Shown piece after piece: positions 1 through 64,000 of a stretch of 64,000 bases of DNA. Within the stretch, counting starts at the first letter, position 1. The number at the start of each line of letters is the position of its first letter. The notes beneath the pieces were generated by a model. It was not told the origin of the DNA. It was given only the letters and a program-made list of their open reading frames with translations, and did no database searches. Source of the stretch: an uncultured Actinomycetota bacterium (GTDB lineage Bacteria; Actinomycetota; Thermoleophilia; Gaiellales; Gaiellaceae); NCBI GenBank assembly GCA_963828105.1, contig CAWHDF010000020.1, positions 17,392-81,391 on the forward strand. Reading direction: 5' to 3'. The position numbers and the translations under genes were made by a program.

Positions 1-14
1 CGCCCCTAAACGCG

Positions 15-1187
15 GTGATTGCGAGTCGGCCCGCTGGATTCGCCGCTGCCCGCATCGACAGGACGGTGCCGTTGGGAAACGTGACCCGGTTCCGGCCGGG
101 TGCGTTCAAGGTGCTCGTGCCGCGCACGTCGACCGCGGTGCAGGTACGAGTTTTTTCGCGTAAGGCTGTCGCTCTCAGGCGAGTCGTGCAGCGCTTCAGC
201 ACGACGACGATCAAGGGTGTGCCGACGCGGGTGCTCACGCTCACTGCGCCGAGCGAGACCGTGATGCTGTCGCGGTCGCTGCTCGAGGTCGACCACAACC
301 TCTCTCGTTTGAAGTGGCTGCTCGTCGTGATCTCGCTTGGCGGCATCGGCGCGGCGGCAATCCTGGGCGCGCTCGTCTCGGGCCGCGCGGTGGCCCCGCT
401 TCGGCGGTTGACCGAGGCGACGGAGCGGATCGTCGAGACCGGCGACCTCAGCGAGCGGACCGGCAGGCGCGGCCGGGACGAGATCAGCCGCCTCTCGGTT
501 CGCCTCGACGAGCTTCTCGGGAGCCTGGAAGCTTCGCTGCGCACCCAGCGACAACTCGTCGCCGACGCGTCGCATGAGCTGCGAACCCCGCTGACGACGC
601 TGCGCGCCAACGTCGGCCTCCTCTCCCGTCCCGGCGCGCTCCAAGAGGGCGAGCGGGAAGGGCTGCTCGCCGATGTGCAGGAGGAGCTCGAAGCGATGAC
701 GACTCTCGTTGGCGAGCTCGTCGAGCTCGCACGCGGCGAGGAGCGCGATGTCGCACCACGGGAGTTCCGGCTCGACGAGGTCGTCCGGGCCGTCGTTGAC
801 CGGGCTGCCCGACGCCCGGCCGCGGTGTCGTTCACGACCCGGCTCGAGCCGTCGGTCATTACGGGAGTGCCCGAACGCGTCGAGCGGGCGGTCGCAAACC
901 TGCTCGACAACGCAAGCAAGTGGAGTCCTCCCGACCGGGCGGTCGAGGTCGCCGTTTGTGGGGGGCTCGTCGAGGTGCGTGACCACGGGCCGGGAATCGC
1001 GAGCGAGGACCGTCCACTCGTCTTCGACCGGTTCTACCGCTCCGAGCGGGCGAGGGGGATGCCCGGCGCCGGTCTCGGTCTCGCGATCGTCAAGCAGATC
1101 GCCGACGCGCACGGCGGGACCGTGACGGTCGATGAGGCGCCGGGTGGCGGGGCGATTCTGCGACTGCGATTTTCAACGACACGTTAG
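15..1187 (+). CDS. Sensor histidine kinase (HAMP-HisKA-HATPase_c); 5' end probably cut by window edge
   Basis: ORF 15..1187. One TM (LLVVISLGGIGAAAILGALV), H-box SHELRTPLT and G-box GLGLAIV are present. The frame stays open to position 3, and the first TM expected for this class is absent. Confidence 0.85.
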   Translation: MIASRPAGFAAARIDRTVPLGNVTRFRPGAFKVLVPRTSTAVQVRVFSRKAVALRRVVQRFSTTTIKGVPTRVLTLTAPSETVMLSRSLLEVDHNLSRLKWLLVVISLGGIGAAAILGALVSGRAVAPLRRLTEATERIVETGDLSERTGRRGRDEISRLSVRLDELLGSLEASLRTQRQLVADASHELRTPLTTLRANVGLLSRPGALQEGEREGLLADVQEELEAMTTLVGELVELARGEERDVAPREFRLDEVVRAVVDRAARRPAAVSFTTRLEPSVITGVPERVERAVANLLDNASKWSPPDRAVEVAVCGGLVEVRDHGPGIASEDRPLVFDRFYRSERARGMPGAGLGLAIVKQIADAHGGTVTVDEAPGGGAILRLRFSTTR

Positions 1188-1193
1188 ACGCGC

Positions 1194-1224
1194 TTTAGAG
1201 CTGTTTTAGAGCTGGCTGTTTACC
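1194..1224 (+). promoter_or_regulatory. Tandem direct repeats upstream of the lipoprotein gene (candidate OmpR-family response-regulator site)
   Basis: TTTAGAGCTG (1194-1203) is immediately repeated as TTTTAGAGCTG (1204-1214), followed by GCTGTTTACC. It lies in the 74-bp gap between the kinase stop and the lipoprotein start. Confidence 0.3.
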
Positions 1225-1261
1225 TACACGGGGTGGACGACGCCGGGATGCGATTCGGGTT

Positions 1262-1888
1262 TTGAGCAGGGGCGGACACTCGCTGGTCACGCGGGTGCGG
1301 TCGCGGAGCGGGCACGGACCAGCGCTCGGGCCGTGTCTCGCGGCGGTTGTCGTCGCGCTGGCGGGCTGTGGCGGCGGTGGGAAGGCGCCCGCGGTTGCGA
1401 GTCTCGGGCCCACCACCTCGACGGCGCCGAGCACGAGCCAATCCCCAGCGGCGGGAACGAGCGGCGGCAGCGGGTCGGCGGGCTTCGTCGCCTTCGCCGC
1501 CTGCATGAACAGGCACGGGGTTCCGGTCACGGTCACTCGAGGCCCGGGCGGTGCCGGGGGGATCGAGATCGGTTCGGGCAGCGCCTCGAGCGGCATCGTT
1601 CCGGGTTCGCCTCGGCTCCAGGCAGCTCAGCGGGTGTGTCAGAAGCTGCTTCCGGGTGGCGGTCCCAAGCAACTGACGCCCGCGCAACAGGCCGAGTCGA
1701 CACGGAGCGAGCTCGCGTTTGCCGAGTGCATGCGCAAGCACGGTTACCCTGGCTTTCCCGACCCTGACAGCCAGGGTGTGCTCAACCTGAGCGGCATCGA
1801 CCCGCGCTCGGCCCAGTTTCAAAGCTCGATGAAATCATGCCGGCCGCAGGGAGGGGTCATCGCGATCAGGGCGCGCGCGACGTCATGA
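1262..1888 (+). CDS. Secreted lipoprotein with duplicated C-M-R-x-H-G...F-P-D-P cysteine motif (function unknown)
   Basis: Lipobox-like VVVALAGCGGGG. Motifs FAACMNRHGVP and FAECMRKHGYPGFPDPDSQG. A paralog lies at 15131..15874. The start codon (TTG 1262 or GTG 1295) is uncertain. Confidence 0.7.
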   Translation: MSRGGHSLVTRVRSRSGHGPALGPCLAAVVVALAGCGGGGKAPAVASLGPTTSTAPSTSQSPAAGTSGGSGSAGFVAFAACMNRHGVPVTVTRGPGGAGGIEIGSGSASSGIVPGSPRLQAAQRVCQKLLPGGGPKQLTPAQQAESTRSELAFAECMRKHGYPGFPDPDSQGVLNLSGIDPRSAQFQSSMKSCRPQGGVIAIRARATS

Positions 1889-1894
1889 GCCCGA

Positions 1895-3472
1895 ATGTCC
1901 AGAGGCGTAGCGGCCGTGCCGGCGCCTGAGGAAACCCGAGTCTCGCTGCCGGCGTCGCCTGGCCCGCTGCCGGCGAGGCGGGAGCTGCTGCGGGTGCGAC
2001 GGCGGCCGCTGGCCGTCCTGCTCGCCGTCGTGACGGTCGCCGTCGCGATCGTCGTCTTGCTCATGACGGGTGTGTTCGCAAGCGGTGGTTCGAGCACAGG
2101 CGGACTCGTTGACAACCCGTATCCAACCGCGGTCGCACGCGTGACGCGCCAGTCGTTGTCGCAACAAACCCAGGTGAGCGCGACGCTGACCTACGCTGGC
2201 TCGGCCACGATCGTCGCCCCTTCCGGGACCTCTCCGCCCGATCTGCTCCAGGCTCAGCAGCAGGTCACCAGCGACGAGGGCATGCTCGACGCAGCGAACG
2301 CGACGCTTACGAGCGACAGCGGTTCGCTCGCCCAACTCGAGGCGGATCTTGCGGCCGCCCGGGCGAAGGAGGCGGTCGACTGCGCGGGAGCGAACGCTGC
2401 CCAGACCGCCTCCGGCAGTTCCACGGGTGCGGATTCCGGCACAAGCGGATGCTCGTCGGATGTCCAGAATGTCACCACCGACGAGCAGAGCTTGACGCAG
2501 GATACGACCAAGGTTGCATCCGATCGGACACAGGTGTCCTCGGCCGCGGGTTCGCTGGCGGGTGCCGAGACCGCCCTGGCCGCGGCCGGAACGTCGGCAT
2601 CGCTCTACGGGCAGGACTCGACCTACACGACGCTCCCTGCGCTCGGCCAGATCGTGAAACGTGGGCAGTCCCTCTACGCCGTCAGCGGTAGCCCGGTCTT
2701 TCTGCTCTACGGCCAGACCGCGGCCTGGCGAGCGTTCGTGAGTGGAATGTCACCGGGCCCCGACGTCGCCGAGCTGAACGCGAACCTCGACGCCCTCGGC
2801 TACGGGAAGGGCCTCGCCGGCGACACCTTCACCCCGGCGAGCGCTACTGCGATCGAGGCGTTCCAGACAGCCCGCGGCGTTCCTCCGAGCGGACAGCTGC
2901 TGCTCGGCGCGGTTGTCTTCCAGCCGGGAGCCGTCCGCGTCACGAGCGTGACCCCGACACTGGGCGCAACCGTGCAGCCTGGGCCCGTCTTGACCGTCAC
3001 GTTGACGACGCGGCAGGTGCAGATCCAGCTCGACGCGGCGCTTCAGTCCGAGGTCAAGCTCGGCGACGCGGTCACGATCACCCTCCCGGACAACGAGAAC
3101 ACCCCCGGCGTCGTCTCGTACGTGGGGACCGTCGCGACGACGCCGTCGAACAACGGCGGCGGTGGAGGTTCGAGCAGTCCGACGATCAACGTGTATGTTA
3201 CCCCGACCGAGCCGGCGGCCACCGGGAGCCTCGACCAGGCCCCGGTGAACGTCTCGATTACGACCGCGAGCGTGAGCAACGTGCTCGTCGTACCTGTCGA
3301 TGCGCTGCTCGCGCTCGCGAGCGGCGGCTATGCAGTCGAGGAGATCGACACCGGCGGCATCCATCAGCTCGTCGGCGTGACGCTCGGGCTGTTCGATGAC
3401 GCCAACGGTGACGTCCAGGTGAGCGGCCCCGGTCTCGCCGCCGGCCAGCGCGTCGTGGTGCCCAACCTATGA
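1895..3472 (+). CDS. HlyD/MacA-type periplasmic adaptor with inserted peptidoglycan-binding (PG_binding_1-like) domain
   Basis: N-terminal TM, then a Q/A/S/T-rich coiled-coil region. PG-binding-like segment [37 protein letters not shown]-terminal beta-barrel-like region. The stop overlaps the next start (ATGA at 3469-3472). Confidence 0.8.
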
Positions 3473-4233
3473 CCATCGCGCTCCCGCAGCTCGCCGAGGC
3501 CGGTACGGGTGCCGACGCGTCCGGGTCGGCCGGCGCGACGCCCGTGCTCGAGCTCATCGAGGTGACGAAGCTCTACCCTGCCGAGCCTCCAGTCGCCGCC
3601 CTGGACGCCGTGAGCTTCGCGGTCTCCCGCGGGGAGCTCGTCGCGATCGTCGGTCCGTCGGGTTCGGGCAAGTCGACGCTCCTGCATCTGATGGGGACGC
3701 TCGACCGGCCGAGCTCTGGCACCGTGCGGATCACCGGTCTCGATGTCGCGGTGATGTCGGACCGGGAACTGTCGGCGCTCCGCGCAACCAGGATCGGTTT
3801 CGTCTTCCAGCAGTTCTTTCTCGCCGAACACGCGTCCGTGCTCGAGAACGTCGCCGACGGGCTGCTCTACGCAGGTGTCGGCGCCCCGACCAGACGCGAA
3901 CTCGCAGCCGAGGCGCTCGCGCGGGTCGGTCTCTCGCACCGCGCCCGGTTTCGTCCGACGCAGCTTTCGGGCGGCGAGCGCCAGCGAGTCGCGATCGCGC
4001 GCGCCCTCGTCGGCCAACCGGCGATCGTGCTCGCCGACGAACCGACGGGCAACCTCGATTCCGCCAACGGCGCGGCGATCGTCGCGCTGCTCGAGCAACT
4101 GCATGCCGAGGGAGCGACGATCGTCGTGATCACCCATGACCGCGACCTCGCCTCCCGGCTCCCCCGACAGGTCGAGATGCTCGACGGTCGTATCGTCACC
4201 GATAGCGCCCTGGCGGCGGGAAGTCCGCGATGA
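3469..4233 (+). CDS. ABC transporter ATP-binding protein, MacB/LolD-type
   Basis: Walker [10 protein letters not shown], signature [15 protein letters not shown], Walker [13 protein letters not shown]. Confidence 0.93.
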
Positions 4234-6548
4234 ACAGGCCGCAGAGGATTCACCGTCGCGCAATCCCCGTCGAGGGCAGCGCTGTCACTCGGCTCGGCGC
4301 CCTTCTGCTGGTCACGCTCGCCGGCGCCCTCGGTAGCCTCATGCCGGCCTCGGTCATTTCGGCGCAGGCCGACCCGAGCCCGGCGGTCACCACCTCCTCG
4401 TGCCCGGCGTCGAATCCGCCTGACGAGCTGACGCTTGCCGGCGGTAGCCCGCAGACAGCGAAGCTCGACTCCCCCTTTGCCTCGCCCTTCCAGGTCACGC
4501 TCGCGAACAGCAACGGCTGTCCGGTCACGACCGCGGTTGCAGGCACACCGGTCACGTTCACTGCGCCCGCGAACGGATCGAGCACCGCCAGTGGGGCATT
4601 CGCGGCGAGCGGGTCGAGCGCGGTCACCGTCGGCGCCGACGCGAGCGGAAACGCAGCGACGCCGACGTTCACGGCCAACGACATCGCCGGCAGCTACACC
4701 GTCACCGCGAGCTCGAGCTACGGCTCGGTCGCGTTCTCGCTCACGAACACCGCTGCCGGAATCGCCGTTTCGCTGACCCCGCAGGCGCCCCTCAGCGAGG
4801 CCGCGTTCACGAGCGCGCGCTACAACGAGCCGTTGCAGGTGGTCGTCCTTGACGCCAACGGGAACCCGGTCGAGGGGGCGGCCGTCACCTTCTCGCTCGG
4901 TTCGTCGGGGGGAGGCGGGACAGGGGCAGGAGCCGGTGCGTCGTCCCCGGCAGGCGCGACGTTCGCGACCGGCGACACGCAAGCCGCCGTGACGACGAAC
5001 GCATCGGGTCTGGCCGTCTCGCCGCTCTTCACCGCCAACGCCGAGCCGGGGGCGTTCAGCGCGAGCGCCGCGACCCCGGGTGTCGCTGAGCCCGCGATCT
5101 TCAAGCTCGACAACGTCGCCGGCAAACCGCCCGCGATCAGGCTCGTCGGAAGCTTGCGCCGCTCCGCCGTCGTCGGCGATCGTTACCGCGCGCCCCTCCA
5201 GGTCAGGGTTCTCGACGCCGCGGGCACGCCCGTTCAGGGCGCGACCGTCACCTTCGTGCTCGGCGCGGGCGCCGCTGGCTCGGGCGCGGGGGCCGCGGCC
5301 GGCTCGGGCGGCGGAGCGGCCGGAGCAAACTTCCTCGACGGCAGCACCCAGGCTACCGAGACGACGGGGCCGCGCGGTTTCGCCACCTCGCCGCTCTTCG
5401 TCGCGAATGGCAGCGCGGGCACGTTCACCGCGACCGTCGCGCTCGCGGGCAGGACGAACCCGCTGGCCGTGACGCTCGCAAACCTCGCGGGCAAACCCCC
5501 GGTGATCACGGCCCTCGGAGCAGCTCACGCGGCCGCGACGGTCGACACGCGCTACCGCCGGCCGCTCGCGGTCAAGGTTGTCGCGGCCGACGGCCTTCCC
5601 ATCGAAGGGATGACCGTGAGCTTCTCGCTCGGGACGGGCGGCGCCGGTGGATCGGGCGCAGGCGGCGCCTCGGGCTCCGCGGGAGCGAGCTTCCTCGGCG
5701 GAGCCAGCCAGGTGAGCGAGCCCACCAACGCGCATGGTGTCGCGTTCTCCCCGGCGTTCACCGCGGATGACACCCCGGGCGCGTTCACCGCGACCGCGTC
5801 GATCAGTGGTGTCTCGAACCCTGTGAGCTTTGGGCTCGACAATCTTGCGGCCAAGCCACCTGTGATCAGGGCAGAGGGACCGCTGCCGCGGTCGGCAACC
5901 GTCGGCGGCCGCTTCCCGCAACCGCTGCGGGTTAGGGTTGTAGCCGCCGACGGGAGGCCGGTACAGGGCACGAGTGTCACCTTTACGCTCGGTGGCTCCG
6001 GTGCCGGGGCCGCCGCGTCCGGGTCGTCGGGTAGCGCGGGGGCGTCCTTCGTCGGCGGTGGGGGCTCGGCGAGTGAGACGACCAACGCAGCCGGCGTGGC
6101 CGTCTCGCCGGCGTTCACGGCCAACACCGTTGCCGGCGCTTTCACGGCGAGCGCCTCGGCGCCGGGCACGGCTGCGGTCGCGAACTTCCCACTGCGCAAC
6201 CTCGCCGGCCGGGCGACGTCGCTCACTGTCGGAGCGGCAGGGAGCGAACAGACGACCGTGAACACACGCTTCCCGATCCTCCTCGCCGTCACCGTCAAGG
6301 ACGCCGACGGCAACCCCGTCGCAGGTGCGGTCGTCACGTTCACCGCCCCGAGCCGCGGCGCGAGTGGCCGCTTCGCGGCTCCCGGGGCCGGCCGCCACGT
6401 CGCGCGTGTCAGGACGAACAGTGACGGGATCGCGTTGGCGCCGCCGTTCGGCGCCAACCACCAGGCCGGGGGATACGTTGTCAAGGCGGCGGTCAGGGGC
6501 GCCGCGGTGGTTGCGTTCGCGCTCGTCAACCAGCCGCCCGGCCCGTGA
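4230..6548 (+). CDS. Secreted protein of about seven Big_1/invasin-like Ig repeats, embedded in the ABC operon
   Basis: Signal peptide ([23 protein letters not shown]). Roughly 100-aa repeats of the form YRxPLxVxVxDAxGxPVxGxxVTFxLG...ATSPxFTAN..GxFTA, with G/A/S-rich loops. ATGA overlap with the ATPase and GTGA overlap with the permease. Confidence 0.8.
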
Positions 6549-7750
6549 CGGCGACACCGGCTCTCTCCCCCAAGCGCCTCCACCCGGGCGACCTCGCGCG
6601 CGTCGCGAGCGTCGGCGTGCGTACGCGTCGCCTCCGTGCCGGGCTGTCGGCGCTCGGGATCGCGATCGGTGTCGCAGCGATCGTTGCCGTGCTCGGCCTT
6701 TCGTCCTCGTCCAAGGCAGGGCTGCTCGCCGAGATCGACAAGCTCGGCACGAACCTGTTGACCGTCACAACCGGTCAGACGCTCTTCGGCGGGACGGCCG
6801 AGCTGCCCCTGGCTGCGCCCGGGATGATCGGCCGCATCGGGCCGGTCGCCGAGGTTGCCGACACCGGCTCGACGAGCGTGAACGTCTACCGGAGTCCGCT
6901 CATCCCGTCGGTCAACACCAATGCGCTCAGCGTGCAGGCGGCGACACTCGGGCTGCTCCCCGTGGTCGGCTCGACCGTCGCGCAGGGGTCGTTTCTGAAC
7001 GCCGCGACGGCAACCGAGCCGGTCTGCGTGCTCGGGGCACAGGCGGCGCAGCTGCTCGGGATCGACCGCGTGTATCCCGGACTGCGTGTCTGGCTGGGAG
7101 GGATGTGGTTCTACGTCACCGGCATCCTCACCTCCGCCGCACTCGCGCCCGAGATTGACTCAAGCGTCCTCGTCGGATTCCCCGCCGCCGACAAGTACCT
7201 CGGGCTCGACGGTCACCCGACGACGATCTACGTCCGTACGGTCACGAGCCAGACGCAGGCCGTCTACAACGTGCTGGCAGCCACTGCCAATCCCGAAGAC
7301 CCAAGCGAAGTGGATGTGAGCCAGCCGTCCGCCGCGCTTACCGCGCGTGCCGACGCGCAGGGCGCGCTCAACGGGCTCTTCCTCGGCCTCGGAGCGGTGT
7401 CTCTGCTCGTCGGTGCGGTCGGGGTCGCGAACATCATGATCATCAGCGTGCTCGAACGTCGGAGCGAGATCGGGCTGCGGCGGGCGCTCGGCGCCACGAA
7501 GGGTCACATCCGCACCCAATTTCTCGGCGAGGCGATCCTGCTGGCGCTGCTCGGCGGTGCCGTCGGCGTAATTCTCGGCATTGTCGCGACCGGCGTTTAC
7601 GCGCACACCAAACACTGGGCGACCGTCATCCCGACCCTCGCCTGGGCCGGCGGACTCGGGGCCGCATTCGCGATCGGCGCGATCGCGGGCCTCCTCCCGG
7701 CCATCCGGGCCGCGCGCCTCTCCCCGACCGACGCGCTCCGAACAGTCTGA
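6545..7750 (+). CDS. ABC transporter permease, MacB/FtsX-type with extracytoplasmic domain
   Basis: 401 aa. An N-terminal TM, a large extracytoplasmic domain and three C-terminal TMs. FtsX-like segment IMIISVLERRSEIGLRRALGATKGHI. Confidence 0.9.
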   Translation: MTATPALSPKRLHPGDLARVASVGVRTRRLRAGLSALGIAIGVAAIVAVLGLSSSSKAGLLAEIDKLGTNLLTVTTGQTLFGGTAELPLAAPGMIGRIGPVAEVADTGSTSVNVYRSPLIPSVNTNALSVQAATLGLLPVVGSTVAQGSFLNAATATEPVCVLGAQAAQLLGIDRVYPGLRVWLGGMWFYVTGILTSAALAPEIDSSVLVGFPAADKYLGLDGHPTTIYVRTVTSQTQAVYNVLAATANPEDPSEVDVSQPSAALTARADAQGALNGLFLGLGAVSLLVGAVGVANIMIISVLERRSEIGLRRALGATKGHIRTQFLGEAILLALLGGAVGVILGIVATGVYAHTKHWATVIPTLAWAGGLGAAFAIGAIAGLLPAIRAARLSPTDALRTV

Positions 7751-7889
7751 GCGACCGGCCTCCGACGCCGATGATCGGGCAGTAGCACGAGCCCGCGGAG
7801 CCTTCCGGCGCCTTCGCCGCGAGCGACGAGTGCTCAACTGCCGGACGCGGACGCCCGCCTCGCCGGCTGCGGCAGCAAGACTTGCGGGT

Positions 7890-8702
7890 GTGACGTTCGT
7901 GATCTGCCGTACCTGTGGCGTCGAGCATCCGTCCGGCGCGGCACGCTGCGCAATCTGCTCCGACGAGCGCCAGTGGGTGCCCGTTGCGGGACAGGCCTGG
8001 GCGACGCTTGCCGAGCTTCGCGCAGCGGGGACGACTGTCGCGATGGCGGAGCTCGAGCCCGGCTTACTCGGCGTCTCGGCGCTCCCCGGTGTCGGCATCG
8101 GTCAGCAGTCGAAGCTGCTCGTGACGGCGTACGGCTCGCTGCTCTGGGATCCGATCGGCTACGTCGACGAGGCGGCGGTCGCGTCGATCCTGGCGCACGG
8201 CCCGGTCATGGCCGTCGCCGCCAGCCATCCGCACATGTTCGGTGTCCAGGTCGAATGGAGCCGACGACTCGGTGGGGTGCCGGTCTACGTTTCGGCGGCC
8301 GATCGTCGCTGGGTCGCGCGTCGCGATACCGCGATCACCACCTGGTCGGGAACTCACGAGCCGCTTCCCGGGGTGACCCTGAAGCAGGTCGGCGGCCACT
8401 TCCCCGGTAGCGCCGTCGTCCATTTCATCGCGCCCGACGGGAAGGGAGTCTTGCTCTCGAGCGACAGCGTCTACGTGAATCCTGATCGAGTCTCCGTCTC
8501 CTTCATGCGGAGCTTTCCGAACCACATCCCACAGTCGGCGGCCGTGGTCGAGCGGATTGTGAAGGCGCTCGACGGATACGCCTACGACCGTATCTACGGC
8601 AACTTTCTGAGCTCGATCGCTGAGCGCGGACGTGAGCTCGTCCAGCGTTCGGCGGCTCGTCACCTTGCCTGGGTGAGAGGCGAGCATGACGACCTGACCT
8701 GA
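7890..8702 (+). CDS. MBL-fold-like protein with N-terminal Cys4 zinc-ribbon
   Basis: CRTCGVEH...CAICSDER ribbon and a degenerate metallo-beta-lactamase-like core (ASHPHMF). The start was moved to in-frame GTG 7890, because the upstream part of ORF 7581..8702 is low-complexity R/P/S sequence overlapping the permease 3' end. Confidence 0.55.
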   Translation: MTFVICRTCGVEHPSGAARCAICSDERQWVPVAGQAWATLAELRAAGTTVAMAELEPGLLGVSALPGVGIGQQSKLLVTAYGSLLWDPIGYVDEAAVASILAHGPVMAVAASHPHMFGVQVEWSRRLGGVPVYVSAADRRWVARRDTAITTWSGTHEPLPGVTLKQVGGHFPGSAVVHFIAPDGKGVLLSSDSVYVNPDRVSVSFMRSFPNHIPQSAAVVERIVKALDGYAYDRIYGNFLSSIAERGRELVQRSAARHLAWVRGEHDDLT

Positions 8703-8792
8703 GCGTCCCGGAGAGTCGGTCCGAGACTTGCCACGTTGCCTCGCGTGCCGACGGTCGCGCCGCATTCGGTGCAGTTCTGCCGCGACGAACCC

Positions 8793-8829
8793 GGTCGACA
8801 GGGCGGGGTTCGAGGCTCGCCTGTCGACC
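8793..8829. terminator. GC-rich hairpin between convergent genes (candidate bidirectional terminator)
   Basis: GGTCGACAGG ... CCTGTCGACC forms a perfect 10-bp stem. It lies between the MBL-like gene stop (8702) and the micro-ORF stop (8842). Confidence 0.4.
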
Positions 8830-8841
8830 GGTCGCCCGCTG

Positions 8842-8919
8842 TTAGCAGCAGCTGCCGTTGCCGCAGCCACAGCCGCAGCCGCAGTCGCACTCCAATCTCA
8901 GCACGGATCCTCCCTTCAT
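8842..8919 (-). CDS. Cys/Gly-rich micro-protein (25 aa from ATG, 20 aa if GTG start), metallothionein-like candidate
   Basis: My own translation gives MKGGSVLRLECDCGCGCGCGNGSCC*, with 7 Cys in the last 15 residues. The internal AAGGGAGGA sequence would serve as a Shine-Dalgarno for the in-frame GTG. It is divergent from the ArsR-family gene and is below the size cut-off of the ORF track. Confidence 0.5.
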   Translation of the reverse strand: MKGGSVLRLECDCGCGCGCGNGSCC

Positions 8920-8965
8920 CGATAGACATCGATAAATACGATACGTGCTATATTGATAGACGTCA
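8920..8965. promoter_or_regulatory. AT-rich divergent intergenic region with two short palindromes (candidate ArsR/SmtB operators)
   Basis: TCGAT-AGAC-ATCGA and ATTGA-TAGACG-TCAAT both contain GATAGAC. This is the only AT-rich stretch in the neighbourhood, and it sits between the micro-ORF and the ArsR-family gene. Confidence 0.4.
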
Positions 8966-9295
8966 ATGAAGGGAATTCCCGTACTCCAGCCGATCTGCTG
9001 CGTCAGTGATGTGCCGGTCATGCAGCCCAACGCGGCAGCCGATCTCGCCGCCACCTTCAAGGCTCTCGCCGACCCGACGCGTGTCGCGATCGTCAACCGG
9101 CTCTCGACGGCGGACTCCGTGTGTGTCTGTGACCTGACGGCGGCCTTCGAGCTGTCGCAGCCGACGATCTCGCACCATCTACGGATCCTGCGCGAGGCCG
9201 GGATCGTCGCGGCGGAGCGCCGCGGGACTTGGGCGTACTACAGGCTCGAACCGTCCGCGATCACCGCGCTACGGTCGGTGTTCGGCGGCGAATGA
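8966..9295 (+). CDS. ArsR/SmtB-family metal(loid)-responsive transcriptional repressor
   Basis: ALADPTRVAIVNRL, a CVCDL (alpha3 Cys pair) motif, and the wHTH segment LSQPTISHHLRILREAGIV. Confidence 0.9.
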   Translation: MKGIPVLQPICCVSDVPVMQPNAAADLAATFKALADPTRVAIVNRLSTADSVCVCDLTAAFELSQPTISHHLRILREAGIVAAERRGTWAYYRLEPSAITALRSVFGGE

Positions 9296-9417
9296 GCGAG
9301 ACGCCGCAGGTTCAGCTCGTCCGGGATGCGTCCAGCGAGGACCTCGCCGCCGTCCGCCCGCTCACTGACGCACTCAATCAGCGCCGGCAGACGCTCCTCG
9401 CCGAACTGCTTTGCTGA
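9292..9417 (+). CDS. 41-aa ORF coupled at both ends; resembles the N-terminus of a GNAT (possible relic or small protein)
   Basis: The ATG overlaps the ArsR stop (ATGA at 9292-9295). Its TGA overlaps the next ATG (TGATG at 9415-9419). The sequence MSETPQVQLVRDASSEDLAAVRPL looks like GNAT beta1-alpha1. Confidence 0.35.
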   Translation: MSETPQVQLVRDASSEDLAAVRPLTDALNQRRQTLLAELLC

Positions 9418-9920
9418 TGCGCCCGGGCGCGCAAATCCTGATCGCCCCGCTCGAGTCGCGGCACTGGGATGCGGTCGCCCGCATCTATTGCGAAGGGCTC
9501 GCCACCGGTAACGCAGCTTTCGAGACTCGTGCTCCGAGCTGGGAGGACTGGGACCGAGGCTACGCCCAGGAGCTTCGTTTCGTTGCCCTTCGCGACGACG
9601 AGGTAGTCGGTTGGGCCGCGCTCGCTCCCGTCTCCGACCGCTGCACCTACGGCGGCGTCGCCGAGTGCTCGGTGTACGTCGCACAGGCCGCACGGGGTCA
9701 GGGCGTTGGGCGCAGCCTGCTCGCCGAACTCATCGTCGCATCCGAGAGTGCCGGGATCTGGACGATCCAAGCCGGCGTCTTTCCCGAGAACCAGGCGAGC
9801 CTGCGCCTGCATGCCGGCGCCGGCTTCCGTGTCATCGGTACGCGAGAGCGGCTCGGCAAGCGCGACGATGTCTGGCGTGACGTCGTCTTCCTCGAGCGCC
9901 GAAGTCCGAACGTCGGCTGA
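9417..9920 (+). CDS. GNAT N-acetyltransferase of the phosphinothricin acetyltransferase (PAT / ArsN1-like) type
   Basis: ARIYCEGLATGNAAFETRAPSWEDW and QAARGQGVGRSLL motifs, with a PAT-like length (about 167 aa). It lies downstream of the ArsR gene in the same operon. Confidence 0.8.
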   Translation: MRPGAQILIAPLESRHWDAVARIYCEGLATGNAAFETRAPSWEDWDRGYAQELRFVALRDDEVVGWAALAPVSDRCTYGGVAECSVYVAQAARGQGVGRSLLAELIVASESAGIWTIQAGVFPENQASLRLHAGAGFRVIGTRERLGKRDDVWRDVVFLERRSPNVG

Positions 9921-10142
9921 GCGGTGGCGGCACGTCCGCTCCCCGCGATCGCTCGCCGCGCAGGCGGTCGGCACGTTCGCGTCTCATCCGCGCACGAGCG
10001 GAACATCATCGTCAACGCGACGACGTCCCGAGCCTTGGCTTCCGGCGCCGAAGTCGGTGATCACGGCAGGGCGGGAGCTACACGCGGCACCGCGAACGGC
10101 CGGAGGCCCCTCGAGGGCATCCGGCCGTTCGTTGAGCGGGCG

Positions 10143-10835
10143 TCAGCTGAAGCTGTGGTTGACGAGCGTCGCGAGCCGGGTTGTCAGGTTCGCGAGCAAC
10201 GTCTGCTCACGCTGCGACGTGAGCTTGCCCGCGCTCACCGCCTTGTCGAGCTGTGTTTGTACAGCGCTCTCGACCGCCTGCTCAAGACCGGCAGTGCTCT
10301 TTCCGTTCGTCGCCGCAATCTCCGCCAGGGTTTGGCCCGAACGGAGATCGGAGCGCAGCTGCTGGGCCGTCACGCCGAGGTATCCGGCGCTAAGGCGGAC
10401 GACGGCAACCCGTAGACGGGCCGCAAGCCGCAGCCGCGCCACGGGGTGGGTGACGTTGACGAGCGCATCGAGGCGTGCGCTCAGGCGGGCAAGCCGCGTC
10501 TGTTCGGCCGCGCTGCTCAGCTTGCCTGCTGCGACGGCGTTGTCGAGTCGCGTCTGTGCGGCGCTCAGCACTGCCTGCTCGAGGCTGCTCGCTGTCTGGC
10601 CGTTCGCGCTCGCGATCTGAGCGAGCGTTTCGCCACTTCCGAGGTCGCTCCGAAGCTGCTGCGCGCTGATCCCGAGCTCCGCCGTGAGCGCGCTCACGAT
10701 CGCCCCGCCGGGCGTGCCTGCCGCGCTCTGCGACGAGGTCGCGGCGTAGGCAGCGCTGCTGCCCGCGGCCAGCGCGAGCGCCACGACCCCGAGCACGAGC
10801 CCGCGCGAGGAGCGGAGAAGTGATGGCATACGCAT
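10143..10835 (-). CDS. Secreted protein built from two ~95-aa tandem repeats (unknown function), last gene of an RR-HK operon
   Basis: GAGGTGAGGAAG RBS before ATG 10835. Signal peptide MRMPSLLRSSRGLVLGVVALALAAGSSAAYA. Repeat pattern LGxxAQQLRSDLxSGxTLAxIAxxNGxxxxxLEQAVxSAxQTxLDxAVxAGKL appears twice. Confidence 0.7.
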   Translation of the reverse strand: MRMPSLLRSSRGLVLGVVALALAAGSSAAYAATSSQSAAGTPGGAIVSALTAELGISAQQLRSDLGSGETLAQIASANGQTASSLEQAVLSAAQTRLDNAVAAGKLSSAAEQTRLARLSARLDALVNVTHPVARLRLAARLRVAVVRLSAGYLGVTAQQLRSDLRSGQTLAEIAATNGKSTAGLEQAVESAVQTQLDKAVSAGKLTSQREQTLLANLTTRLATLVNHSFS

Positions 10836-10962
10836 CTTCCTCACCTCTTTCCGATTGTTTGCACGTTGCATGAGGTCCTGTATAGCGCGCGGGCGTGGAG
10901 CGGTGGTGGAGGAGCTATGGAGGTCGTGTGAAGCCACCGCAGGGAGACGGCCAGCCACCGGC

Positions 10963-12300
10963 CTAGGCGCGTGGAAGTGTGACGGAGAAGCGGGCGCCTC
11001 CGCCGGCTCGCTGCGCTGCCTCGATGTGTCCGCCGTGGGCGCGCACGAGCTCGGCGGCGACGGCGAGGCCGACGCCACTGCCCGGGGTGTCTCGAGCCGA
11101 GCGGCCGCGCCAGAAGCGCTCGAACACGTGGGGGGCCTCGTCTTCGGCGAGCCCGGGGCCATTGTCCTCGACGACGAGCTGGGCCTCTCCGCCGACAGGG
11201 GCGACCGAGATCGTGACGGTGCCGCCGCGGGGCGTGAACTTGAGTGCGTTGCCGAGGAGGTTGCGAGCGATCTGCCCGAGCCGAGCAGGATCGGCGTCGA
11301 CGTTGACGGGTTCGAAGTGCGTGGCGAGCTCGAGCCCGGCGGCGAGCGCCTGCGGCTCGATCTGCGTGACGGCCTCGCGTGCCAGCTCCGATAGGTCGAC
11401 GCGCTCGCGGCGAAGCCTGAACCGCGCCCCTTCCGCGGCGGCGAGGGTCTCGACGTCCTCGACGATTCGCGCCAGCCGGAGCGTCTCTTCGTGCAGCGAG
11501 CGAAGCCGTTGCGGCGTTGGCTCCTGGACGCCGTCGACAAGCGCTTCGAGCTCGGCCTGAGCGATCGCGAGCGGAGTACGAAGCTCGTGTGCGACGTCGG
11601 TCGCGAAGGCGCGCCGTAGCGCGTCCTCATGTTCGATCGTCTGCGCCATCGCGTCGAACGCACGGCCGAGCTCACCGAGCTCAGCCGGTTCCGACCCGCC
11701 GCCCGCGCGGGCGGCGCGATCGCCGGCCGCGAGCGAGCGGGCGGCCGTGGTCAGCCGGCGCAGCGGTCGCGTGATCCGACGCGCAAAGACCGTGCCGAGC
11801 ACTGCTGCGAGCACGGCGGCCAGCGCGCCGCCGATGAGCAATGTCCGTTCGACCGCACGGCGCAGTCTGCGCTCTGCAAGAGGCGTGTTCCGCGGGAAGC
11901 GAAGCCTCGCGGTTCCGACCCGGCTCCCGCCTGAGCGAATCGCCACCATCGTCGCGGAGGCGAGTGCCACCCCGGCCAGCCGCGCGGCGCGCACGTGCTC
12001 GAGGGCCGCGTCGGAGGCGCCGTCACCCCGAACCGACGTGCCGGTCGGGCCGACCACGACGAGCGTCGCGCCGCTTCGAGCAGCCAGTAGCTCGGCGGGG
12101 TAGAGATCGGCCCGCCCCCAGGATCCGGCCGAGGTGTATTCGGCGCCGAGCACCGCCGCGACGTCCTGGGTCGTGGCCGCCTGCCGCGCCGCGGCAAGGC
12201 GCGAGAGCTGGCGGCCGGTCGTACGCCAGGTCAGGCCGCCGAGGAGAACGACCGCGAGCAGGACGACGGCGGCGAATGCCGCCGCAAGCCGGCTAGCCAT
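10963..12300 (-). CDS. Sensor histidine kinase (HAMP-HisKA-HATPase_c)
   Basis: Two TMs, H-box AHELRTPLAIA, G-box GSGVGLAVA. Overlaps the upstream response-regulator stop. Confidence 0.9.
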   Translation of the reverse strand: MASRLAAAFAAVVLLAVVLLGGLTWRTTGRQLSRLAAARQAATTQDVAAVLGAEYTSAGSWGRADLYPAELLAARSGATLVVVGPTGTSVRGDGASDAALEHVRAARLAGVALASATMVAIRSGGSRVGTARLRFPRNTPLAERRLRRAVERTLLIGGALAAVLAAVLGTVFARRITRPLRRLTTAARSLAAGDRAARAGGGSEPAELGELGRAFDAMAQTIEHEDALRRAFATDVAHELRTPLAIAQAELEALVDGVQEPTPQRLRSLHEETLRLARIVEDVETLAAAEGARFRLRRERVDLSELAREAVTQIEPQALAAGLELATHFEPVNVDADPARLGQIARNLLGNALKFTPRGGTVTISVAPVGGEAQLVVEDNGPGLAEDEAPHVFERFWRGRSARDTPGSGVGLAVAAELVRAHGGHIEAAQRAGGGARFSVTLPRA

Positions 12301-12988
12301 CGCGGCTCAGCCCGAGCCGGTAGCCGCCGCCGAGCACGGTCTCGACGATCAACGGGGCGTGGGGGTTGCGCTCGAGCTTTCGGCGTAGGTTCTTCACGTG
12401 CGAGTCGATTGTTCGCTCGTAGCCGTCGAACTCGTACCCGCGCGCCTGCTGGACGAGCTCGAAACGCGAAAAGACCCTTCCCGGCGTGCCCGAGAGCGCA
12501 ACGAGGATGCCCCATTCGGTTGGTGTCAACGCGACCGGCGCGCCGCGCACGGCGACCTCCCGCCGTTGCTCGTCGAGTGTCAGCTCGCCCTGGCCAAAGG
12601 ACTGCGGGCCGAGCGAATCGGGGCTGCGTCCGCGGCGGACGATCGCCTGCGCGCGCAGCACGAGCTCGCGGGGACTGAAGGGTTTCGAGACGTAGTCGTC
12701 CGCGCCGAGCTCGAGCCCGTGCACACGATCCTCCTCGCCGACACGGGCCGTAAGCACGAGCACCGGCACGTCGGATGCCGCGCGCACCGCGCGCAGCACC
12801 TCGTCGCCGGGCACGTCGGGCAAGCCCAGATCGAGCACCACGAGGTCCAGAGGTCGCGAGCGCGCTACCTCGATCGCCTCTGCTCCCGAGGCGGTCGTGA
12901 AGACCGAAAAGCCCGCGCGCTCGAGATAGTCGCGCAGGAGCTCGCGCAGCTTCCGCTCATCCTCGACCACGAGCACGGTCCGGGCCAC
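12293..12988 (-). CDS. OmpR/PhoB-family response regulator
   Basis: Receiver domain (VLVVEDE...DLVVLDLGLPD) plus a winged-helix trans_reg_C domain (VKNLRRKLE...TVLGGGYRL). Confidence 0.93.
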   Translation of the reverse strand: MARTVLVVEDERKLRELLRDYLERAGFSVFTTASGAEAIEVARSRPLDLVVLDLGLPDVPGDEVLRAVRAASDVPVLVLTARVGEEDRVHGLELGADDYVSKPFSPRELVLRAQAIVRRGRSPDSLGPQSFGQGELTLDEQRREVAVRGAPVALTPTEWGILVALSGTPGRVFSRFELVQQARGYEFDGYERTIDSHVKNLRRKLERNPHAPLIVETVLGGGYRLGLSRDG

Positions 12989-13054
12989 CGACGCGACGCT
13001 ACCACTCGTCCCGCCCGCTCAACGGCCGGCGGTGCCCGGCGGGGCAGTGGTGGC

Positions 13055-14311
13055 CTAGACGACGTCCGGCGGGAAGCGGACCTCGATCCGGAGACCGCCC
13101 TCCGCCCGCGTCTCGGTGCTCAACGCCGCGTCGTGGGCGACCGCGATTGCCTGCACGATCGAGAGTCCGAGGCCGAGGCCGCGCGTTTCATCCGCGCGCG
13201 TGTTCTCGAGCCGTTCGAAGGGGAGATAGAGGCGGTCGAGCTCCTCCTCTGGAATCAGCGGGCCAGTGTTGGTGATGCGCAGGAACGGGTGTCCGGCATC
13301 CGTGCCGGTGCTGAGTTCGATGCTGCCGCCGGGCACGTTGTAGCGGATCGCGTTCTCGAGCAGGTTCGCGACGAGCCGCTCGAGGAGCCGCGGGTCCCCG
13401 CGCGTCCACGCGGGCGCGAGCTCGTTCGTCAGCGTCAGCTCCGTCGGGGCGACGAGCCGTAACGCCGAAACGGTCGTTGCGGCGAGATCGATCCGCTCCT
13501 GCTGGTCGAGGCCGCGTTGGCTACGAGAGAGCGTGAGCAGCGCTTCGATCAGCCGCTCCTGATGCTCACTCGCACCCAGGACCTGCTCGCAGGTTCGCCG
13601 GAGCGAGTCGATCGACGGGTCCGGATCAGCGAGAGCAACCTCGACGAGCGTGCGTTCGAGGGTCAGCGGTGTGCGGAGCTCGTGTGAGGCGTTGGCGACG
13701 AACTGGCGTTGGGCTTCGAACGAGGTCTCGAGCCGTGCGAGCAGCGCATCGAAGGTGTTTCCCAGCTGCTTGAGCTCGTCGTCGGGGCCGCCGAGCGCAA
13801 GCCTGCGGTGCAAGTTGCTCGCCGAGATGTTCCTGGCGGCGTTCGTGATCGTGCGGAGCGGTTGCAGCGCCCGCCCGGCGACCACCCAGCCGAGCCAGAT
13901 CGAGAGCAGTGCCATGATCGCGAGCGCGAACCCGGAGTTGATCAACAGCCCGTGGAGCGCGGCCGTCGACTGCTGCTTCGCCGCGGCGATGATCTGGCCC
14001 GGCGTCGGGACGCTCGGCGGTTTGCTGCTGCTCAGCGCGGGGCCAGTGCCGTGGACGGAGATTGAGACGCCGTTGCCCGAACGGGCGACGATGGCATTGC
14101 CGCTGATCTCGGCGCCGCCGACACGCCCACTCGTGACGAAGAAACTCGCGTTATTCGCCGTGTACTGGGCACGTACCAGCAGATAGGTGACGGTGAGAAG
14201 CGCGGCGCCGGCGAGCAGGAAAAGCGCCCCGAAAAGCACCGTGAGCCGCAGCCGGATCGTGTGGCGCGGGAGCCGGAGCCGCGCACGTGGCGCGCCGCTC
14301 GCGGTCGTCAC
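13055..14311 (-). CDS. Sensor histidine kinase (HAMP-HisKA-HATPase_c)
   Basis: H-box SHELRTPLT, N-box LLENAIRYN, G-box GLGLGLSIV. 4-nt overlap with the upstream response regulator. Confidence 0.9.
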   Translation of the reverse strand: MTTASGAPRARLRLPRHTIRLRLTVLFGALFLLAGAALLTVTYLLVRAQYTANNASFFVTSGRVGGAEISGNAIVARSGNGVSISVHGTGPALSSSKPPSVPTPGQIIAAAKQQSTAALHGLLINSGFALAIMALLSIWLGWVVAGRALQPLRTITNAARNISASNLHRRLALGGPDDELKQLGNTFDALLARLETSFEAQRQFVANASHELRTPLTLERTLVEVALADPDPSIDSLRRTCEQVLGASEHQERLIEALLTLSRSQRGLDQQERIDLAATTVSALRLVAPTELTLTNELAPAWTRGDPRLLERLVANLLENAIRYNVPGGSIELSTGTDAGHPFLRITNTGPLIPEEELDRLYLPFERLENTRADETRGLGLGLSIVQAIAVAHDAALSTETRAEGGLRIEVRFPPDVV

Positions 14312-14964
14312 CGGGAGATGCGGTAACCGGCCGCGACGGTCTCGATGACGGGCGGATCGCCGAGCTTGCGCCGCAAGCGGCTGATCGTGACCTTGACGAC
14401 GTTGCTGAACGAGTCGACGTACTCGTCCCAGCCGCGATCGCGCAGGTCATCCGCCGAGAGCGGGGCGCCGTCTGCGGCCAGGAGCAGCTCGAGCACGGCA
14501 AGCTCCTTCGCACTCAGCTCGAGCCGACGGCCCGCTCGCGTCGCGACCCGCTGGCTCGTGTCGAGCCGGATATCGCCAACGGCGAGAATCGGCGGGTGCG
14601 CCGGCTGACTACGGCGAGCAAGAGCGCGGATGCGCGCAACGAGCTCCGCGAACGCAAACGGCTTGGGCAGGTAGTCGTCGGCGCCGAGGCTGAGACCATC
14701 TACACGGCTCTCGATCGTGTCCGCGGCGGTGAGCATCAGGATCCGGGCACACGAGCCGCGGGCGACGAGCTCCCTGCAGACATCGTCGCCGTGGAGCTTC
14801 GGCAGATCGCGGTCGAGCACGATCACGTCGTAGACGCTGCGGCCGGCGTGGTCGAGCGCGGCGAGCCCGTCCTGTGCGATGTCGACGGCCATGCCCTCAC
14901 GGCGCAGGCCGACGGCGATCGTTGCCGCGAGCTCTCTGTGGTCTTCGACGACGAGCACGCGCAT
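14308..14964 (-). CDS. OmpR/PhoB-family response regulator
   Basis: MRVLVVEDH start preceded by GGAG. Receiver plus winged-helix domains (VKVTISRLRRKLG...VAAGYRI). Confidence 0.92.
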   Translation of the reverse strand: MRVLVVEDHRELAATIAVGLRREGMAVDIAQDGLAALDHAGRSVYDVIVLDRDLPKLHGDDVCRELVARGSCARILMLTAADTIESRVDGLSLGADDYLPKPFAFAELVARIRALARRSQPAHPPILAVGDIRLDTSQRVATRAGRRLELSAKELAVLELLLAADGAPLSADDLRDRGWDEYVDSFSNVVKVTISRLRRKLGDPPVIETVAAGYRISR

Positions 14965-15040
14965 CGTGGACTCCGAGCCGAGATTGCCGGTCAGCGGAAG
15001 CGACCGTCGGCCCCCAAGCATGCCGGAACCCCCCTAACAT

Positions 15041-15077
15041 CGCGGTTACAGCTTCTGTTACCGGTATGTAACCGCGC
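15041..15077. promoter_or_regulatory. 9-bp perfect inverted repeat with internal GTTAC direct repeats in the divergent RR/lipoprotein intergenic region
   Basis: CGCGGTTAC-N18-GTAACCGCG. GTTACA and GTTACC lie 12 bp apart inside it. CTGTTACC resembles CTGTTTACC upstream of the paralogous lipoprotein gene (about 1217-1224). Confidence 0.35.
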
Positions 15078-15130
15078 ACCCGCTACCACTTCGGTGCATG
15101 ACAAGCCTCGCACGGCAACGAAGGAGTGAG

Positions 15131-15874
15131 ATGGGAACAGACGCGAACGAATTGTCGGGGGCGCGCGGTCGTCGGCGTTGGCGATGGACGCGCACGATGC
15201 CACTACTCGCCCTCACGGTCGGGTCGCTCGCAGTGCTGACGGCGGGTTGTGGCGGCGGTGGCGGTGCGAACCCCTCGGTCGCGAACCTCGGGACGACGAC
15301 CTCGACTGCGAGCTCGACCCCGGCCGGCGCCGCGGGCGTCGGCCCGGTGGCCTCGAGCAGCGCAGCGGCAGGAGCCCCGAGCGGTGGCCAATTCACGATG
15401 GCAGGCGGTAGCGTCGCCTCGATGATGAAGTTCGCCTCGTGCATGCGCAGCCACGGCGTCTCCAACTTCCCCGACCCCAACAGCCAGGGTGCGATCTCGA
15501 TCTCGTCGAGCAGCGGCATCGATCCGAACTCAGCGCAGTACACGAAGGCACAGCAAAGCTGTCAGACGCTGATGCCGGGTGGCGGTGCCCCGAGCCCCGC
15601 CGTCCAGCACAAGATGCAGATGCAGGCGCTTGCCTATTCGGCCTGCATGCGGGCACATGGGCTGCCGGGCTTCCCCGACCCGTCCTTCTCCGGAGGCGCG
15701 ATCTCACTCAGGATCTCGAGGAGCGGCACTGGCGGGATCGATCCGAACTCGCCTCAGTTCCAGTCCGCGCAGGAGGCCTGTCAAGGCAAGCTCCCGGGCA
15801 AGCCGCTTGGCGCCGTGCGGGCCGCAGGCACCTCGGTCAAGACGGTAGGCGGTGCGAGCAATGGCGGCGGCTGA
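15131..15874 (+). CDS. Secreted lipoprotein with duplicated C-M-R-x-H-G...F-P-D-P motif (paralog of 1262..1888)
   Basis: AAGGAG RBS before ATG 15131. Lipobox LAVLTAGCGGGG. Motifs FASCMRSHGVSNFPDPNSQG and YSACMRAHGLPGFPDPSFSG. Confidence 0.75.
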   Translation: MGTDANELSGARGRRRWRWTRTMPLLALTVGSLAVLTAGCGGGGGANPSVANLGTTTSTASSTPAGAAGVGPVASSSAAAGAPSGGQFTMAGGSVASMMKFASCMRSHGVSNFPDPNSQGAISISSSSGIDPNSAQYTKAQQSCQTLMPGGGAPSPAVQHKMQMQALAYSACMRAHGLPGFPDPSFSGGAISLRISRSGTGGIDPNSPQFQSAQEACQGKLPGKPLGAVRAAGTSVKTVGGASNGGG

Positions 15875-15916
15875 TGCCGCCCCTGCCGAGCGAGACGACC
15901 TCGGCCACGCCTGGCG

Positions 15917-17461
15917 GTGTCGCCCGCGGTGACGATGGCGCCTGACGACGCTCTCGCCGCAGCAGCTCCCGAGGCGCGCCTCGCGCGACGGCCCTCACGC
16001 CGGGCGCTTGTCGGCCTGGTCGTCGTCGCCGCGGCGGTCGCAGGCGTCATCGTTGTGCTCGCGACCGGCCTCTTCGGCGGTGGGGGCGCTCCCGGCGCCG
16101 GCATCGACAACTCGTTCCCGACCGGGGTCGCGCGGGTACTGCGTCAGTCGCTGTCGTCGCAGACGCTCGTTAGCGGGACGCTGACCTATGCCGGCTCGGC
16201 GACCGTCGTCGCGGGAGCCGGGACGGCACCGTCGGCCGTTCTGCAGGCCCAGCAGACGGTCACGTCGGACCAAGGGATGCTGCAGGCGGCGAATGCGACC
16301 CTGGCCGCCGACACGGGGACACTCGCACAGCTGCGGGCTGGGCTGGCGGCGGCGCGCGAGAAGCAGGCGATCGACTGTGCGGGCGCCGACGCGGCGGAGA
16401 CCGCCGCAAGCGGCTCGGCTGCCGGCGGATCGAGTGCGGGCGCGTGCGCAAGCGACGCCCAGACAGTCACGAGCGACGAGCAGAGCCTCGCCGAGGACGT
16501 GAGCAAGGTCGGCAGCGACCAGACCCAGGTCGCCAACTCCGACAGCGCACTCGCCGGGGCAGAGACGAGCCTCTCAGCGGCCGAATCCTCCGCGGCGGTC
16601 TACGGTCAGAGCTCGACGTATACCGCTCTGCCGGCGCTCGGGCAGATCGTTCGGCGTGGGCAAAGCCTCTACTCGGTCAGCGGTGCGCCGGTGCTGCTGC
16701 TGTACGGGACCGTTGCGCCCTGGCGGGCATTCGTGGCCGGAATGACCCCCGGCGCCGATGTCGCGGAACTCAACGCGAACCTCGATGCGCTCGGGTTCGG
16801 CAAGGGCCTCGCGGGCGACACGTTTACCGCCGCGACGGCCGCGGCGGTCGAGGCGCTCCAGTCACGCCGCGGCCTGAGCCCGACCGGTCAGCTGCTCGTC
16901 GGGTCGGTTGTCTTCGAGCCGGGAGCGGTGAGGGTGACGGGTGTGACGCCGACGCTCGGTGAGACCGTGGCGCCCGGCCCGATCTTGACCGTCACGCTCA
17001 CGACGCGGCAGGTGCAGATCGCGCTCGACGCCGCGCTGCAGTCGGACATCAAGGTCGGCGATCACGTCACGATCACGCTGCCGAACAACCAGACGACACC
17101 CGGACGCGTCTCCTACGTGGGTAGCGTCGCAACGGTGCCGTCGGGCTCCGGCGGCGGCTCGAGCACGCCGACGATTGCCGTCGACGTCACGCCGACAGAT
17201 CCCGCGGCGACCGGGACGCTCGACCAGGCACCCGTCAACGTGTCGATCACGACGGCGAGTGTCAGCAACGTGCTCGTCGTTCGCGTCGATGCGCTCCTCG
17301 CCCTGGCGAGTGGTGGTTACGCGCTCGAGGAGATCGGGGCCGGTGGGGTACACCATCTCGTCGCGGTCAACCTCGGCATCTTCGACGACGCCGATGGACT
17401 CGTCGAGATCAGCGGAAGCGGTGTCGCGGCTGGGCAGCGCGTCGTGGTGCCGAACCTGTGA
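15917..17461 (+). CDS. HlyD/MacA-type adaptor with PG-binding-like domain (paralog of 1895..3472)
   Basis: Collinear with copy 1, including [24 protein letters not shown] and the C-terminal [11 protein letters not shown]. Confidence 0.8.
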
Positions 17462-18213
17462 GCGCCCAGCCCGGTCTTGCGCCTCTCAGCGGGCCCACGA
17501 ACGGCTTCGACGGCCGCACGCCCGTGCTCGAACTGGTCGAGGTCACGAAGTCCTACCCGGCCGAGCCGCCCGTCACTGCGCTCGACGGAGTGAGCTTTAC
17601 CGTGCAGCAAGGCGAGCTGGTTGCCATCGTCGGCCCGTCCGGGTCCGGGAAGTCGACGTTGCTCCACCTGATGGGGACGCTCGACCGGCCGAGCTCGGGC
17701 GTCGTGCGGCTCACCGGCCTCAACGTCGCCGAGATGTCCGATCGCGAGCTTTCTGCGCTTCGTGCGGAACGGATCGGCTTCGTCTTTCAGCAGTTCTTCC
17801 TCGCCGAGCATGCGACGGTGCTCGAGAACGTCGCGGACGGGCTCCTCTATGCAGGGGTAGCGGCAGCCGAGCGCCGCTCACTCGCGGCCGAGGCGCTCGC
17901 GCGCGTTGGTCTCTCCCACCGGGCACGGTTCCGGCCGACCCAGCTCTCGGGAGGGGAGCGCCAGCGAGTCGCGATCGCACGGGCGCTCGTCGGTGCACCG
18001 GCGATCGTGCTCGCAGACGAGCCAACGGGGAACCTCGACAGTGTGAACGGCGCGGCGATCCTGGCGCTGCTCAAGACGCTCAACGCCGAGGGCGCGACGA
18101 TCGTCGTGATCACACACGACCGCGACCTCGCCGCGCGCCTGCCGCGCCAGGTCGAAATGCTCGACGGACGCATCGTGGTTGACAGTGCGGCAGCGGACCG
18201 GGGCGAGCGGTGA
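17458..18213 (+). CDS. ABC transporter ATP-binding protein, MacB/LolD-type (paralog of 3469..4233)
   Basis: [36 protein letters not shown]. Start and stop overlap the neighbouring genes. Confidence 0.93.
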
Positions 18214-20402
18214 GACGGCTGCGGCTCTGCGGTTGCGGGCTCCTGCTCGCGCTCCTCGCCGGAGCCGCCGGACTCGGGCTGAGCCGAGCGCTCCCCGCCG
18301 CTGCGGACACCGTCGGCACGACGACGACCTCCTCCTGTCCGAGCGCGAACCCACCCAACGAGCTCACGCTCGTCGCTGGCAGCCCGCAGACGGCACGTCT
18401 CGACGCCCCGTTCGGCGCCGCGTTCCAGGTTACGCTCGCCAACACGGACGGATGCCCCGTCACGACGACGGTTGCGGGCACGGCGATCAGCTTTAGTGCC
18501 CCGGCCACCGGGCCGAGCGGTGTCTTCTCCGCGAGCGGGTCGACCACGCTCGCCGTCGGCGCCGATGCGAGTGGGAGCGCCTCCGCGCAGGGTTTCGCCG
18601 CGAACGACCTCGCCGGCAGTTACACGCTCACAGCGAGCTCGGCCTACGGGTCGGTCGCGTTTTCGCTCACAAACAGTGCTGCCGGGGCTGCTGCCTCGCT
18701 CATCGCCGAAAAGCCCCTGCGAGAGGCCGCCTACATCGACTCCGGGTACAACCAGCCACTCCAGGTCGAGGTGCTCGACGCCAACGGCAACCCCGTCGAG
18801 GGCACCAACGTCACCTTTACGCTCGGCACCGGCGCCGGCGCACAGGGCTCTGCGGCCGCCGCCGGGGCGAGCTTTGCGGGTGGCGGCGCGGCGGCGACGG
18901 TGACGACGAACTCGCTCGGGCTCGCAACCTCGCCACCGCTCACGGCGAATGGCGAACCGGGGTTGTTCACCGCGACCGCGTCGACTCCCGGCGTGAGCGA
19001 TCCTGCGAGCTTCGACCTCGACAACGTCGCGACGGGCGCTCCCACACTGACGCTCAGTGGCGCCGCGCGGCGAAGCGCCGTCGCCGGAAACCGCTACCGG
19101 CTTCCGCTGCAGGTCACGGTGCGCGGCCCTTCCGGCGCACCAGCCGAGGGTGTCACGGTGACCTTCACGCTTGGCGTGGCGGGGGGCGCCGGCACCGCCG
19201 CCGCCGGCGCCACCTTCGCCGACGGCAGCACCCAGGCGACCGAGGTCACCGGTGCACGCGGCCGCGCAACCTCGCCGTTTTTCGTCGCGAACGACACCGC
19301 AGGCACGTTCACGGCGAGCATCTCCGTCAGCGGCAGAACGAACCCGTTGAGCGTCAGTCTCGACAATCTCGCCGCCGCAGCGCCGACCATCGCCGCGCTC
19401 GGTCCGACCGCCATGTCGGCGAAGGTCGATGCTCGCTACCGGCGCTCGCTCGGCGTGCGCGTGCTCTCCCATGACGGAAGGCCGCTGCTCGGGGTGACCG
19501 TGACGTTCACGCTCGGCGCGGCGGCCGGCGGCAACGGCGCCACGGGGGCGGGAGCGAGCTTCGCCAACGGCGCCAGCGAGGCGACAGAAACGACCGACAG
19601 CGACGGTGTCGCTCGCTCGCCTTACTTCACGGCGAACGCCACTCCAGGCACCTTCAGCGCGGCGGCGGCAGTCGCGAGCGTCACGAATCCGGCGACCTTC
19701 ACCCTCGACAATCTCGCTGTTCCACCCCCGACGCTTCGCCGCGTCGGGAGGGCGGATACCCGTGCGACGGTCGGCGAGAGCTACCGCACGCCGCTCCGCG
19801 TCAGGCTCCTCGACGCCGACGCGAAACCGCTCGCGGGCGTGACGGTGACCTTCGTGCTCGGCGTCGGAAGCGGCGCGGGCGCCGCCGCGGTCGCCGGCGC
19901 GAGCTTCGTCGGAGGAGGCGTGCAGGCGACGGCGACAACCGACTCGGCCGGCGTCGCAGTATCGCCGGGCTTTTCCGCCAACACCGTGGCCGGAGCGTTC
20001 GTTGCCGCCGCGTCGAGCACGGTGACTCCGCGAATCGTGCGCTTCCCGTTGCAGAACCTCGCCGGCAAGCCGGCCAAGATCACCGCAGGTGTTGCCGCGA
20101 GCGAGTCGACGCCGACCAGAACACACTTCCCGATCAGGCTCGCCGTCACCGTGACCGACGCCGACGGTAACCCTGTACCCGGTCTACTCGTCTCCTTCGC
20201 CGCCCCGGCGCACGGCCCGAGCGGGCGCTTCAGCGGCCGACGGCGGAGCCTCGAGGTGCGTACCAACGCCGACGGCATCGCTGTTGCGCCCGAATTCACC
20301 GCGAATGGCACCGTCGGCGGCTACATCGTCAAGGCGGTCGCCGCGCCTGCCGCACCGGCCGCGTTCGCGCTCGTCAACGAGCCGCGCGGACAGCCGACGT
20401 GA
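18210..20402 (+). CDS. Secreted Ig-repeat (Big_1/invasin-like) protein (paralog of 4230..6548)
   Basis: Signal peptide, the same repeat pattern and the same N-terminal Cys pair (SSCPSANPP...DGCPV). GTGA overlaps on both sides. Confidence 0.8.
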
Positions 20403-21604
20403 GCGCGGCATCTCCGCTCGCGCGCAAGCGGCTTCATCCGGGCGACCTTGCGCGGGTCGCAAGCATCGGGGTCCGTACCCGACGGCTCCGGGCCGGCCTT
20501 TCGGCACTCGGGATCGCGATCGGCGTCGCTGCGATCGTCGCCGTCCTCGGTCTTTCGTCGTCCTCCCAGGCGGGGCTGCTGAGCGAGATCGACAAGCTCG
20601 GCACGAACCTGCTCACGGTGACGACGGGGCAGACACTCTTCGGTGCAACCTCCGAGCTGCCCCTCGCTGCCCCCGGCATGATCAGTCGCATCGGCCCGGT
20701 GACCGAGGTTGCGGACACCGGCTCGACGAGCGTGAACGTCTACCGCAGTCCGCTCATCCCGGCGGTCAACACGAACGCACTCGACGTCCAGGCCGCTTCG
20801 CTGTCGCTCCTTCCGGTCGTCGGCTCCACCGTTGCGCAGGGGAGCTACCTGAACGCCGCGACGGCGACCGAGCCCGTGTGTGTGCTCGGAGCGCAAGCCG
20901 CACAGCTGCTCGGAATCGACCGTGTCTACCCGGGTGAACGCGTCTGGCTCGGCGGGATGTGGTTCTACGTCACCGGGATCCTTACCTCCGCCGCGCTCGC
21001 CCCCGAGATCGACAGCTCCGTGCTCGTCGGCTTTCCCGCCGCCGAGAAGTACCTCGGGCTCGACGGGCATCCGACGACGATCTACGTACGCACGCTGCAA
21101 AGCCAGGTCGCGGCGGTGCAGGCGGTGCTCGCGGCGACCGCCAACCCGGAGTCGCCGAGCGGGGTCGACGTCAGCCAGCCCTCGGATGTGCTGACCGCGC
21201 GAGCCGACGCCCAGGGCGCGCTCAACGGGCTCTTCCTCGGTCTGGGTGCAGTCTCGCTCCTCGTCGGTGCGGTTGGGGTCGCCAACATCATGATCATCAG
21301 CGTGCTCGAGCGCCGTTCCGAGATCGGCCTGCGCCGCGCGCTCGGCGCGACGAAGGGGCACATTCGCACCCAGTTCCTCGCCGAGGCGATCCTGCTCGCG
21401 CTGCTCGGCGGCGTAGCCGGCGTCACACTCGGCATCCTCGCGACCACCGTCTACGCACACACCAAACACTGGGCGACCGTCATCCCCACGCTTGCCTGGG
21501 CGGGAGGGCTAGCGGCGGCGTTCGCAATCGGCGCGATCGCAGGTCTCCTGCCCGCGATCCGCGCGGCGAGGCTCTCACCCACCGACGCTCTCCGGACGGT
21601 CTGA
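20399..21604 (+). CDS. ABC transporter permease, MacB/FtsX-type (paralog of 6545..7750)
   Basis: Collinear with copy 1 and near-identical over long stretches by eye. Confidence 0.9.
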   Translation: MSAASPLARKRLHPGDLARVASIGVRTRRLRAGLSALGIAIGVAAIVAVLGLSSSSQAGLLSEIDKLGTNLLTVTTGQTLFGATSELPLAAPGMISRIGPVTEVADTGSTSVNVYRSPLIPAVNTNALDVQAASLSLLPVVGSTVAQGSYLNAATATEPVCVLGAQAAQLLGIDRVYPGERVWLGGMWFYVTGILTSAALAPEIDSSVLVGFPAAEKYLGLDGHPTTIYVRTLQSQVAAVQAVLAATANPESPSGVDVSQPSDVLTARADAQGALNGLFLGLGAVSLLVGAVGVANIMIISVLERRSEIGLRRALGATKGHIRTQFLAEAILLALLGGVAGVTLGILATTVYAHTKHWATVIPTLAWAGGLAAAFAIGAIAGLLPAIRAARLSPTDALRTV

Positions 21605-21633
21605 GCGGGCCTTCTTCGGCCCTGTCGCCGCGT

Positions 21634-23484
21634 TCAGGCGATCGCGAGCGCCTGCACGGGTCTCGGAGTCGAGCCCTCGAGCGAGAGCGCGACAAGTGCC
21701 TCGACGACGTCAGGGTCGAACTGGATGCCGCTGCAGCGCTCGATCTCGGCCAGTGCCTCTTCGTGCGAGATCCGGTTGCGGTAGATGCGGTCGGTCGTCA
21801 TCGCCTGGTAGGCGTCGGCCACGAAGAGGATGCGTGATCCGATCGGGATCGCCTCTCCACGGAGGCCGCTCGGATACCCCAGACCGTCCCAACGCTCGTG
21901 ATGGTGCAGCACCCAGCTCGCGACCGGATCGATCCCGAGCGAGGAGAGCATGCGGTAGCCGATCTCGGAGTGGGTCTTGATCACCTGTCGTTCGCCGCTG
22001 TTGAGCGGCGCGGGCTTGCAGAGCACCTCTTCGGCGATCGCAAGCTTGCCGAGGTCGTGCACACGTCCCGCCAGGCGGATCAGCTCGACCTCCTCGCTCG
22101 AAAGCCCGAGTGCCGCCGCCAGGCGTGCCGCCAGTGCCCCGACGGCTTCCGAATGGTCGCCCGTGTACGCGTCTCTCACCTCGAGCGCGCGTGCGAGGCA
22201 CGAGGCGGCGTTGAGGCGAGCCCGCCTATCCGCCTGTTCGGCCACGCGTCGTTCCGAGAGTTCGATCACGTCAGGCTTGTAGACGCGGACGGCGTTCTTG
22301 CCTGACGCCTTTGCGCTGTACAGCGCGCGGTCGGCGGCGCGGACGAGCGCCCCGCGTTCGATGCTGGGCGCCGGGTAGCTCGCGATCCCAACCGACACCG
22401 TCGAGGTCATCGTGGCTTCTCGCGTCAGCGACGTGAACCCGGTCACGATCCCCGCGACGGTCGCCAGCGCCTGCTCGTCCCGGCCGCCCGGGAGGAGCAG
22501 CGCAAACTCGTCGCCGCCGAGCCGGAAGCCTTCTCCCGCGTTGCGGATGCAGTCGGCAAGCTCGGCCAGCACGCGGTCGCCGGACGGATGCCCGTGGCTG
22601 TCGTTGATCGCCTTGAACTCGTCGAGGTCGAGCACGCAGAGGCTGAAGGGAAGCCCGCTCTCGTCGCTCTCGTCGAGCAGCCGTTCGAGACGGTCGCGGA
22701 AGCGGCGGTAGTTTCCGAGGCCGGTGAGCGAGTCGGTGAGCGCGAGTTCGAGCGCCAGCCGTTCGCCGTTCGCCGAGCGCTGGTAGAGGGCGATGGCAAG
22801 CAACGGGCCGAGCAGGGTCACCGAGAGGATCGGCGAGCGCTGCCAGAGACCGGCAAGCATCAGACAGACCGAGAACATGATCGCGAACGCGAGTACCGTC
22901 GAGCTCACCGCCTGTGCGAGCACCGCGACGAAGCCCTGCCGCGTCGCACAAGCGATAACCGCAGCGACGAGAACCACGTTGAAGACGTAGAACGCCACCG
23001 AGCCGGCGAGCACGTCGACGATCAGCCAGCGGACGTCTGCGCTGTGGGGAGCACAATGTGCGGCAAGCCCGGCGGCGCCGGCGGCGAGCCCGTAGGTCGC
23101 GCAGTTGTAGATGAGCTTTTCCGCGGGCCGACGCTGGGCGAGCTCAAACAGCCCACGAGTGGCGCACGCGATCAGTACCGCTGGCGCCCATCCGTCCAGG
23201 TAGCCGGCCGCCACGATGAACACGGCGGCCAGCGAGACCCCGCCCGCCTTGACGCCCGTGATCGGGACCGGGAAGCGCTCGGCCAGCAGCGCGGCGCACA
23301 AGAGAAAACCGATCCCGGCCCAGGCCTCGCCGCTGAACGAGGACCGCGCGAGCTCCGCGAGCGCGAGCGCCGCGCTCACGGCACCGGTGGTGCCGACCAC
23401 GCCGATGAGCAGCGGGAGCCGGGAGAAGCGGCTTGTAAGCCGCTCCTCCGGCCCCGGTCGCGCCGGTTGCTTCATAGAACGCAC
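21634..23484 (-). CDS. Multi-TM signalling protein with GGDEF and HD-GYP domains (c-di-GMP turnover)
   Basis: N-terminal hydrophobic region of about 7 TMs. RLGGDEFALLLPG (GGDEF). HDLGKLAI and HHERWDGLGYPSGL (HD-GYP). Confidence 0.9.
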   Translation of the reverse strand: MRSMKQPARPGPEERLTSRFSRLPLLIGVVGTTGAVSAALALAELARSSFSGEAWAGIGFLLCAALLAERFPVPITGVKAGGVSLAAVFIVAAGYLDGWAPAVLIACATRGLFELAQRRPAEKLIYNCATYGLAAGAAGLAAHCAPHSADVRWLIVDVLAGSVAFYVFNVVLVAAVIACATRQGFVAVLAQAVSSTVLAFAIMFSVCLMLAGLWQRSPILSVTLLGPLLAIALYQRSANGERLALELALTDSLTGLGNYRRFRDRLERLLDESDESGLPFSLCVLDLDEFKAINDSHGHPSGDRVLAELADCIRNAGEGFRLGGDEFALLLPGGRDEQALATVAGIVTGFTSLTREATMTSTVSVGIASYPAPSIERGALVRAADRALYSAKASGKNAVRVYKPDVIELSERRVAEQADRRARLNAASCLARALEVRDAYTGDHSEAVGALAARLAAALGLSSEEVELIRLAGRVHDLGKLAIAEEVLCKPAPLNSGERQVIKTHSEIGYRMLSSLGIDPVASWVLHHHERWDGLGYPSGLRGEAIPIGSRILFVADAYQAMTTDRIYRNRISHEEALAEIERCSGIQFDPDVVEALVALSLEGSTPRPVQALAIA

Positions 23485-23506
23485 AGCCGCTCGGCGCGCC
23501 TACCTA

Positions 23507-23620
23507 CTACAAGCCGGCAGAGACGATGTCCCAGTGGATCGCGCCACCGGTCGCCGCGATTGCGGCAGCGAGCACGACAAGGCCGAGTAGCGCGAAAGGT
23601 CGCTTGTTCCAGTGAATCAT
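23507..23620 (-). CDS. 37-aa single-TM micro-protein immediately upstream of the GGDEF/HD-GYP gene
   Basis: My own translation gives MIHWNKRPFALLGLVVLAAAIAATGGAIHWDIVSAGL*. A GGAGGCACC RBS lies 5 nt before the ATG. It ends 22 nt before the next gene start and is below the ORF-track size cut-off. Confidence 0.45.
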   Translation of the reverse strand: MIHWNKRPFALLGLVVLAAAIAATGGAIHWDIVSAGL

Positions 23621-23821
23621 CGTTAGGTGCCTCCGTAGTTCTTGCAGGACAGTTGACCCGCTAGTTCTGCGCCATTTGCAGGAGCGCAGAAACCCCCGTA
23701 GGGGGTAGCCCCGGGTGGCGGGCGGCTAGGCTCTTTACCAAGGCTGTCCGGGCCTCGCGAGCGCCCGCTCGCGTGTCTGTGCGCCCCGCCGGATCGCCTC
23801 TCGGCGCGCCGCGCAGCCGGC

Positions 23822-25096
23822 ATGAACACCGAGCCTCGAGGAGGGGTGACCTCGGTCCGGAAGGAAACACACAGCGGAGGAACCCGGCTCGGGCGGCTGC
23901 TTCCGCCACCGGGGCCACGGCGTACCTATCTGGTGCTTTCCGCGATCGACGCGCTAGGCACCGGCATGTTCGTGCCGATCAGCGTGCTCTTCCTGACGCG
24001 CAGCGTCGGCTTGCCCTTGGTGCAGGTCGGGCTCGGCCTGACGATCGCCGGCGCGGTCGCCGTCGTCGCGACGCCGCTCTCGGGACACCTGGGCGACCGT
24101 TACGACGCCCGCATTCTTGCTGCGATCGGCTACGCGACCTGTGCGGCCGGGTTCGCGGCGTATACGCAGGTGCGCTCGTTCGCGGTCTTCGTGGTGCTCG
24201 CGGTGGTGATCGGGGCGTTCGCTCAGCTCGCGTCTTCGGCCCGCAAGCTCATCGCCGTCGGGCTCACCGAGGGCGGGGAGCGGCTCGCGCTCCTGGCTTA
24301 CGAGCGTTCGACCCGGAACGCCGGCTACGGGCTCGGCGGCCTGCTCGCGAGTCTCGCGCTCGTGAGCGGCGCGCGGGAGGGGTATGTCGCGATTCTGCTT
24401 GCGAACGCCGCTTCCTACGCCGCCGGCGCGGTGCTGCTCCTGCGCATGCCGGCGCCGACCCGGCCGCCGCAGATGACCGACGGGGGCGGCGGGTATCGTG
24501 CCGTCCTCCGTGACCGGCCGTACGTGACGCTCGCGGCGCTGAGCGGGCTTCTGGGAGCCAACGATTCGTTGCTCAAGATCGCGCTGCCGCTCTGGATCGT
24601 GCGCCGGACGACCGTCTCGCCCGCACTCGTGGGCATCTACTTCGCACTCAACACTGCGCTTGTGGTCGGGCTCCAGGTGCGCACGAGCCGTGCTGCGGCA
24701 GGTGTCCGCGGCGCGGCGCGGGCGTACCTGCGTGGGGCCGTGGCGCTGGCGGTCTGCTGTGGACTCTTTGCCGCGACGGTCGGAATCGCGAGTGTCTTCG
24801 CCGCCCTCGTGTTGGGGCTCGCGATCGTTGCGCTCACCGCCGGCGAGATGCTCGTCTCGGCGGCGCAGTGGGGCGTGTCGATCGAGTTGCTACGCGAGAG
24901 TCTCCGCGGCCGCTACCTCGGCGTCTTCGCGACGGCGACCTCGATCCAGAGCGCGGCCGGCCCCGTCGCGGTCACCGTCGCGCTCGTTGACGGTGGCGAA
25001 TGGGGTTGGCTCGGGCTCGCGCTTTTCTTCGTCATGGTCGGCGTTGCGGCACGCCGCGTCGCGCTTCTCGCCGCCGGACGTCAACGCCCGGGCTGA
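23822..25096 (+). CDS. MFS transporter
   Basis: About 12 hydrophobic segments with typical MFS length and composition. The exact start is uncertain. Confidence 0.8.
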   Translation: MNTEPRGGVTSVRKETHSGGTRLGRLLPPPGPRRTYLVLSAIDALGTGMFVPISVLFLTRSVGLPLVQVGLGLTIAGAVAVVATPLSGHLGDRYDARILAAIGYATCAAGFAAYTQVRSFAVFVVLAVVIGAFAQLASSARKLIAVGLTEGGERLALLAYERSTRNAGYGLGGLLASLALVSGAREGYVAILLANAASYAAGAVLLLRMPAPTRPPQMTDGGGGYRAVLRDRPYVTLAALSGLLGANDSLLKIALPLWIVRRTTVSPALVGIYFALNTALVVGLQVRTSRAAAGVRGAARAYLRGAVALAVCCGLFAATVGIASVFAALVLGLAIVALTAGEMLVSAAQWGVSIELLRESLRGRYLGVFATATSIQSAAGPVAVTVALVDGGEWGWLGLALFFVMVGVAARRVALLAAGRQRPG

Positions 25097-25240
25097 GCGT
25101 GCCTCGTTGCCGAGGCGTGCGCGCCATCGAGGAGATACTTGCGCTGGCATACAATTGGAGTATACTTGCTACCGCAAGTAGTGTGAAACGTGCGGGTGAG
25201 CCTGCGCGAGCGACGGCCCCGTGCGGGGAAAGGAGTGAAC

Positions 25241-26176
25241 GTGACGGCATCGCCAGTTCCAGAGCGCCCGCCAGTGTTCGACCCCCAGGTCGAGCGCAGG
25301 GACGACATCACCTATGGCGCGGTTCATCTCGACGTGGCCGACATCGAGCGGTCCCTTCCTTTCTGGCGCGATGCGGTCGGCCTGCAGGTGCTCGCCTCGC
25401 CTGACGGAACGACGAACCTCGGCGTGCCGGGCCGCACACTCATCGTGCTGCATCCCGGGGCACGCTTCCCGGCCGGCCGCGGAACCGCGGGGCTCTATCA
25501 CGTCGCTATCCACGTGGCCGATGCGGTCGAGTTCGCACGCGTGCTCGCACGCCTGCAGCTCGCGGGCGTCCCGCAGTCGCCGACCGACCATGTCTTCTCG
25601 AAGGCGACTTACCTACGCGATCCGGACGGGATCATGCTCGAGTTGACGCTCGAGACCCCGGAGCGGTTTGGCAGCATCGAGCTCAGTCCGACGAGCGTCG
25701 TGGTTCGGGACAACGAGGGCCGACGGCGCAACCCCACCGAAGCCCTCGACCTCGAGTCTGCGCTTCGGCCGCTCGCCGATCACGATCCGCGCGGGCCGCT
25801 CGCGGCGGGCAGCTTTGTCGGCCACGTCCATCTCCACGTCCCACAGTTGCCGGATGCCTTCGCGTTCTATCGCGAGGTGCTCGGCTTCAGTGAGCACGCC
25901 TACATGGAGTCGATCGGGATGGCCGATCTGAGCGCAGGCGGGGTCTTTCCCCACCGGCTCGCACTCAACAACTGGCAGGGACCGACGGCGCGCCAGCCGC
26001 AGCCGGGTACCGCAGGGCTGCGGCACTTCGAGCTCGTGCTGCGCGAGCAGTCCGCGTTCGACGCACTGCGCACGCGCGTCGGCGATCCGCCACTCGACTC
26101 CGAGACCGCTTCGGTGCTCCTTGACGATCCCGCCGGCAACACGATCGCCGTGCGCGCACGCGGGGCGACGCCCTGA
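25241..26176 (+). CDS. Two-domain VOC (glyoxalase / extradiol dioxygenase-like) family protein
   Basis: VHLDVADIERSLPFWRDAVGLQV and GLYHVAIHV in the first half, HVHLHVPQLPDAFAFYREVLGF in the second. GGAAAGGAG RBS before GTG 25241. Confidence 0.75.
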   Translation: MTASPVPERPPVFDPQVERRDDITYGAVHLDVADIERSLPFWRDAVGLQVLASPDGTTNLGVPGRTLIVLHPGARFPAGRGTAGLYHVAIHVADAVEFARVLARLQLAGVPQSPTDHVFSKATYLRDPDGIMLELTLETPERFGSIELSPTSVVVRDNEGRRRNPTEALDLESALRPLADHDPRGPLAAGSFVGHVHLHVPQLPDAFAFYREVLGFSEHAYMESIGMADLSAGGVFPHRLALNNWQGPTARQPQPGTAGLRHFELVLREQSAFDALRTRVGDPPLDSETASVLLDDPAGNTIAVRARGATP

Positions 26177-26217
26177 GCACGCAGCGGGCTGCGGGCGTAT
26201 CCCGGTCGGCCGCAACC

Positions 26218-26727
26218 GTGCGCAACGCCCGCGTGCTCAACGTCGCGGCTCGCGCGACACACATGATGGGTGCCGAGGCATCCGAGGCATCTGGGGCCTG
26301 GGCGCCCGAGCAAGCGCTCGCCTGGGAGGGGCTCCTCGAGGTGTCACGCCTCCTTCGCCGCGGTGCCGAGAGCGTGCTCGAGCGCGACGAGCTGAGCGTC
26401 AGCATGCTCGGCATCCTCGGGCGGCTGCTGCTCGCCGAGCGGCGAACGCTCCGTCAGACCGAGCTGGCGGAGGCGATGGGGCTCAGCCTCAGCCGCGTTT
26501 CGCGCGTGCTCGACCTACTCGAGCGCCGCGCTCTCGTCGAGCGGAAGACGTGCCCGACCGACGCGCGCGCGTCGAACGTGACCCTCACTGCCGGCGGCGC
26601 TCGCCGCGCCACGCGCGCGCAGGCGCAGCTCTTCGAGTACGTCCAGCGGGCGTACTACGACAGGCTCTCGGCTGACGAGCGGAGCGTTCTGAGCGCCGTC
26701 TTCACGCGCCTGCTCGCCGGCGTCTGA
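26218..26727 (+). CDS. MarR-family transcriptional regulator
   Basis: wHTH segment LRQTELAEAMGLSLSRVSRVLDLLERRALVERKTCPTDARASNVTLT. Confidence 0.85.
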   Translation: MRNARVLNVAARATHMMGAEASEASGAWAPEQALAWEGLLEVSRLLRRGAESVLERDELSVSMLGILGRLLLAERRTLRQTELAEAMGLSLSRVSRVLDLLERRALVERKTCPTDARASNVTLTAGGARRATRAQAQLFEYVQRAYYDRLSADERSVLSAVFTRLLAGV

Positions 26728-26811
26728 AGGGCGCCGCCTGGCACGGCAGGCGGTCTCGGCGGAGCGTCGTGGTGACGTCGTTTGGTCAGGTCAGCTCTAC
26801 ACCGTTCGCTG

Positions 26812-27636
26812 TCAGGGCGCGTGCTCGCGGATCGTCTGCCACGAATCCCAGCTGATCTTGAGGATCACGAGCGTGATCGCGAGGCCGATCAGTGGGTCTG
26901 CGAGGCGCAGCCCGAGCCCGACGGCGGCAGCGCTTACGAGCACGCCGAGTGAAACGAAGGCGTCGATGCGCGCGTGCTGCCCGTCGGCGATCAGCGCCCG
27001 GCTTGAAAGCCTTCGGCCGCCGCGGAGGCGAACCCGGGCCGCAAGCTCGTTGCCGAGGAACCCGACCGCCCCTGCGGCCGCTAGCACCCAGAGACGACTC
27101 AGCGCCTCCGGGTGGACGAGACGGTCGATCGTCTCGTAGAGCGCAACGAGCGCGCTGATCAGGATTGCGCCGACAACCGCGAGCCCGGCAAGGCGCTCGG
27201 CGCGGGCGGAGCGGAGATAGAAGGCAGCCCCGAGCGGGAGCGCCGTGAGGCTGTCGCCGTAGTTGTGAATGAGGTCTGCGAGCAACGCGACGCTTCCGGT
27301 CGTCAAAAAGATGACCGTCTGTGCGCCGGCCGCGCCCAGCAGAATCAGCAGGCTGATCGAGACGGCTCTGACGCCTTCGCGGGACTCGACGATGCTGCGG
27401 TCGACGAGGCCGTGGGTATGTCCGTGCCCCGCAGCAGCTGAGCTTTCGTGCTCGTGCTCGTGCTCGTGCCCGTGCCCGTGGATCCCCGAATGCAGATGCG
27501 CGTGGCCGTGCTCGGCGCTTGCGGCGAGCACGCGCGACTGCCGCGGGAGGAGCAGGTGGCGATGCGCCCCCGCGAAGGGGTGGGTGTGCACCGCGGCTCC
27601 GTGACGATGCCAGCCGTCGGCGTTGGGGCCGCTCAC
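26812..27636 (-). CDS. Cation diffusion facilitator (CDF) transporter, short form with His-rich N-terminus
   Basis: HGHAHLHSGIHGHGHEHEHEHE...GHGHTHG tail. TM core with SVALLADLIHNYGDS and ALIADGQHARIDAF motifs. It ends right after TM6, so no C-terminal cytoplasmic domain is visible. The start at in-frame GTG 27636 is tentative. Confidence 0.75.
   Translation of the reverse strand: MSGPNADGWHRHGAAVHTHPFAGAHRHLLLPRQSRVLAASAEHGHAHLHSGIHGHGHEHEHEHESSAAAGHGHTHGLVDRSIVESREGVRAVSISLLILLGAAGAQTVIFLTTGSVALLADLIHNYGDSLTALPLGAAFYLRSARAERLAGLAVVGAILISALVALYETIDRLVHPEALSRLWVLAAAGAVGFLGNELAARVRLRGGRRLSSRALIADGQHARIDAFVSLGVLVSAAAVGLGLRLADPLIGLAITLVILKISWDSWQTIREHAP
27447..27480. repeat. Hexanucleotide tandem repeat (CGTGCT x3, CGTGCC x2) encoding the (His-Glu)n/(His-Gly)n tract of the CDF
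   Basis: cgtgctcgtgctcgtgctcgtgcccgtgcccgtg read directly from the sequence. Confidence 0.8.
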
Positions 27637-27716
27637 AGAGCCAACGTAGCCGATCGCCGCGACGTTCTCGGGGCCTCGAGGGCCGCCTGGCCCGCACGCG
27701 CCGAGCGGGGCGGGCC

Positions 27717-28595
27717 TTAGGTGTTCTCGCGCCGCTCGCCCGAGAATGCCGAGACCTGTCGCCAGGCGGCACGAGCCTCGCGAATCGCTCTGATCACCTG
27801 TCGACGAGCATCGTCGACCGACTTGGCCGCGAGCCGAAGTTGTTCCCCTTGTGCGCCACCTTGTGCAAGCGCCCCGAAGCACCACAAGCCGGTATCGATC
27901 AGGCGGCCCGCGCGGCGTACCTCGGCGATGACGGCATCGCAGGCCTCTGCCGGCGGGAGTCGGCGGGCCGTTTGACGGCGCGTCGCACCGATGGCGACGG
28001 ACCAGAGCCCGAGGATTGCTGTGGCGGCAATCTGCGGCTCCGGGTCCTCCGGGCTCACGCCTGCGCGCTCGGCGAGCGTCTCGGCGGCCACCTGCACCAT
28101 TCGGTCCATGAGCTCGCGCTGGGCGGCGCGCAATGCTGGCGTGCTGTCGACCATCTCGATGAATCGTCGTATCAGGTCGATCTCGTGCGCGCCGACGTCG
28201 ACCGCCTCCAGGTGAGCGAAGAGGTTCCGTACGTTCTCGGCGATCGCCTCGACGGCGCCGTCGACGAGCGAACGGCCACCCCGGCCGGGTGCGAGTGCGC
28301 CGCGTACCTCGGCAGCGACGTCCTCCTCGCGGTCGAGGACGAGCGACTCCTTGGTGGGGAAGTAATTGAAGACCGTCTTTTCCGAGACGCCACACGCCTC
28401 GGCCACCTCCGCGACCCTCACCGCGTCGAAGCCGCGCTCGAGAAAGAGCAGGGTCGCCGTATCGGAGATCAGCTCACGCGTCGCACGCTTCTTGCGTTCG
28501 CGCAGCCCAGTACTGGCGAGGCTCGGCGCGGGCGGGTTGCCCGCGCGCTCACGGAGTACTCGCACGGCCCAGGCGGCAGCACGCTGCTTGTCCAT
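27717..28595 (-). CDS. TetR-family transcriptional regulator (long C-terminal domain)
   Basis: RERKKRATRELISDTATLLFLERGFDAVRVAEVAEACGVSEKTVFNYFPTKESL. Divergent from the DrrAB-like ABC genes and upstream of the CDF. Confidence 0.9.
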   Translation of the reverse strand: MDKQRAAAWAVRVLRERAGNPPAPSLASTGLRERKKRATRELISDTATLLFLERGFDAVRVAEVAEACGVSEKTVFNYFPTKESLVLDREEDVAAEVRGALAPGRGGRSLVDGAVEAIAENVRNLFAHLEAVDVGAHEIDLIRRFIEMVDSTPALRAAQRELMDRMVQVAAETLAERAGVSPEDPEPQIAATAILGLWSVAIGATRRQTARRLPPAEACDAVIAEVRRAGRLIDTGLWCFGALAQGGAQGEQLRLAAKSVDDARRQVIRAIREARAAWRQVSAFSGERRENT

Positions 28596-28639
28596 ATCCC
28601 AAAAGCTTACACTTGCAGAAAAAATTCAGTGACTATAGG

Positions 28640-29608
28640 ATGGCGGGAATGGTGAAACCGGAACCGATCGTCGTCACTCAGGCGCTCACCAAGTGCTTTG
28701 GAGAGCTCGTTGCCGTCGACCACGTCGATCTCGAGCTGAAGGCAGGCACCGTCTTCTCGCTGCTGGGGCCCAATGGGGCCGGCAAGACGACGCTCGTGCG
28801 AATGCTCGCAACCTTGCTTCCACCGACGAGCGGACACGCATTCGTCTGTGGGCACGACGTCGTCCACGAGGCGGACGCGGTGCGAGGGTCGATCTCGTTG
28901 ACCGGTCAGTTCGCTGCCCTCGAGGACAATCTGACGGCCCGTGAGAACCTGATTCTGATGGCGCGGCTGCGCGGCTATCGGCGGGTTGCGGCGTCGCGGG
29001 TTGTCGACGAGTTGATCGAGCGCTTCGAGATCGACGAGTTCCGTGACAAGCTTGTCAAGTCGCTTTCCGGCGGTCAGCGGCGTCGCGTTGATCTGGCTGC
29101 GAGCCTTGTCGTCACCCCGAAGCTGCTCGCGCTCGACGAGCCCACCAACGGTCTCGATCCGCGCAGTCGCCAGGCGGTCTGGGCAACCGTCCGTGATCTC
29201 GTCGACGAGGGCGTCTCGGTGCTGCTGACGACTCAGTATCTCGAGGAGGCCGATGCGCTTGCCGACGAGATCGTCCTCATCGACCACGGTCGCGCCGTCG
29301 CGAGCGGCACCCCGAGCGAACTCAAGATGCGCATCGGCGAGCAGCGGGTCGACGTCGTCGCAGTCGATTCGGCCGGGCTGACGCAGCTCGTCGAGGTTCT
29401 CGCGCGCAGCTTCACGCTCACGGTAGTGCGCGAGCGACGCACCGTGTCGGTGCCCGCGCCCGACGACCTGGGCGATCTGGCGGCCGTGGCGGCGGCGGTC
29501 CGGGTGAGCGGCGTCGCAGTCGACGAGATTGCGTTGCGCCGGCCCACTCTCGACGACGCCTTTCTGGCGCTGACGGGGACGCATCCGCTCGAGCAGGTCT
29601 CCCCCTGA
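28640..29608 (+). CDS. ABC transporter ATP-binding protein, DrrA-like (ABC-2 exporter)
   Basis: GPNGAGKTT, LSGGQRRRVDLAASL, LLALDEPTNGLD. ATG 28640 chosen; the ORF is open from 28613. Confidence 0.9.
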   Translation: MAGMVKPEPIVVTQALTKCFGELVAVDHVDLELKAGTVFSLLGPNGAGKTTLVRMLATLLPPTSGHAFVCGHDVVHEADAVRGSISLTGQFAALEDNLTARENLILMARLRGYRRVAASRVVDELIERFEIDEFRDKLVKSLSGGQRRRVDLAASLVVTPKLLALDEPTNGLDPRSRQAVWATVRDLVDEGVSVLLTTQYLEEADALADEIVLIDHGRAVASGTPSELKMRIGEQRVDVVAVDSAGLTQLVEVLARSFTLTVVRERRTVSVPAPDDLGDLAAVAAAVRVSGVAVDEIALRRPTLDDAFLALTGTHPLEQVSP

Positions 29609-29658
29609 CCGGAGCTGGTGCTCACGAGCGTGCGCTTTCCGGCGAGCCGCCGCAGTGC

Positions 29659-30450
29659 TTGCCTGCGCCCGTCCGTTACCTGCGCGAGACGGCGCTGCTC
29701 ATCGGCCGCAGCCTGAGGATGATTCCACGCGTTCCCGAACGTCTCAGCGACGTGACGATCCAGCCAGTTATTTTCACGTTGCTGTTCCTCTACGTGTTTG
29801 GCTCGGCGATCCATATTCAGGGCATCCACTATCAGGACTATCTCCTGCCGGGGTTGCTCGGCCAGAGCGTCGCCTTCGGCGTGCTCGGAGCAGGCACCGC
29901 TACCGCCACCGACTTTTCGAGCGGCGTGATCGACCGCTTCAAGTCGCTACCCGTGAGCAGACTCGCGATCATCACCGCACAGGTCGTCGGTCAGATCATC
30001 GAGCAGGTGCTCGGGCTCTCGATCGTCGTCGTGATCGGCCTCGCGCTTGGGTGGCGGCCGACCCTCGGCATCGCGGGCGGGCTGGAGCTCCTGGGTCTGA
30101 TGCTGCTCGGGCTCTCGGCCTTCACCTGGTTCGGCGTGCTTCTGGGGATGCTCGTGCGTAACTCTGACGCGATGCAGGGCGTGGGCTTCGCGATCGTGTT
30201 GCCGCTCTCGTTTCTCGCCGGCACCTTCGTGCCGATCCAGGGCATGAAGCTGGTGCCGCGCGTCATCGGTGAGTGGGATCCGCTCTCGGCGATCGTCGCC
30301 GCGATCCGTCAGGTCGCGCAAGGCTACCCGTCCTCGGGCTCCTGGGAGCTCGACCATCCGGTCGTCTCGATGTGTGCCTGGTGTGTGCTGATCATGATGG
30401 TCTGCGTGCCTCTTGCCCTACGGCGCTTCCGAACCACCGCCGCGGCCTGA
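29659..30450 (+). CDS. ABC-2 type transporter permease (DrrB-like)
   Basis: Six hydrophobic segments, directly downstream of the DrrA-like ATPase. Confidence 0.85.
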   Translation: MPAPVRYLRETALLIGRSLRMIPRVPERLSDVTIQPVIFTLLFLYVFGSAIHIQGIHYQDYLLPGLLGQSVAFGVLGAGTATATDFSSGVIDRFKSLPVSRLAIITAQVVGQIIEQVLGLSIVVVIGLALGWRPTLGIAGGLELLGLMLLGLSAFTWFGVLLGMLVRNSDAMQGVGFAIVLPLSFLAGTFVPIQGMKLVPRVIGEWDPLSAIVAAIRQVAQGYPSSGSWELDHPVVSMCAWCVLIMMVCVPLALRRFRTTAAA

Positions 30451-30560
30451 GCTCCGCTGCCAGCTCCAGGGCCAGTGCTACGGTCCTTAGAACGGTCAAC
30501 GCTGCGACGGTGGCCTGTGCGCCTGCAGGAGAGGCGAATCACGGAAAAGGGAGTTCGAGT

Positions 30561-30824
30561 ATGGGCATTCTCAGTTACATCGTGAGTCTGGCCGTTGTCG
30601 GCCTCGTGATCGGTGGCCTCGGCCGGCTGATCGTGCCGGGCCGGAACCGGATCGGGCTCTGGGCGACGATCGGCGTCGGTCTCACCGGCTCGATCCTCGG
30701 AGCAATCGTGGGCGGCATCCTCGGTCTTGGCGTGATCAGCATCGTGCTCGAACTCGCGATCGCCGCCGGCCTCGTCTACGCCGTAGGCGGGAGAAGCTCG
30801 AGCGGACGCCAGCTGACCCGCTAG
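30561..30824 (+). CDS. GlsB/YeaQ/YmgE-family small membrane protein
   Basis: MGILSYIVSLAVVGLVIGGLGRLIVPG..., Gly-rich TMs. AAAAGGGAG RBS before ATG 30561. Confidence 0.75.
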   Translation: MGILSYIVSLAVVGLVIGGLGRLIVPGRNRIGLWATIGVGLTGSILGAIVGGILGLGVISIVLELAIAAGLVYAVGGRSSSGRQLTR

Positions 30825-31093
30825 GGCGAGGTCCGCAGGCGAGAAAGCAGGCACCTCCCACGACTGGCCTCGCCTCCCGGCGCCATGCCGGTAGCGTGTC
30901 GCAGGAGTTGCTGGTTCTCTCGAAAGACCCCGGATCTGCCAGCTCGGGTTCCCTCAGATGCGTTCGCCGGATCGTCGGGTCGGCGCGGCGTCCGCCGAAG
31001 TTGAGGCAGTGCGCAGGGACGCGCCTGCTCGTGCCGACGAAGCAGGTGCCGAGGGCGCCGTCACTGCGGTGCGGGACGCGCGGCCGTACCGAA

Positions 31094-32509
31094 GTGCCGA
31101 GCCGGTACGGTCGTCGTACCGCAGCGAGCGCGAGCTCGAGAGCCCGCGCCGGACTCGTCTTCGTGCTCGTCTGCGCCGCCGTCCTGGCTGGATGCGGGCA
31201 TGCATCGGCGGCGGGGCGGGTTCCGGGGGCACCGACAAGCGTCGGCGCAATCGGGTGGAATGCGGCCGCGATCGTACGCTGGCGTCCTCCGAGGAGTGAC
31301 GGCGGCACCCCGATCGCCCACTACAGGGTGCGGGCAAGCCCGGGCGGCCAGATGACGACTTTCAGCGGCGTTCACTGGGGTGAGATCGATGGCCTCCGCG
31401 ACGGCACCGCCTACACCTTCACCGTTACGGCCGTCAATCGCAATGGCGCGACCAGCCCCGCCTCAGCTCGGACGGAGCCTGTCACGCCGGAGCCCGTCGC
31501 CATCCATGTCAGCGGCAACAAACTTGTCAACGCGGCGGGCCGGACCGTTCATCTCTACGGTGTCAACCGAGCGGGTACGGCGGGTGCCTGCGTAGGCGGA
31601 GCGAGCGCAACGCAGGCCGTGACGGGCATCTTCGACGGGCCGACCGATGCGGCATCGATCCGGGCGATGGTCTCCTGGCACATCAACGTGGTGCGCATCG
31701 GCTTGAACGAGGATTGCTGGCTCGGTATCAACGGGGTCAACCCGGCCTACGGCGGCGCGCAGTACCAGAGCGCTGTCGGTGGCTATGTCGACGCGCTCAA
31801 CGCGGCTGGCCTCGTCGTGATCATCGATCTCTTCTGGAACGCGCCAGGTTCGACGCTCGCTCAAAGTGGACAGGTGATGGCGGACGCCGACAACTCGCCG
31901 GCGTTCTGGCGGTCCGTCGCGACGTACTTCCACTCGGACCCGGGTGTCATCTTCGATCTCTACAACGAGCCCAATACGGTTTCGTGGAGCTGCTGGGAGC
32001 TCGGGTGCGAGGCCCCCGCTGGCTGGCAGACGGCGGGGATGCAGTCGCTCGTCGACGCTGTGAGAAGCACCGGGGCGACCCAGCCGCTGATGGTCGGCGG
32101 GCTGTCCTTCGCAAACGATCTTTCGTCCTGGCTTCCCGGGCCGTCCGATCCCGACAGCCAGATCATCGCAAGCGCACACGTCTACTCCGACTTCAGCTGC
32201 AGCTTCGTCGCCTGCTGGAACGAGTACTACGCGCCGGTGAGCGCTGTCGTCCCCGTCGTAACGGGCGAGCTCGGGGAGTTCGACTGCGGACAGACATTCA
32301 TCGACACCTACATGCAGTGGGCGGACGAGAACGGTGTCTGGTATCTCGGCTGGGCGTGGAACACGACGACCGGGCCGACGGACCAGTGGACATGCGACGG
32401 AGGTCCCTCGCTGATCACCTCGTACAGCGGTGACCCGACCGCATTTGGGTTGGGCCTAAGGACACAGCTCGCGGCGCTGTTCGACGAGGGCGCGATCCTC
32501 GAGGGCTAG
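31094..32509 (+). CDS. Secreted FN3 + glycoside hydrolase family 5 (cellulase-family) protein
   Basis: Lipobox-like VLAGCGHA. FN3-like segment (WRPPRSDGGTPIAHYRV...YTFTVTAVN). GH5 acid/base motif FDLYNEPN and nucleophile region VTGELGEF. The ORF is open from 30896; GTG 31094 is proposed as the start. Confidence 0.8.
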   Translation: MPSRYGRRTAASASSRARAGLVFVLVCAAVLAGCGHASAAGRVPGAPTSVGAIGWNAAAIVRWRPPRSDGGTPIAHYRVRASPGGQMTTFSGVHWGEIDGLRDGTAYTFTVTAVNRNGATSPASARTEPVTPEPVAIHVSGNKLVNAAGRTVHLYGVNRAGTAGACVGGASATQAVTGIFDGPTDAASIRAMVSWHINVVRIGLNEDCWLGINGVNPAYGGAQYQSAVGGYVDALNAAGLVVIIDLFWNAPGSTLAQSGQVMADADNSPAFWRSVATYFHSDPGVIFDLYNEPNTVSWSCWELGCEAPAGWQTAGMQSLVDAVRSTGATQPLMVGGLSFANDLSSWLPGPSDPDSQIIASAHVYSDFSCSFVACWNEYYAPVSAVVPVVTGELGEFDCGQTFIDTYMQWADENGVWYLGWAWNTTTGPTDQWTCDGGPSLITSYSGDPTAFGLGLRTQLAALFDEGAILEG

Positions 32510-32545
32510 GTGCGTTTCGCGGCCCGGGCTCTGCGCTTGCGCCGC

Positions 32546-32588
32546 CTCCACCGCCGAAGGCGGCCACGGGGTGGAGCTCAAGTTTTTC
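32546..32588 (+). terminator. Candidate intrinsic terminator after the GH5 gene
   Basis: CTCCACC...GGTGGAG stem enclosing GCCG-AA-GGCGGC, followed by CTCAAGTTTTTCG. Confidence 0.5.
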
Positions 32589-32635
32589 GTGCCGGAGTCC
32601 GACGATGAGCACTAAGAGCCCCGCCCGCTTGTCGA

Positions 32636-33664
32636 GTGCCCCGAAGCATGTCTGCCGCCACCAGTCAACGAAGGAGCCCGAGCCTGCCTAGGGTTGGGCA
32701 AGTGCTCAGAGGCATCCACACCTGGTGGAGAATGGCGCGCGAGGGGATCAGCCCCCGCTGGCAAGGCGACGTCGTGCGGCCCTTTGTCAAGAAGCTCGCG
32801 CAACGCCGGCTGCTCTCGTTCGACCGCACCGCCTTCGTCGAGTTGACGTTCCGCAGAATGCTCGGGCAGCCGCTCTCGCCTCACGCGTGGAGCAGGATGA
32901 CTCTCAACGACAAGGTCACGTATCGCCGCCTGTGCGACCGTGACCCCCTCTGGCTGGTGCTCTCAGACAAGCTTCGGATGCGCGACTACATCGAGGAGCG
33001 CATGGGCGCCGAAAGCCTCCCCAAACTCCTAGCCGTTGGAGACCACGCGCACGAGTTCGAGGGGATGCGGGGGCCGTTCGTGTTGAAAGCAAACCACGGC
33101 TCGGGGATGACGATACTCGTCGACGACGGCGAGCTGCTCACGCCTGACGAACTGGCTGAGGCGGAGACGTGGAGCACGCAGGACTGCGAGTGGCCCGATC
33201 TTGAATGGGGCTACAGCGGTGCCCGGCGTCTCCTGCTCGCCGAAGAGCGGCTTTATGGGCCCGGTCGCCCCGGACCGCCATCCGACTACAAGTTCTTCAC
33301 GTTCTCCGGTGAGCCCGAGCTGATTCAGGTCGACATCGAGCGTTTCGGTGATCACCGCCGGATGCTGCGCAGACCCAACTGGGAGCTTGTCCAGGCGAGG
33401 ATCAACCCGCTCTACGACCTGCCTGACGATCCCCAGATTCCGGCGCCGCGCAACCTCGAACTGATGCTGGAGTGGGCTTCGGTGCTGGGCCGGTCGCTCG
33501 AGTTCATCCGCGTCGATCTCTACGACCTCGAAGAGCGTGTGCTCGTCGGTGAGCTCACGCCGTATCCGGGCGCGGGCAGCTCGTGGTTCGACCCTCGCAG
33601 CCTGGATGCGTGGCTCGGCTCCCGCTGGCTGAATCCTCCGAGGACGCGAGGCCTGCTCCGCTAA
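32636..33664 (+). CDS. TupA-like ATP-grasp family protein
   Basis: DKLRMRDYIEERMG, FVLKANHGSGMTILV, DYKFFTFSGEP, IRVDLYDLEERVLVGELTPYPG. Confidence 0.7.
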   Translation: MPRSMSAATSQRRSPSLPRVGQVLRGIHTWWRMAREGISPRWQGDVVRPFVKKLAQRRLLSFDRTAFVELTFRRMLGQPLSPHAWSRMTLNDKVTYRRLCDRDPLWLVLSDKLRMRDYIEERMGAESLPKLLAVGDHAHEFEGMRGPFVLKANHGSGMTILVDDGELLTPDELAEAETWSTQDCEWPDLEWGYSGARRLLLAEERLYGPGRPGPPSDYKFFTFSGEPELIQVDIERFGDHRRMLRRPNWELVQARINPLYDLPDDPQIPAPRNLELMLEWASVLGRSLEFIRVDLYDLEERVLVGELTPYPGAGSSWFDPRSLDAWLGSRWLNPPRTRGLLR

Positions 33665-33724
33665 ACGCTCGCTTACCATGTCGGGGTTGCGCCGAACCGC
33701 CGGCTCAATTGGCCCCGTTCGTGT

Positions 33725-34615
33725 TTGATCTCGTGCGTGGCGCCCCCGTCAGCAACCGCGGCCGAACAGGCTCGACTGGTGATCGTCTGCCCGGATGGCC
33801 CAGGCATCGTCGCGGCCGTCTCCGGCTGGCTTTACGAGCATTGTGCGAACATCACCGACTCGGCCCAGCACTCGACCGACGCGGGCGGCGGCACGTTCTT
33901 CATGCGGATGGAGTTTGCTCTGGGGCACATGACGGTGAGCCACACCGAGCTCGAGTCCTCGTTCGCGCAGGAGATCGCGGCGCGCTTCGGCATGCGCTGG
34001 CGGCTCTCGTATCCCGCGACCCGCAAGCGGGTCGCGATTCTCGTCTCGCGCCAGGACCACTGTCTGCTCGATCTCCTCTGGCGGCATCAGCGGGGCGAGC
34101 TCGACGCCGAGTTGGCGATCGTGGTTGCCAATCACGCCGAGCTCGAGTCGACCGTAGGTCAGTTCGGGTTGCCCTTCGCGCACGTGCCGGTCGTTGCAGG
34201 AGCGATGGCCGAGGCTGAGGAACAAATGCTCGCTTTGCTCGAGGGAAAGATCGATCTGGTCGTCCTCGCCCGCTACATGCGGATCCTCTCGCGCGAGTTC
34301 CTCGACACGCTGGGCGTCCCGGTGATCAACATCCACCACTCGTTCTTGCCCGCCTTCGTCGGTGCCGACCCCTATACGCGCGCGCTCGAGCGAGGCGTGA
34401 AGATCATCGGCGCGACGGCGCACTACGTGACCGAGGAACTCGACGGAGGCCCGATCATCGAACAGGATGTCGGGCGCGTCACGCACCGGCACAGCCTCGT
34501 CGAGCTCGAACAGATCGGACGCGACATCGAACGCGTCGTGCTCGCCCGGGCGGTGCGCTGGCACCTCGACGATCGCGTGATCGTGCACGGCAACAAAACC
34601 TTCGTCTTCGAGTAA
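33725..34615 (+). CDS. purU: Formyltetrahydrofolate deformylase
   Basis: N-terminal ACT domain ([19 protein letters not shown]). Formyltransferase core [17 protein letters not shown]...[25 protein letters not shown]. Confidence 0.9.
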
Positions 34616-34757
34616 GCCAGACCCAGCCGCCCTGCGGGCACTTGCTGGCTTCGCACGGCGCGCGCCCCCTTCGGTCGTCGTCGCGCCAGAAAGGGTCCGG
34701 GCGCGCCCGAGGTCGCCCGCCGCTGCTGCGCCCTACCCCGCCGGTAGGCGGCTCGCG

Positions 34758-35237
34758 TCAGCCGGCGAGCTGAGCGCGCAGTTTGATTGCCGTCATCGCG
34801 GTCGCGGCGGCGTCATTGGAGAGCGCCGACTGCCACGCGGGAATCTTGCTCGCGCTGTCATGCTGGATCTTGCGGAGTTCGCTAATCGTCTTGCGGTCGA
34901 GTTTGACCAGCGTCAGTAGCGTCTGCTTGGCGGGCCCCGAGGCGCCCATCGCGAGCAACGAGCGGTCCGCGAGCTCGAGCACCGTGATGAACGGATGCGC
35001 CGCGAGCTGATAGATCTTCGCACCGCTCGCCTCGTCCTTGATCATCGCGGTCGTGAGGTAGATGAACTTCGAGCCGCCCGTGTTCACGTCGCTCGTGATC
35101 GTCGTGAAGCGCTTCGCGAGTGCCCCTTTGCTGGGAGGGGCCGCGGCCGCCTCCGCAGGCCCAGCGCCGAGCGCGCCAGCCGCGACAAGCGAAACGCCCA
35201 GTACGAGACGTGCGACGAGCAAGCGGTTTCTCACCAT
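34758..35237 (-). CDS. Secreted hypothetical protein
   Basis: Signal peptide MVRNRLLVARLVLGVSLVAAGALGAGPAEA. No recognisable motif. Confidence 0.5.
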   Translation of the reverse strand: MVRNRLLVARLVLGVSLVAAGALGAGPAEAAAAPPSKGALAKRFTTITSDVNTGGSKFIYLTTAMIKDEASGAKIYQLAAHPFITVLELADRSLLAMGASGPAKQTLLTLVKLDRKTISELRKIQHDSASKIPAWQSALSNDAAATAMTAIKLRAQLAG

Positions 35238-35318
35238 GACGAGGTTCCAGTGTAGGGGCTACCCCTCCCGGCGACAGACGCGCGGCGCAGATGTCGTTCC
35301 GCCGACTCCCAGGCGGTC

Positions 35319-36839
35319 TTAGCCGACCGTTCGGAATGCCTCCACGCCGCTGATTGTCGGCACGAAGACGAAGCCGTCGCCAACACCCGGCGTCGCGAAG
35401 TGTTCGAGCACGTCGGTCTTGCGTTCGACGAGCACTGCGCCTGTTCCCGGCCGCAGGCCGTAGAGCTCCGAGCCGTTCCAGTCGAGTGCCCAGACGACGC
35501 CGCCGGCAACGATCGGAGGGCCGTTCGGGCTTCCGTTCGCCGCCGACCAGAGCTTCCGGAAGGTGCCCGCAGCGGTATCCACCGCAAGCGCGACCGTTCC
35601 GTTCGAGCACGGCGCGTAGATCACGACGCGCGTGTGCGACCCGCTCTCAAGCACGTCGGAGGCGTTCGCGCCAAAGACGCCGCCACTCGAACAAACCGGG
35701 CCGGTGAAGGCGCCGTGGCCAACTCCGCCGAGCTCGCCCTCGCGCATCAGGTAGCCGACGCTTCCGTTCGAGGTCGGCTTGCCCGCGACGAACAAGAATG
35801 AACTGTCGGGCACCTCGATAGGGCCACCCGAGCCGAGATCGCCGTCGTCCTCGTTGAGCTGCACCCAATTCGCCGGAGCCCAGACACCAAGGCGTGTCAG
35901 GGCGGGGGAGAGCTCGACCACGGCGTCTCCCTCGTCGAAGCTGGTGGGTGTGTTCGAGCTGCCGTTACCGGTCGCCAGGTAGAGATCGCCGGCACTCGAA
36001 ACCAGCAGACCCTCCGTCTCCCAGATCGCGCCCTCGCGGGCGCTCGGGACGCGGTAGCTCACGAGGCTGCCACCACCCGACTCCGGAAGCCCGACGACGT
36101 AGCCGTGATACTGGCCGCAGTCGCCGTAGAGCCCCCCGAAAGCCACGTACAGTGTGTCTCCCAGCAGCGTGATCGCAGGACGTTGTTGTTCGGCTGGGAT
36201 GTAGTAAGAGCTCGGGCTGTTGGCGTCGGGCGGGTCGACGTCTCGGTGCCAAAGCTCCTTGTGCGTCGTGAGCGAGAGCGCGACCAGCCAGTGGCGGATG
36301 TGTTGCCAACCGGTAGCACCTGGCAGCTCGGTCTCCTCAACGATGAAGAGTTCGTTGCTAGCCGGGTCGATCACGGGCGTACCGGTGATACCGAGCGGAT
36401 CGATGTCGCCGCAGGAGCCGCCCAACGTCGGCGAGGCGTCGACTGTCGAGCGGCTCACAGCGGTGCCGACGTGCGCGTGCCACGAAATGCGTCCGCCCGT
36501 CGCGGTGAGCGCGTAGACCGAGTCGTTCTCGGTGGCGACATAGACGGTCCCGTCGTACACGAGTGGTTCGCCGTAGACGGCGCCGTCGAGCTTCGCGTCG
36601 TCCCACACGGGGGCTGGCGAAAGTGACGTGATGGCCGGGTCGATGGTGTCGTCTCCCGAGCGCGCGTCATCGTAGTCGTAGGTCAAAAGGTCACCGCGGA
36701 GCGGGGAGGGAGCCGTGGACGCGTCCCGCGCCGATCCGGTGGCCGAAGGGGTGTGGAGACCGCCAGGCATACCCAAGGCACCGAGCGTCAGGAGCGCGGC
36801 GACCCCGAAACCGGCAATCAACCGTTTCGACACGCTCAC
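35319..36839 (-). CDS. Secreted PQQ-like beta-propeller repeat protein
   Basis: Repeated GxVYV/VYAL...G...W blades (DGTVYVATENDSVYALTATGGRISW). TM/signal segment LIAGFGVAALLTLGALG. The ORF is open to 36944; the start at GTG 36839 is tentative. Confidence 0.7.
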   Translation of the reverse strand: MSVSKRLIAGFGVAALLTLGALGMPGGLHTPSATGSARDASTAPSPLRGDLLTYDYDDARSGDDTIDPAITSLSPAPVWDDAKLDGAVYGEPLVYDGTVYVATENDSVYALTATGGRISWHAHVGTAVSRSTVDASPTLGGSCGDIDPLGITGTPVIDPASNELFIVEETELPGATGWQHIRHWLVALSLTTHKELWHRDVDPPDANSPSSYYIPAEQQRPAITLLGDTLYVAFGGLYGDCGQYHGYVVGLPESGGGSLVSYRVPSAREGAIWETEGLLVSSAGDLYLATGNGSSNTPTSFDEGDAVVELSPALTRLGVWAPANWVQLNEDDGDLGSGGPIEVPDSSFLFVAGKPTSNGSVGYLMREGELGGVGHGAFTGPVCSSGGVFGANASDVLESGSHTRVVIYAPCSNGTVALAVDTAAGTFRKLWSAANGSPNGPPIVAGGVVWALDWNGSELYGLRPGTGAVLVERKTDVLEHFATPGVGDGFVFVPTISGVEAFRTVG

Positions 36840-37075
36840 GTTCCGCCCGCCGCCGCCACCGCAAGCCACTCTAGCCCGGCCGCAGTCACGGCCGGTGCGC
36901 GCCGCCCCGAGAGAGCACGCGGCGGCCGATGCGTGTAGGCTCACGACCGCGGGCGGGGACAGGATCTGTCGGCGAAACCGTTGAGCAAACTACGGATATT
37001 GGCTTGCGGCTCCCAATTCGGGCGGAAACTCGAGTACAGTTTCGGCGAAGGTATGCGGACGACTAGGGAAGGGCC

Positions 37076-37735
37076 ATGGCAGCGGTTGAGGTAGAGACGC
37101 TCGGCTTACGCGAGCGCAAGAAGCAACGGACACGGCAGACGATTGTCGACGTAGGCGTGCGCCTGTTCGCCGCCCAGGGGTACAGCGAGACGACCCTCGT
37201 TGAGATCGCGGCTGCTGCCGAGATCGCGCCGAGCACCTTTTTCAACTACTTCCCGGCGAAGGTCGACATCGTCTTTGGGCTGCTCGACGCGGCGATCGAG
37301 GGCGCGCGGGAGCGGCTACTCTCGCGCCCGCTCGAGGAGACAGCCGTCGAGGCGGTGCTCAGTTGGGTTGCCGACGATCTACCGGTAATCGAGGCTCCCT
37401 ACAGTGAAGCGCTGCGCTTGACGCCGCAGATCATCGCCGCGGTGCCAGAACTCCAGGCAGAGCAGCGGCTGCGCGAGGCCGTGCTCGAGGACGTATTTGC
37501 CGAGGCGTTTGCGCGCGACCTCGGCGAGTCCGCCGACGGGTTGCACGCGCATGTGATGGGTACGGTTGCGCTGCGCGGCATGCTCGACTTCTGGCATGCC
37601 TGGTACGAACGACATGTCGGCGATGCAGTCTTCGATCCGAGTGAGGTTTTCGCCGGCAAGGCGGCCTACCTCGAAGAGGTGCTCCATGCCGGTATGGCCC
37701 TGATCAGGTCGCTCCCGGTTCCCGCCGACCAGTAA
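37076..37735 (+). CDS. TetR-family transcriptional regulator
   Basis: LRERKKQRTRQTIVDVGVRLFAAQGYSETTLVEIAAAAEIAPSTFFNYFPAK. Confidence 0.9.
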   Translation: MAAVEVETLGLRERKKQRTRQTIVDVGVRLFAAQGYSETTLVEIAAAAEIAPSTFFNYFPAKVDIVFGLLDAAIEGARERLLSRPLEETAVEAVLSWVADDLPVIEAPYSEALRLTPQIIAAVPELQAEQRLREAVLEDVFAEAFARDLGESADGLHAHVMGTVALRGMLDFWHAWYERHVGDAVFDPSEVFAGKAAYLEEVLHAGMALIRSLPVPADQ

Positions 37736-37772
37736 CCGCCGCGCGCCCGAGGCGCTTGCCGTTGCCGCGGGC

Positions 37773-39299
37773 TCAGGGGACGCGGTAGGCGTCAACGACC
37801 GGAACGGGTGTCTGGAATGTGAGCGGCTCGGCGCCGGCGGCGACGATCAGCGTCGTGCCCGCGACCGCCGGACAGGCATTGATACCCGCCGGCTCATGTG
37901 CGCGCCAAAGCACGGCGCCGGTGCGTGCGCTCAGTCCGTAGACGCTGCCGTCGTAGGTGGCCGTGAAGACCACGCCGCCGGCGGTTGTCGCGCAGCCGAA
38001 ATCCGGTGACGGGAAGTGGGCGACCCAGAGCTGGCGCCCGGTCGCAGCCGCGAGCGCGACGAGCTCTCCCGTGCCGGCGGCGTAGTCGATGGTGTAGAAG
38101 TTCTGGTAACCGACTGCGCTTCCTCGCATGCAAAGGTTGACAACCGGGACGAAGACGCGTCCCGCCGAAGCTGCCATTGGCGTAAGCGCACCGCCGAGCA
38201 GTCCGGGGCAGATCGTGACCAGGTGTGAGGGCAGCGGACCCTGATCGTTGAGGTGTCGTCCGACACTCGCGCTCCAGACTCGTGCGTGTGTCGCCGTGTC
38301 CCAGGCGATCACGCGGCCGCTCTTGCCGGCGCCGATCACGAGCGTCTTACCCGCGGCGTCGAGCAACATCGGCGGAAGCGAGAAGTCATAGTCGCGCACG
38401 TCATGCGGGGTGACCTGGTCGTACCACTCGAGTCTGCCGGTACGGGCGTCGAGTACGAGCAGCGAGTCGGTGTAGAGCGCGGCGCCCGCGTATGCCGCAC
38501 CGTTTGGTTCGGTGGGCGTACCACCCCAGGGAAGCGGGTTCGCGATCCCGACGTAGAGCGCGCCTGCAGGCGAGAGTGTCGGTGTCCACCAGGCGCCGCC
38601 GCCGGAGGCGACGCGCGGGTTCGCCCAGGGCTTCGCGATCGTCGAGAGGCGCCAGCGCACACGACCGGAGGCCGCGTCAAGCGCGATCAGCGTCCCCTTG
38701 CCGCCTGGGTAGGGGCCGGTCGTGCTCGTGTAGACGAGGCCGAAGGCGACGGCAGGTGCGATGTCGATCGGCTCGCGGCCACTCGTTAGTCGATGGCTCC
38801 AGAGGAGCCTTCCCGAGCCGGGGTCGAGCGCGAAGAGCGTCGTCGAGGTGGCTCCGTAGAGACGGCCGTACCCCGAAGCGAGACCGTTCGGCCCTCCGTC
38901 GGGCGTGCCGAAGTGGTGCGCCCAGAGCAACCGACCGCTGCGCTCGTCGAGCGCGTAGACGTTGCTCTCCAACGTCTGCACGAAGACGCGACCACCTACG
39001 ACCAGCGGCGTCGCCGAGATCACACCCGAGAACGTCGGCTCGTCCGGGAGGTTGAAGCGCCACACACGCGTCAGTCGATCGACATTTCCCGGCTCGAGGC
39101 CCGACCCTGTTGCGCTCCGTGTCCCGGAAAGGTCCGCGTTCGGCGCCGCCCAGGCACCTCCGACACCGGGTTCGGAGGGGCGGCTCAGACGTGCGTGCGC
39201 ACGCTCACCCCCGGTCAACGCGAGCGCAGCCGCCAGGCTGCAGGCCAGCGCGAGCGACGCCTGCCGGACACGAGCTCCGCCCGGGGTGCGCCTGCCCAA
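37773..39299 (-). CDS. Secreted PQQ-like beta-propeller repeat protein (BamB-like fold, no vicinal Cys pair)
   Basis: Blades such as GGRVFVQTLESNVYALDERSGRLLW and GGVVFTATYDGSVYGLSARTGAVLW. Signal peptide present. Confidence 0.75.
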   Translation of the reverse strand: MGRRTPGGARVRQASLALACSLAAALALTGGERAHARLSRPSEPGVGGAWAAPNADLSGTRSATGSGLEPGNVDRLTRVWRFNLPDEPTFSGVISATPLVVGGRVFVQTLESNVYALDERSGRLLWAHHFGTPDGGPNGLASGYGRLYGATSTTLFALDPGSGRLLWSHRLTSGREPIDIAPAVAFGLVYTSTTGPYPGGKGTLIALDAASGRVRWRLSTIAKPWANPRVASGGGAWWTPTLSPAGALYVGIANPLPWGGTPTEPNGAAYAGAALYTDSLLVLDARTGRLEWYDQVTPHDVRDYDFSLPPMLLDAAGKTLVIGAGKSGRVIAWDTATHARVWSASVGRHLNDQGPLPSHLVTICPGLLGGALTPMAASAGRVFVPVVNLCMRGSAVGYQNFYTIDYAAGTGELVALAAATGRQLWVAHFPSPDFGCATTAGGVVFTATYDGSVYGLSARTGAVLWRAHEPAGINACPAVAGTTLIVAAGAEPLTFQTPVPVVDAYRVP

Positions 39300-39311
39300 C
39301 GTGGCGGGATG

Positions 39312-39746
39312 CTACCCGTTGCTGGCTTCGCCGAGCGCCGGCGCGGGCCGTACAGTGAAGTGGCCGGTGATGAGCTTCCCGGTTCCGCCCGACTTCCAGA
39401 CGATGGGGCCGGCGAAACTGCAGCTGTAGTAGAAGAGCTGGCTCTTCCCTTGCGCTAGCAGCGGTGTCTTACGCCCGCCGAGCGAGAACCAGCGAACGAC
39501 CCGGGCCTCGTTGATCACCTTGATGACGAAGGTCGTATCGGTATCCGGGCGCACCTTGCCGGGATCGAAGAGAACAGCCTTCGCGGTGAGCGTGACCTTC
39601 AGATTTGTCGTGATGTCGGGGGCAGTCGTCGCCGACACCCCAGCCGCCAGCACAAGGCTCGCCAATACAAGCGCCAGAGCTGCGACCCCCGCAAACCCGC
39701 CAGCGCTTCGCCATCCGTGCATCGTACCGGGGAGAGGCTCCATCAT
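39312..39746 (-). CDS. Small secreted protein, beta-sandwich-like (unknown function), first gene of an operon with the 508-aa propeller
   Basis: Signal peptide FAGVAALALVLASLVLAAGVSA. No firm motif. A 12-nt gap separates it from the next gene. Confidence 0.5.
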   Translation of the reverse strand: MMEPLPGTMHGWRSAGGFAGVAALALVLASLVLAAGVSATTAPDITTNLKVTLTAKAVLFDPGKVRPDTDTTFVIKVINEARVVRWFSLGGRKTPLLAQGKSQLFYYSCSFAGPIVWKSGGTGKLITGHFTVRPAPALGEASNG

Positions 39747-39857
39747 GTCGTGCCACCAAGTTTGGAGATGTACGGGTTTTGGGGAAAGTATGGGTATGGG
39801 GGGATTCTGGATATAGTCGTCCTCGCATCATCCAGCACATACAAAAAAGGAGGGCCA

Positions 39858-41726
39858 ATGGAGCACCGCAGCGGCTGGAGTTGGTTTCTGCTCGTCGGCT
39901 TGCTGACGGCCAGCGCAGTCTTGATGGTCGGCGTGGCGGGTTCGGCTGCGCAGGGATCATCAATCGTTCCCGCGCCTGATTTTTCGACGTGGGACCTTGC
40001 GCAACCAGCGTCGTACAACTGGCCGACGAACGGTGGTTCGACCACCAACGACCGGTTTTCCGAGCTCAGTGAGATCAACACTGGCGACGTCTCGCAGCTG
40101 AAGGGTCTCTACAAGGTGACCCTGCGCGGCGACGGGCTCGCGGCCAAGTACTCGGGGGAGAGTCAGCCGATCGAGTACGACGGCACGCTCTATATCACGA
40201 CCGGAGACGATGACGTGTTCGCGATCAACGCGGCCACCGGCGGGATCGATTGGGAGTACAAGGCCAATCTGAATCAGAACATCTCGACGGTCTGCTGTGG
40301 TTGGTTGAACCGGGGTATCGGCCTGGGCGACGGGATGGTCTTTCTCGGGCAACTCGACGGCAAGGTCGTCGCTTTGAGCCAGCAGACCGGCAAGGTGATC
40401 TGGGAAGACCACCCGGTCGCCTGGCAGTCGGGCTACACGATCACCGGTTCCCCGCTCTACATGGACGGGAAGATCTATATCGGCACGGTCGGCGCCGAGT
40501 TCGCGACCCGCGGGCGTCTGCTCGCGTTCAACGCGAGCACAGGCAAGCGGCTCTGGACCTTTTACACGATCCCGGGCCCGGGACAGCCGGGCAACAACAG
40601 CTGGCCGAAGGGCACCAACGCGTACCTGCGCGGCGGCGCCTCGGTGTGGTCGACGCCTGCCGTCGACCCGAACCTCGGGTTGATGTACATCACGACCGGA
40701 AACGCGGGAGACGACTGGTACGGAGGGCTCCGCGCCGGGAAAGACCTCTATACGAGCTCGATCGTCGCGGTGAACGTCAACACGGGCAAGGTCGCGTGGT
40801 ACTTCCAGGAGGTCCATCACGACATCTGGGACTTCGATACGCCGAGCCCGCCGCTGCTCTTCAATGCGACGGTCAACGGTGAGACGGTGCCCGGCATCGG
40901 CGCTGCCGGAAAGACAGGTTGGGACTACATGCTCAACCGGCAGACCGGCAAGCCGCTCTACGGCATTGTCGAGCGGCCTGTTCCGCAGGATCCGCAGGAG
41001 CAGACCTATCCGACGCAGCCGATTCCGTTGACTGGCTCGTTCGTCGTTCACGGCAAGCCGCCGGCGAACGATCTCAAGTCGATCATTGCGGGGGTCGCGG
41101 CGCAGAACAAGAACCACCTGCCTGTCGTCGTCGCGAACCAGACATTCGTGCCGCCCTCGACGTCGAAGTGGCTGATCTACGCCCCCTCGGCCGCAGGCGG
41201 CGACAACTGGGAGCCGACGAGCTACAACCCCGATACCCAGATGATCTACGTCTGTGCCGGCGATACGGGCATCGGTGTGCTGGCGGCGAATGGGGCGTTC
41301 AAGCCGGGGCAATCGTATGACGGGATCGCAGGCTTCGCCGGCGCGTTCAACGGCGGAACGGGCACCGTCACTGCACTTGATGCGAACAGCGGCGATGTTG
41401 TCTGGCAGCTCAAGTGGAACCACCCCTGCTACAGCGGGACGGTGACGACCGCCGGTGGCCTCGTGTTCGTCGGACAGAGCACTGGCCAGTTCCAGGCCTA
41501 CGACGCCTGGAACGGCAAGCTGCTGTGGGGCTACCAGACGGGCGCCGGGGCCGACGATACGCCGGCCGTGTTCGAGGAGAATGGGCAGGAGGAGATCGCC
41601 TTCCTCTCCGCCGGTAACTCGCTTGAAGCGAGCCCGCACGGCGACACGCTCTGGGTGTTCGCCCTCAACGGGAAGCTTCCACCCGCGTCGCCTCCAGGCA
41701 AGGGTGCGGGCACGAAGCACAAGTAG
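39858..41726 (+). CDS. PQQ-dependent (quinoprotein) alcohol/methanol dehydrogenase family enzyme
   Basis: AAAGGAGGG RBS before ATG 39858. Signal peptide. Vicinal disulfide motif STVCCGWLNRGIG. W-propeller blades. HHDIWDFDTPSPP active-site region. Confidence 0.88.
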   Translation: MEHRSGWSWFLLVGLLTASAVLMVGVAGSAAQGSSIVPAPDFSTWDLAQPASYNWPTNGGSTTNDRFSELSEINTGDVSQLKGLYKVTLRGDGLAAKYSGESQPIEYDGTLYITTGDDDVFAINAATGGIDWEYKANLNQNISTVCCGWLNRGIGLGDGMVFLGQLDGKVVALSQQTGKVIWEDHPVAWQSGYTITGSPLYMDGKIYIGTVGAEFATRGRLLAFNASTGKRLWTFYTIPGPGQPGNNSWPKGTNAYLRGGASVWSTPAVDPNLGLMYITTGNAGDDWYGGLRAGKDLYTSSIVAVNVNTGKVAWYFQEVHHDIWDFDTPSPPLLFNATVNGETVPGIGAAGKTGWDYMLNRQTGKPLYGIVERPVPQDPQEQTYPTQPIPLTGSFVVHGKPPANDLKSIIAGVAAQNKNHLPVVVANQTFVPPSTSKWLIYAPSAAGGDNWEPTSYNPDTQMIYVCAGDTGIGVLAANGAFKPGQSYDGIAGFAGAFNGGTGTVTALDANSGDVVWQLKWNHPCYSGTVTTAGGLVFVGQSTGQFQAYDAWNGKLLWGYQTGAGADDTPAVFEENGQEEIAFLSAGNSLEASPHGDTLWVFALNGKLPPASPPGKGAGTKHK

Positions 41727-41767
41727 GCACGCGTTCGGAGTCAGTGCCTCGAGGTGGGGGGACGGAT

Positions 41768-41797
41768 GGAGCGGCTCGGGAGGACCCGGGCCGCTCC
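41768..41797 (+). terminator. GC hairpin after the dehydrogenase gene (weak terminator candidate, no T-tract)
   Basis: GGAGCGGC...GCCGCTCC, an 8-bp stem. Confidence 0.25.
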
Positions 41798-41945
41798 GTG
41801 CCGTCCCAACGTCGGTTCGCGGGCGAGGCGTGTCCGGGTAGTGCGGTTCGCTTACAACGGTGCCATCGGTACATATATGTTGTGGTTCGTTTTATAGAGG
41901 GACTTTGTTCAGCGCTATGACCCCTTACGACACACGGGAGTGACC

Positions 41946-42350
41946 ATGGAGACGTCTGACCGCCCGCTCTATCGTGCGACGGTCGCATTGTTGGCTGTGC
42001 TCGCGCTCGCCGCCGCAACGCTGGTTGCTGGCAACGCCTCAGCGGCACGCCTGGCTGTCACCCACCAACTCACAATCGGTACGAAGCCCAAGCCCAAGCC
42101 GAAGACGGTTGGGAGTGCGAGCGCCGGGAAGACGCTGTTTGACGCGAACTGTGAGACGTGTCACGGTGCGCTCGGTACGGGCGGCAACGGTGGGCCTGCG
42201 CTCCAGGGTTTGCCGCTTGCCCAGACCGAGGCGGGTGTGATCAAGCAGGTGACGAATGGCGGCGGGGGCATGCCTGCGTTCGGGAGCCAGTTCACGAAGG
42301 TGCAGATCGAGGATCTCGCGGCCTACGTCACCGAGAAGCTCGTCAAGTAA
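41946..42350 (+). CDS. Membrane-anchored/secreted class I cytochrome c
   Basis: GGGAG RBS. Hydrophobic N-terminus, KPKPKPK linker, heme motif CETCHG and distal Met region GGGGMPAF. Confidence 0.88.
   Translation: METSDRPLYRATVALLAVLALAAATLVAGNASAARLAVTHQLTIGTKPKPKPKTVGSASAGKTLFDANCETCHGALGTGGNGGPALQGLPLAQTEAGVIKQVTNGGGGMPAFGSQFTKVQIEDLAAYVTEKLVK
42117..42349 (+). repeat. Left arm of a ~233-bp inverted duplication (cytochrome c domain)
   Basis: Hand alignment with the reverse complement of 44138..44369 gives 2 substitutions plus one 1-nt indel. Identity stops at the stop codon and at the start of the cytochrome domain. Confidence 0.85.
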
Positions 42351-42509
42351 CTCCGTTCGCGAAGCCCCCGACCACGAGCGTTCACCGTGGTGGAGGGCCT
42401 GCGTGTGTCGGCGTGACAGCCAAGTAGGCCGGCTGTCACGCTTCAGCCGCGTGTGTTCAGCAACCGACGGGCTTCGCCGCTAGGGTGGGCGCTCGCGGTG
42501 AGGAAATTG

Positions 42510-44012
42510 ATGCGCCCGGTTCTGGCGGCCCAGCTCGCGGTGGCGGTCGTTGTCGGGCTGAGCGTCGATGCGGGCACGCCGGCCGGCGGCGCGAACCCGT
42601 CCGCCCTCGGGTCGACCTTCGCGCTCGCGGGAACGCTCGCCACTGACACGCTCCTCAAGCGCTTCTCGACGGGCCGCGGCAGTTGGGCCCTCTGCTCGCC
42701 GTCGCTTTGTGGCAGCGCCGACCAGGACTGGGGCGCGGACTCGTTGACCTACACGCTCGCCCTGCGGGAGCGCACGCGGCCCGCGCCGGCCTTGCTGCGT
42801 ACGCTCGCTCAGCTCGCGCTCGCCGCGCCCCGCTACCCCGCCGCATGTAGCGGCCGCTCGTGTGTCGGGTGGAGCGATGTGCCGAGTGGGATGCGATCGC
42901 CCTCGCGCGCGAGTACGAGGCCACACACGAGCCGGGGGCCCTCGCGAAGGCGGAGGCGGCCTTCGCGTTCGTCGAGGACTCGCCCGTGTACTCGCGCGGT
43001 GCGTGCCCTGCGATCCGGTACCAGCAGCCCTACGGAGGCAGCCAACGACCTGAAGACGCTCGAGACCGACGGCAACGCGATCAAGGCGGCCCTGCTGCTC
43101 TACGCGCGAGCGGCCAGGCGTCGGATACCTCGCGATCGCCGAGCGCCGCTATGCGGCGGTCCGAAGTTACTTTCTCGACCCCGCGGCCGCCGCTCTACAC
43201 CGACCTATGTCTTTGACAACGGCGCGCACTGCGCGCAGTTGCCCCACCGCTTCTTCGCGTCCGGGAACGGCAACATGATCTGGAATGGCGTACGAGCTCT
43301 TACCGCGTCACGGGTCGAGCAGCGCCTACCTGGACGAGGCGACTGCCGACGGCGCGTGCGGTCGCGCTCGACCTCGTCGACGGCCGCGGCGTCTTTGTTG
43401 ACCTCCAGGCCGAGAACGACATCGTCGAGCCGCTTGTCGAGGCGTATGGACGTACTCGCGGCCGAGGCGCATGGCGGCTTCGCGCGTCACTGGATCCTGA
43501 CGAAACGCCGCAGCGGCGCTCGGTGCTCGCACGCCGAGCGGCGCCTACGGGCCGCTTCTTCGACGGGCCGCCGCCGACGACGACGGTGACCGCTTGGCAG
43601 ACGCAACGGCGGCCTCGCGATCGAGATCGCCGCCGCTTCGCTCGCGCCGGCTGCGCGGGCCCGCCCTGCAGCCGGTTGGGCGGATGCGCGCTTCGTTTCG
43701 AGAGCGGTCAGCCGCACGCCCGCGACGATCAGCTTCGACGGGGAGGGAATTGCCTTGATCGGCACACTCGGTGAGCGGTGCTGCGAGTCCGGGCACGCCC
43801 GCGTCGTTGTTGACGGCCGCGCAACCTTTGACCAGACGGGCATCTGGCAGGACAAGTCGAGTGCGGGGATCGGAATTCCCGGCACCGTGCTCTTTGCCTG
43901 GCGTTGGCCGCGATCCGGCCGACATGTGCTCCGCATCGAGTCTGGCATTCCGAACGCGAAGGAGGGCATGTCCTTCATCGACCTACGCGGCTACTGGGTG
44001 ATCTCAGGTTGA
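42510..44012 (+). pseudogene. Multiply frameshifted (alpha/alpha)6-barrel glycoside-hydrolase-like gene (GH76-like by motif impression)
   Basis: GAGGAA RBS plus a signal-like N-terminus. Sensible peptide segments (WDAIALAREYEATHEPG, NDLKTLETDGNAIKAALLLY, GYLAIAERRYAAVRSYFLDP, YVFDNGAHCAQLPHRFFASGNGNMIWNGV, DGRGVFVDLQAENDIVEPLVEA, ATISFDGEGIALIGTLGERCCESGHARVVVDG) are scattered over all three forward frames. Confidence 0.6.
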
Positions 44013-44134
44013 GGCAACCGAACGAGCATCCGAGCGCTTGCAAACACCGTCCGAGCTTTTGCACACGCCATCCAAACTACCCTTGGCCCCAGGCCTCACC
44101 GGACAGAAGAGTTGCGCGGCGGTGATCCCCGAAG

Positions 44135-44726
44135 CTACTTGACGAGCTTCTCGGTGACGTAGGCCGCGAGATCCTCGATCTGCACCTTCGTGAACTGGCT
44201 CCCGAAGGCGGGCATGCCCCCGCCGCCATTCGTCACCTGCTTGATCACACCCGCCTCGGTCTGGGCAAGCGGCAAACCCTGGAGCGCAGGCCCACCGTTG
44301 CCGCCCGGTACCGAGCGCACCGTGACACGTCTCACAGTTCGCGTCAAACAGCGTCTTCCCGGCGCTCGCGCTGCCGAGGGCGGTTGTGGTCCCCGAAGTG
44401 GTAATCGAGACAGTGGCCGTACCGGTGACTGAGCCGGCGGCCGTCGTAACCTCGACTTTGCCGCTCTTCGCAGCCGTGGGCACGGTGAACGTCAGCTTGA
44501 CCGTCGACACGGTCTTGAACTTCGGGACCTTGAGGTCGAACTTGACGGACTTCACCTTCGTGAAGTTCTTCCCGGTCACCGTGATCGTTGTACCAACCTT
44601 CGCGCCGAGCGGCGAGATCTTGGTGATCGAAGGCTTCGTGACCGCCCCGAGCGACGAGGCGGCGACGGCGGCCGCGATCGCCACTCCGACAACTGTCGCA
44701 AGCAAACGCTTCCTGTTGCGGCTCAC
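44135..44726 (-). pseudogene. IPT/TIG-like Ig domain + cytochrome c fusion gene interrupted by a +1 C insertion
   Basis: Signal/TM segment, then ITKISPLGAKVGTTITVTGKNF...KVEVTTAAG, then CETCHG. Relative to copy 1 (GGTACGGGC) this copy reads GGTACCGGGC near 44308, which splits the domain between ORFs 44004..44726 and 44135..44347. Confidence 0.6.
44138..44369 (-). repeat. Right arm of the inverted cytochrome c domain duplication
   Basis: See 42117..42349. Confidence 0.85.
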
Positions 44727-45181
44727 CCTTGCCTCCTTCGACCTCGGAGATCGCTAGGCCCTGGACATCGGGCTCACGAACTGTCGACAACCACCGTACC
44801 CGGTGGGTCGTGGCTCAAAACGGGTTTTCGAAGCGAGGCCCGGTCAGCCGGACTTTGCAGGCTGTGAGTGATGGCAACGACCGTTCGCATTTCCCAGGTG
44901 CTTGGCCCGGCCGGATTGCGGACCGCGGCGCGCGCTTCGTGTTTCGCGCACGTCATCGGCGGGGCCTGGTCCTCTCGCGCGCGACGCGCGGCCCGTCGGC
45001 CATCCGGCGAGGCGGGCGCACCTCGAAGGTGTCATCTCGGCGCTCGGCGGACTCGCGCGTGGCTGCAAAACGCTCGGCTTCGATCGGGCAGCGGTCTGGC
45101 GTCGAAGGCGCCCCGGTACCGCGAATAGCGCAGAGTTGACCGCAACCGGCCGCCTTGCCGCGCGCGCTCTCGGCGCGGAGG

Positions 45182-45631
45182 CTACTCGCGGTTCCCCGGA
45201 ACCTCGGCGATTCTCCTGACCGGCGCGGGCAGGGTGCCGTTCGCGAGATCCGCGAACGTGACGCGCTCGAGGATCGCGCGGATGTTTGCGCGCAGGGCGA
45301 TCCACACATCCTTGAGCGGCTCCGTGGACGGCTCGTAGGCGACGACGGGCGGCCGCGCGCCGCGAATCGTCGCGAGCGGACCGCTGACCGCGCGCACGAC
45401 ATCCGCGATCGTGATCTCCCGCGCGGGACGCGCGAGGCGAAAGCCGCCCTCGCGCCCGCGTTGGGCATCGACGATCTCCGCGTGGCGCAACTCGATCAGG
45501 ATGTTCTGCAGAAAGGCAGTCGGGATGTCCTGGGCCTGTGCGATCTGCTCACGCGTCAGTGGCCCTCCGTCCACGAGCGCGAGTTGGAGCACGGCGCGAA
45601 CCGCATAATCTTCCTTGGCGGAGATGCGCAT
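45182..45631 (-). CDS. Rrf2-family transcriptional regulator
   Basis: MRISAKEDYAVRAVLQLAL...REQIAQAQDIPTAFLQNILIELRHAEIV...RGREGGFRLARP. No three-Cys cluster is obvious. Confidence 0.88.
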   Translation of the reverse strand: MRISAKEDYAVRAVLQLALVDGGPLTREQIAQAQDIPTAFLQNILIELRHAEIVDAQRGREGGFRLARPAREITIADVVRAVSGPLATIRGARPPVVAYEPSTEPLKDVWIALRANIRAILERVTFADLANGTLPAPVRRIAEVPGNRE

Positions 45632-45875
45632 TCCGGCATTCTGACGGGTCTGGTGGGCGGCCGTGTGCAGCGGCGGTCGCGAGCTTGCTCGAAGGACTCG
45701 CCTGTATGAGTTGCTTGGCGCGAGCCGGAGGTCATCTCGATAGACCGGGGGCCCCGTCGAGTTGCTCCTGCTCGGGAGAACGCATCTTCTCGGCGAAGAA
45801 CAGCATTAAATGAGATTTATGTAGTCAAGTATCGCTGCAGTCAAGAGTCTGCTGGTGTGAGTCCCCCGGCCGTAC

Positions 45876-45905
45876 TTGACATGTGACTATATGGTCACAT
45901 ATGCT
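45876..45905 (+). promoter_or_regulatory. Candidate promoter plus operator for a leaderless ArsR-SRPBCC gene
   Basis: TTGACA (45876-45881), 18-nt spacer, TATGCT (45900-45905), with ATG at 45912. The palindrome ATGTGAC-TATATG-GTCACAT (45881-45900) fills the spacer. Confidence 0.4.
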
Positions 45906-45911
45906 CCGAGC

Positions 45912-46697
45912 ATGGACGAGGTGTTCAGGGCAATAGCCGATCCCACCCGGCGGGGGCTGCTGGACGAGCTCTACCGCGAGGACGGCCAGACGCTCGGCAG
46001 GCTCGAGGCCCGCGTTGCGATGACGCGTTACGGGGTGATGAAGCATCTGCGCGTCCTCGAGCAGGCCGGTCTCGTCGTCACCCGGCGACGTGGCCGCGAG
46101 AAGCTTCACTACCTGAACCCCGTCCCGATCCGGCTCCTCCACGATCGGTGGGTGAGCAAGTACAGCGAGCCCTGGGTTGCAGGGCTCAGCGCGATCAAGC
46201 GCGGATTGGAGCATCCAATGGAAAAGATCTACGAGATCTACATCCGTACGACTCCGGAGCAGCTTTGGCACGCGATCGTGGACCCGGAAATCCGGCGCAA
46301 GTACAACTTCGGCGCGTCGGTCGACTCCGACTGGAAGGTCGGCTCCCGCGTCGCGATGGGTGTCTCGGCGACCGGGCTGGCGCTCGGCGACGGCCAAGTC
46401 CTCGAGGTCGATCCACCTCGGCGACTCGTCCACACCTTGGTCGCGCTCTGGAGCGATGAGGTTCGTAGCGAGGGTGCCTCACGCGTGACCTGGGAGATCG
46501 AGCAGGTCGCGGACTCGTGCCATCTGACCGTCACTCACGACGAGCTGCGGGACGGTGCGAACGAGCAGCTCTACGGTGGCTGGCCGATGATTCTCTCGGG
46601 CCTCAAAACCTGGCTCGAGTCTGGCGAGTTGCTCACAACGCCGGGCTCGTTGCTCTACGCGCATGCCGCCGACGCCGAGGCGGTCGCGGGGCCGTGA
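45912..46697 (+). CDS. ArsR-family wHTH fused to an SRPBCC/AHSA1-like domain
   Basis: [16 protein letters not shown]...[31 protein letters not shown], followed by a START/AHSA1-like beta-rich domain. Confidence 0.8.
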
Positions 46698-46782
46698 GCG
46701 CGTCGGTATGCGGGCCTCGTGCTCGGCGCGGTGGGAAGTCGACGCCGCCGTCTGCCCAAGGCCCTCTCGGGGGGCGGCGGCG

Positions 46783-47523
46783 ATGTTGACGCGGGAACGC
46801 GTCTACGCCGCCCCCCGCGCGGAGCTCTGGGCGCTCTGGACAACTCCGTCCGGACTCGAGGCATGGTGGGCGCCGAACGGGTTCCGCATCGACGTGCGGG
46901 CGCTCGAGCTCGTCGTGGGCGGCGAGTTGCGCTACGAGCAGACGGCCGTCGACGATGAGCAGGTCGCGTTCCTGCGACGCCTCGGCCTCCCACTCACCGT
47001 GCCCGCGCTCAAGACATACACGGAGGTGGAGGAGCCGACCCGACTCGGCTATCGCTCACGCATCGACTTCGTGCCTGGTCTCGCTCCCTACGAGCAGCTG
47101 ACGGTCGTCGACTTCGAAGTCACACCAGCAGGCACCCGTATCGTCGAGCAGTTCGAACCGTTGCACGACTCAGAGTGGAGCGAGCGGCTCGTGCGCGGGC
47201 GGGAGAACGAGCTCGAGAACCTCGCGCAGCTCGTCGCGGCTCGACGCCGCAACTTGCCGATCAACAAGACCTTCAGCGCACGGCTCTCCAAGAGTCCGAG
47301 CAAGGGCGGCTGGACCTATCTCGTCTGGCCGGACTCCGTCAGGTTCTTCGGCACGCGCGGCCTCGTCAAGGTTGCGGGGACGATCGACGGTCATCCGTTC
47401 GAGAGCGCGTTCATGGCGCTCGGTGACGGAACGCACAAGCTGCCCCTCAAGGCCGAGCTGCGCGGACAGATCGGGAAGGAGGCAGGGGACACGGTAAGCG
47501 TCACGCTTGGGATACGCCGCTAG
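46783..47523 (+). CDS. SRPBCC/AHSA1-like domain fused to a DUF1905 (YdeI-like) domain
   Basis: [26 protein letters not shown] in the first part. [48 protein letters not shown] in the second. Confidence 0.7.
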
Positions 47524-47709
47524 CGCGGCTGCGGCCGCGCGCGAGCAGCGTGGTACGTTCAAGGAGTGCCCGAGCGGAGCTGGTTGGGGAGGGGGCGAGC
47601 GTCTCCTTCGGGACGCCGGGATGGTGGCAGCCGAATCGCGACTGGCGCCGCCCCGGCCGCGCGGCCTTTGCGGCCCTCGAGTCTCTCGGTGCGTCTCGGT
47701 GAGGCAGGC

Positions 47710-48876
47710 ATGCGCGCTCGCCTAGTCCACCTCGTCGCCTGTGTCGCGCTCGGCGTCGTCGCCGCGGTCGCGTCGGGCACCGTTGCGCTGGGCGCGGGGG
47801 CGCCGATGCTTCGACTCGTGGCGAGCGGCCTCAACAACCCGCGCAAACTTGTGATCGGTCCGGGCGGTGTGCTCTACGTCGTCGAGGCGGGGATCGGCGC
47901 GAATACCGCCACCGCGCGCTGCCGGCTCAGCTGCGTCGGCGCGTCGGGCGCGGTTGACGAGATCGCTGGCGGCGCCGTCAGGCGTGTCGTCACCGGGCTC
48001 GGCTCTGTTGCGGCCCCGAACGAGGAGGAGGCGGAAGGGCCGGCCGCGGTGCTTGTCGAGCCCCACGGTTACGACGTCTTGATGCAAGACATGGACATCA
48101 CCGCGAAGGGTGTCAACCGCCTCGGGCTTCCCGATGCAGGCGACCTGATCGCGACGCCGCCGGGCAAGGTGTCGGCGAAGGTGATCGCCAATCTGGCGGC
48201 GTACGAGGCGGCGCACAACCCCGATCACGGGGCGGGCCCCGGTGCAAAGTACGGACAGCCTCCGATCGACAGCGATCCCTACGCGCTCGTCGCCTACCGC
48301 GGAGGCTTCGCCGTCGCGGACGCGGCGGCGAACGACCTGCTCTGGATCAGCCCGACTGGGCGGATCTCGCTGCTCGCGGTGTTTCCCGTGCAGACGGAGC
48401 CGCTCACGGCGGCCGAGCGCCTTGAGCTGCACGCGCCCACACTTCGCTCGCTTCCCGTCCAGTCGGTTCCCAGCTCGGTCGTCGTCGGGCCGGACGGCGC
48501 GCTCTACGTCGGGGAGCTCACAGGCTGGCCGTTCAAGCCGGGCACGGCCCGCATCTGGCGAGTAGTGGCGGGCCAGAAGGCGACGCTCTACGCCGCCGGG
48601 TTCACGAACATTTCCGATCTCGCCTTCGACGGTCCCGACCTGCTCGTGCTCGAGATCACGGCCCGGGGGTTGCTCGATCCAAGTTCTCCCGGGGCGTTGA
48701 TCCGCGTCGCCCCGAACGGGTCGCGGCGGCTGCTCGTCAGCACGGGTCTCCTCGACCCGACGGGCCTCGCGGTCGGGAACGGCTTGATCTATATCGCGAA
48801 TGACGGCACGTTCCCCGGCAGTGGCTCCGGGCCGCACGGGGAAATCGTCAGTATCCCGGCCGCGCTCGGCTCCTGA
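47710..48876 (+). CDS. Secreted beta-propeller protein (ScyD/ScyE-like / NHL-like)
   Basis: Signal peptide. GLNNPRKLVIGPGGVLYVVEAGIG, DGALYVGELTG and GLAVGNGLIYIAND blades. Confidence 0.55.
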   Translation: MRARLVHLVACVALGVVAAVASGTVALGAGAPMLRLVASGLNNPRKLVIGPGGVLYVVEAGIGANTATARCRLSCVGASGAVDEIAGGAVRRVVTGLGSVAAPNEEEAEGPAAVLVEPHGYDVLMQDMDITAKGVNRLGLPDAGDLIATPPGKVSAKVIANLAAYEAAHNPDHGAGPGAKYGQPPIDSDPYALVAYRGGFAVADAAANDLLWISPTGRISLLAVFPVQTEPLTAAERLELHAPTLRSLPVQSVPSSVVVGPDGALYVGELTGWPFKPGTARIWRVVAGQKATLYAAGFTNISDLAFDGPDLLVLEITARGLLDPSSPGALIRVAPNGSRRLLVSTGLLDPTGLAVGNGLIYIANDGTFPGSGSGPHGEIVSIPAALGS

Positions 48877-49006
48877 GCGGCGAGTGGGCGGGGTGGCCTC
48901 AGCCCGTAGTGGGCAAAATTCCGGCTGCTCGACGCGGTGAAGCCCGCCTCTGCGCGCGCGTGCCGTCGACCATTTTTCAGCCGTTTGTTCACCCTCTTGT
49001 AACCGC

Positions 49007-50704
49007 GTGCCGCGCCGATGCTCGCGTAGGCTCGGCCCGGTGGCACTCGTTCCATCGCGGACCCGAGAGGCCGTCGCAGCATTTGGTCTCGTCTGGCGCA
49101 ACCGACACTTGCGCCTCGTTGCCGTGGCGCGGCTCGGCTCGGTCACGGGTCGCTGGGCGACCACGGTCGCGCTCGCCGTTGCCGCCTATAAGGCGGGTGG
49201 CGCCGAGGCTGTCGGCCTCCTCGGGGTCTGCCGGATCCTTCCTGCCGCGCTCGCCGGGCCGTTTGCCGCCGGGGTGCTCGGGCGTGTCCGCAGCGACAGG
49301 CTGCTGCTCTACGCCGGGATCGTTCGGACACTCGCGATCGGCGCAGCCGGCTTTGCGCTGATCGCCGGGACGGGGCTCGTGCCCGTTTTCGTGCTCGTCG
49401 GGCTCGAGTCATTGCTGTCGACGATGGTGCGGCCGCTCCAGACTGCGGCGTTGCCTTTCCTGGCTGAGACGCCGGGGGAGTTGACCGCCGCAAACCTTGC
49501 ACTGACGATGATCGAGAGCTCCGGCATGCTGCTCGGGCCGGTCGTCAGCGGACTGCTCCTCACCGTGTGGAGCTCGGGCGCGGTGCTGCTGGCGACGGCC
49601 GTCGCGTACGCGGTCTCGACACTCCTGATCGCACGCATTCCTTCCTGGGAGTCGGGCTCGAGCCATGCGCGCGTCGGTGACGCGGTCGCCGACATCGTCT
49701 CGGGTGTGCGCACGATTCACGCGGATCCGCGCCTGCGGCTCGTCGTCGGTCTCTACTGCGCTCAGAACCTCGTCGCCGGGTCGCTCAACGTGCTCGTCGT
49801 CGTTTCGGCGCTGCAACTGCTCGACCTGGGCAGCTCCGGCGTCGGTGTGCTCAACGGCGCGATCGGTGCCGGCGGCATCATCGGCGCGCTTGTCGCCGCG
49901 GCGCTCCTCGGGCGCAGGCGGATCGCCTCGGACCTGGGACTCGGGCTCGTCCTCTGCGGCGTGCCGATCATCCTGGTTGCGGCGATCCCCGGCACGGTCG
50001 TGACGCTGCTGCTGCTGGCGGTGCTCGGGACGGGGGTGACGATCGTCGATTTCGCCGCCGTCACACTGCTGCAACGGGCGATCCCCGACGATGTCCTCGC
50101 GCGTGTCTTCAGCCTGTTGCAGAGCGTCTTCGTCGGCACGATCGGCCTGGGCGCGCTGCTCGCCCCGCTGCTCGTCTCCTCGTTCGGCATCCGAGGGGCG
50201 CTCGTCACGAGCGGGGTGGTGCTGCCTCTGCTCGCGGGCCTGCTCTGGCGCCGGCTGGCGAGGCTTGACGCCGGCTACCTCGCGACCGACGAGACCGTCG
50301 AGTTGCTTCGTCGCGTGCCCCTCTTCGCACCCCTCGATCTCGCGACGCTCGAGCGCCTCGCACGCTCGCTCGTCAGCGTCACCGCCACGCCCGGCGAAGT
50401 CGTAATCCGTCAAGGCGACGAAGGAGACCGCTACTACGTGATCGCCCATGGGGAAGTCGCCGTCAGTATCGACGGTCAGCCGATACGCACGCTTGGCCCT
50501 GGAGAGGGCTTCGGTGAGATCGCGCTGCTGCGGAACCTGCCCCGCACCTCGACGGTGACCGCGATTGGCGAAGTGCAGCTCGGCGCGCTCGGGCGCGAGG
50601 CCTTCCTCGATGCGGTCGGCGGCAACCCGACGAGTCAGCGCGCCGCCGACGCGCTGATCGACATGCGGCTTGGCGGCTTCCGCGCCGGGCTCGCGACCGT
50701 CTGA
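49007..50704 (+). CDS. MFS transporter fused to a C-terminal cyclic-nucleotide-binding (CNB) domain
   Basis: About 12 TMs, followed by LLRRVPLFAPLD...GDRYYVIAHGEVAV...GFGEIALLRNLPRTSTVTA. Confidence 0.85.
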   Translation: MPRRCSRRLGPVALVPSRTREAVAAFGLVWRNRHLRLVAVARLGSVTGRWATTVALAVAAYKAGGAEAVGLLGVCRILPAALAGPFAAGVLGRVRSDRLLLYAGIVRTLAIGAAGFALIAGTGLVPVFVLVGLESLLSTMVRPLQTAALPFLAETPGELTAANLALTMIESSGMLLGPVVSGLLLTVWSSGAVLLATAVAYAVSTLLIARIPSWESGSSHARVGDAVADIVSGVRTIHADPRLRLVVGLYCAQNLVAGSLNVLVVVSALQLLDLGSSGVGVLNGAIGAGGIIGALVAAALLGRRRIASDLGLGLVLCGVPIILVAAIPGTVVTLLLLAVLGTGVTIVDFAAVTLLQRAIPDDVLARVFSLLQSVFVGTIGLGALLAPLLVSSFGIRGALVTSGVVLPLLAGLLWRRLARLDAGYLATDETVELLRRVPLFAPLDLATLERLARSLVSVTATPGEVVIRQGDEGDRYYVIAHGEVAVSIDGQPIRTLGPGEGFGEIALLRNLPRTSTVTAIGEVQLGALGREAFLDAVGGNPTSQRAADALIDMRLGGFRAGLATV

Positions 50705-50829
50705 ACGGGCCGCCGGGCATCCCCGGGCGCTCGCGACGACTCCGAAACCCGATGTTCACCAGAACGACTCACGCGCGTGCGGGCCACGGCTCTATGCTTG
50801 CGCCGTTTCCGACCCCTTGAAGGCCGCAG

Positions 50830-51201
50830 ATGTCGACCGACACCTATCAGCAGTACATCACGTTGCTCGCGAACTCGGGTGTGCCCGAGGAGTTCTCGGC
50901 GGGCACGACGATCTTTGCCGAAGGCGAGCCGGGTGACCGCCTCTACATCGTCAAGCGTGGCAGCGTCGCGCTCAGCATCGTGGGGCGCCCGAGCCCGCTG
51001 GAGACGGTCGGCGAGGGTGGCATCTTCGGTGAGATGGCGGTGATCGACCGTGAGCCGCGATCGGCGACAGCGGTCGCGCAGGCCGACACCGAGCTCGTCG
51101 CGATCGACAAGCGCCGCTTCTGGTTTCTCGTGCAGGAGACGCCGTACTTCGCCGAGATCGTGATGCGTGTGATGGCCGACCGCCTCCGCCGCCAGACCTG
51201 A
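50830..51201 (+). CDS. Stand-alone cyclic-nucleotide-binding domain protein
   Basis: GDRLYIVKRGSVAL...GGIFGEMAVIDREPRSATAVA. Confidence 0.85.
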   Translation: MSTDTYQQYITLLANSGVPEEFSAGTTIFAEGEPGDRLYIVKRGSVALSIVGRPSPLETVGEGGIFGEMAVIDREPRSATAVAQADTELVAIDKRRFWFLVQETPYFAEIVMRVMADRLRRQT

Positions 51202-51266
51202 GCTGGCGGTGACTTCATGTTTGCGTCGCTCACGCCAGCGCGGCGCGAACGGGTGAGAGTGGTGTC

Positions 51267-51998
51267 GTGCAGCTGACGGTGATCGGGTGCTCGCCTGCCT
51301 GGCCGAACCCGGGTGGCGCCCAGTCCGGCTACCTCGTCGAGAGCGCCGGTCGCGCGTTGCTGCTCGACTGTGGCCCCGGGGTGCTTGCGCGGTTACGGGA
51401 GGTAAGCGCCTGGCCCGAGCCTGACGCGATCGTTATCTCGCACTTCCACCTCGACCACTGGGGCGACCTCGTGCCCTGGGTGTGGGGGCGACTCTTCTTG
51501 AACGGCCTCAGCCACGACAGGCAGACGCCGGCGCTCTGGGTTCCGCCCGGAGGGAAGGCCCAGCTCGAGCATTTCGGCACCCTGCTCGGCTTTCCGGATA
51601 TGTTCGAGCGAGTGTTCGCGCTCGCAGAGTACGACCCGGGCATGGTGTTCGAGGCAGCCGGTTTTGAACTAACGGCGACGCGCGTTCCCCACTACCGCAT
51701 CGAGGCCTACGCGATGCGGGTCGTGGGCGGCGGTCGCACGCTCGCCTACTCCGCGGACTCGGGGCCGGCAGCCGCCCTGGCGTCAGTTGCACGGGATGCT
51801 GACCTCTTCCTCTGCGAAGCGACCCTCCGCTCGGGCGAGCTCGACGGGGAGCCGCGCGGACACCTCTCGATCGACGAGGCGACAGCGGCGTTCGTCGCGT
51901 CGGGGGCAAGGACGCTGCTACTCACGCACCGGCCTGCTGAGCTCGAACGCCCGGAGGGGTTCCGGTACGCGCATGACGGGCTCACACTCACGGTCTGA
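51267..51998 (+). CDS. MBL-fold metallo-hydrolase (RNase Z/PhnP-like; possible phosphodiesterase)
   Basis: VIGCSPAWPNPGG..GYLV, LLLDCGPG, and HFHLDHWGD (HxHxDH). Confidence 0.8.
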   Translation: MQLTVIGCSPAWPNPGGAQSGYLVESAGRALLLDCGPGVLARLREVSAWPEPDAIVISHFHLDHWGDLVPWVWGRLFLNGLSHDRQTPALWVPPGGKAQLEHFGTLLGFPDMFERVFALAEYDPGMVFEAAGFELTATRVPHYRIEAYAMRVVGGGRTLAYSADSGPAAALASVARDADLFLCEATLRSGELDGEPRGHLSIDEATAAFVASGARTLLLTHRPAELERPEGFRYAHDGLTLTV

Positions 51999-52016
51999 GG
52001 GGGGTATGCTCGGCGC

Positions 52017-52466
52017 GTGGCACACGCCCCGGTCACGCTGATCGAGCGGATTCCGCTTTTCGCGGGACTTGACCGGCGTGAACTGAAGGAGGTTGCGGAG
52101 TCGCTCAAGGACAGATTTTTCGCGGCCGGCACGACGATCGTCCAGGAGGGCACGAGTGGCCTGGGGTTCTTCGTGATCGAGGCTGGCAAGGCCAGCGTCA
52201 ATGTCGGCGGCCACGAGGTGCGTACGCTCGGACCAGGTGACCATTTCGGGGAGATCGCTCTGATCGCGGAGACCCCGAGGACCGCGACGATCACGGCGCT
52301 GAGCGACGTGGAGTGCTACGGGATGACGGTCTGGGAGTTTCGCGCGGTCGTCGAGTCGAACGCCTCGATTGCCTGGAAGCTTCTTCAGTCGCTCGCCCGT
52401 GCTCTCGGTGATGCCGAGCATCGGCATCGCGAGCGCCTGCACGGCACGCAGACCGAAGCGCTCTAG
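52017..52466 (+). CDS. Stand-alone cyclic-nucleotide-binding domain protein
   Basis: IPLFAGLDRRELKEVA...GLGFFVIEAGKASV...GDHFGEIALIAETPRTATITA. Confidence 0.85.
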   Translation: MAHAPVTLIERIPLFAGLDRRELKEVAESLKDRFFAAGTTIVQEGTSGLGFFVIEAGKASVNVGGHEVRTLGPGDHFGEIALIAETPRTATITALSDVECYGMTVWEFRAVVESNASIAWKLLQSLARALGDAEHRHRERLHGTQTEAL

Positions 52467-52533
52467 CAGCCTGGCGATCATCTGGGCGCGGCGACCTCGC
52501 CGCGTCGGGCTGGACGGCAGTCCCGAGCTCGTG

Positions 52534-53628
52534 TCAGAGGGCGTAGGGGTAGCGTGAGCGTCTGGCCCCGAGGCGCTTGCTGATGCCGCGCGCGAGCCAA
52601 CCAACCGCCCGCACGCCTCGGCGTAGGCCGATGAGTCGTGTCGGTCGTTCGTACTCCTCGACACCCTGTGTCAGCCAGGCGAGATGCCGTACGAGAATCG
52701 CGTAGGCAGTGCTTCCATCGTCGAGTGGGTATTGCGTCGGGATGCTCGCGGAGGCACGGGGCGGCGGGTTGAGTGGGAGTGCTGCGAGCACGAGCCATTC
52801 GCCGCACCCCGGCCGGCCGAGGCGGGCGAGACGTGCGGGGGAGAGGAGAGGTTGTAGGAGCGCGAGTTTGCGCAGCCGCCGCTGCACACGGGGCTCGGAG
52901 AGGCGAATCAGCGCGTCGCTGCGGCTGCGCAGGAGCGGCAGCAACTCGGCCGCCGCTCCTGAGAGGTCGGAACGCTCGAGCGGCGCGAACAGGCCGAGCT
53001 CGAACGCCGGTGGGGTCGGTGTCATGTAGTCCGCGCCGTAGCGGCACTCGCGCAGAAACGAGTGGACGGGTGAGGGGGCTGGGAACGGTTCTCCGCGGAG
53101 GTGAACGGTCTCGAGTTGCTCGACGTACCGCGGCGGCAGGAGGCTTTTTTCTTGAACGCCGGCCCAGTTGCCGACCTCGGCGAGCTCGCAGACGAGCGTC
53201 TCGTTCTCGCGTGTCCAGAGATAAATGTCGACGAAGATCCGGTTCGTTGGGCTGTAGAGGAGCCGCAGGAACGTGCCTCGCTCCTCCAGGAGATGGCCCG
53301 CCTGCTCGAGCTGCGGTCTCAGCGCCAGCACGGCACCGGCGTCCTCCGCATGGATGCCGAGGTCGACGTCCTCGTCCCAGGGGATCAACTCACCGTCCCG
53401 CACAGCGCCGAGCAGCGTGCCGTAGTCGAGCCAGTGAGGAATCCCGTGCTCATCCATGGCCTGGTGGAGCACCTGCAGCAGCTCCATCAGGTGGTCAGTG
53501 CAGCACTGTGGACGCAGCCCGCCGTACTCCCAGTCGTCGCGCCTGCAGCGTTCGCTCGTCGCGGTGCATGCCGCTTGCTGCGTCGGCCGGGCATTGCTGC
53601 TACGCACCAGCGTGCCGCGGCCGATCAC
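52534..53628 (-). CDS. LicD-family phospho(no)transferase with an uncharacterised ~150-aa C-terminal extension
   Basis: HWLDYGTLLGAVRDGELIPWDEDVDLGI (LicD motif). GTG 53628 overlaps the upstream stop (GTGA). The ORF is open to 53829. Confidence 0.75.
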   Translation of the reverse strand: MIGRGTLVRSSNARPTQQAACTATSERCRRDDWEYGGLRPQCCTDHLMELLQVLHQAMDEHGIPHWLDYGTLLGAVRDGELIPWDEDVDLGIHAEDAGAVLALRPQLEQAGHLLEERGTFLRLLYSPTNRIFVDIYLWTRENETLVCELAEVGNWAGVQEKSLLPPRYVEQLETVHLRGEPFPAPSPVHSFLRECRYGADYMTPTPPAFELGLFAPLERSDLSGAAAELLPLLRSRSDALIRLSEPRVQRRLRKLALLQPLLSPARLARLGRPGCGEWLVLAALPLNPPPRASASIPTQYPLDDGSTAYAILVRHLAWLTQGVEEYERPTRLIGLRRGVRAVGWLARGISKRLGARRSRYPYAL

Positions 53629-54065
53629 GCGCTCGCGCCCCCACGCGTTTCGTCGCTTGCGCACTCGACCCGGACACGCTCGAGGATTGTCGACGTCGAG
53701 ATGCCGTCGGTGTAAGGGATGAGGCGCAGGATCCCGAGTGCGCTGACAAGCGGATACCAACGCTGCTGCAAGTCGGTGCCGAAGTCGTCGCCGTGCGCCA
53801 CGATGTCGATGCGATGGCGCTCGAGCCACTCCGCGTCGATGATCAGCGGTGCGTTCGGGACCGCCTCGTCGACGTAGCGGCAGGCGGTGACGACACAGAG
53901 GCGTTCGTCCATCGTCATCACCGGACGACGTTTGTAGGTCATCACGTCCGCGTCAGCATGGATGCCGACGATCAATGTGTCTCCGAGCGCGCGGGCCTGT
54001 CGAAGGAACTGCACATGCCCGCAGTGGAAGAGGTCGGCGACCATATCGACGTAGACACGCGTCAT
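53625..54065 (-). CDS. TagD/ECT-like cytidylyltransferase (HxGH nucleotidyltransferase)
   Basis: VYVDMVADLFHCGHVQFLRQARALGDTLIVGIH, RYVDEAVP, and GISTSTILERV (RTxGISTT-like). Confidence 0.85.
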   Translation of the reverse strand: MTRVYVDMVADLFHCGHVQFLRQARALGDTLIVGIHADADVMTYKRRPVMTMDERLCVVTACRYVDEAVPNAPLIIDAEWLERHRIDIVAHGDDFGTDLQQRWYPLVSALGILRLIPYTDGISTSTILERVRVECASDETRGGASA

Positions 54066-55084
54066 CTCAACGCCTCGAAGAGCTCCCCGATCGTTGTCTC
54101 ATCGATCGCGGCACCCATGTTCGCAACCCGGAAGATTTCCGTCCGTAAGGATTTCTGCCCGTGGTAGATCACGTATCCGTGTTCGAGCGCTCGCGCGGCC
54201 AGCTCGTCCGGATCGCGACCGCCGAGGCGAAACGACGTGAGGACGTGCGAACGCGCCTCCACGGGAAGATAGAGCTCGAAGTCGCGGCCACCGACGTCCC
54301 AAAGCTCGTGCGCGAGCCGCGCGTAGCGGGCCGGGCGGTCCTCGGCGGCGAGCAGGTCGAGCGCGATATCGAGGGCGACGAAGGCCTGCACGTTTGGCGT
54401 TGACGGGAGCGCGTCGACATAGGCGGCGAGGTCGAGCACCGGGGTCGTGCGCTGTGGGCGGAGTGCTGCGTTCCAGAACACGCCCGCAATCCCGGGCAGC
54501 GACTCGAGGCATTTGTTGCTGTTGAAGCAGATGACGTCGGCGCGCGGATCGAGCTCGTGCGCGCCGAAGGAGCTGACTGCATCGACGATCACACGCGCGC
54601 CGAACGCGTGCGCGAGTTCGACGACGGCGCCGAGCGGGTTGAGAAGCCCGGTCGTCGTCTCGTGTTGGACAACCGCCACCCAGTCGGGCCGGGTCGCTTC
54701 GATCGCGCGCTCGAGTTCGGCGAGCTCCGGCGGGCGGCCGAGCCCGGCCGCGTGCTCGACCGTGCTCGCCCCGGCGATCGTCGCGAGCGTCGCGACGAAA
54801 CGGTCACAGTAGAGCCCGTTCGAGATGACGAGCACCTGCCCGCGTACGAGTGAGGTCAGCGCCGCGTCGACGGCGAGCGAACCCGAGCCGTGAAGCAAGC
54901 TCAGCCGGTGGCTTGCGGACGAGAGCCCTGCAGCCTCGTAGAGGCGGACTTGGACGGACTCGTACAGGGCGGCAAACTCGGGTTGCCGGTGGCAGAGCTC
55001 GATGTTGAACAGATTGTCCTTGATCGCGTCGTCGAGGTTGACGGGACCCGGGTTGAGTAGTACCTGGTTGCGCACAGCGAGCAT
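54062..55084 (-). CDS. Class V aminotransferase, 2-aminoethylphosphonate:pyruvate transaminase-like
   Basis: LLNPGPVNL N-terminus and FNSNKCLESLPG PLP-Lys region. ATG 55084 overlaps the upstream stop (TGATG). Confidence 0.75.
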   Translation of the reverse strand: MLAVRNQVLLNPGPVNLDDAIKDNLFNIELCHRQPEFAALYESVQVRLYEAAGLSSASHRLSLLHGSGSLAVDAALTSLVRGQVLVISNGLYCDRFVATLATIAGASTVEHAAGLGRPPELAELERAIEATRPDWVAVVQHETTTGLLNPLGAVVELAHAFGARVIVDAVSSFGAHELDPRADVICFNSNKCLESLPGIAGVFWNAALRPQRTTPVLDLAAYVDALPSTPNVQAFVALDIALDLLAAEDRPARYARLAHELWDVGGRDFELYLPVEARSHVLTSFRLGGRDPDELAARALEHGYVIYHGQKSLRTEIFRVANMGAAIDETTIGELFEALR

Positions 55085-55638
55085 CAGCCCCCGCCCACCT
55101 CCCGCCAGCGGGCGGCGGGGTCGGTGGCGTCCGCTACGCGGCGCCGTGTCAGGGCTGCACGCATTCGTTCGCTGTTGTCGGGCGGTGCGATGCCGACGCG
55201 AGGAGGCTTGCCCCCGCGGGCGACCTTCAGGATCGCGGTTACACCCGGATAGCCGGGCTCGAGCGCCGCGCACAGCTGTCCGCCGACCGATTCGTGGCAG
55301 CCGTTGTCGAGTACGTAGTGAAAGAAGTTGGCCGGAGCGTAGTCGCGCGCAGTGTGCGTCGTGCCGAGCGCCATCAGGAGCGACGCGTCGCCGTTGAGCA
55401 CGACGACGTCAGCGTCGGTCGAGAGCGCGATTCCGAGCCCTATCGCAGGCGCCAGGCCCATGCTCCCCTGCATGTAGAGCACCGCGGCGGCAGGATCGGC
55501 GACTGCAAACACCGCGCGCGCGAGGTAGCCGGTCGAGGCGACGTAGAACGCGTCGATGCCGTGGCGTTCGAAGACGCCGCGAATCGCTTCTTCGCGGTCC
55601 AGCGTCGCCTCAGTCGGCATTGTTGTCACCGTTGACAA
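55084..55638 (-). CDS. Phosphonopyruvate (or sulfopyruvate) decarboxylase beta subunit, ThDP-binding C-terminal half
   Basis: GSMGLAPAIGLGIAL...VVVLNGDASLLMALG...HYVLDNGCHESVGGQ. TTG 55638 or ATG 55620 start; both overlap the alpha-subunit gene. Confidence 0.8.
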   Translation of the reverse strand: MSTVTTMPTEATLDREEAIRGVFERHGIDAFYVASTGYLARAVFAVADPAAAVLYMQGSMGLAPAIGLGIALSTDADVVVLNGDASLLMALGTTHTARDYAPANFFHYVLDNGCHESVGGQLCAALEPGYPGVTAILKVARGGKPPRVGIAPPDNSERMRAALTRRRVADATDPAARWREVGGG

Positions 55639-56023
55639 TCAGGTAGTTCGTCCAGCCGATGAGCGTCAACAGCTGCTCGTCGACCTCACCCATGACCTTG
55701 TGCTGCGGTAGCGAATGGCGATGACCGACGACCAGCAGAACGTCGATTCCGTAGGGGATGCAGAGCGAGGTCAGCGGGTTGATCGTATGGCCGAGGCCTG
55801 CGTTTTGAAGGTAGACGCATGCCTTTCGGCCCGCCAGCGAAGCGCCGGCGGCGATGCCGACTGCCTCGGCCTCCCAGGTGGCGCGCACGTGCATCCCATC
55901 GCCGAGCTCCGAGAGGTCGCTGATGAACTGCTTCAGGCCGCTGTCGGGGACGCCGCTGAAGAAGGTGTAGCCGTCGTCGAGTAGGCGCTCGAGGAGTCCA
56001 CTATCGGACGTAACGTGCTTCAT
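55610..56023 (-). CDS. Phosphonopyruvate (or sulfopyruvate) decarboxylase alpha subunit, ThDP pyrimidine-binding half
   Basis: FFSGVPDSGLKQF, YLQNAGLGHTINPLTSL, LPQH. AAGGAGA RBS lies inside the upstream gene. Confidence 0.8.
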   Translation of the reverse strand: MKHVTSDSGLLERLLDDGYTFFSGVPDSGLKQFISDLSELGDGMHVRATWEAEAVGIAAGASLAGRKACVYLQNAGLGHTINPLTSLCIPYGIDVLLVVGHRHSLPQHKVMGEVDEQLLTLIGWTNYLIVNGDNNAD

Positions 56024-56903
56024 TCTCCTTCAGTTCGTCCAGATAGATAAGGCGGAAGATCTCATCCATGCCGACGACTTCATCATCGCCGTCTGCGAGA
56101 CGCTTATGCTCCATCACTGCCGCGAAGGTCGTCTGGAGTGCTTTCACAATCGCACGAACGCCGTAGTTCGCGAAGATGATCAGTTTGAAGCCGGCACTGT
56201 CGAGCTCGTCGTAGGCGACGGTGTTGTACGTCGTCGGCACGCAGACGAGTGGGGCAATCTCGTTTCGGTGCCAGCGCTCCGCGAACTCGAGCACCGGGCG
56301 GGCGTCGTCGCCCTTGTGATGAATCAGGATCGCCTCCGCGCCGGCCGCCGCGTACTCTTTCGCGCGCTCAAGCGCGACCTCGACGCCGAGGCCCTTATTG
56401 AGGGCCTCGGTGCGCGCGATGATCGTAAAATCGTCACGCGTACGCTTCTCGATGGCGGCCTGGATCTTTCCGCAGAAGGTTGACGCCCGCTCGAGGTCCT
56501 CTTGCATGTCGTCGTAGAAGCTGCATCGCTTCGGAAAAGGGTTGTCCTCGATACACATGCCGCTCGCACCGGCCTTGTCGAATTCACGCACCAGCCGGAT
56601 CGTGTTGATCGCGTTCCCGCCCCCTGCGTTACCGTCAACGAGTACCGGTAGGGAAACACGGTCGGAAATCTGCTGGACCACCGAGACGTAATCCTGCGTA
56701 CCAAGAATGTCGGCATCAGGTAGGCGCGCGGCCGCGTGCACCTCGAAGCTCGAGATCCAGACCGCATCGGCGCCCGATTCCTCCGCGATCTTTGCTCCGA
56801 GTGCGTTGTGCACGCCCACGACCACCGAGGCATGGGAGCCTCGTAGAAGCTCTGCGATCGTCACTGCTGGGACTCTCATGAGATGATCAACCCCCCGGCT
56901 CAT
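56001..56903 (-). CDS. PEP mutase-like enzyme (isocitrate lyase/PEP mutase superfamily) with non-canonical motifs
   Basis: HNALGAKIAEESGADAVWISSFEVHAA, IARTEAL, a C-terminal helix-swap-like tail, and operon context. It carries VDGNAGGGN and IEDNPFPKRCS where PepM normally has D-x-D-T-G-F-G and E-D-K-x5-N-S. Confidence 0.7.
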   Translation of the reverse strand: MSRGVDHLMRVPAVTIAELLRGSHASVVVGVHNALGAKIAEESGADAVWISSFEVHAAARLPDADILGTQDYVSVVQQISDRVSLPVLVDGNAGGGNAINTIRLVREFDKAGASGMCIEDNPFPKRCSFYDDMQEDLERASTFCGKIQAAIEKRTRDDFTIIARTEALNKGLGVEVALERAKEYAAAGAEAILIHHKGDDARPVLEFAERWHRNEIAPLVCVPTTYNTVAYDELDSAGFKLIIFANYGVRAIVKALQTTFAAVMEHKRLADGDDEVVGMDEIFRLIYLDELKENEARYVR

Positions 56904-56912
56904 CGATTTCTC

Positions 56913-56940
56913 ATAATAACCAGATTGACACGAGATACAA
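56913..56940 (-). promoter_or_regulatory. Candidate sigma70-type promoter of the phosphonate operon (near-leaderless)
   Basis: Minus strand reads TTGTAT-N16-TATTAT, ending about 9 nt before ATG 56903, in a locally AT-rich stretch. Confidence 0.4.
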
Positions 56941-57355
56941 ACGTGTTCGCCACATCATGGCCCGCCGGTAGCGCGGCGAAACCCAGCCAGAAGCAAGACG
57001 GCTCAGGCCCGCGGCGTTCGACTCGCTGTCGGCGGCCCGCTACGGGCGTGGAGCGAGGTGCGGCCGCGGCCACGCTTCGCAGCGCCCAAGGCCGAGGCCG
57101 GGCGGGGCGACGGTTTCGAGGCGGCGCTTCTGTTGGTTTTGGCTCGTATCCCGACCCGGGCTGATCGGGTGCCAACGCCTTGCTTCGAACGGCGCATGCA
57201 ACCCAGAAGACGCCGACAAAAAGCGGAAATACGAGCCGTCCCTTTTATGCGGCGAGAGTGAGCTCGCTCAATGCGGTGAACGGGCTTTCGCTCTCAGCGC
57301 GCGAGCCGCGATTCGGGTAACCAAGGATCGGCGCGGATTCGTATGAGCCGAGCGC

Positions 57356-57388
57356 GGGAGAGGGCCGCTCGTGTGAGCGGCCCTCTCC
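57356..57388 (-). terminator. Strong GC hairpin downstream of the binding-protein gene
   Basis: GGGAGAGGGCCGCTC-GTGT-GAGCGGCCCTCTCC, a 14-bp stem. No clear U-tract on the minus strand. Confidence 0.45.
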
Positions 57389-57439
57389 GTTCGCTTTCGG
57401 TACCGCCGCTTGCGTGATCGGCCAGCGGGCGGCGCTGGA

Positions 57440-58354
57440 CTAGCCCAGGTTGTTGGCCTTCAAGAACGCCGCGGCGACACTGGCCGGCGACTCCTGGTCG
57501 ATCTCAACGGCCTTGTTCATGGCCAGGATCGCCGCTTGCGTGAGCTTTGCGGAGACGGCGTTGACCGTCGTGACAAAGCTCGGACCGGCTGCCTTGACGA
57601 GCGAGGTGGCGACGATCGGAGCGACGTTTTCGAATCCGAACAGATTTTTCGGATCGGTGAGCACCGTGTACTTCGACGGGCTCGCGAGCGGGGGATCGGT
57701 CGAGAAGACGTCCGCGGCCAGAACCTTGCCCGAGTCGAGAGCCTGGTAGGACGAGACGCTTCCCAAGGCGACGAACTGGATCTTGTGGAGCCCGTACTCC
57801 TTCTCGAGCCCAATCAGGCCGGTGTTGCGCGTCTGGAACTCGGGCATCGCGCCGAGTGTCAGGTTCGGGACCTTCGCGAGGTCGACGATCGTGTGGAGGT
57901 CGTACTTCTTCGCCGTGGCGTTCGTAACCGCAATCGCGTCGGTGTCGAAGAAGGGCGTCGGATTGAGCAGCGTGTAGCCCTTCGCCGCCTCTTCCTTCTT
58001 GGCAAGCGCGTAGGTGGCGGCGGCCGTCGAGGGCGAGAGCGCGTTGTGGAAGACGTCCTGCACGATCACTCCGGTGTACTCGGGGTAGAAGTTGATCTGC
58101 CCACTCGTGAGCGCGACCTGGATGATCTCGGTCGAGCCGATGCTCTGCTTATAGGTGACGTTGAAGCCCTTGGCTTTCAAGGCCTGGGTGTAGAGCTCGC
58201 CGAGGATGTACTCCTCCGGAAAGTTCTTCGAGCCGACCTTGACCGTTGGCGACGCGGTCGCCGCGGCGCCGGTCACTACGCCAAGGATGAGCGCTACTCC
58301 AAATGAGACGGCAAAGGCCGCCCTGGCGGCTCTGCGGGTGTGCTTTCTGAACAC
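57440..58354 (-). CDS. Glycine betaine/osmoprotectant-type ABC substrate-binding protein (OpuBC/OsmF-like), no cognate permease or ATPase in the window
   Basis: Signal peptide. VKVGSKNFPEEYILGELYTQALKAKGF...GQINFYPEYTG. GAGAGAGGAAG RBS before GTG 58354. Confidence 0.8.
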   Translation of the reverse strand: MFRKHTRRAARAAFAVSFGVALILGVVTGAAATASPTVKVGSKNFPEEYILGELYTQALKAKGFNVTYKQSIGSTEIIQVALTSGQINFYPEYTGVIVQDVFHNALSPSTAAATYALAKKEEAAKGYTLLNPTPFFDTDAIAVTNATAKKYDLHTIVDLAKVPNLTLGAMPEFQTRNTGLIGLEKEYGLHKIQFVALGSVSSYQALDSGKVLAADVFSTDPPLASPSKYTVLTDPKNLFGFENVAPIVATSLVKAAGPSFVTTVNAVSAKLTQAAILAMNKAVEIDQESPASVAAAFLKANNLG

Positions 58355-58689
58355 GTGTCTTCCTCTCTCGTGAGTGTGCTGTTACCCGGTCGCGGACGCG
58401 AGCGGGCCCGGACAGATCAGTCGCGAACGAGGCTGGGTGATAGCCAGGCCTCCGCTCCCGAATGGCGAACCTGCACTGCTCGCGAGCGCTCACCACCCCA
58501 TGCGCCGAGGTCGAAGCTGGCGGGACTCGCTTGGGTGTACGGCGGGAGACGCAGGCCCGAACAAACCGCGCCCACGCCAGTGGAAGGTGCCCTCCCGGCG
58601 CGCATCGATCCCCACCCCACCGCGACACTGTACAAAGAGCGATGTCCCAGGCAGAGGAGAAATTTGTCCGGCGGCAGGAGCTCCCCCGC

Positions 58690-59712
58690 TCAGCCCACGG
58701 CAGGCTTCCAGAGGTTGATGCCGGCGTCGCTCGCGTGGGCGTCGATCTCCGCAAGCTCCTCGGTGCTGAAGTCGAGCCGGTTGAGTGCACCAAGGTTGGC
58801 CTCGAGCTGTTCGAGCCTGCTGACGCCGATCAGCGTCGAGGTGATGCGTGGATCGCGCAGCGTCCAGGCGAGCGCCATCTCCGCCAGGCTTTGCCCCCGT
58901 CGGTTGGCGATCGCCGCGAGGGCACGAACCTGCTCGATGTTGTGCTCGTTCAGGAACTGCCGGGCGAAGGATCCACTCGTAGCGGCTCGCGAGTCGTCCG
59001 GAACGCCATTGAGATAACGATCGGTCAGAAGGCCCTGGGCGAGTGGCGAAAACGCGATGCAGCCGACGCCGAGTTGCTCGAGCGTATCGAGCAGATCGGG
59101 CTCGATCCAGCGGTTGAAAAGCGAGTACGAGGGCTGGTGGATCAGGAGCGGCGTCCCGAGCGAGCGCAGGATCTCCGCCGCTGCGCGCGTCTGCTCGGCG
59201 GCGTAGGAAGAGATGCCGACGTAGAGCGCCTTTCCCTGACGGACGGCGGTGTCGAGTGCTCCCATCGTCTCCTCGAGCGGCGTCTCCGGGTCGATGCGGT
59301 GGGAGTAGAAGATGTCGACGTACTCGAGGCCCATGCGTGTGAGCGACTGGTCGAGCGAAGCGAGCAGGTACTTCCGCGAACCCCACTCGCCGTATGGTCC
59401 CGGCCACATGTCGTAGCCTGCCTTGGTGGAGATCACGAGCTCGTCGCGGTAGGGGAGAAAATCGGCACGCAGGATGCGTCCGAAGGTCTCCTCGGCTGAC
59501 CCGTACGGGGGCCCGTAGTTGTTGGCGAGGTCGAAGTGGGTCACGCCGAGGTCGAAGGCTCGGCGCAAAATCGCACGGCTCGACTCGAGCGCGCTCTCGT
59601 TGCCGAAGTTCTGCCAGAGCCCGAGCGAAATCGCGGGCAACTTGAGCCCGCTCCGACCGCAACGTCGGTACTGCATCTCTGCATAGCGGGTCTCGTCTGC
59701 GACGTAGGTCAT
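58690..59712 (-). CDS. Aldo-keto reductase, YghZ/L-glyceraldehyde-3-phosphate reductase-like
   Basis: MQYRRCGRSGLKLPAISLGLWQNFG, DLANNYG, IDPETPLEETMGAL. GAGGGAGA RBS before ATG 59712. Confidence 0.88.
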   Translation of the reverse strand: MTYVADETRYAEMQYRRCGRSGLKLPAISLGLWQNFGNESALESSRAILRRAFDLGVTHFDLANNYGPPYGSAEETFGRILRADFLPYRDELVISTKAGYDMWPGPYGEWGSRKYLLASLDQSLTRMGLEYVDIFYSHRIDPETPLEETMGALDTAVRQGKALYVGISSYAAEQTRAAAEILRSLGTPLLIHQPSYSLFNRWIEPDLLDTLEQLGVGCIAFSPLAQGLLTDRYLNGVPDDSRAATSGSFARQFLNEHNIEQVRALAAIANRRGQSLAEMALAWTLRDPRITSTLIGVSRLEQLEANLGALNRLDFSTEELAEIDAHASDAGINLWKPAVG

Positions 59713-59874
59713 CTGTTCTCCCTCATCTGATCGGGGGTTCGCTGGAACGCTTGCCCGAAGCGCCCGGGGACTGAAGCCCTGGTCGCGGGCGGTGCCGGCC
59801 ACGGCGGCCGGACCCGTGCTTCAACCCGGGGAGCTCGAGCGGCGTTGGCCGACTGCCGGTGCACATGCTGGCGC

Positions 59875-61020
59875 TCACGCGTCTGCCGCCTCGTCAACAC
59901 CGGCAGATGCCCGTGCTGTCGTACGGTGCGGGGTGGCGCCGTCGTCGGCGAGCGTGAAGCGGTACACGGAGGTCGAGACGAACGGCGTGCCGGGGCGCAC
60001 GACCGTCGAAGGAAAGCGGGCCTGGTTCGGCGAGTCAGGGAAATGCTGCGTCTCGATCGCGATCCCGCCATGGCGAGGGTAAGCGCGACCGCTCAGCCCT
60101 GTCAGGCTGCCGTCGAGCAGATTGCCGCTGTAGAGCTGGAACCCGGGTTCGGTTGTGTGGATCTCGAGCGAGCGCCCGCTCACGGGTTCGTCGAGGCGCG
60201 CGGCGAACTGCGGCGTGCCATCGTCGCGGGTACGGAGCACGAAGTTGTGGTCGTAGCCGCCCGGCCTCGAGAGCTCGAGCGCTCCGAGCCGGGCTCCGAG
60301 CCGCGCAGGTCGTGTGAAGTCAAGTGCGGTTCCGCTCACCGGCGCAATCGTCCCGGTAGGGATCAGCGTCGCGTCGGTCGGTGTGTAGGCGTCCGCGGCA
60401 AGCGTCAGCCAGTGGTCCTCCACTGTTCCCGAGCCCTCGCCTGCAAGGTTCCAGAGCGTGTGGTTCGTGAGGTTCACGACGGTCGGAGCGAGGCTCTCCG
60501 CGTGGTAGTCGATGCGGAGCTCGTGACCCTCGTCGAGGGTGTAGCTGACCGTCACCTCGACTTGGCCCGGAAAGCCCATCTCACCGTCTGCGCTCGTGTA
60601 GGCAAAGACGACGCGGGCACGGTCCGGCTGCGCGGACGCCTCGGCGATGCGCCACACGCACCTGTCGAATCCGTGCGGGCCGCCGTGGAGGTTGTGGTCG
60701 CCGTCGTTGCGTGGCAGCTCGTAGCGTCGGCCGTCGAGCGTGAAGCCGGCGCCGCCGATCCGATTGGCGAAGCGCCCGATCGTCGCGCCGAAGTAGTGGT
60801 CGGGTCGGCCCGTATACCCCTCGAGTGTGGCGAAGCCGAGCGCGACGTTGCGCCGAGCGCCGGCGGCGTCTGGCTGCCACAGCTCCTGCAGGGTCGCGCC
60901 GTAACTAAGCAGCGAGGCGGTGAGCCCGCTCGTTGTCTCGAGGGTCAGGCGCTCGACGACCGACCCGTCGCGAGTCGTGCCGAAAGGGTGTCTAGTCAGC
61001 GCGGCCACACAGGCTCCCAC
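59875..61020 (-). CDS. galM: Aldose 1-epimerase (galactose mutarotase family)
   Basis: RFANRIGGAGFTLDGRRYELPRNDGDHNLHGG, LTNHTLWNL, and a C-terminal FPDSPN region. Confidence 0.82.
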   Translation of the reverse strand: MGACVAALTRHPFGTTRDGSVVERLTLETTSGLTASLLSYGATLQELWQPDAAGARRNVALGFATLEGYTGRPDHYFGATIGRFANRIGGAGFTLDGRRYELPRNDGDHNLHGGPHGFDRCVWRIAEASAQPDRARVVFAYTSADGEMGFPGQVEVTVSYTLDEGHELRIDYHAESLAPTVVNLTNHTLWNLAGEGSGTVEDHWLTLAADAYTPTDATLIPTGTIAPVSGTALDFTRPARLGARLGALELSRPGGYDHNFVLRTRDDGTPQFAARLDEPVSGRSLEIHTTEPGFQLYSGNLLDGSLTGLSGRAYPRHGGIAIETQHFPDSPNQARFPSTVVRPGTPFVSTSVYRFTLADDGATPHRTTARASAGVDEAADA

Positions 61021-61065
61021 GGCTGCTCGCCGCGTGCCGACGATCCGAACGTCCGAGCCTCGCGC

Positions 61066-61914
61066 TCATTCAACGACGATGACGTCGCATCCCTGTTCGC
61101 GCAACGCATTGACGATCGAGCGATCCGCGGAGCGACCCGTGATCACGGTGTCGATGCCCTCGATCGGGCACAGTCGCGCGACCTCGATCTGGCCGAACTT
61201 GCCGCCGTCGGCGAGCACGATCTTGCGCTGGGCGGTCGCGAGCATCTGCTTCTTGATCTCAGCCTCCGGCAGGTTGATGTTCGTGACGCCGCCGACGGTG
61301 TCGACGCCGCTGCAGCCGAGAAAGACGGTCTTCACGGTGATCTCGCGCAGGATGACGGTTGCGAGTGGGTCGACGAGCGAATGCTGGAGCGGACGCAACG
61401 TGCCGCCGAGCACGACGACCGTTATTCGTGGAATCGCGGGTTCGAGCGCAAGCGCCGTCTGCAGGCCGTTCGTGAACACGACGACGTCGTGAAGCTCGGT
61501 GCGGTTGGCGAGAGCGCGTGCCGCCGCGGTGGTCGTCGTGCCGACGTCGATCAGAACCGTCTCCCCGTCACCAATCAGCGCCGCCGCGACCTGCCCGATC
61601 GCGGCCTTCTCGTCGGCATAGTTCGCAAAGTTGTCCTCGAACGGCAGCTCCTGCCGCGGCGTCAGGCGGGGAATTGCGCCACCCCGAACACGATGAATCT
61701 GACCGCGGGCCGTGAGTGAGTCGAGATCTGACCTCACGGTCACGTCGGAGATTCCGAAGTGGTCGCCGAGTTCGCGCACGCGCACGTATTCGCGGTTCCG
61801 GATCAGGAGCAGCATCCGCTCGCGCCGAAGGGTGCTCGGGATCGGTGCGGACTCGCGCGTGGTCGGGTCCGGGTCGTCGTGACCCCGTGTTGCGCCGTCG
61901 CCTGCGTCGCCCAC
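61066..61914 (-). CDS. DeoR-family transcriptional regulator
   Basis: RRERMLLLIRNREYVRVRELGDHFGISDVTVRSDLDSL wHTH plus a DeoR C-terminal sugar-phosphate sensor domain. Confidence 0.88.
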   Translation of the reverse strand: MGDAGDGATRGHDDPDPTTRESAPIPSTLRRERMLLLIRNREYVRVRELGDHFGISDVTVRSDLDSLTARGQIHRVRGGAIPRLTPRQELPFEDNFANYADEKAAIGQVAAALIGDGETVLIDVGTTTTAAARALANRTELHDVVVFTNGLQTALALEPAIPRITVVVLGGTLRPLQHSLVDPLATVILREITVKTVFLGCSGVDTVGGVTNINLPEAEIKKQMLATAQRKIVLADGGKFGQIEVARLCPIEGIDTVITGRSADRSIVNALREQGCDVIVVE

Positions 61915-61920
61915 CGTCGG

Positions 61921-63078
61921 CTATCTCCCGACCACGAGTCCGGGTGACACCGGGACCGCGGTGCAGAGGTCGCCCAACCCGACTGGGCTGGGTGGCACGG
62001 CAAGCGCGGCAAGCTGCCGAGCGGCCTCCTCGGGTGCGATGTCGTTCAGAAACAAGCCGAGGCCAGTCTCACTGCTGGCGCGGATCTTGACCTTCGCGGC
62101 TCCCCGGTTGAGCGGGAAGAACTCGAAGGCGAGATGCCAATCAGGCTCGTCGCGGGGCGCCTCCTGGGCAACCATCATGTAGGGGAGCGGCAGTCCGAAG
62201 AGGGCGTCGTAGCGACGGGCGACGTCGCTGAGCGCGTCGACCAGGTCGATCTGCTCGACGGGTTCAAGTTGCGAAAGCCGACCGAGACCATGTCGAACCG
62301 CTCGCACCGCGATCTCGTACGGCCAGCGTGCGGCAAAAGGCACCGCGACGACGAAACTCGAGTTCGCGCTTACGACGCGTACCGAGCGGCGTTCGAGGTT
62401 CACGGCATCGCAGGAGAGGCAGTGACCCTCCAGTCGCCGGCGGGCGTGCGCGGCGGCCTTGGCGGTGATGACCGGGGGAAGGTGATCGACCGCGTAAATC
62501 TGGCCATGCGGATGGGCAATCGTCGCGCCGGCAAGCCCGCCGCGGTTTTCGAAGATCGCGACGTAGGCGTGTGACTCGTCAGCCCACAACTCCCGTGAGC
62601 GGTCGCTCCAGACGGCAAGTACGCGACCGAGCTCGGTCGCGGAAAGGTCGCCGAAACTCGCGTCGTGCCGGGAGGTGTAGAGCACGATCTCAGCGCGCCC
62701 GCGTGCGGGGCTCGTGACGCCGTCAAGTTCGGGTGGGGCAGGCGGCGTAGGCCGGAACGGTGGGAAGCGGTTGTCGAAGACGGCGGCGTCGTAGGGGAAA
62801 GGAATCTCGAATCCGCCGGGGCAGAACGGGCACGTTGCCTCGGTCCCGTCGGAGCCGTCGTCGAGCGGGCGGGCGTTGCGGGCGGGCGAGATTGCGACCC
62901 AGGTGTTCGTGAAGGCATCGAGTCGCTTGTGCACTGCCGCGCTATCGCTGGGCTCGGCCACCGCGCCGCGCGGGAAGCCCCCGTGAAGCGCTCCGTAGAC
63001 GAGGAGCCTCCGACCGTCCGGCCTCCGCAGCTCGTGCCTCGGCAGGGCGGCGAGTGGAAGGTGACCCGAGTCAAGCAT
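61921..63078 (-). CDS. galT: Galactose-1-phosphate uridylyltransferase
   Basis: CPFCPGG zinc site and HPHGQIYA catalytic His-Pro-His. AGGA RBS before ATG 63078. The ORF is open to 63159. Confidence 0.88.
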   Translation of the reverse strand: MLDSGHLPLAALPRHELRRPDGRRLLVYGALHGGFPRGAVAEPSDSAAVHKRLDAFTNTWVAISPARNARPLDDGSDGTEATCPFCPGGFEIPFPYDAAVFDNRFPPFRPTPPAPPELDGVTSPARGRAEIVLYTSRHDASFGDLSATELGRVLAVWSDRSRELWADESHAYVAIFENRGGLAGATIAHPHGQIYAVDHLPPVITAKAAAHARRRLEGHCLSCDAVNLERRSVRVVSANSSFVVAVPFAARWPYEIAVRAVRHGLGRLSQLEPVEQIDLVDALSDVARRYDALFGLPLPYMMVAQEAPRDEPDWHLAFEFFPLNRGAAKVKIRASSETGLGLFLNDIAPEEAARQLAALAVPPSPVGLGDLCTAVPVSPGLVVGR

Positions 63079-63210
63079 CGTTCCTGCTTTCGAAGTTGTC
63101 TGATTCTGCGCAATAGCGAAACCTACGGTAACGATTAGTGCGGACGCAACGGTAGTCACCCGCCGTGTTCCGGCGTGCCGGGAAGGGCCTCCAGGTGCGT
63201 AGGATCGGGC

Positions 63211-64000
63211 TCACGACCCGCGCGCGGCGAGATCGCCTGCGCCGTCGGCGGTGGCGCATACCCAGCCTCGACCGGGCTTGCCGGTCGAACGGCTGTAGGC
63301 GAGGCAGATCTCGGCGGCGAGACGGTCGGCCTCGCCCACATCGACGAGGGCGACGACGGAACCTCCGAACCCGCCGCCGGTCAGCCGCGCGCCGATCGCG
63401 CCATGCGCGTAGGCGAGCTCGACGAGCTCGTCCAACTCAGGAGTCGAAACCTCGAAATCGTCGCGCTGGCTCTCGTGACCGGCGCGCATGATCGCGCCGA
63501 CATGCGCGCGCGCGAGCGGGCCAGGTGCCTCGAGCGCGTCAACGAGTTCACGGACCCGCTCGTTCTCGGAGACGACGTGACGCAGCCGGCGAAGCGCCGT
63601 CTCGTCGACTCCAGCCGCTCGCGCCATGTCATCGGCCTCGCGCGGGCTCAGGTCGGCCGGCCGACGACCGCCAAGTGCCGCAAGGGCACGCTCGAGCTCG
63701 TCTCGCCTCGTGGCATACGCGGAGGTCTCCAACGCATGACGAATGCCCGAATCGAGCACGACAATCGCAAGTTCAGAGGGCAGCCGGACGGCGCGCCAGC
63801 ACTCGTGGCCGCAGTCGAGCAGGAGTGCGTGGCCGTGCTCGGCAAGCAACGACGCGGCCGGGTCCATCAGCCCGCAGGGGACGCCGACCGCTCGGAGCTC
63901 GGCAGCCTGCGCAAGCCGCGCAAGTTCGAGCGGTGGGAGCGTGAAGGCGGCGACCCTGCAGAGCGCGAGTGCGAGCGCGACGCTGAGTGCGGCCGACGAC
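63211..64000 (-). CDS. galK: Galactokinase (5' end beyond window)
   Basis: I checked that the frame is open through to position 64000. SSAALSVALALAL (GHMP motif), PCGLMDP, GGGFGGSVVALV. Confidence 0.85.
   Translation of the reverse strand, partial: SSAALSVALALALCRVAAFTLPPLELARLAQAAELRAVGVPCGLMDPAASLLAEHGHALLLDCGHECWRAVRLPSELAIVVLDSGIRHALETSAYATRRDELERALAALGGRRPADLSPREADDMARAAGVDETALRRLRHVVSENERVRELVDALEAPGPLARAHVGAIMRAGHESQRDDFEVSTPELDELVELAYAHGAIGARLTGGGFGGSVVALVDVGEADRLAAEICLAYSRSTGKPGRGWVCATADGAGDLAARGS

Follow-up and report, generated by a model that had tools for sequence, protein, structure and literature searches.

A secreted Ig-repeat protein encoded between the ATPase and permease genes of MacB-type envelope pump operons from an uncultured soil actinobacterium

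The window (the whole 64,000-nucleotide stretch of DNA that was analyzed) derives from an uncultured soil actinobacterium. A five-gene operon for an envelope pump occurs in it twice, as module A (1262 to 7750) and module B (15131 to 21604), each with its genes in the order lipoprotein, PG-binding adaptor, MacB/LolD-type ATPase, secreted Ig-repeat protein and MacB_PCD/FtsX permease. The ATPase-Ig-permease order was retained in 76 of the 79 genome loci encoding an Ig homologue, nearly all of them Thermoleophilia MAGs, and in 6 of 6 gene-context look-ups. Both junctions of the Ig gene were tight in most loci: in 66 of 73 the ATPase-to-Ig gap fell between −14 and +6 nt, and 66 of 73 likewise had an Ig-to-permease gap between −11 and +10 nt. 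Conservation of the gene order throughout the Thermoleophilia with such tight junctions strongly supports an arrangement that is selected rather than accidental, as the original prediction had proposed. The same prediction held the arrangement to be undescribed, consistent with the absence of any description of an Ig-repeat protein between ATPase and permease genes in the literature searched, including a review of the MacB family (PMC5985334).

Gene content of the two modules

The five ORFs of module A, all on the plus strand, encode a small lipoprotein (1262 to 1888; translation and lipobox LAGC), an adaptor or membrane fusion protein (1895 to 3472; Pfam PG_binding_1, AF2 and Foldseek), an ABC ATPase of the LolD/MacB/FtsE type (3469 to 4233; ABC_tran and NCBIfam), an Ig-chain protein of 772 aa (4230 to 6548; Pfam Big_1 and AF2) and a MacB-type permease (6545 to 7750; Pfam MacB_PCD and FtsX and a PDB sequence search). 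The last four genes are chained by 4-nt stop/start overlaps, ATGA at 3469 to 3472 and 4230 to 4233 and GTGA at 6545 to 6548, exactly as predicted. A second copy had also been claimed and was recovered with an identical order, again on the plus strand: a small lipoprotein (15131 to 15874; lipobox TAGC) followed by Pfam-supported genes for an adaptor with PG_binding_1 and an alpha-hairpin (15917 to 17461), an ABC ATPase (17458 to 18213), an Ig-chain protein of 730 aa (18210 to 20402) and a MacB-type permease (20399 to 21604), with 4-nt GTGA overlaps at 17458, 18210 and 20399. An AAGGAG Shine-Dalgarno motif located at approximately −10 makes 15131 the most likely start of the first gene of module B, in agreement with the start given earlier. 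This gene was the only one with such a motif, none being seen upstream of the adaptor, ATPase, Ig or permease starts. The annotated frames were backed by GC3 values of 0.80 to 0.86, and the long antisense ORFs were rejected as shadow ORFs. Identity between the modules was 91% for the permease, 82.5% for the ATPase, 68% for the adaptor (61% in its hairpin region), 60% for the Ig protein and 50% for the lipoprotein. The hairpin, Ig protein and lipoprotein were therefore the most diverged parts, and it is in these fast-diverging parts that partner specificity would be expected.

The ATPase of module A matched ABC_tran in Pfam (E = 2.6e-33), and its best NCBIfam matches were LolD (5e-67), the MacB NBD (9e-67) and FtsE (2e-62), all under the equivalog cut-offs, so that it can be assigned as an NBD of the LolD/MacB/FtsE subfamily at subfamily level only. 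The permease (401 aa) consists of a single MacB_PCD + FtsX unit (MacB_PCD, residues 33 to 235, E = 1.7e-16; FtsX, residues 282 to 394, E = 6.7e-21). It has four TM helices, and its large MacB_PCD domain, between TM1 and TM2, is extracytoplasmic. The best match in a PDB sequence search was MacB 5gko (1e-24, residues 19 to 398), followed by more MacB chains, Spr0695 (5xu1_M), YtrF and FtsX. Judged by sequence, the two proteins form a type VII ABC transporter of the MacB/FtsX superfamily, and the types originally given for each were borne out.

The adaptor of module A has an N-terminal TM helix (residues 37 to 57), a lipoyl domain split by an alpha-hairpin (114 to 235) and a PG_binding_1 domain (288 to 334; 28.7 bits against a cut-off of 23) ahead of the beta-barrel and membrane-proximal domains. 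The AF2 model contained hairpin helices at 114 to 164 and 184 to 235 (pLDDT of about 90) with flanking beta strands, and a barrel region of low confidence. The hairpin tip is a G/S-rich loop flanked by Cys163 and Cys186, both in invariant columns. At the sequence level no Pfam HlyD domain was matched and only a weak NCBIfam match to CzcB was obtained (1.9e-5). A Foldseek comparison gave MacA of MacAB-TolC (5nik_D, E = 3.9e-4) as the best match, with AcrA and EmrA also among the top. The modeled split lipoyl, hairpin, barrel and membrane-proximal domains and the TM anchor are those of a HlyD/MacA-type membrane fusion protein, in line with the predicted HlyD-type adaptor carrying a PG_binding_1 insert.

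The Ig protein of module A has a Sec-type signal peptide followed by six Ig domains: an N-type domain bearing a conserved Cys58/Cys97 pair, four middle domains with disordered G/A-rich loops and a C-type domain. Big_1 matches of 49.6 and 55.5 bits were obtained against a Pfam cut-off of 34.9. The Ig protein is real, on the evidence of its structure prediction, because AF2 gave six confident beta-sandwich domains. The protein of module B also has six, positional orthologues of those of module A; the signal peptide and Big_1-like repeats of the original prediction were thus upheld, while its count of about seven repeats has to be replaced by six in both copies. No enzymatic or thioester domain was present in the AF2 model or structure comparison, and Pfam, NCBIfam and structure searches gave neither a signature of ligand binding nor a known sensor domain. 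There is no membrane, lipid or sortase anchor on the protein, whose chain stops directly past the last strand. Across loci, the family has an N-(M)n-C architecture with conserved ends and 0 to 6 variable middle domains (NMC in 50, NMMC in 10 and NC in 6; maximum of 8 domains). Conservation is highest in the N-terminal domain, which has a mean p-distance of 0.29 versus 0.36 for the C-terminal domain. This type of Ig domain is also repeated in giant adhesin-like proteins.

The small lipoprotein, a Cys-motif protein predicted ahead of the module and found in both copies, has in module A the lipobox, a G/S/T/A-rich linker and two Cys-pair motifs (F..CMR.HG..FPDP...C). It had no match in Pfam, NCBIfam or PDB, and modules from Streptomyces, Nonomuraea and metagenomes have a member of the same family ahead of the adaptor gene. 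The two-component genes expected on the flanks were likewise located. A sensor histidine kinase gene (15 to 1187, plus strand; HAMP, HisKA and HATPase_c) lies directly 5′ of module A, its partner response-regulator gene being outside the window; related loci have the corresponding layout of RR, HK, small and adaptor genes, all on the plus strand. The intergenic region between the kinase and lipoprotein genes contains, on inspection, a direct repeat, TTTAGAGCTG, in two copies 11 bp apart (1194 to 1214, plus strand), a candidate OmpR-type response-regulator box. Domain searches detected two HK-RR pairs on the minus strand between the modules. One (10963 to 12988; HK 10963 to 12300, RR 12293 to 12988) is of a generic OmpR/EnvZ class, with BaeS and CreB as the best sub-threshold matches. 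The other (13055 to 15021; HK 13055 to 14311, RR 14308 to 15021) is divergent from module B, a layout seen again in related loci, and its best sub-threshold NCBIfam matches were VanS-O/VanR-O and CztS/CopS. The HAMP domains of the kinases begin at residues 120 to 171, leaving space for an extracytoplasmic sensor domain.

Distribution of the Ig gene and the adaptor hairpin

An Ig-less four-gene base module (lipoprotein, PG-binding adaptor, ATPase and permease) was found in the actinomycetes Streptomyces, Nonomuraea and Embleya and in 80 metagenome loci; this base module, adjoined by two-component genes, is common among Actinomycetota. The hairpin region was covered in 76 of 78 Ig-positive adaptors. 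The combination of hairpin and Ig gene occurred in 0 of 4 actinomycete loci and 0 of the 80 Ig-less metagenome loci, whose adaptors had no alpha-hairpin except in L102, a truncated contig that is only provisionally Ig-less. The Ig family was also absent from 49 plasmid records holding adaptor homologues. Two loci (L091 and L092) have neither hairpin nor Ig gene and yet were nested within the Ig-positive group in an NJ tree of ATPase plus permease; Ig-positive loci alone were monophyletic in 5 of 100 bootstraps and together with L091 in 75 of 100, a moderate level of NJ support. Conversely, a distant MacB operon from Acidimicrobiia encodes both a HlyD adaptor with a Cys-stapled G/S-rich hairpin tip and an N-M-C Ig protein of the same family. 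In other gene orders near MacB operons, the Ig gene follows the permease gene (L061) or follows the permease or a DUF5666 gene (L065, L170 and L171). Hairpin adaptors without an Ig gene exist (L172 and L173), indicating that the hairpin is not sufficient. Comparison of these loci showed the Ig gene and hairpin to be co-distributed, with apparent joint transitions amounting to about three independent events at moderate NJ support. The L091/L092 and Acidimicrobiia cases suggest that hairpin and Ig gene were gained or lost jointly.

Possible roles of the Ig-chain protein

Our tentatively preferred reading, held at a little short of an even chance, takes the Ig protein as an extracytoplasmic subunit of the pump, present in stoichiometric amount and docked via its C-terminal domain. 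Each module would then encode, in five genes, an envelope machine that has a type VII (MacB-type) ABC transporter as its base and is controlled by a two-component system. The ATPase and four-TM permease would be the putative motor, in which the permease moves its extracytoplasmic domain and no substrate is carried across the membrane. The membrane-anchored adaptor would assemble round the permease, become fixed to the wall through PG_binding_1 and project an alpha-hairpin of ∼7.5 nm with a tip clamped by the two invariant cysteines. The Ig protein, exported by Sec, would be present at pump stoichiometry and not as bulk cargo. Its conserved C-terminal domain would dock on the adaptor body and the permease periplasmic domain, and a spacer of 0 to 6 middle domains (four here) would hold the N-terminal Cys-pair domain ∼10 to 30 nm into or through the wall. 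We infer the docking, orientation and stoichiometry from these features, and the class of substrate from analogy with Gram-positive MacB systems, according to which the whole machine probably removes or wards off wall- or membrane-active compounds.

The combination of overlaps and missing Shine-Dalgarno motifs means that translation of the Ig gene is bracketed by that of two 1:1 subunits, which would imply subunit-level rather than cargo-level output. Once the divergence of the ATPase and permease TM region had been controlled for, three pump parts co-varied with the C-terminal Ig domain: r was 0.42 for the adaptor body, 0.32 for the permease periplasmic domain and 0.22 for the hairpin, with p = 0.0005 in every case. 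Docking and cargo recognition are inseparable in these values, which shared rate shifts among surface-exposed parts may inflate. The N-terminal domain did not exceed an r value of 0.08 with pump parts. Tight position, N-(M)n-C architecture and co-variation all suggest a subunit.

The choice between partner and cargo has been narrowed, with a cargo role being the less probable of the two but still a credible rival. As cargo, the chain would be exported by Sec and folded, with a disulfide in its N-terminal domain, and the MacB bellows would then drive it along the hairpin tube and past the wall, where it would act as an adhesin-like protein, either released or held at the surface; a hairpin would be present only where a protein is conducted. 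MacB-type pumps do load substrates extracytoplasmically, Sec-exported peptides and small proteins included, but known substrates reach about 10 kDa (PMC5985334), whereas the Ig protein is a chain of folded domains of 35 to 100 kDa. As the protein carries no anchor beside its Sec signal, retention at the cell has to be assumed for a subunit, and its kinship with the domains of giant adhesin-like repeat proteins fits a surface or cargo role. Co-distribution with the hairpin fits a conduit for cargo equally well, the C-terminal domain might co-vary with the pump as a recognition signal, and the core evolves more slowly than the Ig protein. Against this, a gene overlapping those of the ATPase and permease, with no Shine-Dalgarno motif of its own, would have an output close to pump stoichiometry, which is unusual for cargo; variation in the number of middle domains between conserved ends is more spacer-like; and one relative had a weak OmpA-like C-terminal match (E = 0.027, below threshold), a hint of wall retention. 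A more specific proposal, which we consider unlikely, is that the module is an unrecognized route for protein translocation and surface display in cells without an outer membrane, in which the MacB motor ratchets the folded Sec-exported chain domain by domain through a PG-anchored hairpin tube, thereby delivering it to the far side of the thick wall, and the number of Ig domains sets the reach.

Capture or sensing by the Ig chain is less probable again: the distal N-terminal domain would bind an external ligand (such as an antimicrobial, a piece of the wall or a toxin from a competitor) and hand the ligand or a signal on, either to the pump or, acting with the lipoprotein, to the histidine kinase. 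The greater conservation of this domain and its evolution independently of pump parts would be expected of binding outside the pump, the modules always adjoin two-component systems, and RR-HK genes recur alongside members of the lipoprotein family. The searches that detected no ligand-binding signature or sensor domain argue against such a role, as does the two-component linkage of Ig-less modules, which indicates that sensing does not need the Ig protein. An unrelated surface-protein gene, inserted once and carried along with no role in the pump, is very improbable and already disfavored: a single insertion could explain most occurrences, since the majority of Ig-positive loci fall into one group of the ATPase-plus-permease tree, but the gene has been kept, tightly coupled, across the whole class and through module duplication, was lost along with the hairpin in L091/L092, is tied to MacB operons in two other gene orders (L061; L065/L170/L171) and encodes a C-terminal domain that co-varies with the adaptor.

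Comparison with known systems

The MacAB-TolC pump of Escherichia coli (PDB 5nik) shares with these modules a MacB-type permease and ATPase, an adaptor with a MacA-like domain set and an accessory lipoprotein, YbjP bound to MacAB-TolC having been in the PDB match list of the adaptor search. The modules differ in having separate ATPase and permease genes, the PG_binding_1 insert, the Cys-stapled G/S-rich hairpin tip and an Ig-chain gene inside the operon, and in lacking a TolC-type duct, the hosts being actinobacteria in which no outer membrane is expected. In a MacAB-TolC-type tripartite pump a TolC-family outer-membrane factor docks at the hairpin tips of the adaptor; this type was rejected on the evidence of both modules and the conserved neighborhoods of related loci, in which no gene for such a factor was present. 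The tip here is a Cys-clamped G/S-rich loop.

FtsEX resembles the proposed machine in that a type VII motor acts on a dedicated extracytoplasmic protein partner and does not transport a solute, and the permease is weakly related in sequence to FtsX. The partners of FtsEX, namely PcsB, EnvC, RipC and CwlO, are hydrolases or coiled-coil regulators, which bind to the extracytoplasmic domain of FtsX with no adaptor, whereas here the proposed partner is an all-beta Ig chain, an adaptor is present and the permease has a full MacB_PCD. In BceAB-BceRS-type transporters the permease has ten TM helices and a large extracellular domain, the kinase senses within the membrane and there is no adaptor; this type was rejected given the 401-aa permease with its single MacB_PCD + FtsX unit, the adaptor and kinases with room for a sensor domain.

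Invasin, intimin and other Big_1 adhesins also have Big_1-type Ig domains in a rod of variable repeat number. The Ig protein is far smaller than the giant repeat proteins and lies inside an ABC operon, and an inverse-autotransporter adhesin was rejected because the protein consists of a signal peptide and six Ig domains, with no outer-membrane beta-barrel anchor and no receptor-binding, lectin-like C-terminal head. In type 1 secretion of repeat adhesins (LapA/SiiE type), a cargo without a Sec signal leaves through a HlyB-like ABC exporter by means of a C-terminal secretion signal; this route was discounted since the Ig protein has an N-terminal Sec signal and the transporter is of the MacB type, not ABC_membrane.

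Relatives are also found among Gram-positive MacB systems. YknWXYZ of Bacillus, Spr0693-0695 of Streptococcus pneumoniae and AS-48EFGH of Enterococcus combine an adaptor with a MacB-like ATPase and permease and protect against peptides in bacteria without an outer membrane; YknX binds peptidoglycan and some of these systems have an extra accessory protein (PMC5985334). The permease is directly related in sequence to Spr0695. The known accessories, YknW and AS-48E, are membrane proteins with four TM helices, unlike the secreted Ig chain, and the described systems are without an Ig-repeat gene, PG_binding_1 insert, Cys-motif lipoprotein or two-component linkage. A YknWXYZ-type system was rejected, the operon encoding only the lipoprotein, adaptor, ATPase, Ig protein and permease and no four-TM YknW accessory. 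The actinomycete base module, exemplified by I3J09_RS28720-28745 of S. clavuligerus pF1D18A (RR-HK, small Cys-motif protein, "peptidoglycan-binding protein," ABC ATPase and ABC permease), has homologous lipoprotein, adaptor, ATPase and permease genes and the same two-component linkage, but has no Ig gene and no adaptor alpha-hairpin. It is only generically annotated and is itself uncharacterized, no functional study having been found in the literature searched. What is new, relative to this known MacB-type base, is the Ig-chain gene between the ATPase and permease genes, a layout which may reveal the attachment partner of pump adaptors where no outer membrane exists.

Layout and conservation of the module

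Listing and translation of the open reading frames (ORFs) yielded, in module A, five co-directional genes at 1262-1888, 1895-3472, 3469-4233, 4230-6548 and 6545-7750, encoding a small lipoprotein, a PG-binding adaptor, a MacB/LolD-type ATPase, an Ig-repeat protein and a MacB_PCD/FtsX permease. The four-gene chain of 4-nt stop/start overlaps described in the original prediction was present (ATGA at 3469-3472 and 4230-4233, GTGA at 6545-6548), and its claimed recurrence was borne out in module B (15098/15131-21604), where the same gene order is joined by three GTGA overlaps at 17458, 18210 and 20399. The reading frames of both modules were backed by GC3 values of 0.80 to 0.86 in a window with a G+C content of ~70%. 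Minus-strand ORFs opposite the Ig genes, at 3867-6557 (896 aa) and 17847-20126 (759 aa), had a high GC1 and a GC3 of ~0.69 and were rejected as shadow ORFs. A Shine-Dalgarno motif was detected only at the first gene of module B (AAGGAG before the ATG at 15131), and no start of an adaptor, ATPase, Ig or permease gene has one, a pattern that fits translation by coupling. A promoter and terminator consensus scan was uninformative at 70% GC, Rfam detected no RNA families within the window and PADLOC did not assign either module to a defence system.

The module is a tightly coupled operon with a MacB-type motor. The ATPase matched ABC_tran, with LolD, MacB and FtsE as its top NCBIfam matches, and the permease matched both MacB_PCD and FtsX, its nearest solved relatives being MacB, pneumococcal Spr0695, YtrF and FtsX. 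Identity between modules A and B was 91% for the permease, 82.5% for the ATPase, 68% for the adaptor (61% in its hairpin), 60% for the Ig protein and 50% for the lipoprotein. Profile searches with the two Ig proteins, as had been proposed, matched Big_1, MG4 and BIg21 domains. Domain comparison and AlphaFold2 (AF2) models resolved six confidently predicted beta-sandwich domains in each protein, rather than the approximately seven repeats originally claimed; domains 2-5 contain disordered Gly/Ala loops. Each domain of module A corresponds to the domain at the same position in module B (A1-B1, 70% identity; A2-B2, 62%; A3-B3, 62%; A4-B4, 50%; A5-B5, 54%; A6-B6, 58%), indicating that the module was duplicated as a unit and that the repeats are not being homogenised.

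Conservation of the gene order was examined by the neighbourhood survey that the original prediction had suggested. A total of 615 homologues of the Ig protein were detected at E <= 1e-5 among 8000 candidates scored, and all six contexts looked up had the order small protein, PG-binding adaptor, ATPase, Ig and permease, beside a response regulator and histidine kinase (RR-HK) pair. With one genome per species, the survey comprised 79 loci, nearly all from Solirubrobacterales, Solirubrobacteraceae or Gaiellaceae MAGs, and in 76 of these HMM-based annotation gave the order ATPase, Ig, permease. The exceptions were L061, in which the permease gene comes first and its stop is overlapped by the Ig gene, and two loci with a different pump family (L065 and L076). 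Spacing was tight on both sides: the ATPase-Ig gap was mostly -4, -1, 0 or -8 nt (-14 to +6 nt in 66/73 loci) and the Ig-permease gap mostly -4 or +7 nt (-11 to +10 nt in 66/73 loci), with outliers mostly due to frameshifted sequence from long-read MAGs, the source of many of the related loci. In one such genome (MAG MFD05502.bin.1.34; L002/L004, 5761-8001), the adaptor and ATPase were called as a single 746-aa product, reflecting either a genuine fusion or a frameshift in the long-read sequence.

Histidine kinase and response regulator genes of the generic OmpR/EnvZ class flank both modules. Their NCBIfam matches (VanS-O/VanR-O, CztS and BaeS) were all below threshold and do not indicate the signal. 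The lipoprotein encoded by the first gene combines a lipobox (LAGC in module A and TAGC in module B) with a linker of low complexity and two Cys-pair motifs; this family (1262-1888 and 15131-15874) had no match in Pfam, NCBIfam or the PDB. A role in metal binding through the CM..H motif was considered and dropped, as the Met and His are unconserved in Streptomyces homologues. An expansion of this family is seen in these genomes (L003, L016, L091 and others), with four genes in tandem in L003, and extra copies lie divergently beside RR-HK pairs. This placement suggests that the lipoprotein acts together with the two-component system, in the way reported for CseA and LpqB, lipoproteins that act with their own two-component systems. 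Direct repeats with a period of ~11 bp are located just 5′ of both lipoprotein genes, as two copies of TTTAGAGCTG in module A (1194-1214) and as GTTAC, GTTAC and GTAAC at 11- to 12-bp spacing in module B (15045-15072). These look like candidate binding sites for an OmpR-family response regulator.

Among the other neighbours, a GGDEF-type c-di-GMP gene (MASE9-GGDEF-HD; 21634-23484, minus strand) adjoins the module, and GGDEF-type genes also occur in L065 (9694-12087, GGDEF-EAL) and L002 (1-152, GGDEF), either by coincidence or as a recurrent neighbour. A TetR regulator gene divergent from an ABC-2 type exporter pair (27717-30450) and a gene for a secreted fn3-GH5 cellulase (30896-32509) have no apparent link to the module.

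The adaptor hairpin and its association with the Ig gene

The adaptor matched PG_binding_1 above threshold and the CzcB family weakly, and a sequence search of the PDB gave no match. An AF2 model of this protein (mean pLDDT, 61), modest in quality outside the hairpin and PG-binding region, contained an N-terminal TM helix, split beta strands, PG_binding helices and an alpha-hairpin of two 51-residue helices (pLDDT, ~90). The hairpin tip is a Gly/Ser-rich loop flanked by invariant cysteines (C163 and C186). Foldseek ranked MacA in MacAB-TolC first, followed by AcrA and EmrA.

A base module without the Ig gene was detected in actinomycetes and in metagenomes. Searches of plasmid and chromid records with the adaptor (tblastn) detected 49 actinomycete records, each aligned only from ~residue 243 onwards, and the Ig family was not found in any of these. 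Annotated Streptomyces loci had the HK and RR genes and then divergent genes for a hypothetical protein, a peptidoglycan-binding protein, an ABC ATPase and an ABC permease, with no Ig gene; the first of these products shares its Cys-motif family with the lipoprotein of the window. Adaptors from Streptomyces, Nonomuraea and Embleya lack the hairpin, their lipoyl halves being joined directly or via a short linker. A metagenome scan seeded with hairpin-less adaptors produced 80 loci, none with an Ig gene, and a hairpin was observed only in L102, a contig that breaks off within the adaptor gene. The adaptor of L102 (1189-3174) has an extremely long coiled-coil insert of ~400 residues, and the contig stops before any Ig position. 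Some Ig-less metagenome adaptors (L132, L137, L138, L142, L157-L160, L162, L164 and L166) have a doubled lipoyl/PG_binding segment, HMM positions ~240-366 being matched twice.

Among Ig-bearing loci, the hairpin region was covered in 76/78 adaptors and the Cys...Cys tip motif was present in 61/75, with no credible case of this motif among the Ig-less loci. In neighbour-joining trees of the ATPase and permease, built on p-distance-derived distances, the main Ig-bearing loci formed one group nested among Ig-less loci. Two loci, L091 and L092, have neither Ig gene nor hairpin, yet were placed inside this group. When the adaptor body was added, the Ig-bearing loci alone were monophyletic in 5/100 bootstraps and formed a clade together with L091 in 75/100; joint loss of the Ig gene and hairpin in L091/L092 is, therefore, moderately supported. 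The Ig gene is co-inherited with hairpin-bearing adaptors, across a small number of independent hairpin/Ig transitions.

A more distant association was detected in L065 (Acidimicrobiales) and L076, where a MacB-type operon encodes an adaptor, ATPase, permease, DUF5666 lipoprotein and Ig protein. The adaptor of these loci is a 656-aa HlyD/YknX-type protein without PG_binding and with a long hairpin (coiled coil of ~245 residues) that has the same Cys-clamped Gly/Ser tip; a 391-aa ORF 5′ of the L065 ATPase gene, initially a candidate adaptor, proved to be a shadow ORF. The Ig protein has N-terminal (N), middle (M) and C-terminal (C) Ig domains followed by GYWLV..DGGVF repeats. In L065 (7806-9623) and L170 (10559-12700), this C-terminal fusion consists of five or six GYWLV.SDGGVF.YG.A.F.GSAG repeats, which have no Pfam match and may form a beta-propeller.

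Searching outward with the L065-type adaptor produced four further contexts (L170-L173). L170 has a 656-aa adaptor and an Ig gene downstream of the permease gene, after the DUF5666 gene. L171 has a 532-aa adaptor with a short Cys-clamped tip and, downstream of the permease, a two-domain Ig protein with a sub-threshold match to an OmpA-like C-terminal domain (E = 0.027). Only a DUF5666 lipoprotein gene follows the permease gene in L172 (Dormibacteraceae; 520-aa adaptor) and L173 (Amycolatopsis; 404-aa adaptor). At least three gene orders thus combine the Ig family with a MacB-type pump, in each case next to a hairpin-bearing adaptor. A strict equation of hairpin with Ig gene fails because L172 and L173 pair a long-hairpin YknX-type adaptor with no Ig gene. 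The rule applies in one direction only: the Ig gene is confined to loci with hairpin-bearing adaptors, and the hairpin alone is not predictive of an Ig gene. The DUF5666 lipoprotein gene lies directly after the permease gene in L065 (6829-7809), L170 (9682-10530), L172 (5018-5788) and L173 (10153-10917), and YknX-type MacB operons with this gene occur in Acidimicrobiia, Dormibacteraceae and cultured Amycolatopsis cynarae. This lipoprotein is a further, uncharacterised accessory of MacB pumps in actinobacteria.

Architecture of the Ig chain and its possible orientation and function

Ig proteins of the related loci have the architecture N-(M)n-C, in which the two ends are conserved, the N-terminal domain carries a Cys pair and the number of loop-bearing M domains varies (NMC, 50 loci; NMMC, 10; NC, 6; NMMMC, 2; NMMMMC, 2), with metagenome proteins as long as 870 and 969 aa. 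An N-terminal hydrophobic signal segment was present in 96/120 homologues, predicting Sec export, and LPXTG was absent from all 120, the proteins ending straight after the last strand without an anchor. The Ig profile retrieved nothing useful from solved-structure sequences, and Foldseek matched the Ig model only to generic multi-Ig/macroglobulin chains (complement, alpha-2-macroglobulin, titin and axonemal proteins), with no functional clue. When the N-terminal domain was used for a full HMMER scan, 2157 representative proteins were matched, indicating that the Ig fold is a common building block; the operon context and the N-terminal motif are what is specific to the module protein. Among the matches, giant proteins of 1000 to 4390 aa from public genomes and metagenomes (P0242-P0386) contain up to 35 stretches of the same domain type and are presumably surface adhesin-like.

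Partial Mantel tests were performed on pairwise distances among 55 loci, with ATPase and permease-TM divergence controlled. The Ig C-terminal domain co-varied with the adaptor body (r = 0.42), the permease periplasmic domain (r = 0.32) and the hairpin (r = 0.22; p = 0.0005 for each), and no significant correlation was detected between the Ig N-terminal domain and any pump part (r <= 0.08). As references, the hairpin and adaptor body, which belong to the same protein, gave an r of 0.45 and the periplasmic domain and adaptor an r of 0.25-0.29 (p = 0.0005 for both). Together with the identity gradient between modules A and B, these correlations point to the C-terminal domain as the likely end nearest the pump, although shared rate shifts in exposed parts could mimic this pattern.

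We infer a role for the Ig chain as a stoichiometric extracytoplasmic subunit that would dock via its C-terminal domain, with the N-terminal domain extending into or through the wall. That the Ig gene has no separate ribosome-binding site and is enclosed by the ATPase and permease genes argues for subunit-level synthesis. At a helix rise of 0.15 nm per residue, the 51-residue helices would give a hairpin of ~7.5 nm and, with the five-domain rod of invasin (~18 nm) as a yardstick, a span of roughly 8-30 nm is estimated for chains of two to eight Ig domains. In the main rival reading, the Ig chain is instead a cargo that the pump would push along the hairpin tube; this reading accounts equally well for both the hairpin link and the C-terminal co-variation. 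Protection from wall- or membrane-active compounds is a likely physiological role for the module, solely by analogy with YknWXYZ, AS-48EFGH and Spr0693-0695 (PMC5985334).

Comparison with known systems

Full-text literature searches found no description of either the Ig-bearing module or the Ig-less actinomycete base module. The original claim that no module with an Ig protein between ATPase and permease had been described agrees with these searches and with a 2018 review of the MacB family, in which none of the Gram-positive MacB systems listed has an Ig-repeat component (PMC5985334). The module is conserved and undescribed, being known from uncultured lineages alone, with its function inferred. 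Three protein sets are defined by this analysis: the Ig-bearing Thermoleophilia module, the Ig-less and hairpin-less actinomycete module, and the Acidimicrobiia layout. The combination of lipoprotein, PG-binding adaptor and MacB-type transporter beside a two-component system is very common and uncharacterised in Streptomyces and relatives, where this base module could matter for antibiotic or antimicrobial-peptide tolerance.

With its MFP-type adaptor, the module falls within the type VII ABC/MacB superfamily. It cannot be classed as a MacAB-TolC, YknWXYZ, BceAB, FtsEX-partner or T1SS-adhesin system, since for each of these a defining feature is missing. The same review poses the open question of what job periplasmic adaptors perform without an outer membrane and without a TolC to dock on (PMC5985334). 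As the Ig chain is inherited and lost with the adaptor hairpin and its gene lies inside the pump operon, this protein is a concrete candidate for the outer partner that is missing from a Gram-positive MacB machine, or for a protein that such a machine carries as cargo.

Follow-up and report, generated by a model that had tools for sequence, protein, structure and literature searches.

Organisation of the locus

Within the window (the whole 64-kb stretch of DNA analysed; 68% G+C) we find a very short cysteine-rich open reading frame, the 'micro-ORF', on the minus strand; it is divergent from an arsR gene, and is followed directly by a G+C-rich hairpin (Table 1). Read along the minus strand, positions 8842–8919 give ATG AAG GGA GGA TCC GTG ... 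TGC TGC TAA, with the product MKGGSVLRLECDCGCGCGCGNGSCC, whose last 15 residues contain seven cysteines; coordinates, translation and cysteine count all agree with the original prediction. In a six-frame scan of the 64-kb window this tract has the highest cysteine density per 15 residues; the runners-up (6/15) lie off-frame within long ORFs.

Table 1. Observed and predicted features of the micro-ORF/arsR locus (positions in the window)
Feature	Position	Strand	Description
G+C-rich hairpin, predicted terminator	8785..8839	-	begins 3 nt past the stop codon; 12-bp perfect arms 8820-8831 and 8791-8802
Micro-ORF CDS	8842..8904	-	GTG start 8904-8902; 20 codons; TAA stop 8844-8842
Micro-ORF product			(f)M-LRLECDCGCGCGCGNGSCC; 7 Cys
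Shine-Dalgarno AAGGGAGG	8909..8916	-	4 nt before GTG 8904
Box 1, predicted ArsR operator	8915..8934	.	inverted repeat TTCATCGA-TAGACA-TCGATA
Predicted micro-ORF promoter	8938..8966	-	TTGACG (8966-8961), 17-nt spacer, TATCGT (8943-8938)
Predicted arsR -10-like TAnATT	8949..8954	+	overlaps box 2; present in almost all of the 70 intergenic regions aligned
Box 2, second predicted ArsR operator	8951..8970	.	inverted repeat TATTGA-TAGACG-TCAATGAA
arsR	8966..9295	+	109-aa ArsR/SmtB repressor; Cys11, Cys12, Cys53, Cys55
Probable arsR operon partners	9292..9920	+	41-aa ORF 9292-9417; ArsN1-like GNAT acetyltransferase 9411/9417-9920

Two candidate starts had been proposed for the micro-ORF: an ATG, giving 25 codons, and an in-frame GTG at 8904, giving a 20-residue product served by a Shine-Dalgarno sequence (SD), AAGGGAGG, that coincides with the 'AAG GGA GG' codons of the longer version. 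Only the second holds up. Across 70 related loci the start used near the SD is ATG in 58 cases, GTG in nine and TTG in three, with AAGGAGG or GGGAGG standing 4–9 nt ahead of it in 68 and almost invariant in the alignment; the upstream ATG, by comparison, is in frame in 30 loci, out of frame in a further 30 and absent from the remaining 10. Because this ATG (8917–8919 in the window) belongs to the outer half-site of box 1, the conserved TCGATGAA half-site, and its frame is random across loci, the comparison favours the shorter form and supports a GTG-initiated, 20-residue peptide (8842–8904) as the true product; the 25-codon form is rejected.

It had also been predicted that so short a gene would be missed by standard annotation, and indeed none of 10 peptide variants is present, by exact look-up, among 15 billion predicted proteins, whilst the gene calls of three public records of the same locus omit the micro-ORF. 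Searches with seven of the peptides against Pfam (E ≤ 10) and with two against NCBIfam (E ≤ 0.01) gave no match, and our literature searches found no account of such peptides in ars loci.

Conservation of the micro-ORF and its peptide

Looking across related genomes, we see that 73 of 80 Gaiellales genome loci carry a cysteine-rich ORF of 12–26 amino acids that diverges from their arsR orthologue; a cysteine-rich ORF also lies behind the same operator and SD signature in 106 of 120 metagenome contigs, making about 180 loci in total, from different species, with 156 distinct peptides. The original prediction held that a lack of any conserved ORF in orthologous intergenic regions, together with a lack of any transcription or translation signal under all metal conditions, would speak against a genuine gene; as regards the conserved ORF, what we observe is the reverse. 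Since its pairing with arsR is conserved in about 180 loci from related soil bacteria, we regard the micro-ORF as real: an ORF with SD, start and stop exists at this position and is conserved.

All 156 peptides contain a vicinal CC pair and 140 terminate in CC-stop. Their composition is dominated by Cys (38%), Gly (19%) and Asp (17%); together, Cys, Asp/Glu and Gly account for 77% of residues, the remaining residues, for the most part Ser, Ala, Pro, Thr and Arg, lying chiefly towards the N-terminus. Among 1307 residues there are just three aromatics and six histidines (<0.5%), with no histidine in the window peptide. Successive cysteines are separated by gaps of 0 (170 cases), 1 (97) or 2 (33) residues, and the segment before the first cysteine is 1–7 residues long. 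Relatives carry between five and nine cysteines, most often six, compared with seven in the window peptide. The latter can also be written MLRLECDCGCGCGCGNGSCC; an example of a six-cysteine relative is MRGECCDGCCGGTGCC.

Differences between copies fall at codon positions 1/2/3 in the proportion 55/46/118, cysteine columns are kept through TGC<->TGT changes, the Gly/Asp spacing and CC-stop ending are conserved at the level of the peptide, and damaged copies (e.g. L105) are rare. This pattern of substitution shows selection to be acting on the encoded peptide. It also decides against the alternative named in the original prediction, that the cysteine codons are the chance product of a GCAGCC-type repeat, along with the related possibility that the ORF is a functionless, decaying remnant of an arsM 5' end. 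The tract is indeed of low complexity, with an 18-nt repeat family at 8845–8889, and in some relatives arsM occupies the same slot and encodes a similar N-terminal cysteine tract; set against this, an intact SD, start and stop persist across those species and 156 different sequences, with third-position bias, a near-constant CC-stop and few damaged copies, such that both versions can be considered effectively refuted already.

Of the plasmids of cultivated actinomycetes (Rhodococcus, Streptomyces, M. avium and Pseudonocardia) that carry related arsR genes and boxes, the four that we inspected have no micro-ORF; on this small sampling, the peptide family may be restricted to Gaiellales/Thermoleophilia.

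Intergenic region and transcription unit

The spacer between the micro-ORF ATG and the arsR ATG (8920–8965) is 46 bp long, with a G+C content of 37%, and contains the two palindromes described for it previously: ATCGATAGACATCGAT (8918–8933) and ATTGATAGACGTCAAT (8952–8967). These are the only matches to ATYGA-N6-TCRAT in the window, where 0.1 would be expected by chance. Each lies within a 6-N6-6 inverted repeat, and the two repeats overlap both of the predicted divergent promoters: box 1 adjoins the SD and covers the region in which the micro-ORF transcript is predicted to start, whilst box 2 overlaps the arsR ATG (8966) and, on the opposite strand, TTGACG, the -35-like element of the putative micro-ORF promoter. 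This promoter, TTGACG-17-TATCGT, is the only sigma-70-like site in the region 8600–9100 (shuffled sequences expect 0.0), its predicted -10 lying more than 20 nt upstream of the start codon; an equivalent element (TTGACr-17-TAnCGT or TATAGT) is found in the intergenic alignment. Every aligned locus has two conserved inverted-repeat boxes plus a TAnATT element in its intergenic region, and boxes of the first type also precede arsM/arsR on plasmids of M. avium, Rhodococcus and Streptomyces. Taking these putative promoter elements and ArsR boxes as assigned, at the level of consensus, little or no leader would be expected on the arsR mRNA.

At the opposite end of the micro-ORF, the arms of the window hairpin are 100% complementary, with a folding energy of -31.4 kcal/mol (z = -3.06), and comparable hairpins, beginning 3–10 nt past the stop, are present in most related loci. 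A consensus terminator scan of the region found nothing, as the hairpin is not followed by a T-run. In 55 of 70 loci the neighbouring gene on the 3' side is convergent, and genes downstream on the same strand are few and mutually unrelated; the hairpin is likely to be the terminator of a monocistronic transcript lodged between convergent genes.

This arrangement bears directly on whether the ORF might instead be a sensory leader, with ribosome pausing at its cysteine codons controlling read-through or a downstream gene, or whether its transcript might act mainly as a regulatory or antisense RNA. Cysteine-rich micro-ORFs do work in this manner in mycobacteria (bioRxiv 10.1101/834739), and a ribosome stalled on the terminal CC codons would mask a hairpin positioned so closely behind the stop. 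Here, though, no downstream gene is conserved, the neighbours being heterogeneous where they are not convergent; in addition, the ORF is SD-led rather than leaderless, genes of cysteine metabolism do not feature among the recurrent neighbour clusters, and it is as a peptide that the spacing and ending are conserved. An Rfam search of 8600–9100 returned only two sub-threshold chance matches, to eukaryotic miRNA and C/D-box small nucleolar RNA families. We reject a leader-peptide/attenuator on the grounds of synteny, and consider any role of this general kind highly unlikely.

The regulator and its genomic context

The divergent gene encodes, as predicted, a member of the ArsR/SmtB family with a CVC motif: its product matches PF01022 (winged-helix HTH_5; E = 1.5e-18) and NF033788 (106 bits; cutoff 55). 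In addition to CVC, at residues 53–55, it carries a CC pair at residues 11–12; all four cysteines are invariant in 81/81 orthologues, 40 of which have a further cysteine ahead of the motif (CCVC). The protein is predicted to be both sensor and repressor at the two divergent promoters. Downstream, the 41-aa ORF and the acetyltransferase gene overlap through their stop and start codons; the acetyltransferase scores 127 bits with NF040503 (ArsN1a), below the cutoff of 170, and co-transcription of arsR with the 41-aa ORF and this ArsN1-like gene is probable.

The As(III) site of CgArsR is formed by Cys15-Cys16-Cys55', a vicinal CC plus third cysteine being the ligand set of both AfArsR and CgArsR (PMC11868830). 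In PDB alignments the match to CgArsR (6j0e) pairs query residue 11 with chain residue 15 as its first position, and the window protein, with its N-terminal CC and cysteines in or near alpha-3, likewise appears to follow the 'Type 3' As(III)-responsive arrangement; relative to the 'Type 1' site of R773 (Cys32-Cys34-Cys37, CVCDLC), its motif reads CVCDLT and lacks the third cysteine.

The same cysteine signature (N-terminal CC + CVC) and the same boxes are found in cultivated actinomycetes within clusters containing arsM, ACR3, arsC and aquaporin genes, in the orders arsR-ACR3-arsC, arsM<>arsR-aquaporin-arsC and arsM<>arsR. Amongst the micro-ORF loci themselves, recurrent neighbours of arsR are ArsC-like, MIP and ArsM genes, one locus (L088) having the order micro-ORF<>arsR-MIP-arsC. 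A crude motif scan detects the LMWP ArsC motif in 41 of the 80 loci from genomes and in 49 of the 120 from metagenomes, and no other ars gene within 3 kb in about half of the loci; applied to the 64-kb window it finds no arsC, arsM or ACR3, an absence that amounts to weak evidence. Our neighbour maps come from a GC3-based gene caller that yields spurious antisense ORFs (c11, c12) and misses the GNAT gene of the window, and were used only for recurrent, family-confirmed clusters. Taken across loci, the comparison shows a monocistronic anatomy for the micro-ORF, conserved operator-like boxes and an association of arsenic genes with this regulator clade. Because the clade and its boxes control arsM, ACR3, arsC and aquaporin genes elsewhere, genomic context points to As(III), rather than Zn, Cd or Cu, as the most likely cognate inducer.

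In four genome loci and two metagenome loci the slot of the micro-ORF is taken by arsM, behind the same boxes and SD and between homologous flanks; the slot arsM scores 294 bits against NF008823 (cutoff 263), and the local ArsM has a CC-rich N-terminal tract similar to the micro-peptides. We considered whether the micro-ORF arose as a truncated arsM and set the idea aside: despite the homologous flanks, no similarity at the DNA level could be shown between the arsM tract and the micro-ORF.

Several of the same observations would be accounted for by a metallothionein system of the classical kind, serving a soft cation (Cd, Pb, Zn or Cu(I)), with ArsR as a CadC/SmtB-type sensor and the peptide forming metal-thiolate clusters. 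The four-cysteine sensor site resembles the Cd/Pb site of CadC-type regulators, an N-terminal cysteine with CVC in alpha-3 being their alpha-3N arrangement, and the top PDB matches are the CadC-like Lmo1102 (the best) and SmtB; the layout of the divergon mirrors smtB-smtA, metallothioneins for Cu(I) and Cd typically contain CxC and CC motifs, and roughly half of the loci lack a nearby ars gene. The neighbour clusters, on the other hand, contain no recurrent P-type ATPase, CDF or other cation-efflux gene beside these arsR genes: the recurrent partners are the ArsC-like, MIP and ArsM genes listed above, and the relatives that share signature and boxes control ars operons. The vicinal CC, moreover, matches the As(III)-type site of CgArsR, and chemical reasoning suggests that acidic peptides without Lys and His would disfavour anionic M(II)S4 clusters. 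On balance, we consider a cation system unlikely, albeit with a real outside chance.

The same neighbourhood argues against the peptide being a RiPP-like precursor of a natural product or cofactor, or a thiol/redox reserve unrelated to metal binding. It is short, rich in cysteine and ends in a conserved CC, and numerous RiPP precursors are likewise missed by annotation; none of the recurrent neighbours, however, is a radical-SAM, cyclodehydratase, lanthionine synthetase, protease or exporter gene, there is no leader for recognition by an enzyme since only 1–7 residues precede the first cysteine, and control by an arsenic-type ArsR would be left unexplained. Very little probability, in our estimation, attaches to either version.

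Discussion

Our preferred explanation, to which we assign a probability of roughly 55%, is that the micro-ORF and arsR constitute a divergent two-gene module, in which ArsR represses, and As(III) induces, production of a thiol peptide that sequesters arsenite. From comparative genomics we infer that the micro-ORF is transcribed and translated, that ArsR represses it and As(III) induces it, and that the peptide binds As(III). In the absence of metalloid, ArsR dimers would sit on both 6-N6-6 repeats and repress both promoters; occupancy of box 1 would cover the start of the micro-ORF transcript, and that of box 2 its -35 as well as the -10 and start of arsR. Binding of As(III), and probably Sb(III), to a thiolate site composed of Cys11-Cys12 plus Cys53/Cys55 would then release ArsR from DNA. 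The resulting mRNA would be short and monocistronic: a leader of ~25–35 nt, a strong AAGGGAGG ribosome-binding site, the 20-codon ORF and the hairpin terminator. Its product, an acidic peptide with seven thiols, could hold As(III) in three-sulfur sites, at ~2 As per peptide, and so buffer free arsenite in the cytosol; it would amount to phytochelatin or metallothionein in gene-encoded form, and to a 'payload' that can stand in for arsM in a slot controlled by ArsR.

Two properties of the peptides count as points against: products so small may be unstable or easily oxidised, and classical metallothioneins are not typically acidic and poor in Lys.

A different use of the same thiols is conceivable, with the peptide acting as carrier or feedback element; either handing As(III) on in an ArsD-like manner (to ArsM, ArsC-coupled steps or an exporter), or serving as a buffer that competes with ArsR and so tunes or resets the switch. 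Vicinal cysteine pairs serve metallochaperones and ArsRs for As(III), the peptide resembles the N-terminal cysteine tract of the local ArsM, and many loci have only arsR and the peptide gene under the boxes, as a regulatory loop would. On the other side, no conserved partner protein is encoded nearby; the peptides are extremely variable, 156 variants making a specific protein-protein interface unlikely; and arsM and the micro-ORF alternate in the slot rather than co-occur. These points make a carrier or feedback element decidedly improbable.

Returning to sequestration, we would tentatively go one step further, at rather less than even odds: that Gaiellales use an encoded, phytochelatin-like peptide of ~16–20 residues as a main output of their arsenic defence, a minimal ars system consisting of ArsR plus peptide, in which peptide and arsM can substitute for one another at a shared promoter.

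On that view, these peptides would represent the first natural, ribosomally made chelator family dedicated to As(III) in bacteria, and would be among the smallest metallothionein-type gene products known, invisible to all current annotation. Should the sequestering role itself be correct, the ars regulon would gain an uncatalogued part, a directly encoded thiol sink beside or instead of efflux, reduction and methylation; and, with Gaiellales an abundant, almost uncultured order of soil actinobacteria, frequent in soils and in paddy fields, and a 60-nt gene beyond the sight of present-day pipelines, the inference of arsenic resistance and retention from soil metagenomes would change. Chemists would acquire more than 150 minimal sequences for As(III) binding as a natural library, and bioremediation and biosensor work a compact, natural ArsR-operator-chelator cassette as counterpart to synthetic phytochelatins. 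More generally, position and composition alone led to this bacterial micro-protein, a clean example of its kind, and the comparative support for it is unusually strong.

Comparison with known systems

In layout, the locus resembles the smtB-smtA divergon of Synechococcus PCC 7942, as the original prediction had it: an ArsR/SmtB repressor gene and a small cysteine-rich gene diverge from a short operator-promoter region with two inverted repeats, where, in the cyanobacterium, metal binding by the repressor leads to derepression of the chelator gene (PMC8790569). The two differ in that the sensor here is all-cysteine, the repeats are 6-N6-6 as opposed to 12-2-12, and the context is arsenic as opposed to zinc. 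SmtA is a protein of ~56 amino acids that holds a Zn4 cluster through cysteine and histidine ligands in a zinc-finger-like fold, and SmtB senses through an alpha-5 His/Asp/Glu site; by comparison, the micro-peptides (12–26 aa) are too short for such a fold, that of the window has no histidine, and there is no match to an SmtA model.

The micro-peptides nevertheless have the sequence attributes that enter the operational definition of metallothioneins: small size, a cysteine content of ~15–35% or more, few or no aromatics, and CxC, CC or CxxC motifs. Thiolate-cluster binding of several metal(loid) ions and induction by the metal also belong to that definition; here, induction would follow from the arsR gene and the two conserved operator-like boxes over the predicted promoter. 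The description 'metallothionein-like' stands as regards cysteine density, size and motifs, but as no metallothionein family model was matched it should be taken to denote a probable mode of action rather than a family; the best reading of the sequences is that they belong to no known family, and would be metallothionein- or phytochelatin-like in action. Small fungal Cu-metallothioneins are comparable in size, cysteine count, CxC motifs and Gly/Ser spacers, the Neurospora crassa protein having 25–26 amino acids and seven cysteines. No sequence relationship to them was detected, however (Pfam, E ≤ 10), and they are eukaryotic, regulated by Cu through transcriptional activators, not acidic, and without a terminal CC.

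Phytochelatins, which chelate As(III), provide a parallel in composition: cysteine, an acidic residue and glycine dominate (Glu-Cys)n-Gly and the micro-peptides alike, with alternating (Cys-Asp/Glu) runs occurring in 27 of the latter. A ribosomally made version, (Glu-Cys)20-Gly or 'EC20', raises arsenic resistance in E. coli and has been built into an ArsR-controlled operon (PMC4611968). Natural phytochelatins are nonetheless made enzymatically, by phytochelatin synthase, with gamma-glutamyl bonds, and EC20 is artificial; the micro-peptides are natural, ORF-encoded and alpha-linked, rich in vicinal CC and with a CC end.

The polycysteine sORFs of mycobacteria are likewise unannotated, contain consecutive cysteine codons and are conserved by position rather than sequence; they are leaderless, form the first cistron of operons for cysteine metabolism and work through ribosome pausing (bioRxiv 10.1101/834739). 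With these the micro-ORF shares a run of two or more cysteine codons and an Actinomycetota host, and differs in its strong SD, its own predicted terminator, its arsR neighbour and its conservation at the peptide level. A further likeness is to the tracts of the local ArsM proteins (...SCCGDDCCGS... or GCGCSGPSCCEENGCCG), which are very similar to the micro-peptides and encoded in the same ArsR-controlled slot; yet these N- and C-terminal tracts of ArsM, like the vicinal-cysteine sites of ArsR and ArsD, are parts of larger proteins, whereas in the micro-ORF the tract is the whole gene product.

A Cys-dense micro-ORF conserved opposite arsR

The minus strand at the micro-ORF reads ATG AAG GGA GGA TCC GTG CTG AGA TTG GAG TGC GAC TGC GGC TGC GGC TGT GGC TGC GGC AAC GGC AGC TGC TGC TAA, translating to MKGGSVLRLECDCGCGCGCGNGSCC. 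Nowhere else in the window (68% G+C), read in six frames, is its Cys density of seven in 15 residues equalled; the second-best tracts, with 6/15, are off-frame and within long ORFs. The original prediction of an ORF, a spacer with two palindromes and a divergent ArsR-family gene is accurate in sequence, coordinates and regulator, as is its claim that standard annotation misses the ORF: public gene calls covering the same locus skip it, and none of ten variants is present in a collection of 15 billion proteins. Full-text literature searches returned no description of such peptides adjoining arsR.

We fetched 80 loci with close ArsR relatives (59-77% identity), all from different Gaiellales/Gaiellaceae/Thermoleophilia genomes; one came without upstream sequence, such that counts refer to 79 fetched loci plus the window. 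An opposite-strand Cys-rich ORF of 12-26 codons is found in 73 of these 80, its start 50-67 nt from that of arsR (extremes 40-91)—clearly not the chance product of a GCAGCC-type repeat, with no conserved ORF in orthologous spacers, that had been offered as the alternative outcome. Metagenome contigs were also scanned for the operator-half-site and Shine-Dalgarno (SD) signature TCGA-N6-TCGATGAARGGAGG; at least 120 matched, and among the matches listed 106/120 have a micro-ORF directly downstream and 2/120 have arsM, the remainder resembling chance matches or damaged copies.

Pooling both sets gives at least 156 distinct peptides of 12-26 aa (median 17) with 4-9 Cys (commonest 6) and a composition of 38% Cys, 19% Gly, 17% Asp and 3% Glu; every one of the 156 has a vicinal CC pair, terminal in 140. 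For the genome loci, 68 of 70 peptides differ from each other, composition nonetheless remaining constant, and Cys-Cys immediately precedes the stop in 62/70. In groups sharing an identical Cys pattern, nucleotide differences at codon positions 1/2/3 number 55/46/118, and 33 of 184 pairwise comparisons show TGC<->TGT changes with the Cys column kept. Selection thus acts on the peptide and not on a DNA repeat, and we are nearly certain that the micro-ORF is a real protein-coding gene.

The micro-ORF is so far found in Gaiellales/Thermoleophilia and soil metagenomes, and not in the four cultivated-actinomycete ars loci inspected. Micro-ORFs, here of the MACCDCDCSGGCCC type, likewise accompany a more divergent ArsR subclade (MKKLRVLEQPCCAPG...EVCTCNL..., extended at the C-terminus to about 125 aa; L090, L104, L114, L126, L135, L138, L171, L179 and L190), so the pairing reaches beyond the immediate orthologue group. 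Individual loci show further variation: one MAG (MFD02134.bin.2.211) carries two modules (L006 and L015) whose peptides differ at two positions (MRLATGCDCGADCDCGSDCDCGCC, MRLATDCDCGADCDCGADCDCGCC), hence paralogous copies exist; and among the metagenome loci, L180 (about 6900-7000) has a transposase-like ORF in place of arsR beside an intact micro-ORF, L105 is an apparent frameshifted copy of the L119 micro-ORF, and the flank of L127 is unrelated.

Start codon and translation signals

The string TCGATGAA(A)GGAGG is conserved across loci, and its ATG forms part of an operator half-site. This upstream ATG shares the frame of the SD-proximal start in 30 loci, lies in another frame in 30 (where TGA occupies its position in the peptide's own frame) and is absent from 10. 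As the ATG lies in the half-site and its frame is not kept, we reject the 25-codon product; the window product is predicted to be the 20-residue peptide from GTG, the 'MKGG' codons of the longer version probably being the ribosome-binding site. Two starts had originally been proposed, and it is the shorter, GTG-initiated alternative that is borne out. The SD itself reads AAGGAGG or, in the window's version, GGGAGG, and lies ahead of the start codon (ATG 58, GTG 9, TTG 3 in related loci) by 4-9 nt.

Predicted operators, promoter and terminator

The spacer between the upstream ATG and that of arsR (46 bp, 37% G+C) holds two 16-nt palindromes, ATCGATAGACATCGAT and ATTGATAGACGTCAAT. Both match ATYGA-N6-TCRAT, a pattern with no further match in the 64 kb and with 0.1 matches expected. 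Seventy aligned intergenic regions follow a fixed plan: micro-ORF start, SD, box 1, spacer, TAnATT, box 2. A sigma-70-like site, TTGACG-17-TATCGT, is oriented toward the micro-ORF in the window; from this consensus-level match its -35 is predicted to lie inside box 2, with box 1 over the inferred transcription start. That ArsR controls the micro-ORF is, we believe, very probable.

Features of the window and elements of the aligned intergenic regions
Feature	Position	Strand	Remarks
772-aa Ala/Gly/Thr-rich protein	4230-6548	+	internal repeats of about 100 aa; signal-like N-terminus
MacB/FtsX-type permease gene	6545-7750		directly downstream of the 772-aa protein gene
Protein of about 270 aa	~7896-8702	+	convergent on micro-ORF; N-terminal CxxC...CxxC pair (ICRTCGVEHPSGAARCAICSDE); no Pfam or NCBIfam match
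Hairpin arms	8791-8802, 8820-8831		perfect 12-bp stem, 3' of micro-ORF stop
Micro-ORF, 25-codon ATG form	8842-8919	-	rejected
Micro-ORF, predicted product	8842-8904	-	GTG start at 8904
Box 1	between SD and spacer		TTCATCGA-N6-TCGATG; alignment of 70 intergenic regions
Spacer	between box 1 and TAnATT		zero or about 20 nt; alignment of 70 intergenic regions
Box 2	contains arsR ATG		yATTGA-N6-TCrATGAA; alignment of 70 intergenic regions
arsR	8966-9295	+	ArsR-family regulator
41-aa ORF (MSETPQVQLVRDASSEDLAAVRPLTDALNQRRQTLLAELLC)	9292-9417	+	overlaps arsR stop (ATGA) and acetyltransferase start (TGATG)
GNAT acetyltransferase	9411-9920	+	best match ArsN1a (arsinothricin resistance), NF040503, 127 bits, below cutoff 170
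Repeat ORF	10143-~10900	-	several ~45-aa units '..AQQLRSDL.SG.TLAQIA..NG...LEQAV.SA.QT.LD.AV..GKL..'; no Pfam match
Histidine kinase/response regulator pair	10963-12988		adjoins repeat ORF
Cys-dense tract	12751-12837	-	up to 6 Cys/15 residues; inside long overlapping ORFs, resembles off-frame reading of real gene
Cys-dense tract	27419-27511	+	as preceding tract

The hairpin beyond the stop (-31.4 kcal/mol, z = -3.1) has a G+C-rich equivalent of other sequence in most related loci. The following gene is convergent in 55/70, in many cases ychF, whose stop lies 36-60 nt away; same-strand followers, where present, differ from locus to locus (PPOX-like, adenosine deaminase, PstS, GNAT, PfkA). Taken together, hairpin, convergent neighbour and heterogeneous followers argue for a monocistronic gene rather than a leader. 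No Rfam family matches the region, and a mycobacterial-type Cys attenuator fails, three of its four defining features being absent (bioRxiv 10.1101/834739).

The signal sensed by ArsR

Cys11-Cys12, near the N-terminus of ArsR, and Cys53/Cys55 (the CVC of alpha-3) are invariant in 81/81 orthologues; the third Cys of an R773-type site is absent from the window protein (CVCDLT). In the PDB the protein is closest to a CadC-like protein, SmtB and CgArsR (6j0e), the As(III) repressor of Corynebacterium. The alignment with CgArsR opens at query residue 11, opposite chain residue 15; the As(III) site of CgArsR is Cys15-Cys16 plus Cys55' (PMC11868830). Judged by sequence, such a Cys site would fit sensing of As(III)/Sb(III) or of Cd/Pb.

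It is the gene context of the relatives that leads us to prefer arsenic. Those of cultivated actinomycetes share the CC + CVC signature and, in their promoters, the box type, in the clusters arsR-ACR3-arsC (Rhodococcus), arsM<>arsR-aquaporin-arsC (Streptomyces) and arsM<>arsR (M. avium); 41/80 Gaiellales genome loci and, among the matches listed, 49/120 metagenome loci contain an LMWP-type ArsC motif; and one Gaiellales locus is arranged micro-ORF<>arsR-MIP-arsC. The main rival, a classical Cd/Zn/Cu metallothionein system, would account for the CadC-like sensor site and SmtB-like layout; this gene context speaks against it, and no cation-efflux gene recurs near these arsR genes. By guilt by association, As(III) is probably the inducer.

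The arsenic context extends to four genome loci (L027, L032, L041, L051; about 2170-3000) and two metagenome loci (L095, L100) where arsM occupies the exact position of the micro-ORF, preceded by identical boxes and TCGATGAAAGGAG, with homologous flanks. This arsM is bona fide (NF008823 score above its cutoff). At their N-termini the Gaiellales ArsM proteins have expanded Cys tracts (SCCGDDCCGS, GCGCSGPSCCEENGCCG) that resemble the micro-peptides; in the Streptomyces protein (L082) a CC-x3-CC...GCGC tail is found at the C-terminus instead. The comparative data exclude a chance ORF or a dead remnant of arsM as explanations of the micro-ORF.

In the window itself the only recognisable ars genes are arsR and the ArsN1-like acetyltransferase, which lies downstream of arsR beyond a small ORF. 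Their overlapping stop and start codons suggest that arsR-orf41-GNAT is a translationally coupled operon; the acetyltransferase is a possible organoarsenical-resistance gene within it. The 41-aa ORF belongs to no Pfam family and is called as a gene in JGI/ENA records of the same locus.

Proposed function and comparison with known systems

We propose that ArsR, bound to both boxes, would repress both divergent promoters until As(III) frees them; the short mRNA would then be translated via its strong SD, and the acidic, thiol-rich peptide would bind As(III) in S3 sites, six Cys holding two As, and so lower free arsenite. Expression, induction and metal(loid) binding are here inferred from sequence, and the promoter is assigned at consensus level. 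At many loci the boxes are associated with arsR and the micro-ORF alone, amid otherwise housekeeping genes (sigma factor, ychF, EamA transporter and others), which makes the peptide the obvious output of the switch, much as SmtA is that of SmtB (PMC8790569). In E. coli, arsenic resistance increases with (Glu-Cys)20-Gly, an engineered peptide made on the ribosome (PMC4611968). The peptides lack Lys and have a negative net charge (median -2), which on chemical grounds should favour As(III)S3 centres, being neutral, over M(II)S4 clusters, being anionic. A role as carrier or feedback element is possible, the lack of a conserved partner and the hypervariable sequences arguing against it; a RiPP precursor would be expected to have a leader region and a conserved enzyme partner, and we find neither. 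We place the probability that the peptide acts as a chelator slightly above one half (about 0.55).

We rate the predicted family as a large, previously unseen one of metal(loid)-regulated thiol chelators paired with an ArsR/SmtB repressor. The divergent layout of repressor and Cys-peptide is as originally described, and the 'metallothionein-like' label then given fits the probable action of the peptide and not its family; no metallothionein profile matches the peptides. As a module it would work like smtB-smtA, with a thiol peptide as output of an ArsR/SmtB-type repressor, but the peptide falls outside the SmtA family: it is 2-4 times shorter than SmtA/MymT, His-free, acidic and CC-ended. As in phytochelatins, to which it likewise does not belong, the dominant residues are Cys, Asp/Glu and Gly, and the arsenic buffering would be alike.

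Follow-up and report, generated by a model that had tools for sequence, protein, structure and literature searches.

Can a protein that has lost residues from both of the motifs by which phosphoenolpyruvate (PEP) mutases are recognised still be a PEP mutase? The question is raised by a gene on the reverse strand of the window analysed here, a stretch of 64,000 nucleotides from a peat-soil actinobacterium. The phosphonate genome-mining studies that we consulted admit a PEP mutase (PepM) only with the motif E-D-K-x5-N-S (PMC6697681, PMC8942020, PMC12723261), and one survey allows up to two deviations from it if a Ppd gene is adjacent (bioRxiv 10.1101/2020.11.04.368217). The original prediction offered two readings of the protein, a divergent mutase subfamily and an isocitrate lyase (ICL)-superfamily enzyme with other chemistry; our analysis favours the first and weakens the second.

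A PepM-like protein with two altered motifs

56001-56903, reverse strand: CS-type PEP-mutase-branch gene, an ORF of 300 amino acids
56613-56639, reverse strand: metal-site strand V89-D90-G-N92-A93-G-G95-G-N97 (from translation and gapless alignment)
56520-56552, reverse strand: start of the gating loop, I118-E-D-N121-P-F-P-K125-R126-C127-S128 (from translation and alignments)

We define the CS type by the loop EDN..K[KR]C-S, that is, E-D-N-x-[FY]-P-K-[KR]-C-S. The encoded protein matches PF13714 (155.3 bits) and, by this match and an AlphaFold model (pLDDT 92.8), has the PEP mutase/ICL TIM barrel with C-terminal helices of the PepM type. Its homologues are 288-292 residues long, suggesting that the true start is perhaps Met9 at 56879. 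Among NCBIfam models the PepM model TIGR02320 scored highest, with 251.8 bits against a cut-off of 319.55 (about 68 bits short), and the phosphonopyruvate hydrolase (PPH) model TIGR02321 second (179.3 against 374.4); the models for methylisocitrate lyase (TIGR02317, 145 against 354) and carboxy-PEP mutase (TIGR02319, 117.1 against 420) scored lower. The top PDB sequence match was the PEP mutase 5UNC (4e-67), which was also the best fold match of the model (rmsd 1.1 Å); 5UNC and 1PYM matched it with TM 0.91-0.95 over 282-288 columns. In both kinds of comparison PEP mutases outranked PPH, and they outranked lyases by far. CS-type proteins are called ‘isocitrate lyase/PEP mutase family protein’ by NCBI and ‘phosphoenolpyruvate phosphomutase’ by JGI. 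An Rfam search for an upstream riboswitch or leader returned nothing better than E = 0.5, and we found neither RNA runs holding the mutase-branch gene nor transcript data.

The stretches of PEP mutases that correspond to the two deviant ones are D-x-D-T-G-[YF]-G-N and E-D-K-x-F-P-K-x-N-S; the canonical motifs given in the original prediction agree with solved structures and with the published EDKX5NS (PMC6697681, PMC8942020). Translation recovered VDGNAGGGN and IEDNPFPKRCS as predicted, the range first given for each having begun one codon late (V89 is 56637-56639 and I118 is 56550-56552). In phmmer alignments both motifs ran without gaps against 5UNC (vadcdtgygn and iedkrfpkvnsf), the Mytilus PEP mutase 1M1B (lldadtgygn and ledklfpktnsl) and PPH 2DUA (iadidtgfgn and medktfpkdtsl). 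No other gap placement against these three solved relatives brings the canonical residues back, and an alignment artefact is ruled out.

Passing from Mytilus to query numbering, the substitutions are D87 to N92, T88 to A93, Y90 to G95, K116 to N121, N122 to C127 and G47 to S52, while W44, S46, D58, D85, E114, K120, S123, R159 and H190 (Mytilus numbering) are retained. At the Mg2+ site D63, D90 (Mytilus D85) and E119 are present, and N92 stands in for the water-holding Asp87. The query residues R164, H195 and W49 correspond to the phosphoryl-binding R159 and H190 and to W44; H190 and W44 are PepM-specific, lyases having E at the first position and Y or F at the second. The gating loop does not match E-D-K-x5-N-S: it keeps E, D, K120 and S123 but replaces K116 and N122. 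The likeness of its K-R-C to the lyase loop, which had been pointed out from the letters, holds in the alignment, where the element occupies the same columns as KKCGH of petal death protein and KRCGH of the E. coli and Burkholderia methylisocitrate lyases, with C127 aligned to the catalytic Cys of the lyases.

The altered residues are conserved

Of the 120 nearest homologues, which are 71-82% identical to the query, all carry C127, K125 and R126, 119 carry N92 and 118 carry N121. That variant residues stand in 119-120 of 120 homologues shows that the deviation reflects neither noise nor decay and rules out a pseudogene or drift. The query clade goes one step beyond other CS-type proteins in its exchange of the metal-site Asp for Asn; its sister clade has D at the N92 position in 17 of 17 members.

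We then surveyed 143 PepM-branch representatives clustered at 50% identity. All residues invariant across them are found in our protein (W44, D58, D85, E114 and S123 and R159, plus K120 and H190). D87 is missing from 10 of the 143, two of these with a canonical loop, and a protein can therefore belong to the branch without it; D87N also occurs in other lineages, including the canonical EDK..NS proteins P0225 and P0255. Covariation links the loop positions: C122 goes with N116 (17 of 18 against 17 of 125), and a residue other than K116 goes with [KR]121 (34 of 43 against 24 of 100). At position 122, related lineages that share their partner genes have repeatedly exchanged C and N, and S and H also occur. 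Because of these swaps, and because D87N recurs in otherwise canonical PepMs, the changes look tolerated.

A position outside the canonical crown clade

A tree of 97 ingroup sequences was rooted with four lyases as outgroup, from which the ingroup, our protein included, split at 100/99. All sampled EDK..NS PEP mutases form one crown clade together with PPH (98/99 support), and the query and the Cys-bearing forms fall outside it. The PPH clade (100/99), which has a K-D-[TS]-S loop and keeps Lys116, sits within the canonical crown, well apart from the CS type. The basal grade of the PepM branch consists of C122 forms and EDN...N-S (N116/N122) forms. On this tree, whose backbone is weakly resolved, parsimony reconstructs the root of the PepM branch as N116/R121/C122, and the K-R-C of the query comes out as a putative ancestral retention rather than convergence with lyases. 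Monophyly of all Cys forms was rejected (p-AU 0.002).

An operon with predicted partners of phosphonate biosynthesis

55610-56023, reverse strand: ThDP decarboxylase alpha subunit, 137 amino acids, overlapping the mutase gene by 23 nt
55084-55638, reverse strand: ThDP decarboxylase beta subunit, up to 184 amino acids (TIGR03297)
54062-55084, reverse strand: class V aminotransferase of the AEP-transaminase type (TIGR03301 and PDB matches)
53625-54065, reverse strand: HxGH cytidylyltransferase of the TagD/ECT type, 146 amino acids (PF01467, 69.8 bits)
52534-53628, reverse strand: LicD-family phosphotransferase, about 364 amino acids counted from a GTG overlapping the cytidylyltransferase stop (PF04991 LicD, 52.6 bits)

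Both decarboxylase subunits scored higher with TIGR03297 (Ppd) than with the corresponding sulfopyruvate decarboxylase model (103.7 against 69.3 bits for alpha, 101 against 80.4 for beta). The best PDB match of the alpha subunit was RhiE (9IZ3_A) of the characterised split phosphonopyruvate (PnPy) decarboxylase RhiEF (PMC12141560), and the sole match of the beta subunit was RhiF (9IZ3_B, 1.9e-18). The aminotransferase likely starts at Met64 of a long ORF, where it overlaps the upstream stop by a single base; its homologues have 341-342 residues. It scored 185.7 bits with TIGR03301 (PhnW-AepZ), below the cut-off, and its best PDB matches were the AEP-pyruvate transaminases 7E7G and 1M32. The phosphonate-binding Arg is conserved in it, although this residue is general to the aminotransferase class and hence non-discriminating. 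The cytidylyltransferase gene directly follows the aminotransferase gene, an arrangement conserved in relatives, and the same gene set followed by LicD was found at locus L003 and at several metagenome loci. As in Pnt-type operons, genes for Ppd, AEP transaminase, cytidylyltransferase and a LicD-type transferase all adjoin the mutase gene, with overlaps. Since the decarboxylase and the aminotransferase score below their equivalog cut-offs, the whole pathway is divergent.

A sulfopyruvate/taurine pathway is ruled out by the preference of both subunits for Ppd over ComD/E, by their best structural match, RhiEF, and by the cytidylyltransferase and LicD, which need a phosph(on)ate. Phosphoethanolamine made from phosphohydroxypyruvate would leave the mutase-fold enzyme without a role. 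Supply of PnPy by a second, canonical PepM is ruled out in the source genome (88% complete), where the only other PF13714 matches are isocitrate lyase and PanB and there is no second PepM-branch gene, and in 11 further genomes carrying the gene, none of which has a TIGR02320 match above cut-off (scores 204-256 bits).

The wider CS-type group

The CS-type loop marks a group much larger than the query clade, with at least 600 metagenome matches. CS-type domains commonly occur as fusions, with a nucleotidyltransferase (NTP_transf_3) or with a ThDP decarboxylase (ThDP N-domain). Of 52 CS-type metagenome loci whose downstream sequence extends for 1.5 kb or more, 47 have a Ppd-like gene no further than 5 kb away (16 of 16 in the query clade, 31 of 36 in the others), and 47 have a cytidylyl- or nucleotidyltransferase; about 83% of canonical Ppm neighbourhoods contain a PnPy decarboxylase (PMC8942020). 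Other CS-type lineages adjoin other known consumers of PnPy or phosphonoacetaldehyde (PnAA), namely full-length Ppd, 2-hydroxyacid dehydrogenase and aldehyde dehydrogenase. No second PEPM-fold gene was seen at CS-type loci except L012, which has a fragmented copy, probably a pseudogene; another genome has a true pseudogene copy, interrupted by three TGA codons in frame.

All CS-type carriers are uncultured. The plasmid matches bearing the NCBI name ‘isocitrate lyase/PEP mutase family protein’ that we checked as possible cultured carriers (Bacillus paranthracis, Priestia megaterium) have the canonical EDK..NS loop, and searches of phage records and IMG/VR yielded no CS-type protein. As to whether the variant is an already characterised PepM clade, a literature search found no paper describing or characterising either the CS-type clade or its motif variant.

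A predicted mutase and its alternatives

We consider it likely that the gene encodes a working, non-canonical PEP mutase that feeds an operon for AEP, CMP-AEP and LicD-dependent surface decoration. This reading is favoured because the best NCBIfam, PDB and fold matches are all PEP mutases and all PepM-invariant residues are kept, because the altered residues are fixed in close homologues and such changes look tolerated elsewhere in the branch, and because this is the only PepM candidate in the genome, with Ppd-like linkage, biosynthetic fusions in the group and a translationally coupled, RhiEF-like decarboxylase. The divergent-mutase option of the original prediction is upheld by the same evidence, together with the grouping with PepM and PPH. 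Weighing against a working mutase are the score below the TIGR02320 cut-off, the loss of two residues treated as catalytic or diagnostic and the divergence of the partners; gene context, for its part, does not prove a reaction.

If the enzyme is active, as we infer, PEP would bind a Mg2+ ion that D90 coordinates directly and that D63, E119 and N92 coordinate via water molecules, the amide of N92 replacing Asp87. Loop 120-139 would close over the active site, and R164 and H195 would keep the phosphoryl group in place during its move from O2 to C3, which yields phosphonopyruvate. C127 would take the place where Asn122, thought to contact the migrating phosphoryl group (PMC7916636), lines the phosphoryl pocket; K125 and S128 are retained, and the conserved R126 may provide the polar contact and positive charge lost with Lys116. 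The coupled split decarboxylase would pull the unfavourable equilibrium towards phosphonoacetaldehyde, which the class V aminotransferase would convert to 2-aminoethylphosphonate (AEP) and the HxGH cytidylyltransferase to CMP-AEP. LicD would then pass the phosphonyl-amine to an acceptor, presumably a surface glycan or lipid.

Conservation of a Cys at the lyases' acid/base position in all 120 close homologues suggests that it is used for something. One reading, which we regard as rather unlikely, is that CS-type proteins are survivors of the earliest PepMs that kept the lyase Cys and use it in C-P bond formation or in a related, different reaction; use in C-P formation would involve, for example, an S-phosphocysteine or a thiol that helps to handle the pyruvate enolate. 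Were this true, E-D-K-x5-N-S would be a late invention of one crown clade, and how biological C-P bond formation arose from a lyase scaffold would become directly testable.

A narrower version, which we find improbable, has phosphonopyruvate formed by a different mechanism through the retained Cys, acting as an S-phosphocysteine carrier or as a loop-gating thiol or thiolate, in a surviving early form of the C-P bond-forming enzyme. Besides the near homologues, the Cys is invariant in 17 diverse C122 members, a set picked for that residue; it sits in the lyase catalytic-Cys column, at a position that lines the phosphoryl pocket (PMC7916636), and C122 forms lie in the basal grade with C122 as the reconstructed root state. 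However, that backbone is weakly resolved, exchange of C for N, S or H with the same partners points to a passive lining residue more than to an essential nucleophile, and canonical PepM is held to use dissociative transfer without a covalent intermediate (PMC7916636).

We give equally little credence to different chemistry, in which Cys127 would serve as acid/base on another substrate and deliver a 2-oxo acid to the Ppd-like decarboxylase, the operon product then not being AEP. The lyase-like K-R-C loop, the loss of Asp87 in the query clade and the sub-threshold scores of mutase, decarboxylase and aminotransferase would fit such a reaction. But no G-H follows the Cys, the H190 position does not carry the lyase Glu, the R159/H190/W44 set is of the PepM type, and the scores with the models for lyase (145 bits) and CPEP mutase (117 bits) fall far under that for PepM (252). 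Moreover, the cytidylyltransferase and LicD need an amine resembling a phosph(on)ate monoester, for which we found no primary-metabolite precursor except PEP, and the sulfopyruvate/taurine logic rejected above does not suit them.

It is highly improbable that the protein is a PPH-like, otherwise degradative or inactive paralogue, in which a non-Asn residue at 122 could favour hydrolysis of PnPy or PEP: Asn122Thr separates hydrolase from mutase in the literature and is the usual explanation of why PPH hydrolyses rather than isomerises (PMC7916636), and TIGR02321 is the second-best model, but the characterised PPH and its relatives lie inside the crown, the context is biosynthetic with no PalB-type partner or transporter and no canonical PepM in the genome supplying PnPy, and strong purifying selection and fusions to biosynthetic domains speak against an inactive relic.

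Returning to the predicted PEP mutase, CS-type proteins fail both the E-D-K-x5-N-S filter and the NCBI equivalog cut-off, and motif-filtered surveys therefore discard them. If they are active, the phosphonate-producing capacity of soil, peat and groundwater bacteria has been underestimated, C-P bond formation can do without Asn122 and Lys116, and the branch offers a natural C to S to N series at position 122 for studying how the mutase evolved from a lyase.

Comparison with known systems

Canonical PepM/Ppm (EC 5.4.2.9; Mytilus edulis 1M1B/1PYM, Streptomyces platensis 5UNC) has the same fold, length and C-terminal helices as our protein at 34-40% identity, and shares with it the PnPy-decarboxylase partnership and residues W44, S46, D58, D85, E114, K120, S123, R159 and H190; the query differs by K116N, N122C, D87N, T88A, Y90G and G47S and by its place outside the crown. 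The PPH PalA (Variovorax sp. Pal2, 2DUA) has the PepM-branch fold and, like the query, a non-Asn residue at 122, but it keeps Lys116, has a K-D-T-S loop, is nested in the crown and is catabolic, whereas the query lies in a biosynthetic operon. PrpB, petal death protein and isocitrate lyase share the K-R-C columns, and the Gly-rich D-G-x-x-G-G-G strand of the query resembles that of petal death protein. In the query, however, the loop continues with S-F instead of G-H, and His and Trp replace the lyase Glu and Tyr/Phe; identity to these lyases is 22-28% and TM about 0.83, and they form the outgroup (100/99).

Among the partners, the decarboxylase has the split alpha/beta architecture of RhiEF from the rhizocticin pathway (9IZ3/9IZ4; Nakamura et al. 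2024, as cited in PMC12141560), at low similarity (53-70 bits). Rhizocticin biosynthesis hands PnAA on to an aldolase, RhiG, and not to a transaminase (PMC8942020). The Pnt pathway, Ppm-Ppd-AEPT-PntC with a LicD-like transferase (Rice et al. 2019, PMC6697681), follows the same logic from AEP through CMP-AEP to LicD-type surface decoration. The operon described here differs from it in its CS-type mutase, its split decarboxylase and its cytidylyltransferase, which is a stand-alone PF01467 protein (TagD/ECT) in place of the PF12804 PntC.

Variant gating loop and metal site

Both motifs on which the original prediction rested, VDGNAGGGN and IEDNPFPKRCS, were reproduced on the translation of the PEP-mutase-branch gene, at window 56613-56639 and 56520-56552 (both minus strand), the ranges first given beginning one codon late. 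By phmmer, both stretches align without gaps to three solved relatives: the Streptomyces platensis PEP mutase 5UNC (E 4e-67), the Mytilus PEP mutase 1M1B and the phosphonopyruvate hydrolase (PPH) 2DUA. In Mytilus numbering, used below unless stated, the protein carries D87N, T88A, Y90G, K116N, N122C and G47S and retains W44, S46, D58, D85, E114, K120, S123, R159 and H190. The proposed likeness of K-R-C to the lyase loop also held: it occupies the same alignment columns as K-[KR]-C of petal death protein and two methylisocitrate lyases.

The 120 closest database homologues (71-82% identity) come mostly from soil and peat metagenomes. C127, K125 and R126 (query numbering) are each present in all 120, N121 in 118 and N92 in 119; the variant is a conserved state, not damage. 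NCBI labels the homologues 'isocitrate lyase/PEP mutase family protein' and JGI 'phosphoenolpyruvate phosphomutase'.

An operon probably for a surface phosphonate

The gene is the first of six overlapping genes in an operon (window coordinates):

56001-56903, minus strand, PEP-mutase-branch gene, 300 codons
55610-56023, minus strand, split ThDP decarboxylase, alpha subunit, RhiEF-like
55084-55638, minus strand, split ThDP decarboxylase, beta subunit, RhiEF-like
54062-55084, minus strand, class V aminotransferase, matching 2-aminoethylphosphonate (AEP) transaminases best
53625-54065, minus strand, HxGH cytidylyltransferase, PF01467
52534-53628, minus strand, LicD-family transferase

On the PEP-mutase equivalog model TIGR02320 the query scored 251.8 bits, below the cut-off of 319.55, and far lower on rival models (PPH 179, methylisocitrate lyase 145, carboxy-PEP mutase 117 bits). 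Its AlphaFold model (pLDDT 92.8) matched PEP mutases best (TM 0.91-0.95, rmsd 1.1-1.7 Å), followed by PPH and then lyases at TM ~0.83. Rival readings arise because the whole pathway falls below equivalog cut-offs, because the Cys is strictly conserved in the query clade at the lyases' catalytic position, and because Asn122 is thought to touch the migrating phosphoryl group, its replacement by Thr being the usual explanation of PPH hydrolase activity (PMC7916636). A mutase making mechanistic use of the Cys we consider improbable, and we hold different, lyase-like chemistry to be equally so. A hydrolase-like or inactive paralogue is very unlikely.

For both decarboxylase subunits, the phosphonopyruvate (PnPy) decarboxylase model outscores sulfopyruvate decarboxylase models, and the best solved relative is RhiEF, a characterised heteromeric PnPy decarboxylase (PMC12141560). 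The query probably functions as a PEP mutase whose gating loop and metal site are variant. It would make PnPy, which the decarboxylase would convert to phosphonoacetaldehyde; AEP and then CMP-AEP would follow, and the LicD step would decorate a surface glycan or lipid. In pathway logic the operon is ordinary.

Within window 56904-57439, about 450 nt without a credible ORF separate the operon start from a 14-bp GC-rich hairpin (57357-57388), probably the terminator of the OpuAC-type binding-protein gene that lies upstream. In this region no match to an Rfam family beat E = 0.5, and no sigma-70-like promoter was detected.

The CS-type loop in a wider group

The EDN..K[KR]C-S loop (CS-type) marks a group much wider than the query clade. 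The best 150 representatives (50% identity) of a 1.8-billion-protein library include ~19 clusters that combine N116 with C122, and other loops (EDN..KRNS, KRSS, KRHS) are also found; fusions to a MobA-like nucleotidyltransferase are seen in several CS-type representatives, and a fusion to a ThDP N-domain in one. The pattern EDNx[FY]PK[RK]C has at least 600 matches in metagenomes, and 584 of 600 among the matches listed encode relatives.

Across 143 representatives W44, D58, D85, E114, S123 and R159 are invariant, while K116, x121, N122 and, more rarely, D87 vary. C122 pairs with N116 (17/18 versus 17/125) and non-Lys 116 with Lys/Arg 121 (34/43 versus 24/100), both raw counts with phylogeny not factored in; the pattern looks like a positive charge shifted from 116 to 121. 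D87N is seen in other lineages of this set too, and two of the proteins concerned have the canonical EDK..NS loop. In the query's lineage the metal-site strand runs from ADCDNGYG (broad CS-type) through VDGDAGGGS (a sister clade, 46-55% identity) to VDGNAGGGN, D92N (query numbering) being fixed jointly with S97N and P98A in the query clade.

A maximum-likelihood tree was inferred from 101 sequences after both motif regions had been cut out (LG+C20; ultrafast bootstrap and SH-aLRT support; four lyases as outgroup). The PepM branch stands apart from the lyases (100/99), and one crown clade (98/99) unites the canonical sequences, all 34 of those sampled, with PPH, the relatives of PPH and a small number of single-residue variants. 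All 34 Cys-bearing sequences fall outside it, in a poorly resolved basal grade alongside EDN..N-S forms; a single clade of all Cys forms was rejected (delta lnL 109, p-AU 0.002). By Fitch parsimony on the rooted tree, the PepM branch starts out with N116, R121, C122 and S123, and the crown clade with K116 and N122. This suggests that the 'diagnostic' PEP-mutase motif is confined to the crown clade and that the Cys was passed down from a lyase ancestor, which we treat as a supported hypothesis, not a result, because the tree backbone is weak and the bootstrap not fully converged.

A literature search, mostly outside subscription journals, found no description or assay of the variant. Phosphonate surveys filter on EDKX5NS; one allows up to two deviations beside Ppd (PnPy decarboxylase) or MpnS, without comment. 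The CS-type finding undercuts this widely used motif and gives a testable route from lyase to mutase.

Distribution

In the source genome (88% complete) the remaining PF13714 matches are isocitrate lyase and PanB, leaving the CS-type enzyme as the sole candidate for forming the C-P bond. In 11 further genomes carrying the gene TIGR02320 gave no match above cut-off, and CS-type loci hold no second PEPM-fold gene except L012 (7001-7851), a fragmented pseudogene copy.

In its lineage the gene is rare and accessory. It is absent from eight same-genus genomes checked; 400 species representatives of the class yielded the window's copy, one 56%-identical pseudogene and nothing else; a phylum-wide sample (n=400) held ten PEP mutases of canonical type and no further CS-type. 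A pseudogene copy in another species of the class (L118, G512:C5:1420454-1421233; 55-56% identity) has three in-frame TGA codons. The L118/L012 copy is apparently decaying, consistent with a patchy, accessory distribution. Peat, wetland, soil and permafrost metagenomes contain near-identical DNA; the relatives that have a name are MAGs of Acidimicrobiales and Frankiales, and a Candidatus Peribacteraceae MAG carries a KKCS form that is more distant.

Gene neighbourhoods and known systems

The Peribacteraceae locus (L033, 7001-12979) has its KKCS-loop gene followed by a split ThDP decarboxylase and aldehyde dehydrogenase, then an unknown 441-aa protein, an OTCase-like protein and a HAD hydrolase; the arrangement resembles a phosphonoacetate-type route, here in a bacterium of the candidate phyla radiation. 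On a 24-kb groundwater contig (0.1-um filter), a CS-type cluster (L034, 7001-12667) with an NTP_transf_3::phosphodiesterase-family fusion lies among a ribonucleotide reductase with intein, dCMP deaminase, UDG and many ORFans; the contig may come from either an ultra-small bacterium or a phage. No viral copy of the CS motif was found in IMG/VR. Five CS-type::nucleotidyltransferase fusions lack a nearby decarboxylase; the two examined (L093, 3081-9454; L110, 5974-9373) neighbour a CDP-alcohol phosphatidyltransferase, L093 alone also a class III aminotransferase and an AMP-binding-like protein, which hints at a phosphonolipid route with a different PnPy sink.

Two plasmids, of Bacillus paranthracis NVH 0075/95 (L115, 6941-14096) and Priestia megaterium KF18 (L116, 144-7906), carry canonical EDK..NS PEP mutases whose sole annotation is 'isocitrate lyase/PEP mutase family protein'; their clusters also hold ATP-grasp ligases, carbamoyltransferase-like genes and a split ThDP enzyme. 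L115 adds a TauD dioxygenase and MFS exporter, L116 just an MFS fragment past an IS6 transposase. These are probably unannotated phosphonopeptide clusters in cultured Bacillaceae.

The query gene set recurs amid unrelated flanks, at times with an added methyltransferase. This SAM-dependent enzyme lies between cytidylyltransferase and LicD in one relative's locus (L003, 11240-11896) and between decarboxylase and aminotransferase in four (L063, L064, L076, L078), suggesting that the group transferred is a choline-like phosphonate, N-methylated AEP.

Where a CS-type metagenome locus extends 1.5 kb or more downstream, a Ppd-like gene lies within 5 kb in 47/52 and a cytidylyl- or nucleotidyltransferase is present in 47/52; ppd occurs in ~83% of canonical Ppm neighbourhoods (PMC8942020). 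Other CS-type lineages adjoin a full-length Ppd, a 2-hydroxyacid dehydrogenase, or a split Ppd with aldehyde dehydrogenase, the same families as the catalogued branch-point enzymes of canonical PEP mutases. The query operon shares its pathway design with the published Pnt logic (PMC6697681) and differs in its mutase type, split decarboxylase and PF01467 cytidylyltransferase.
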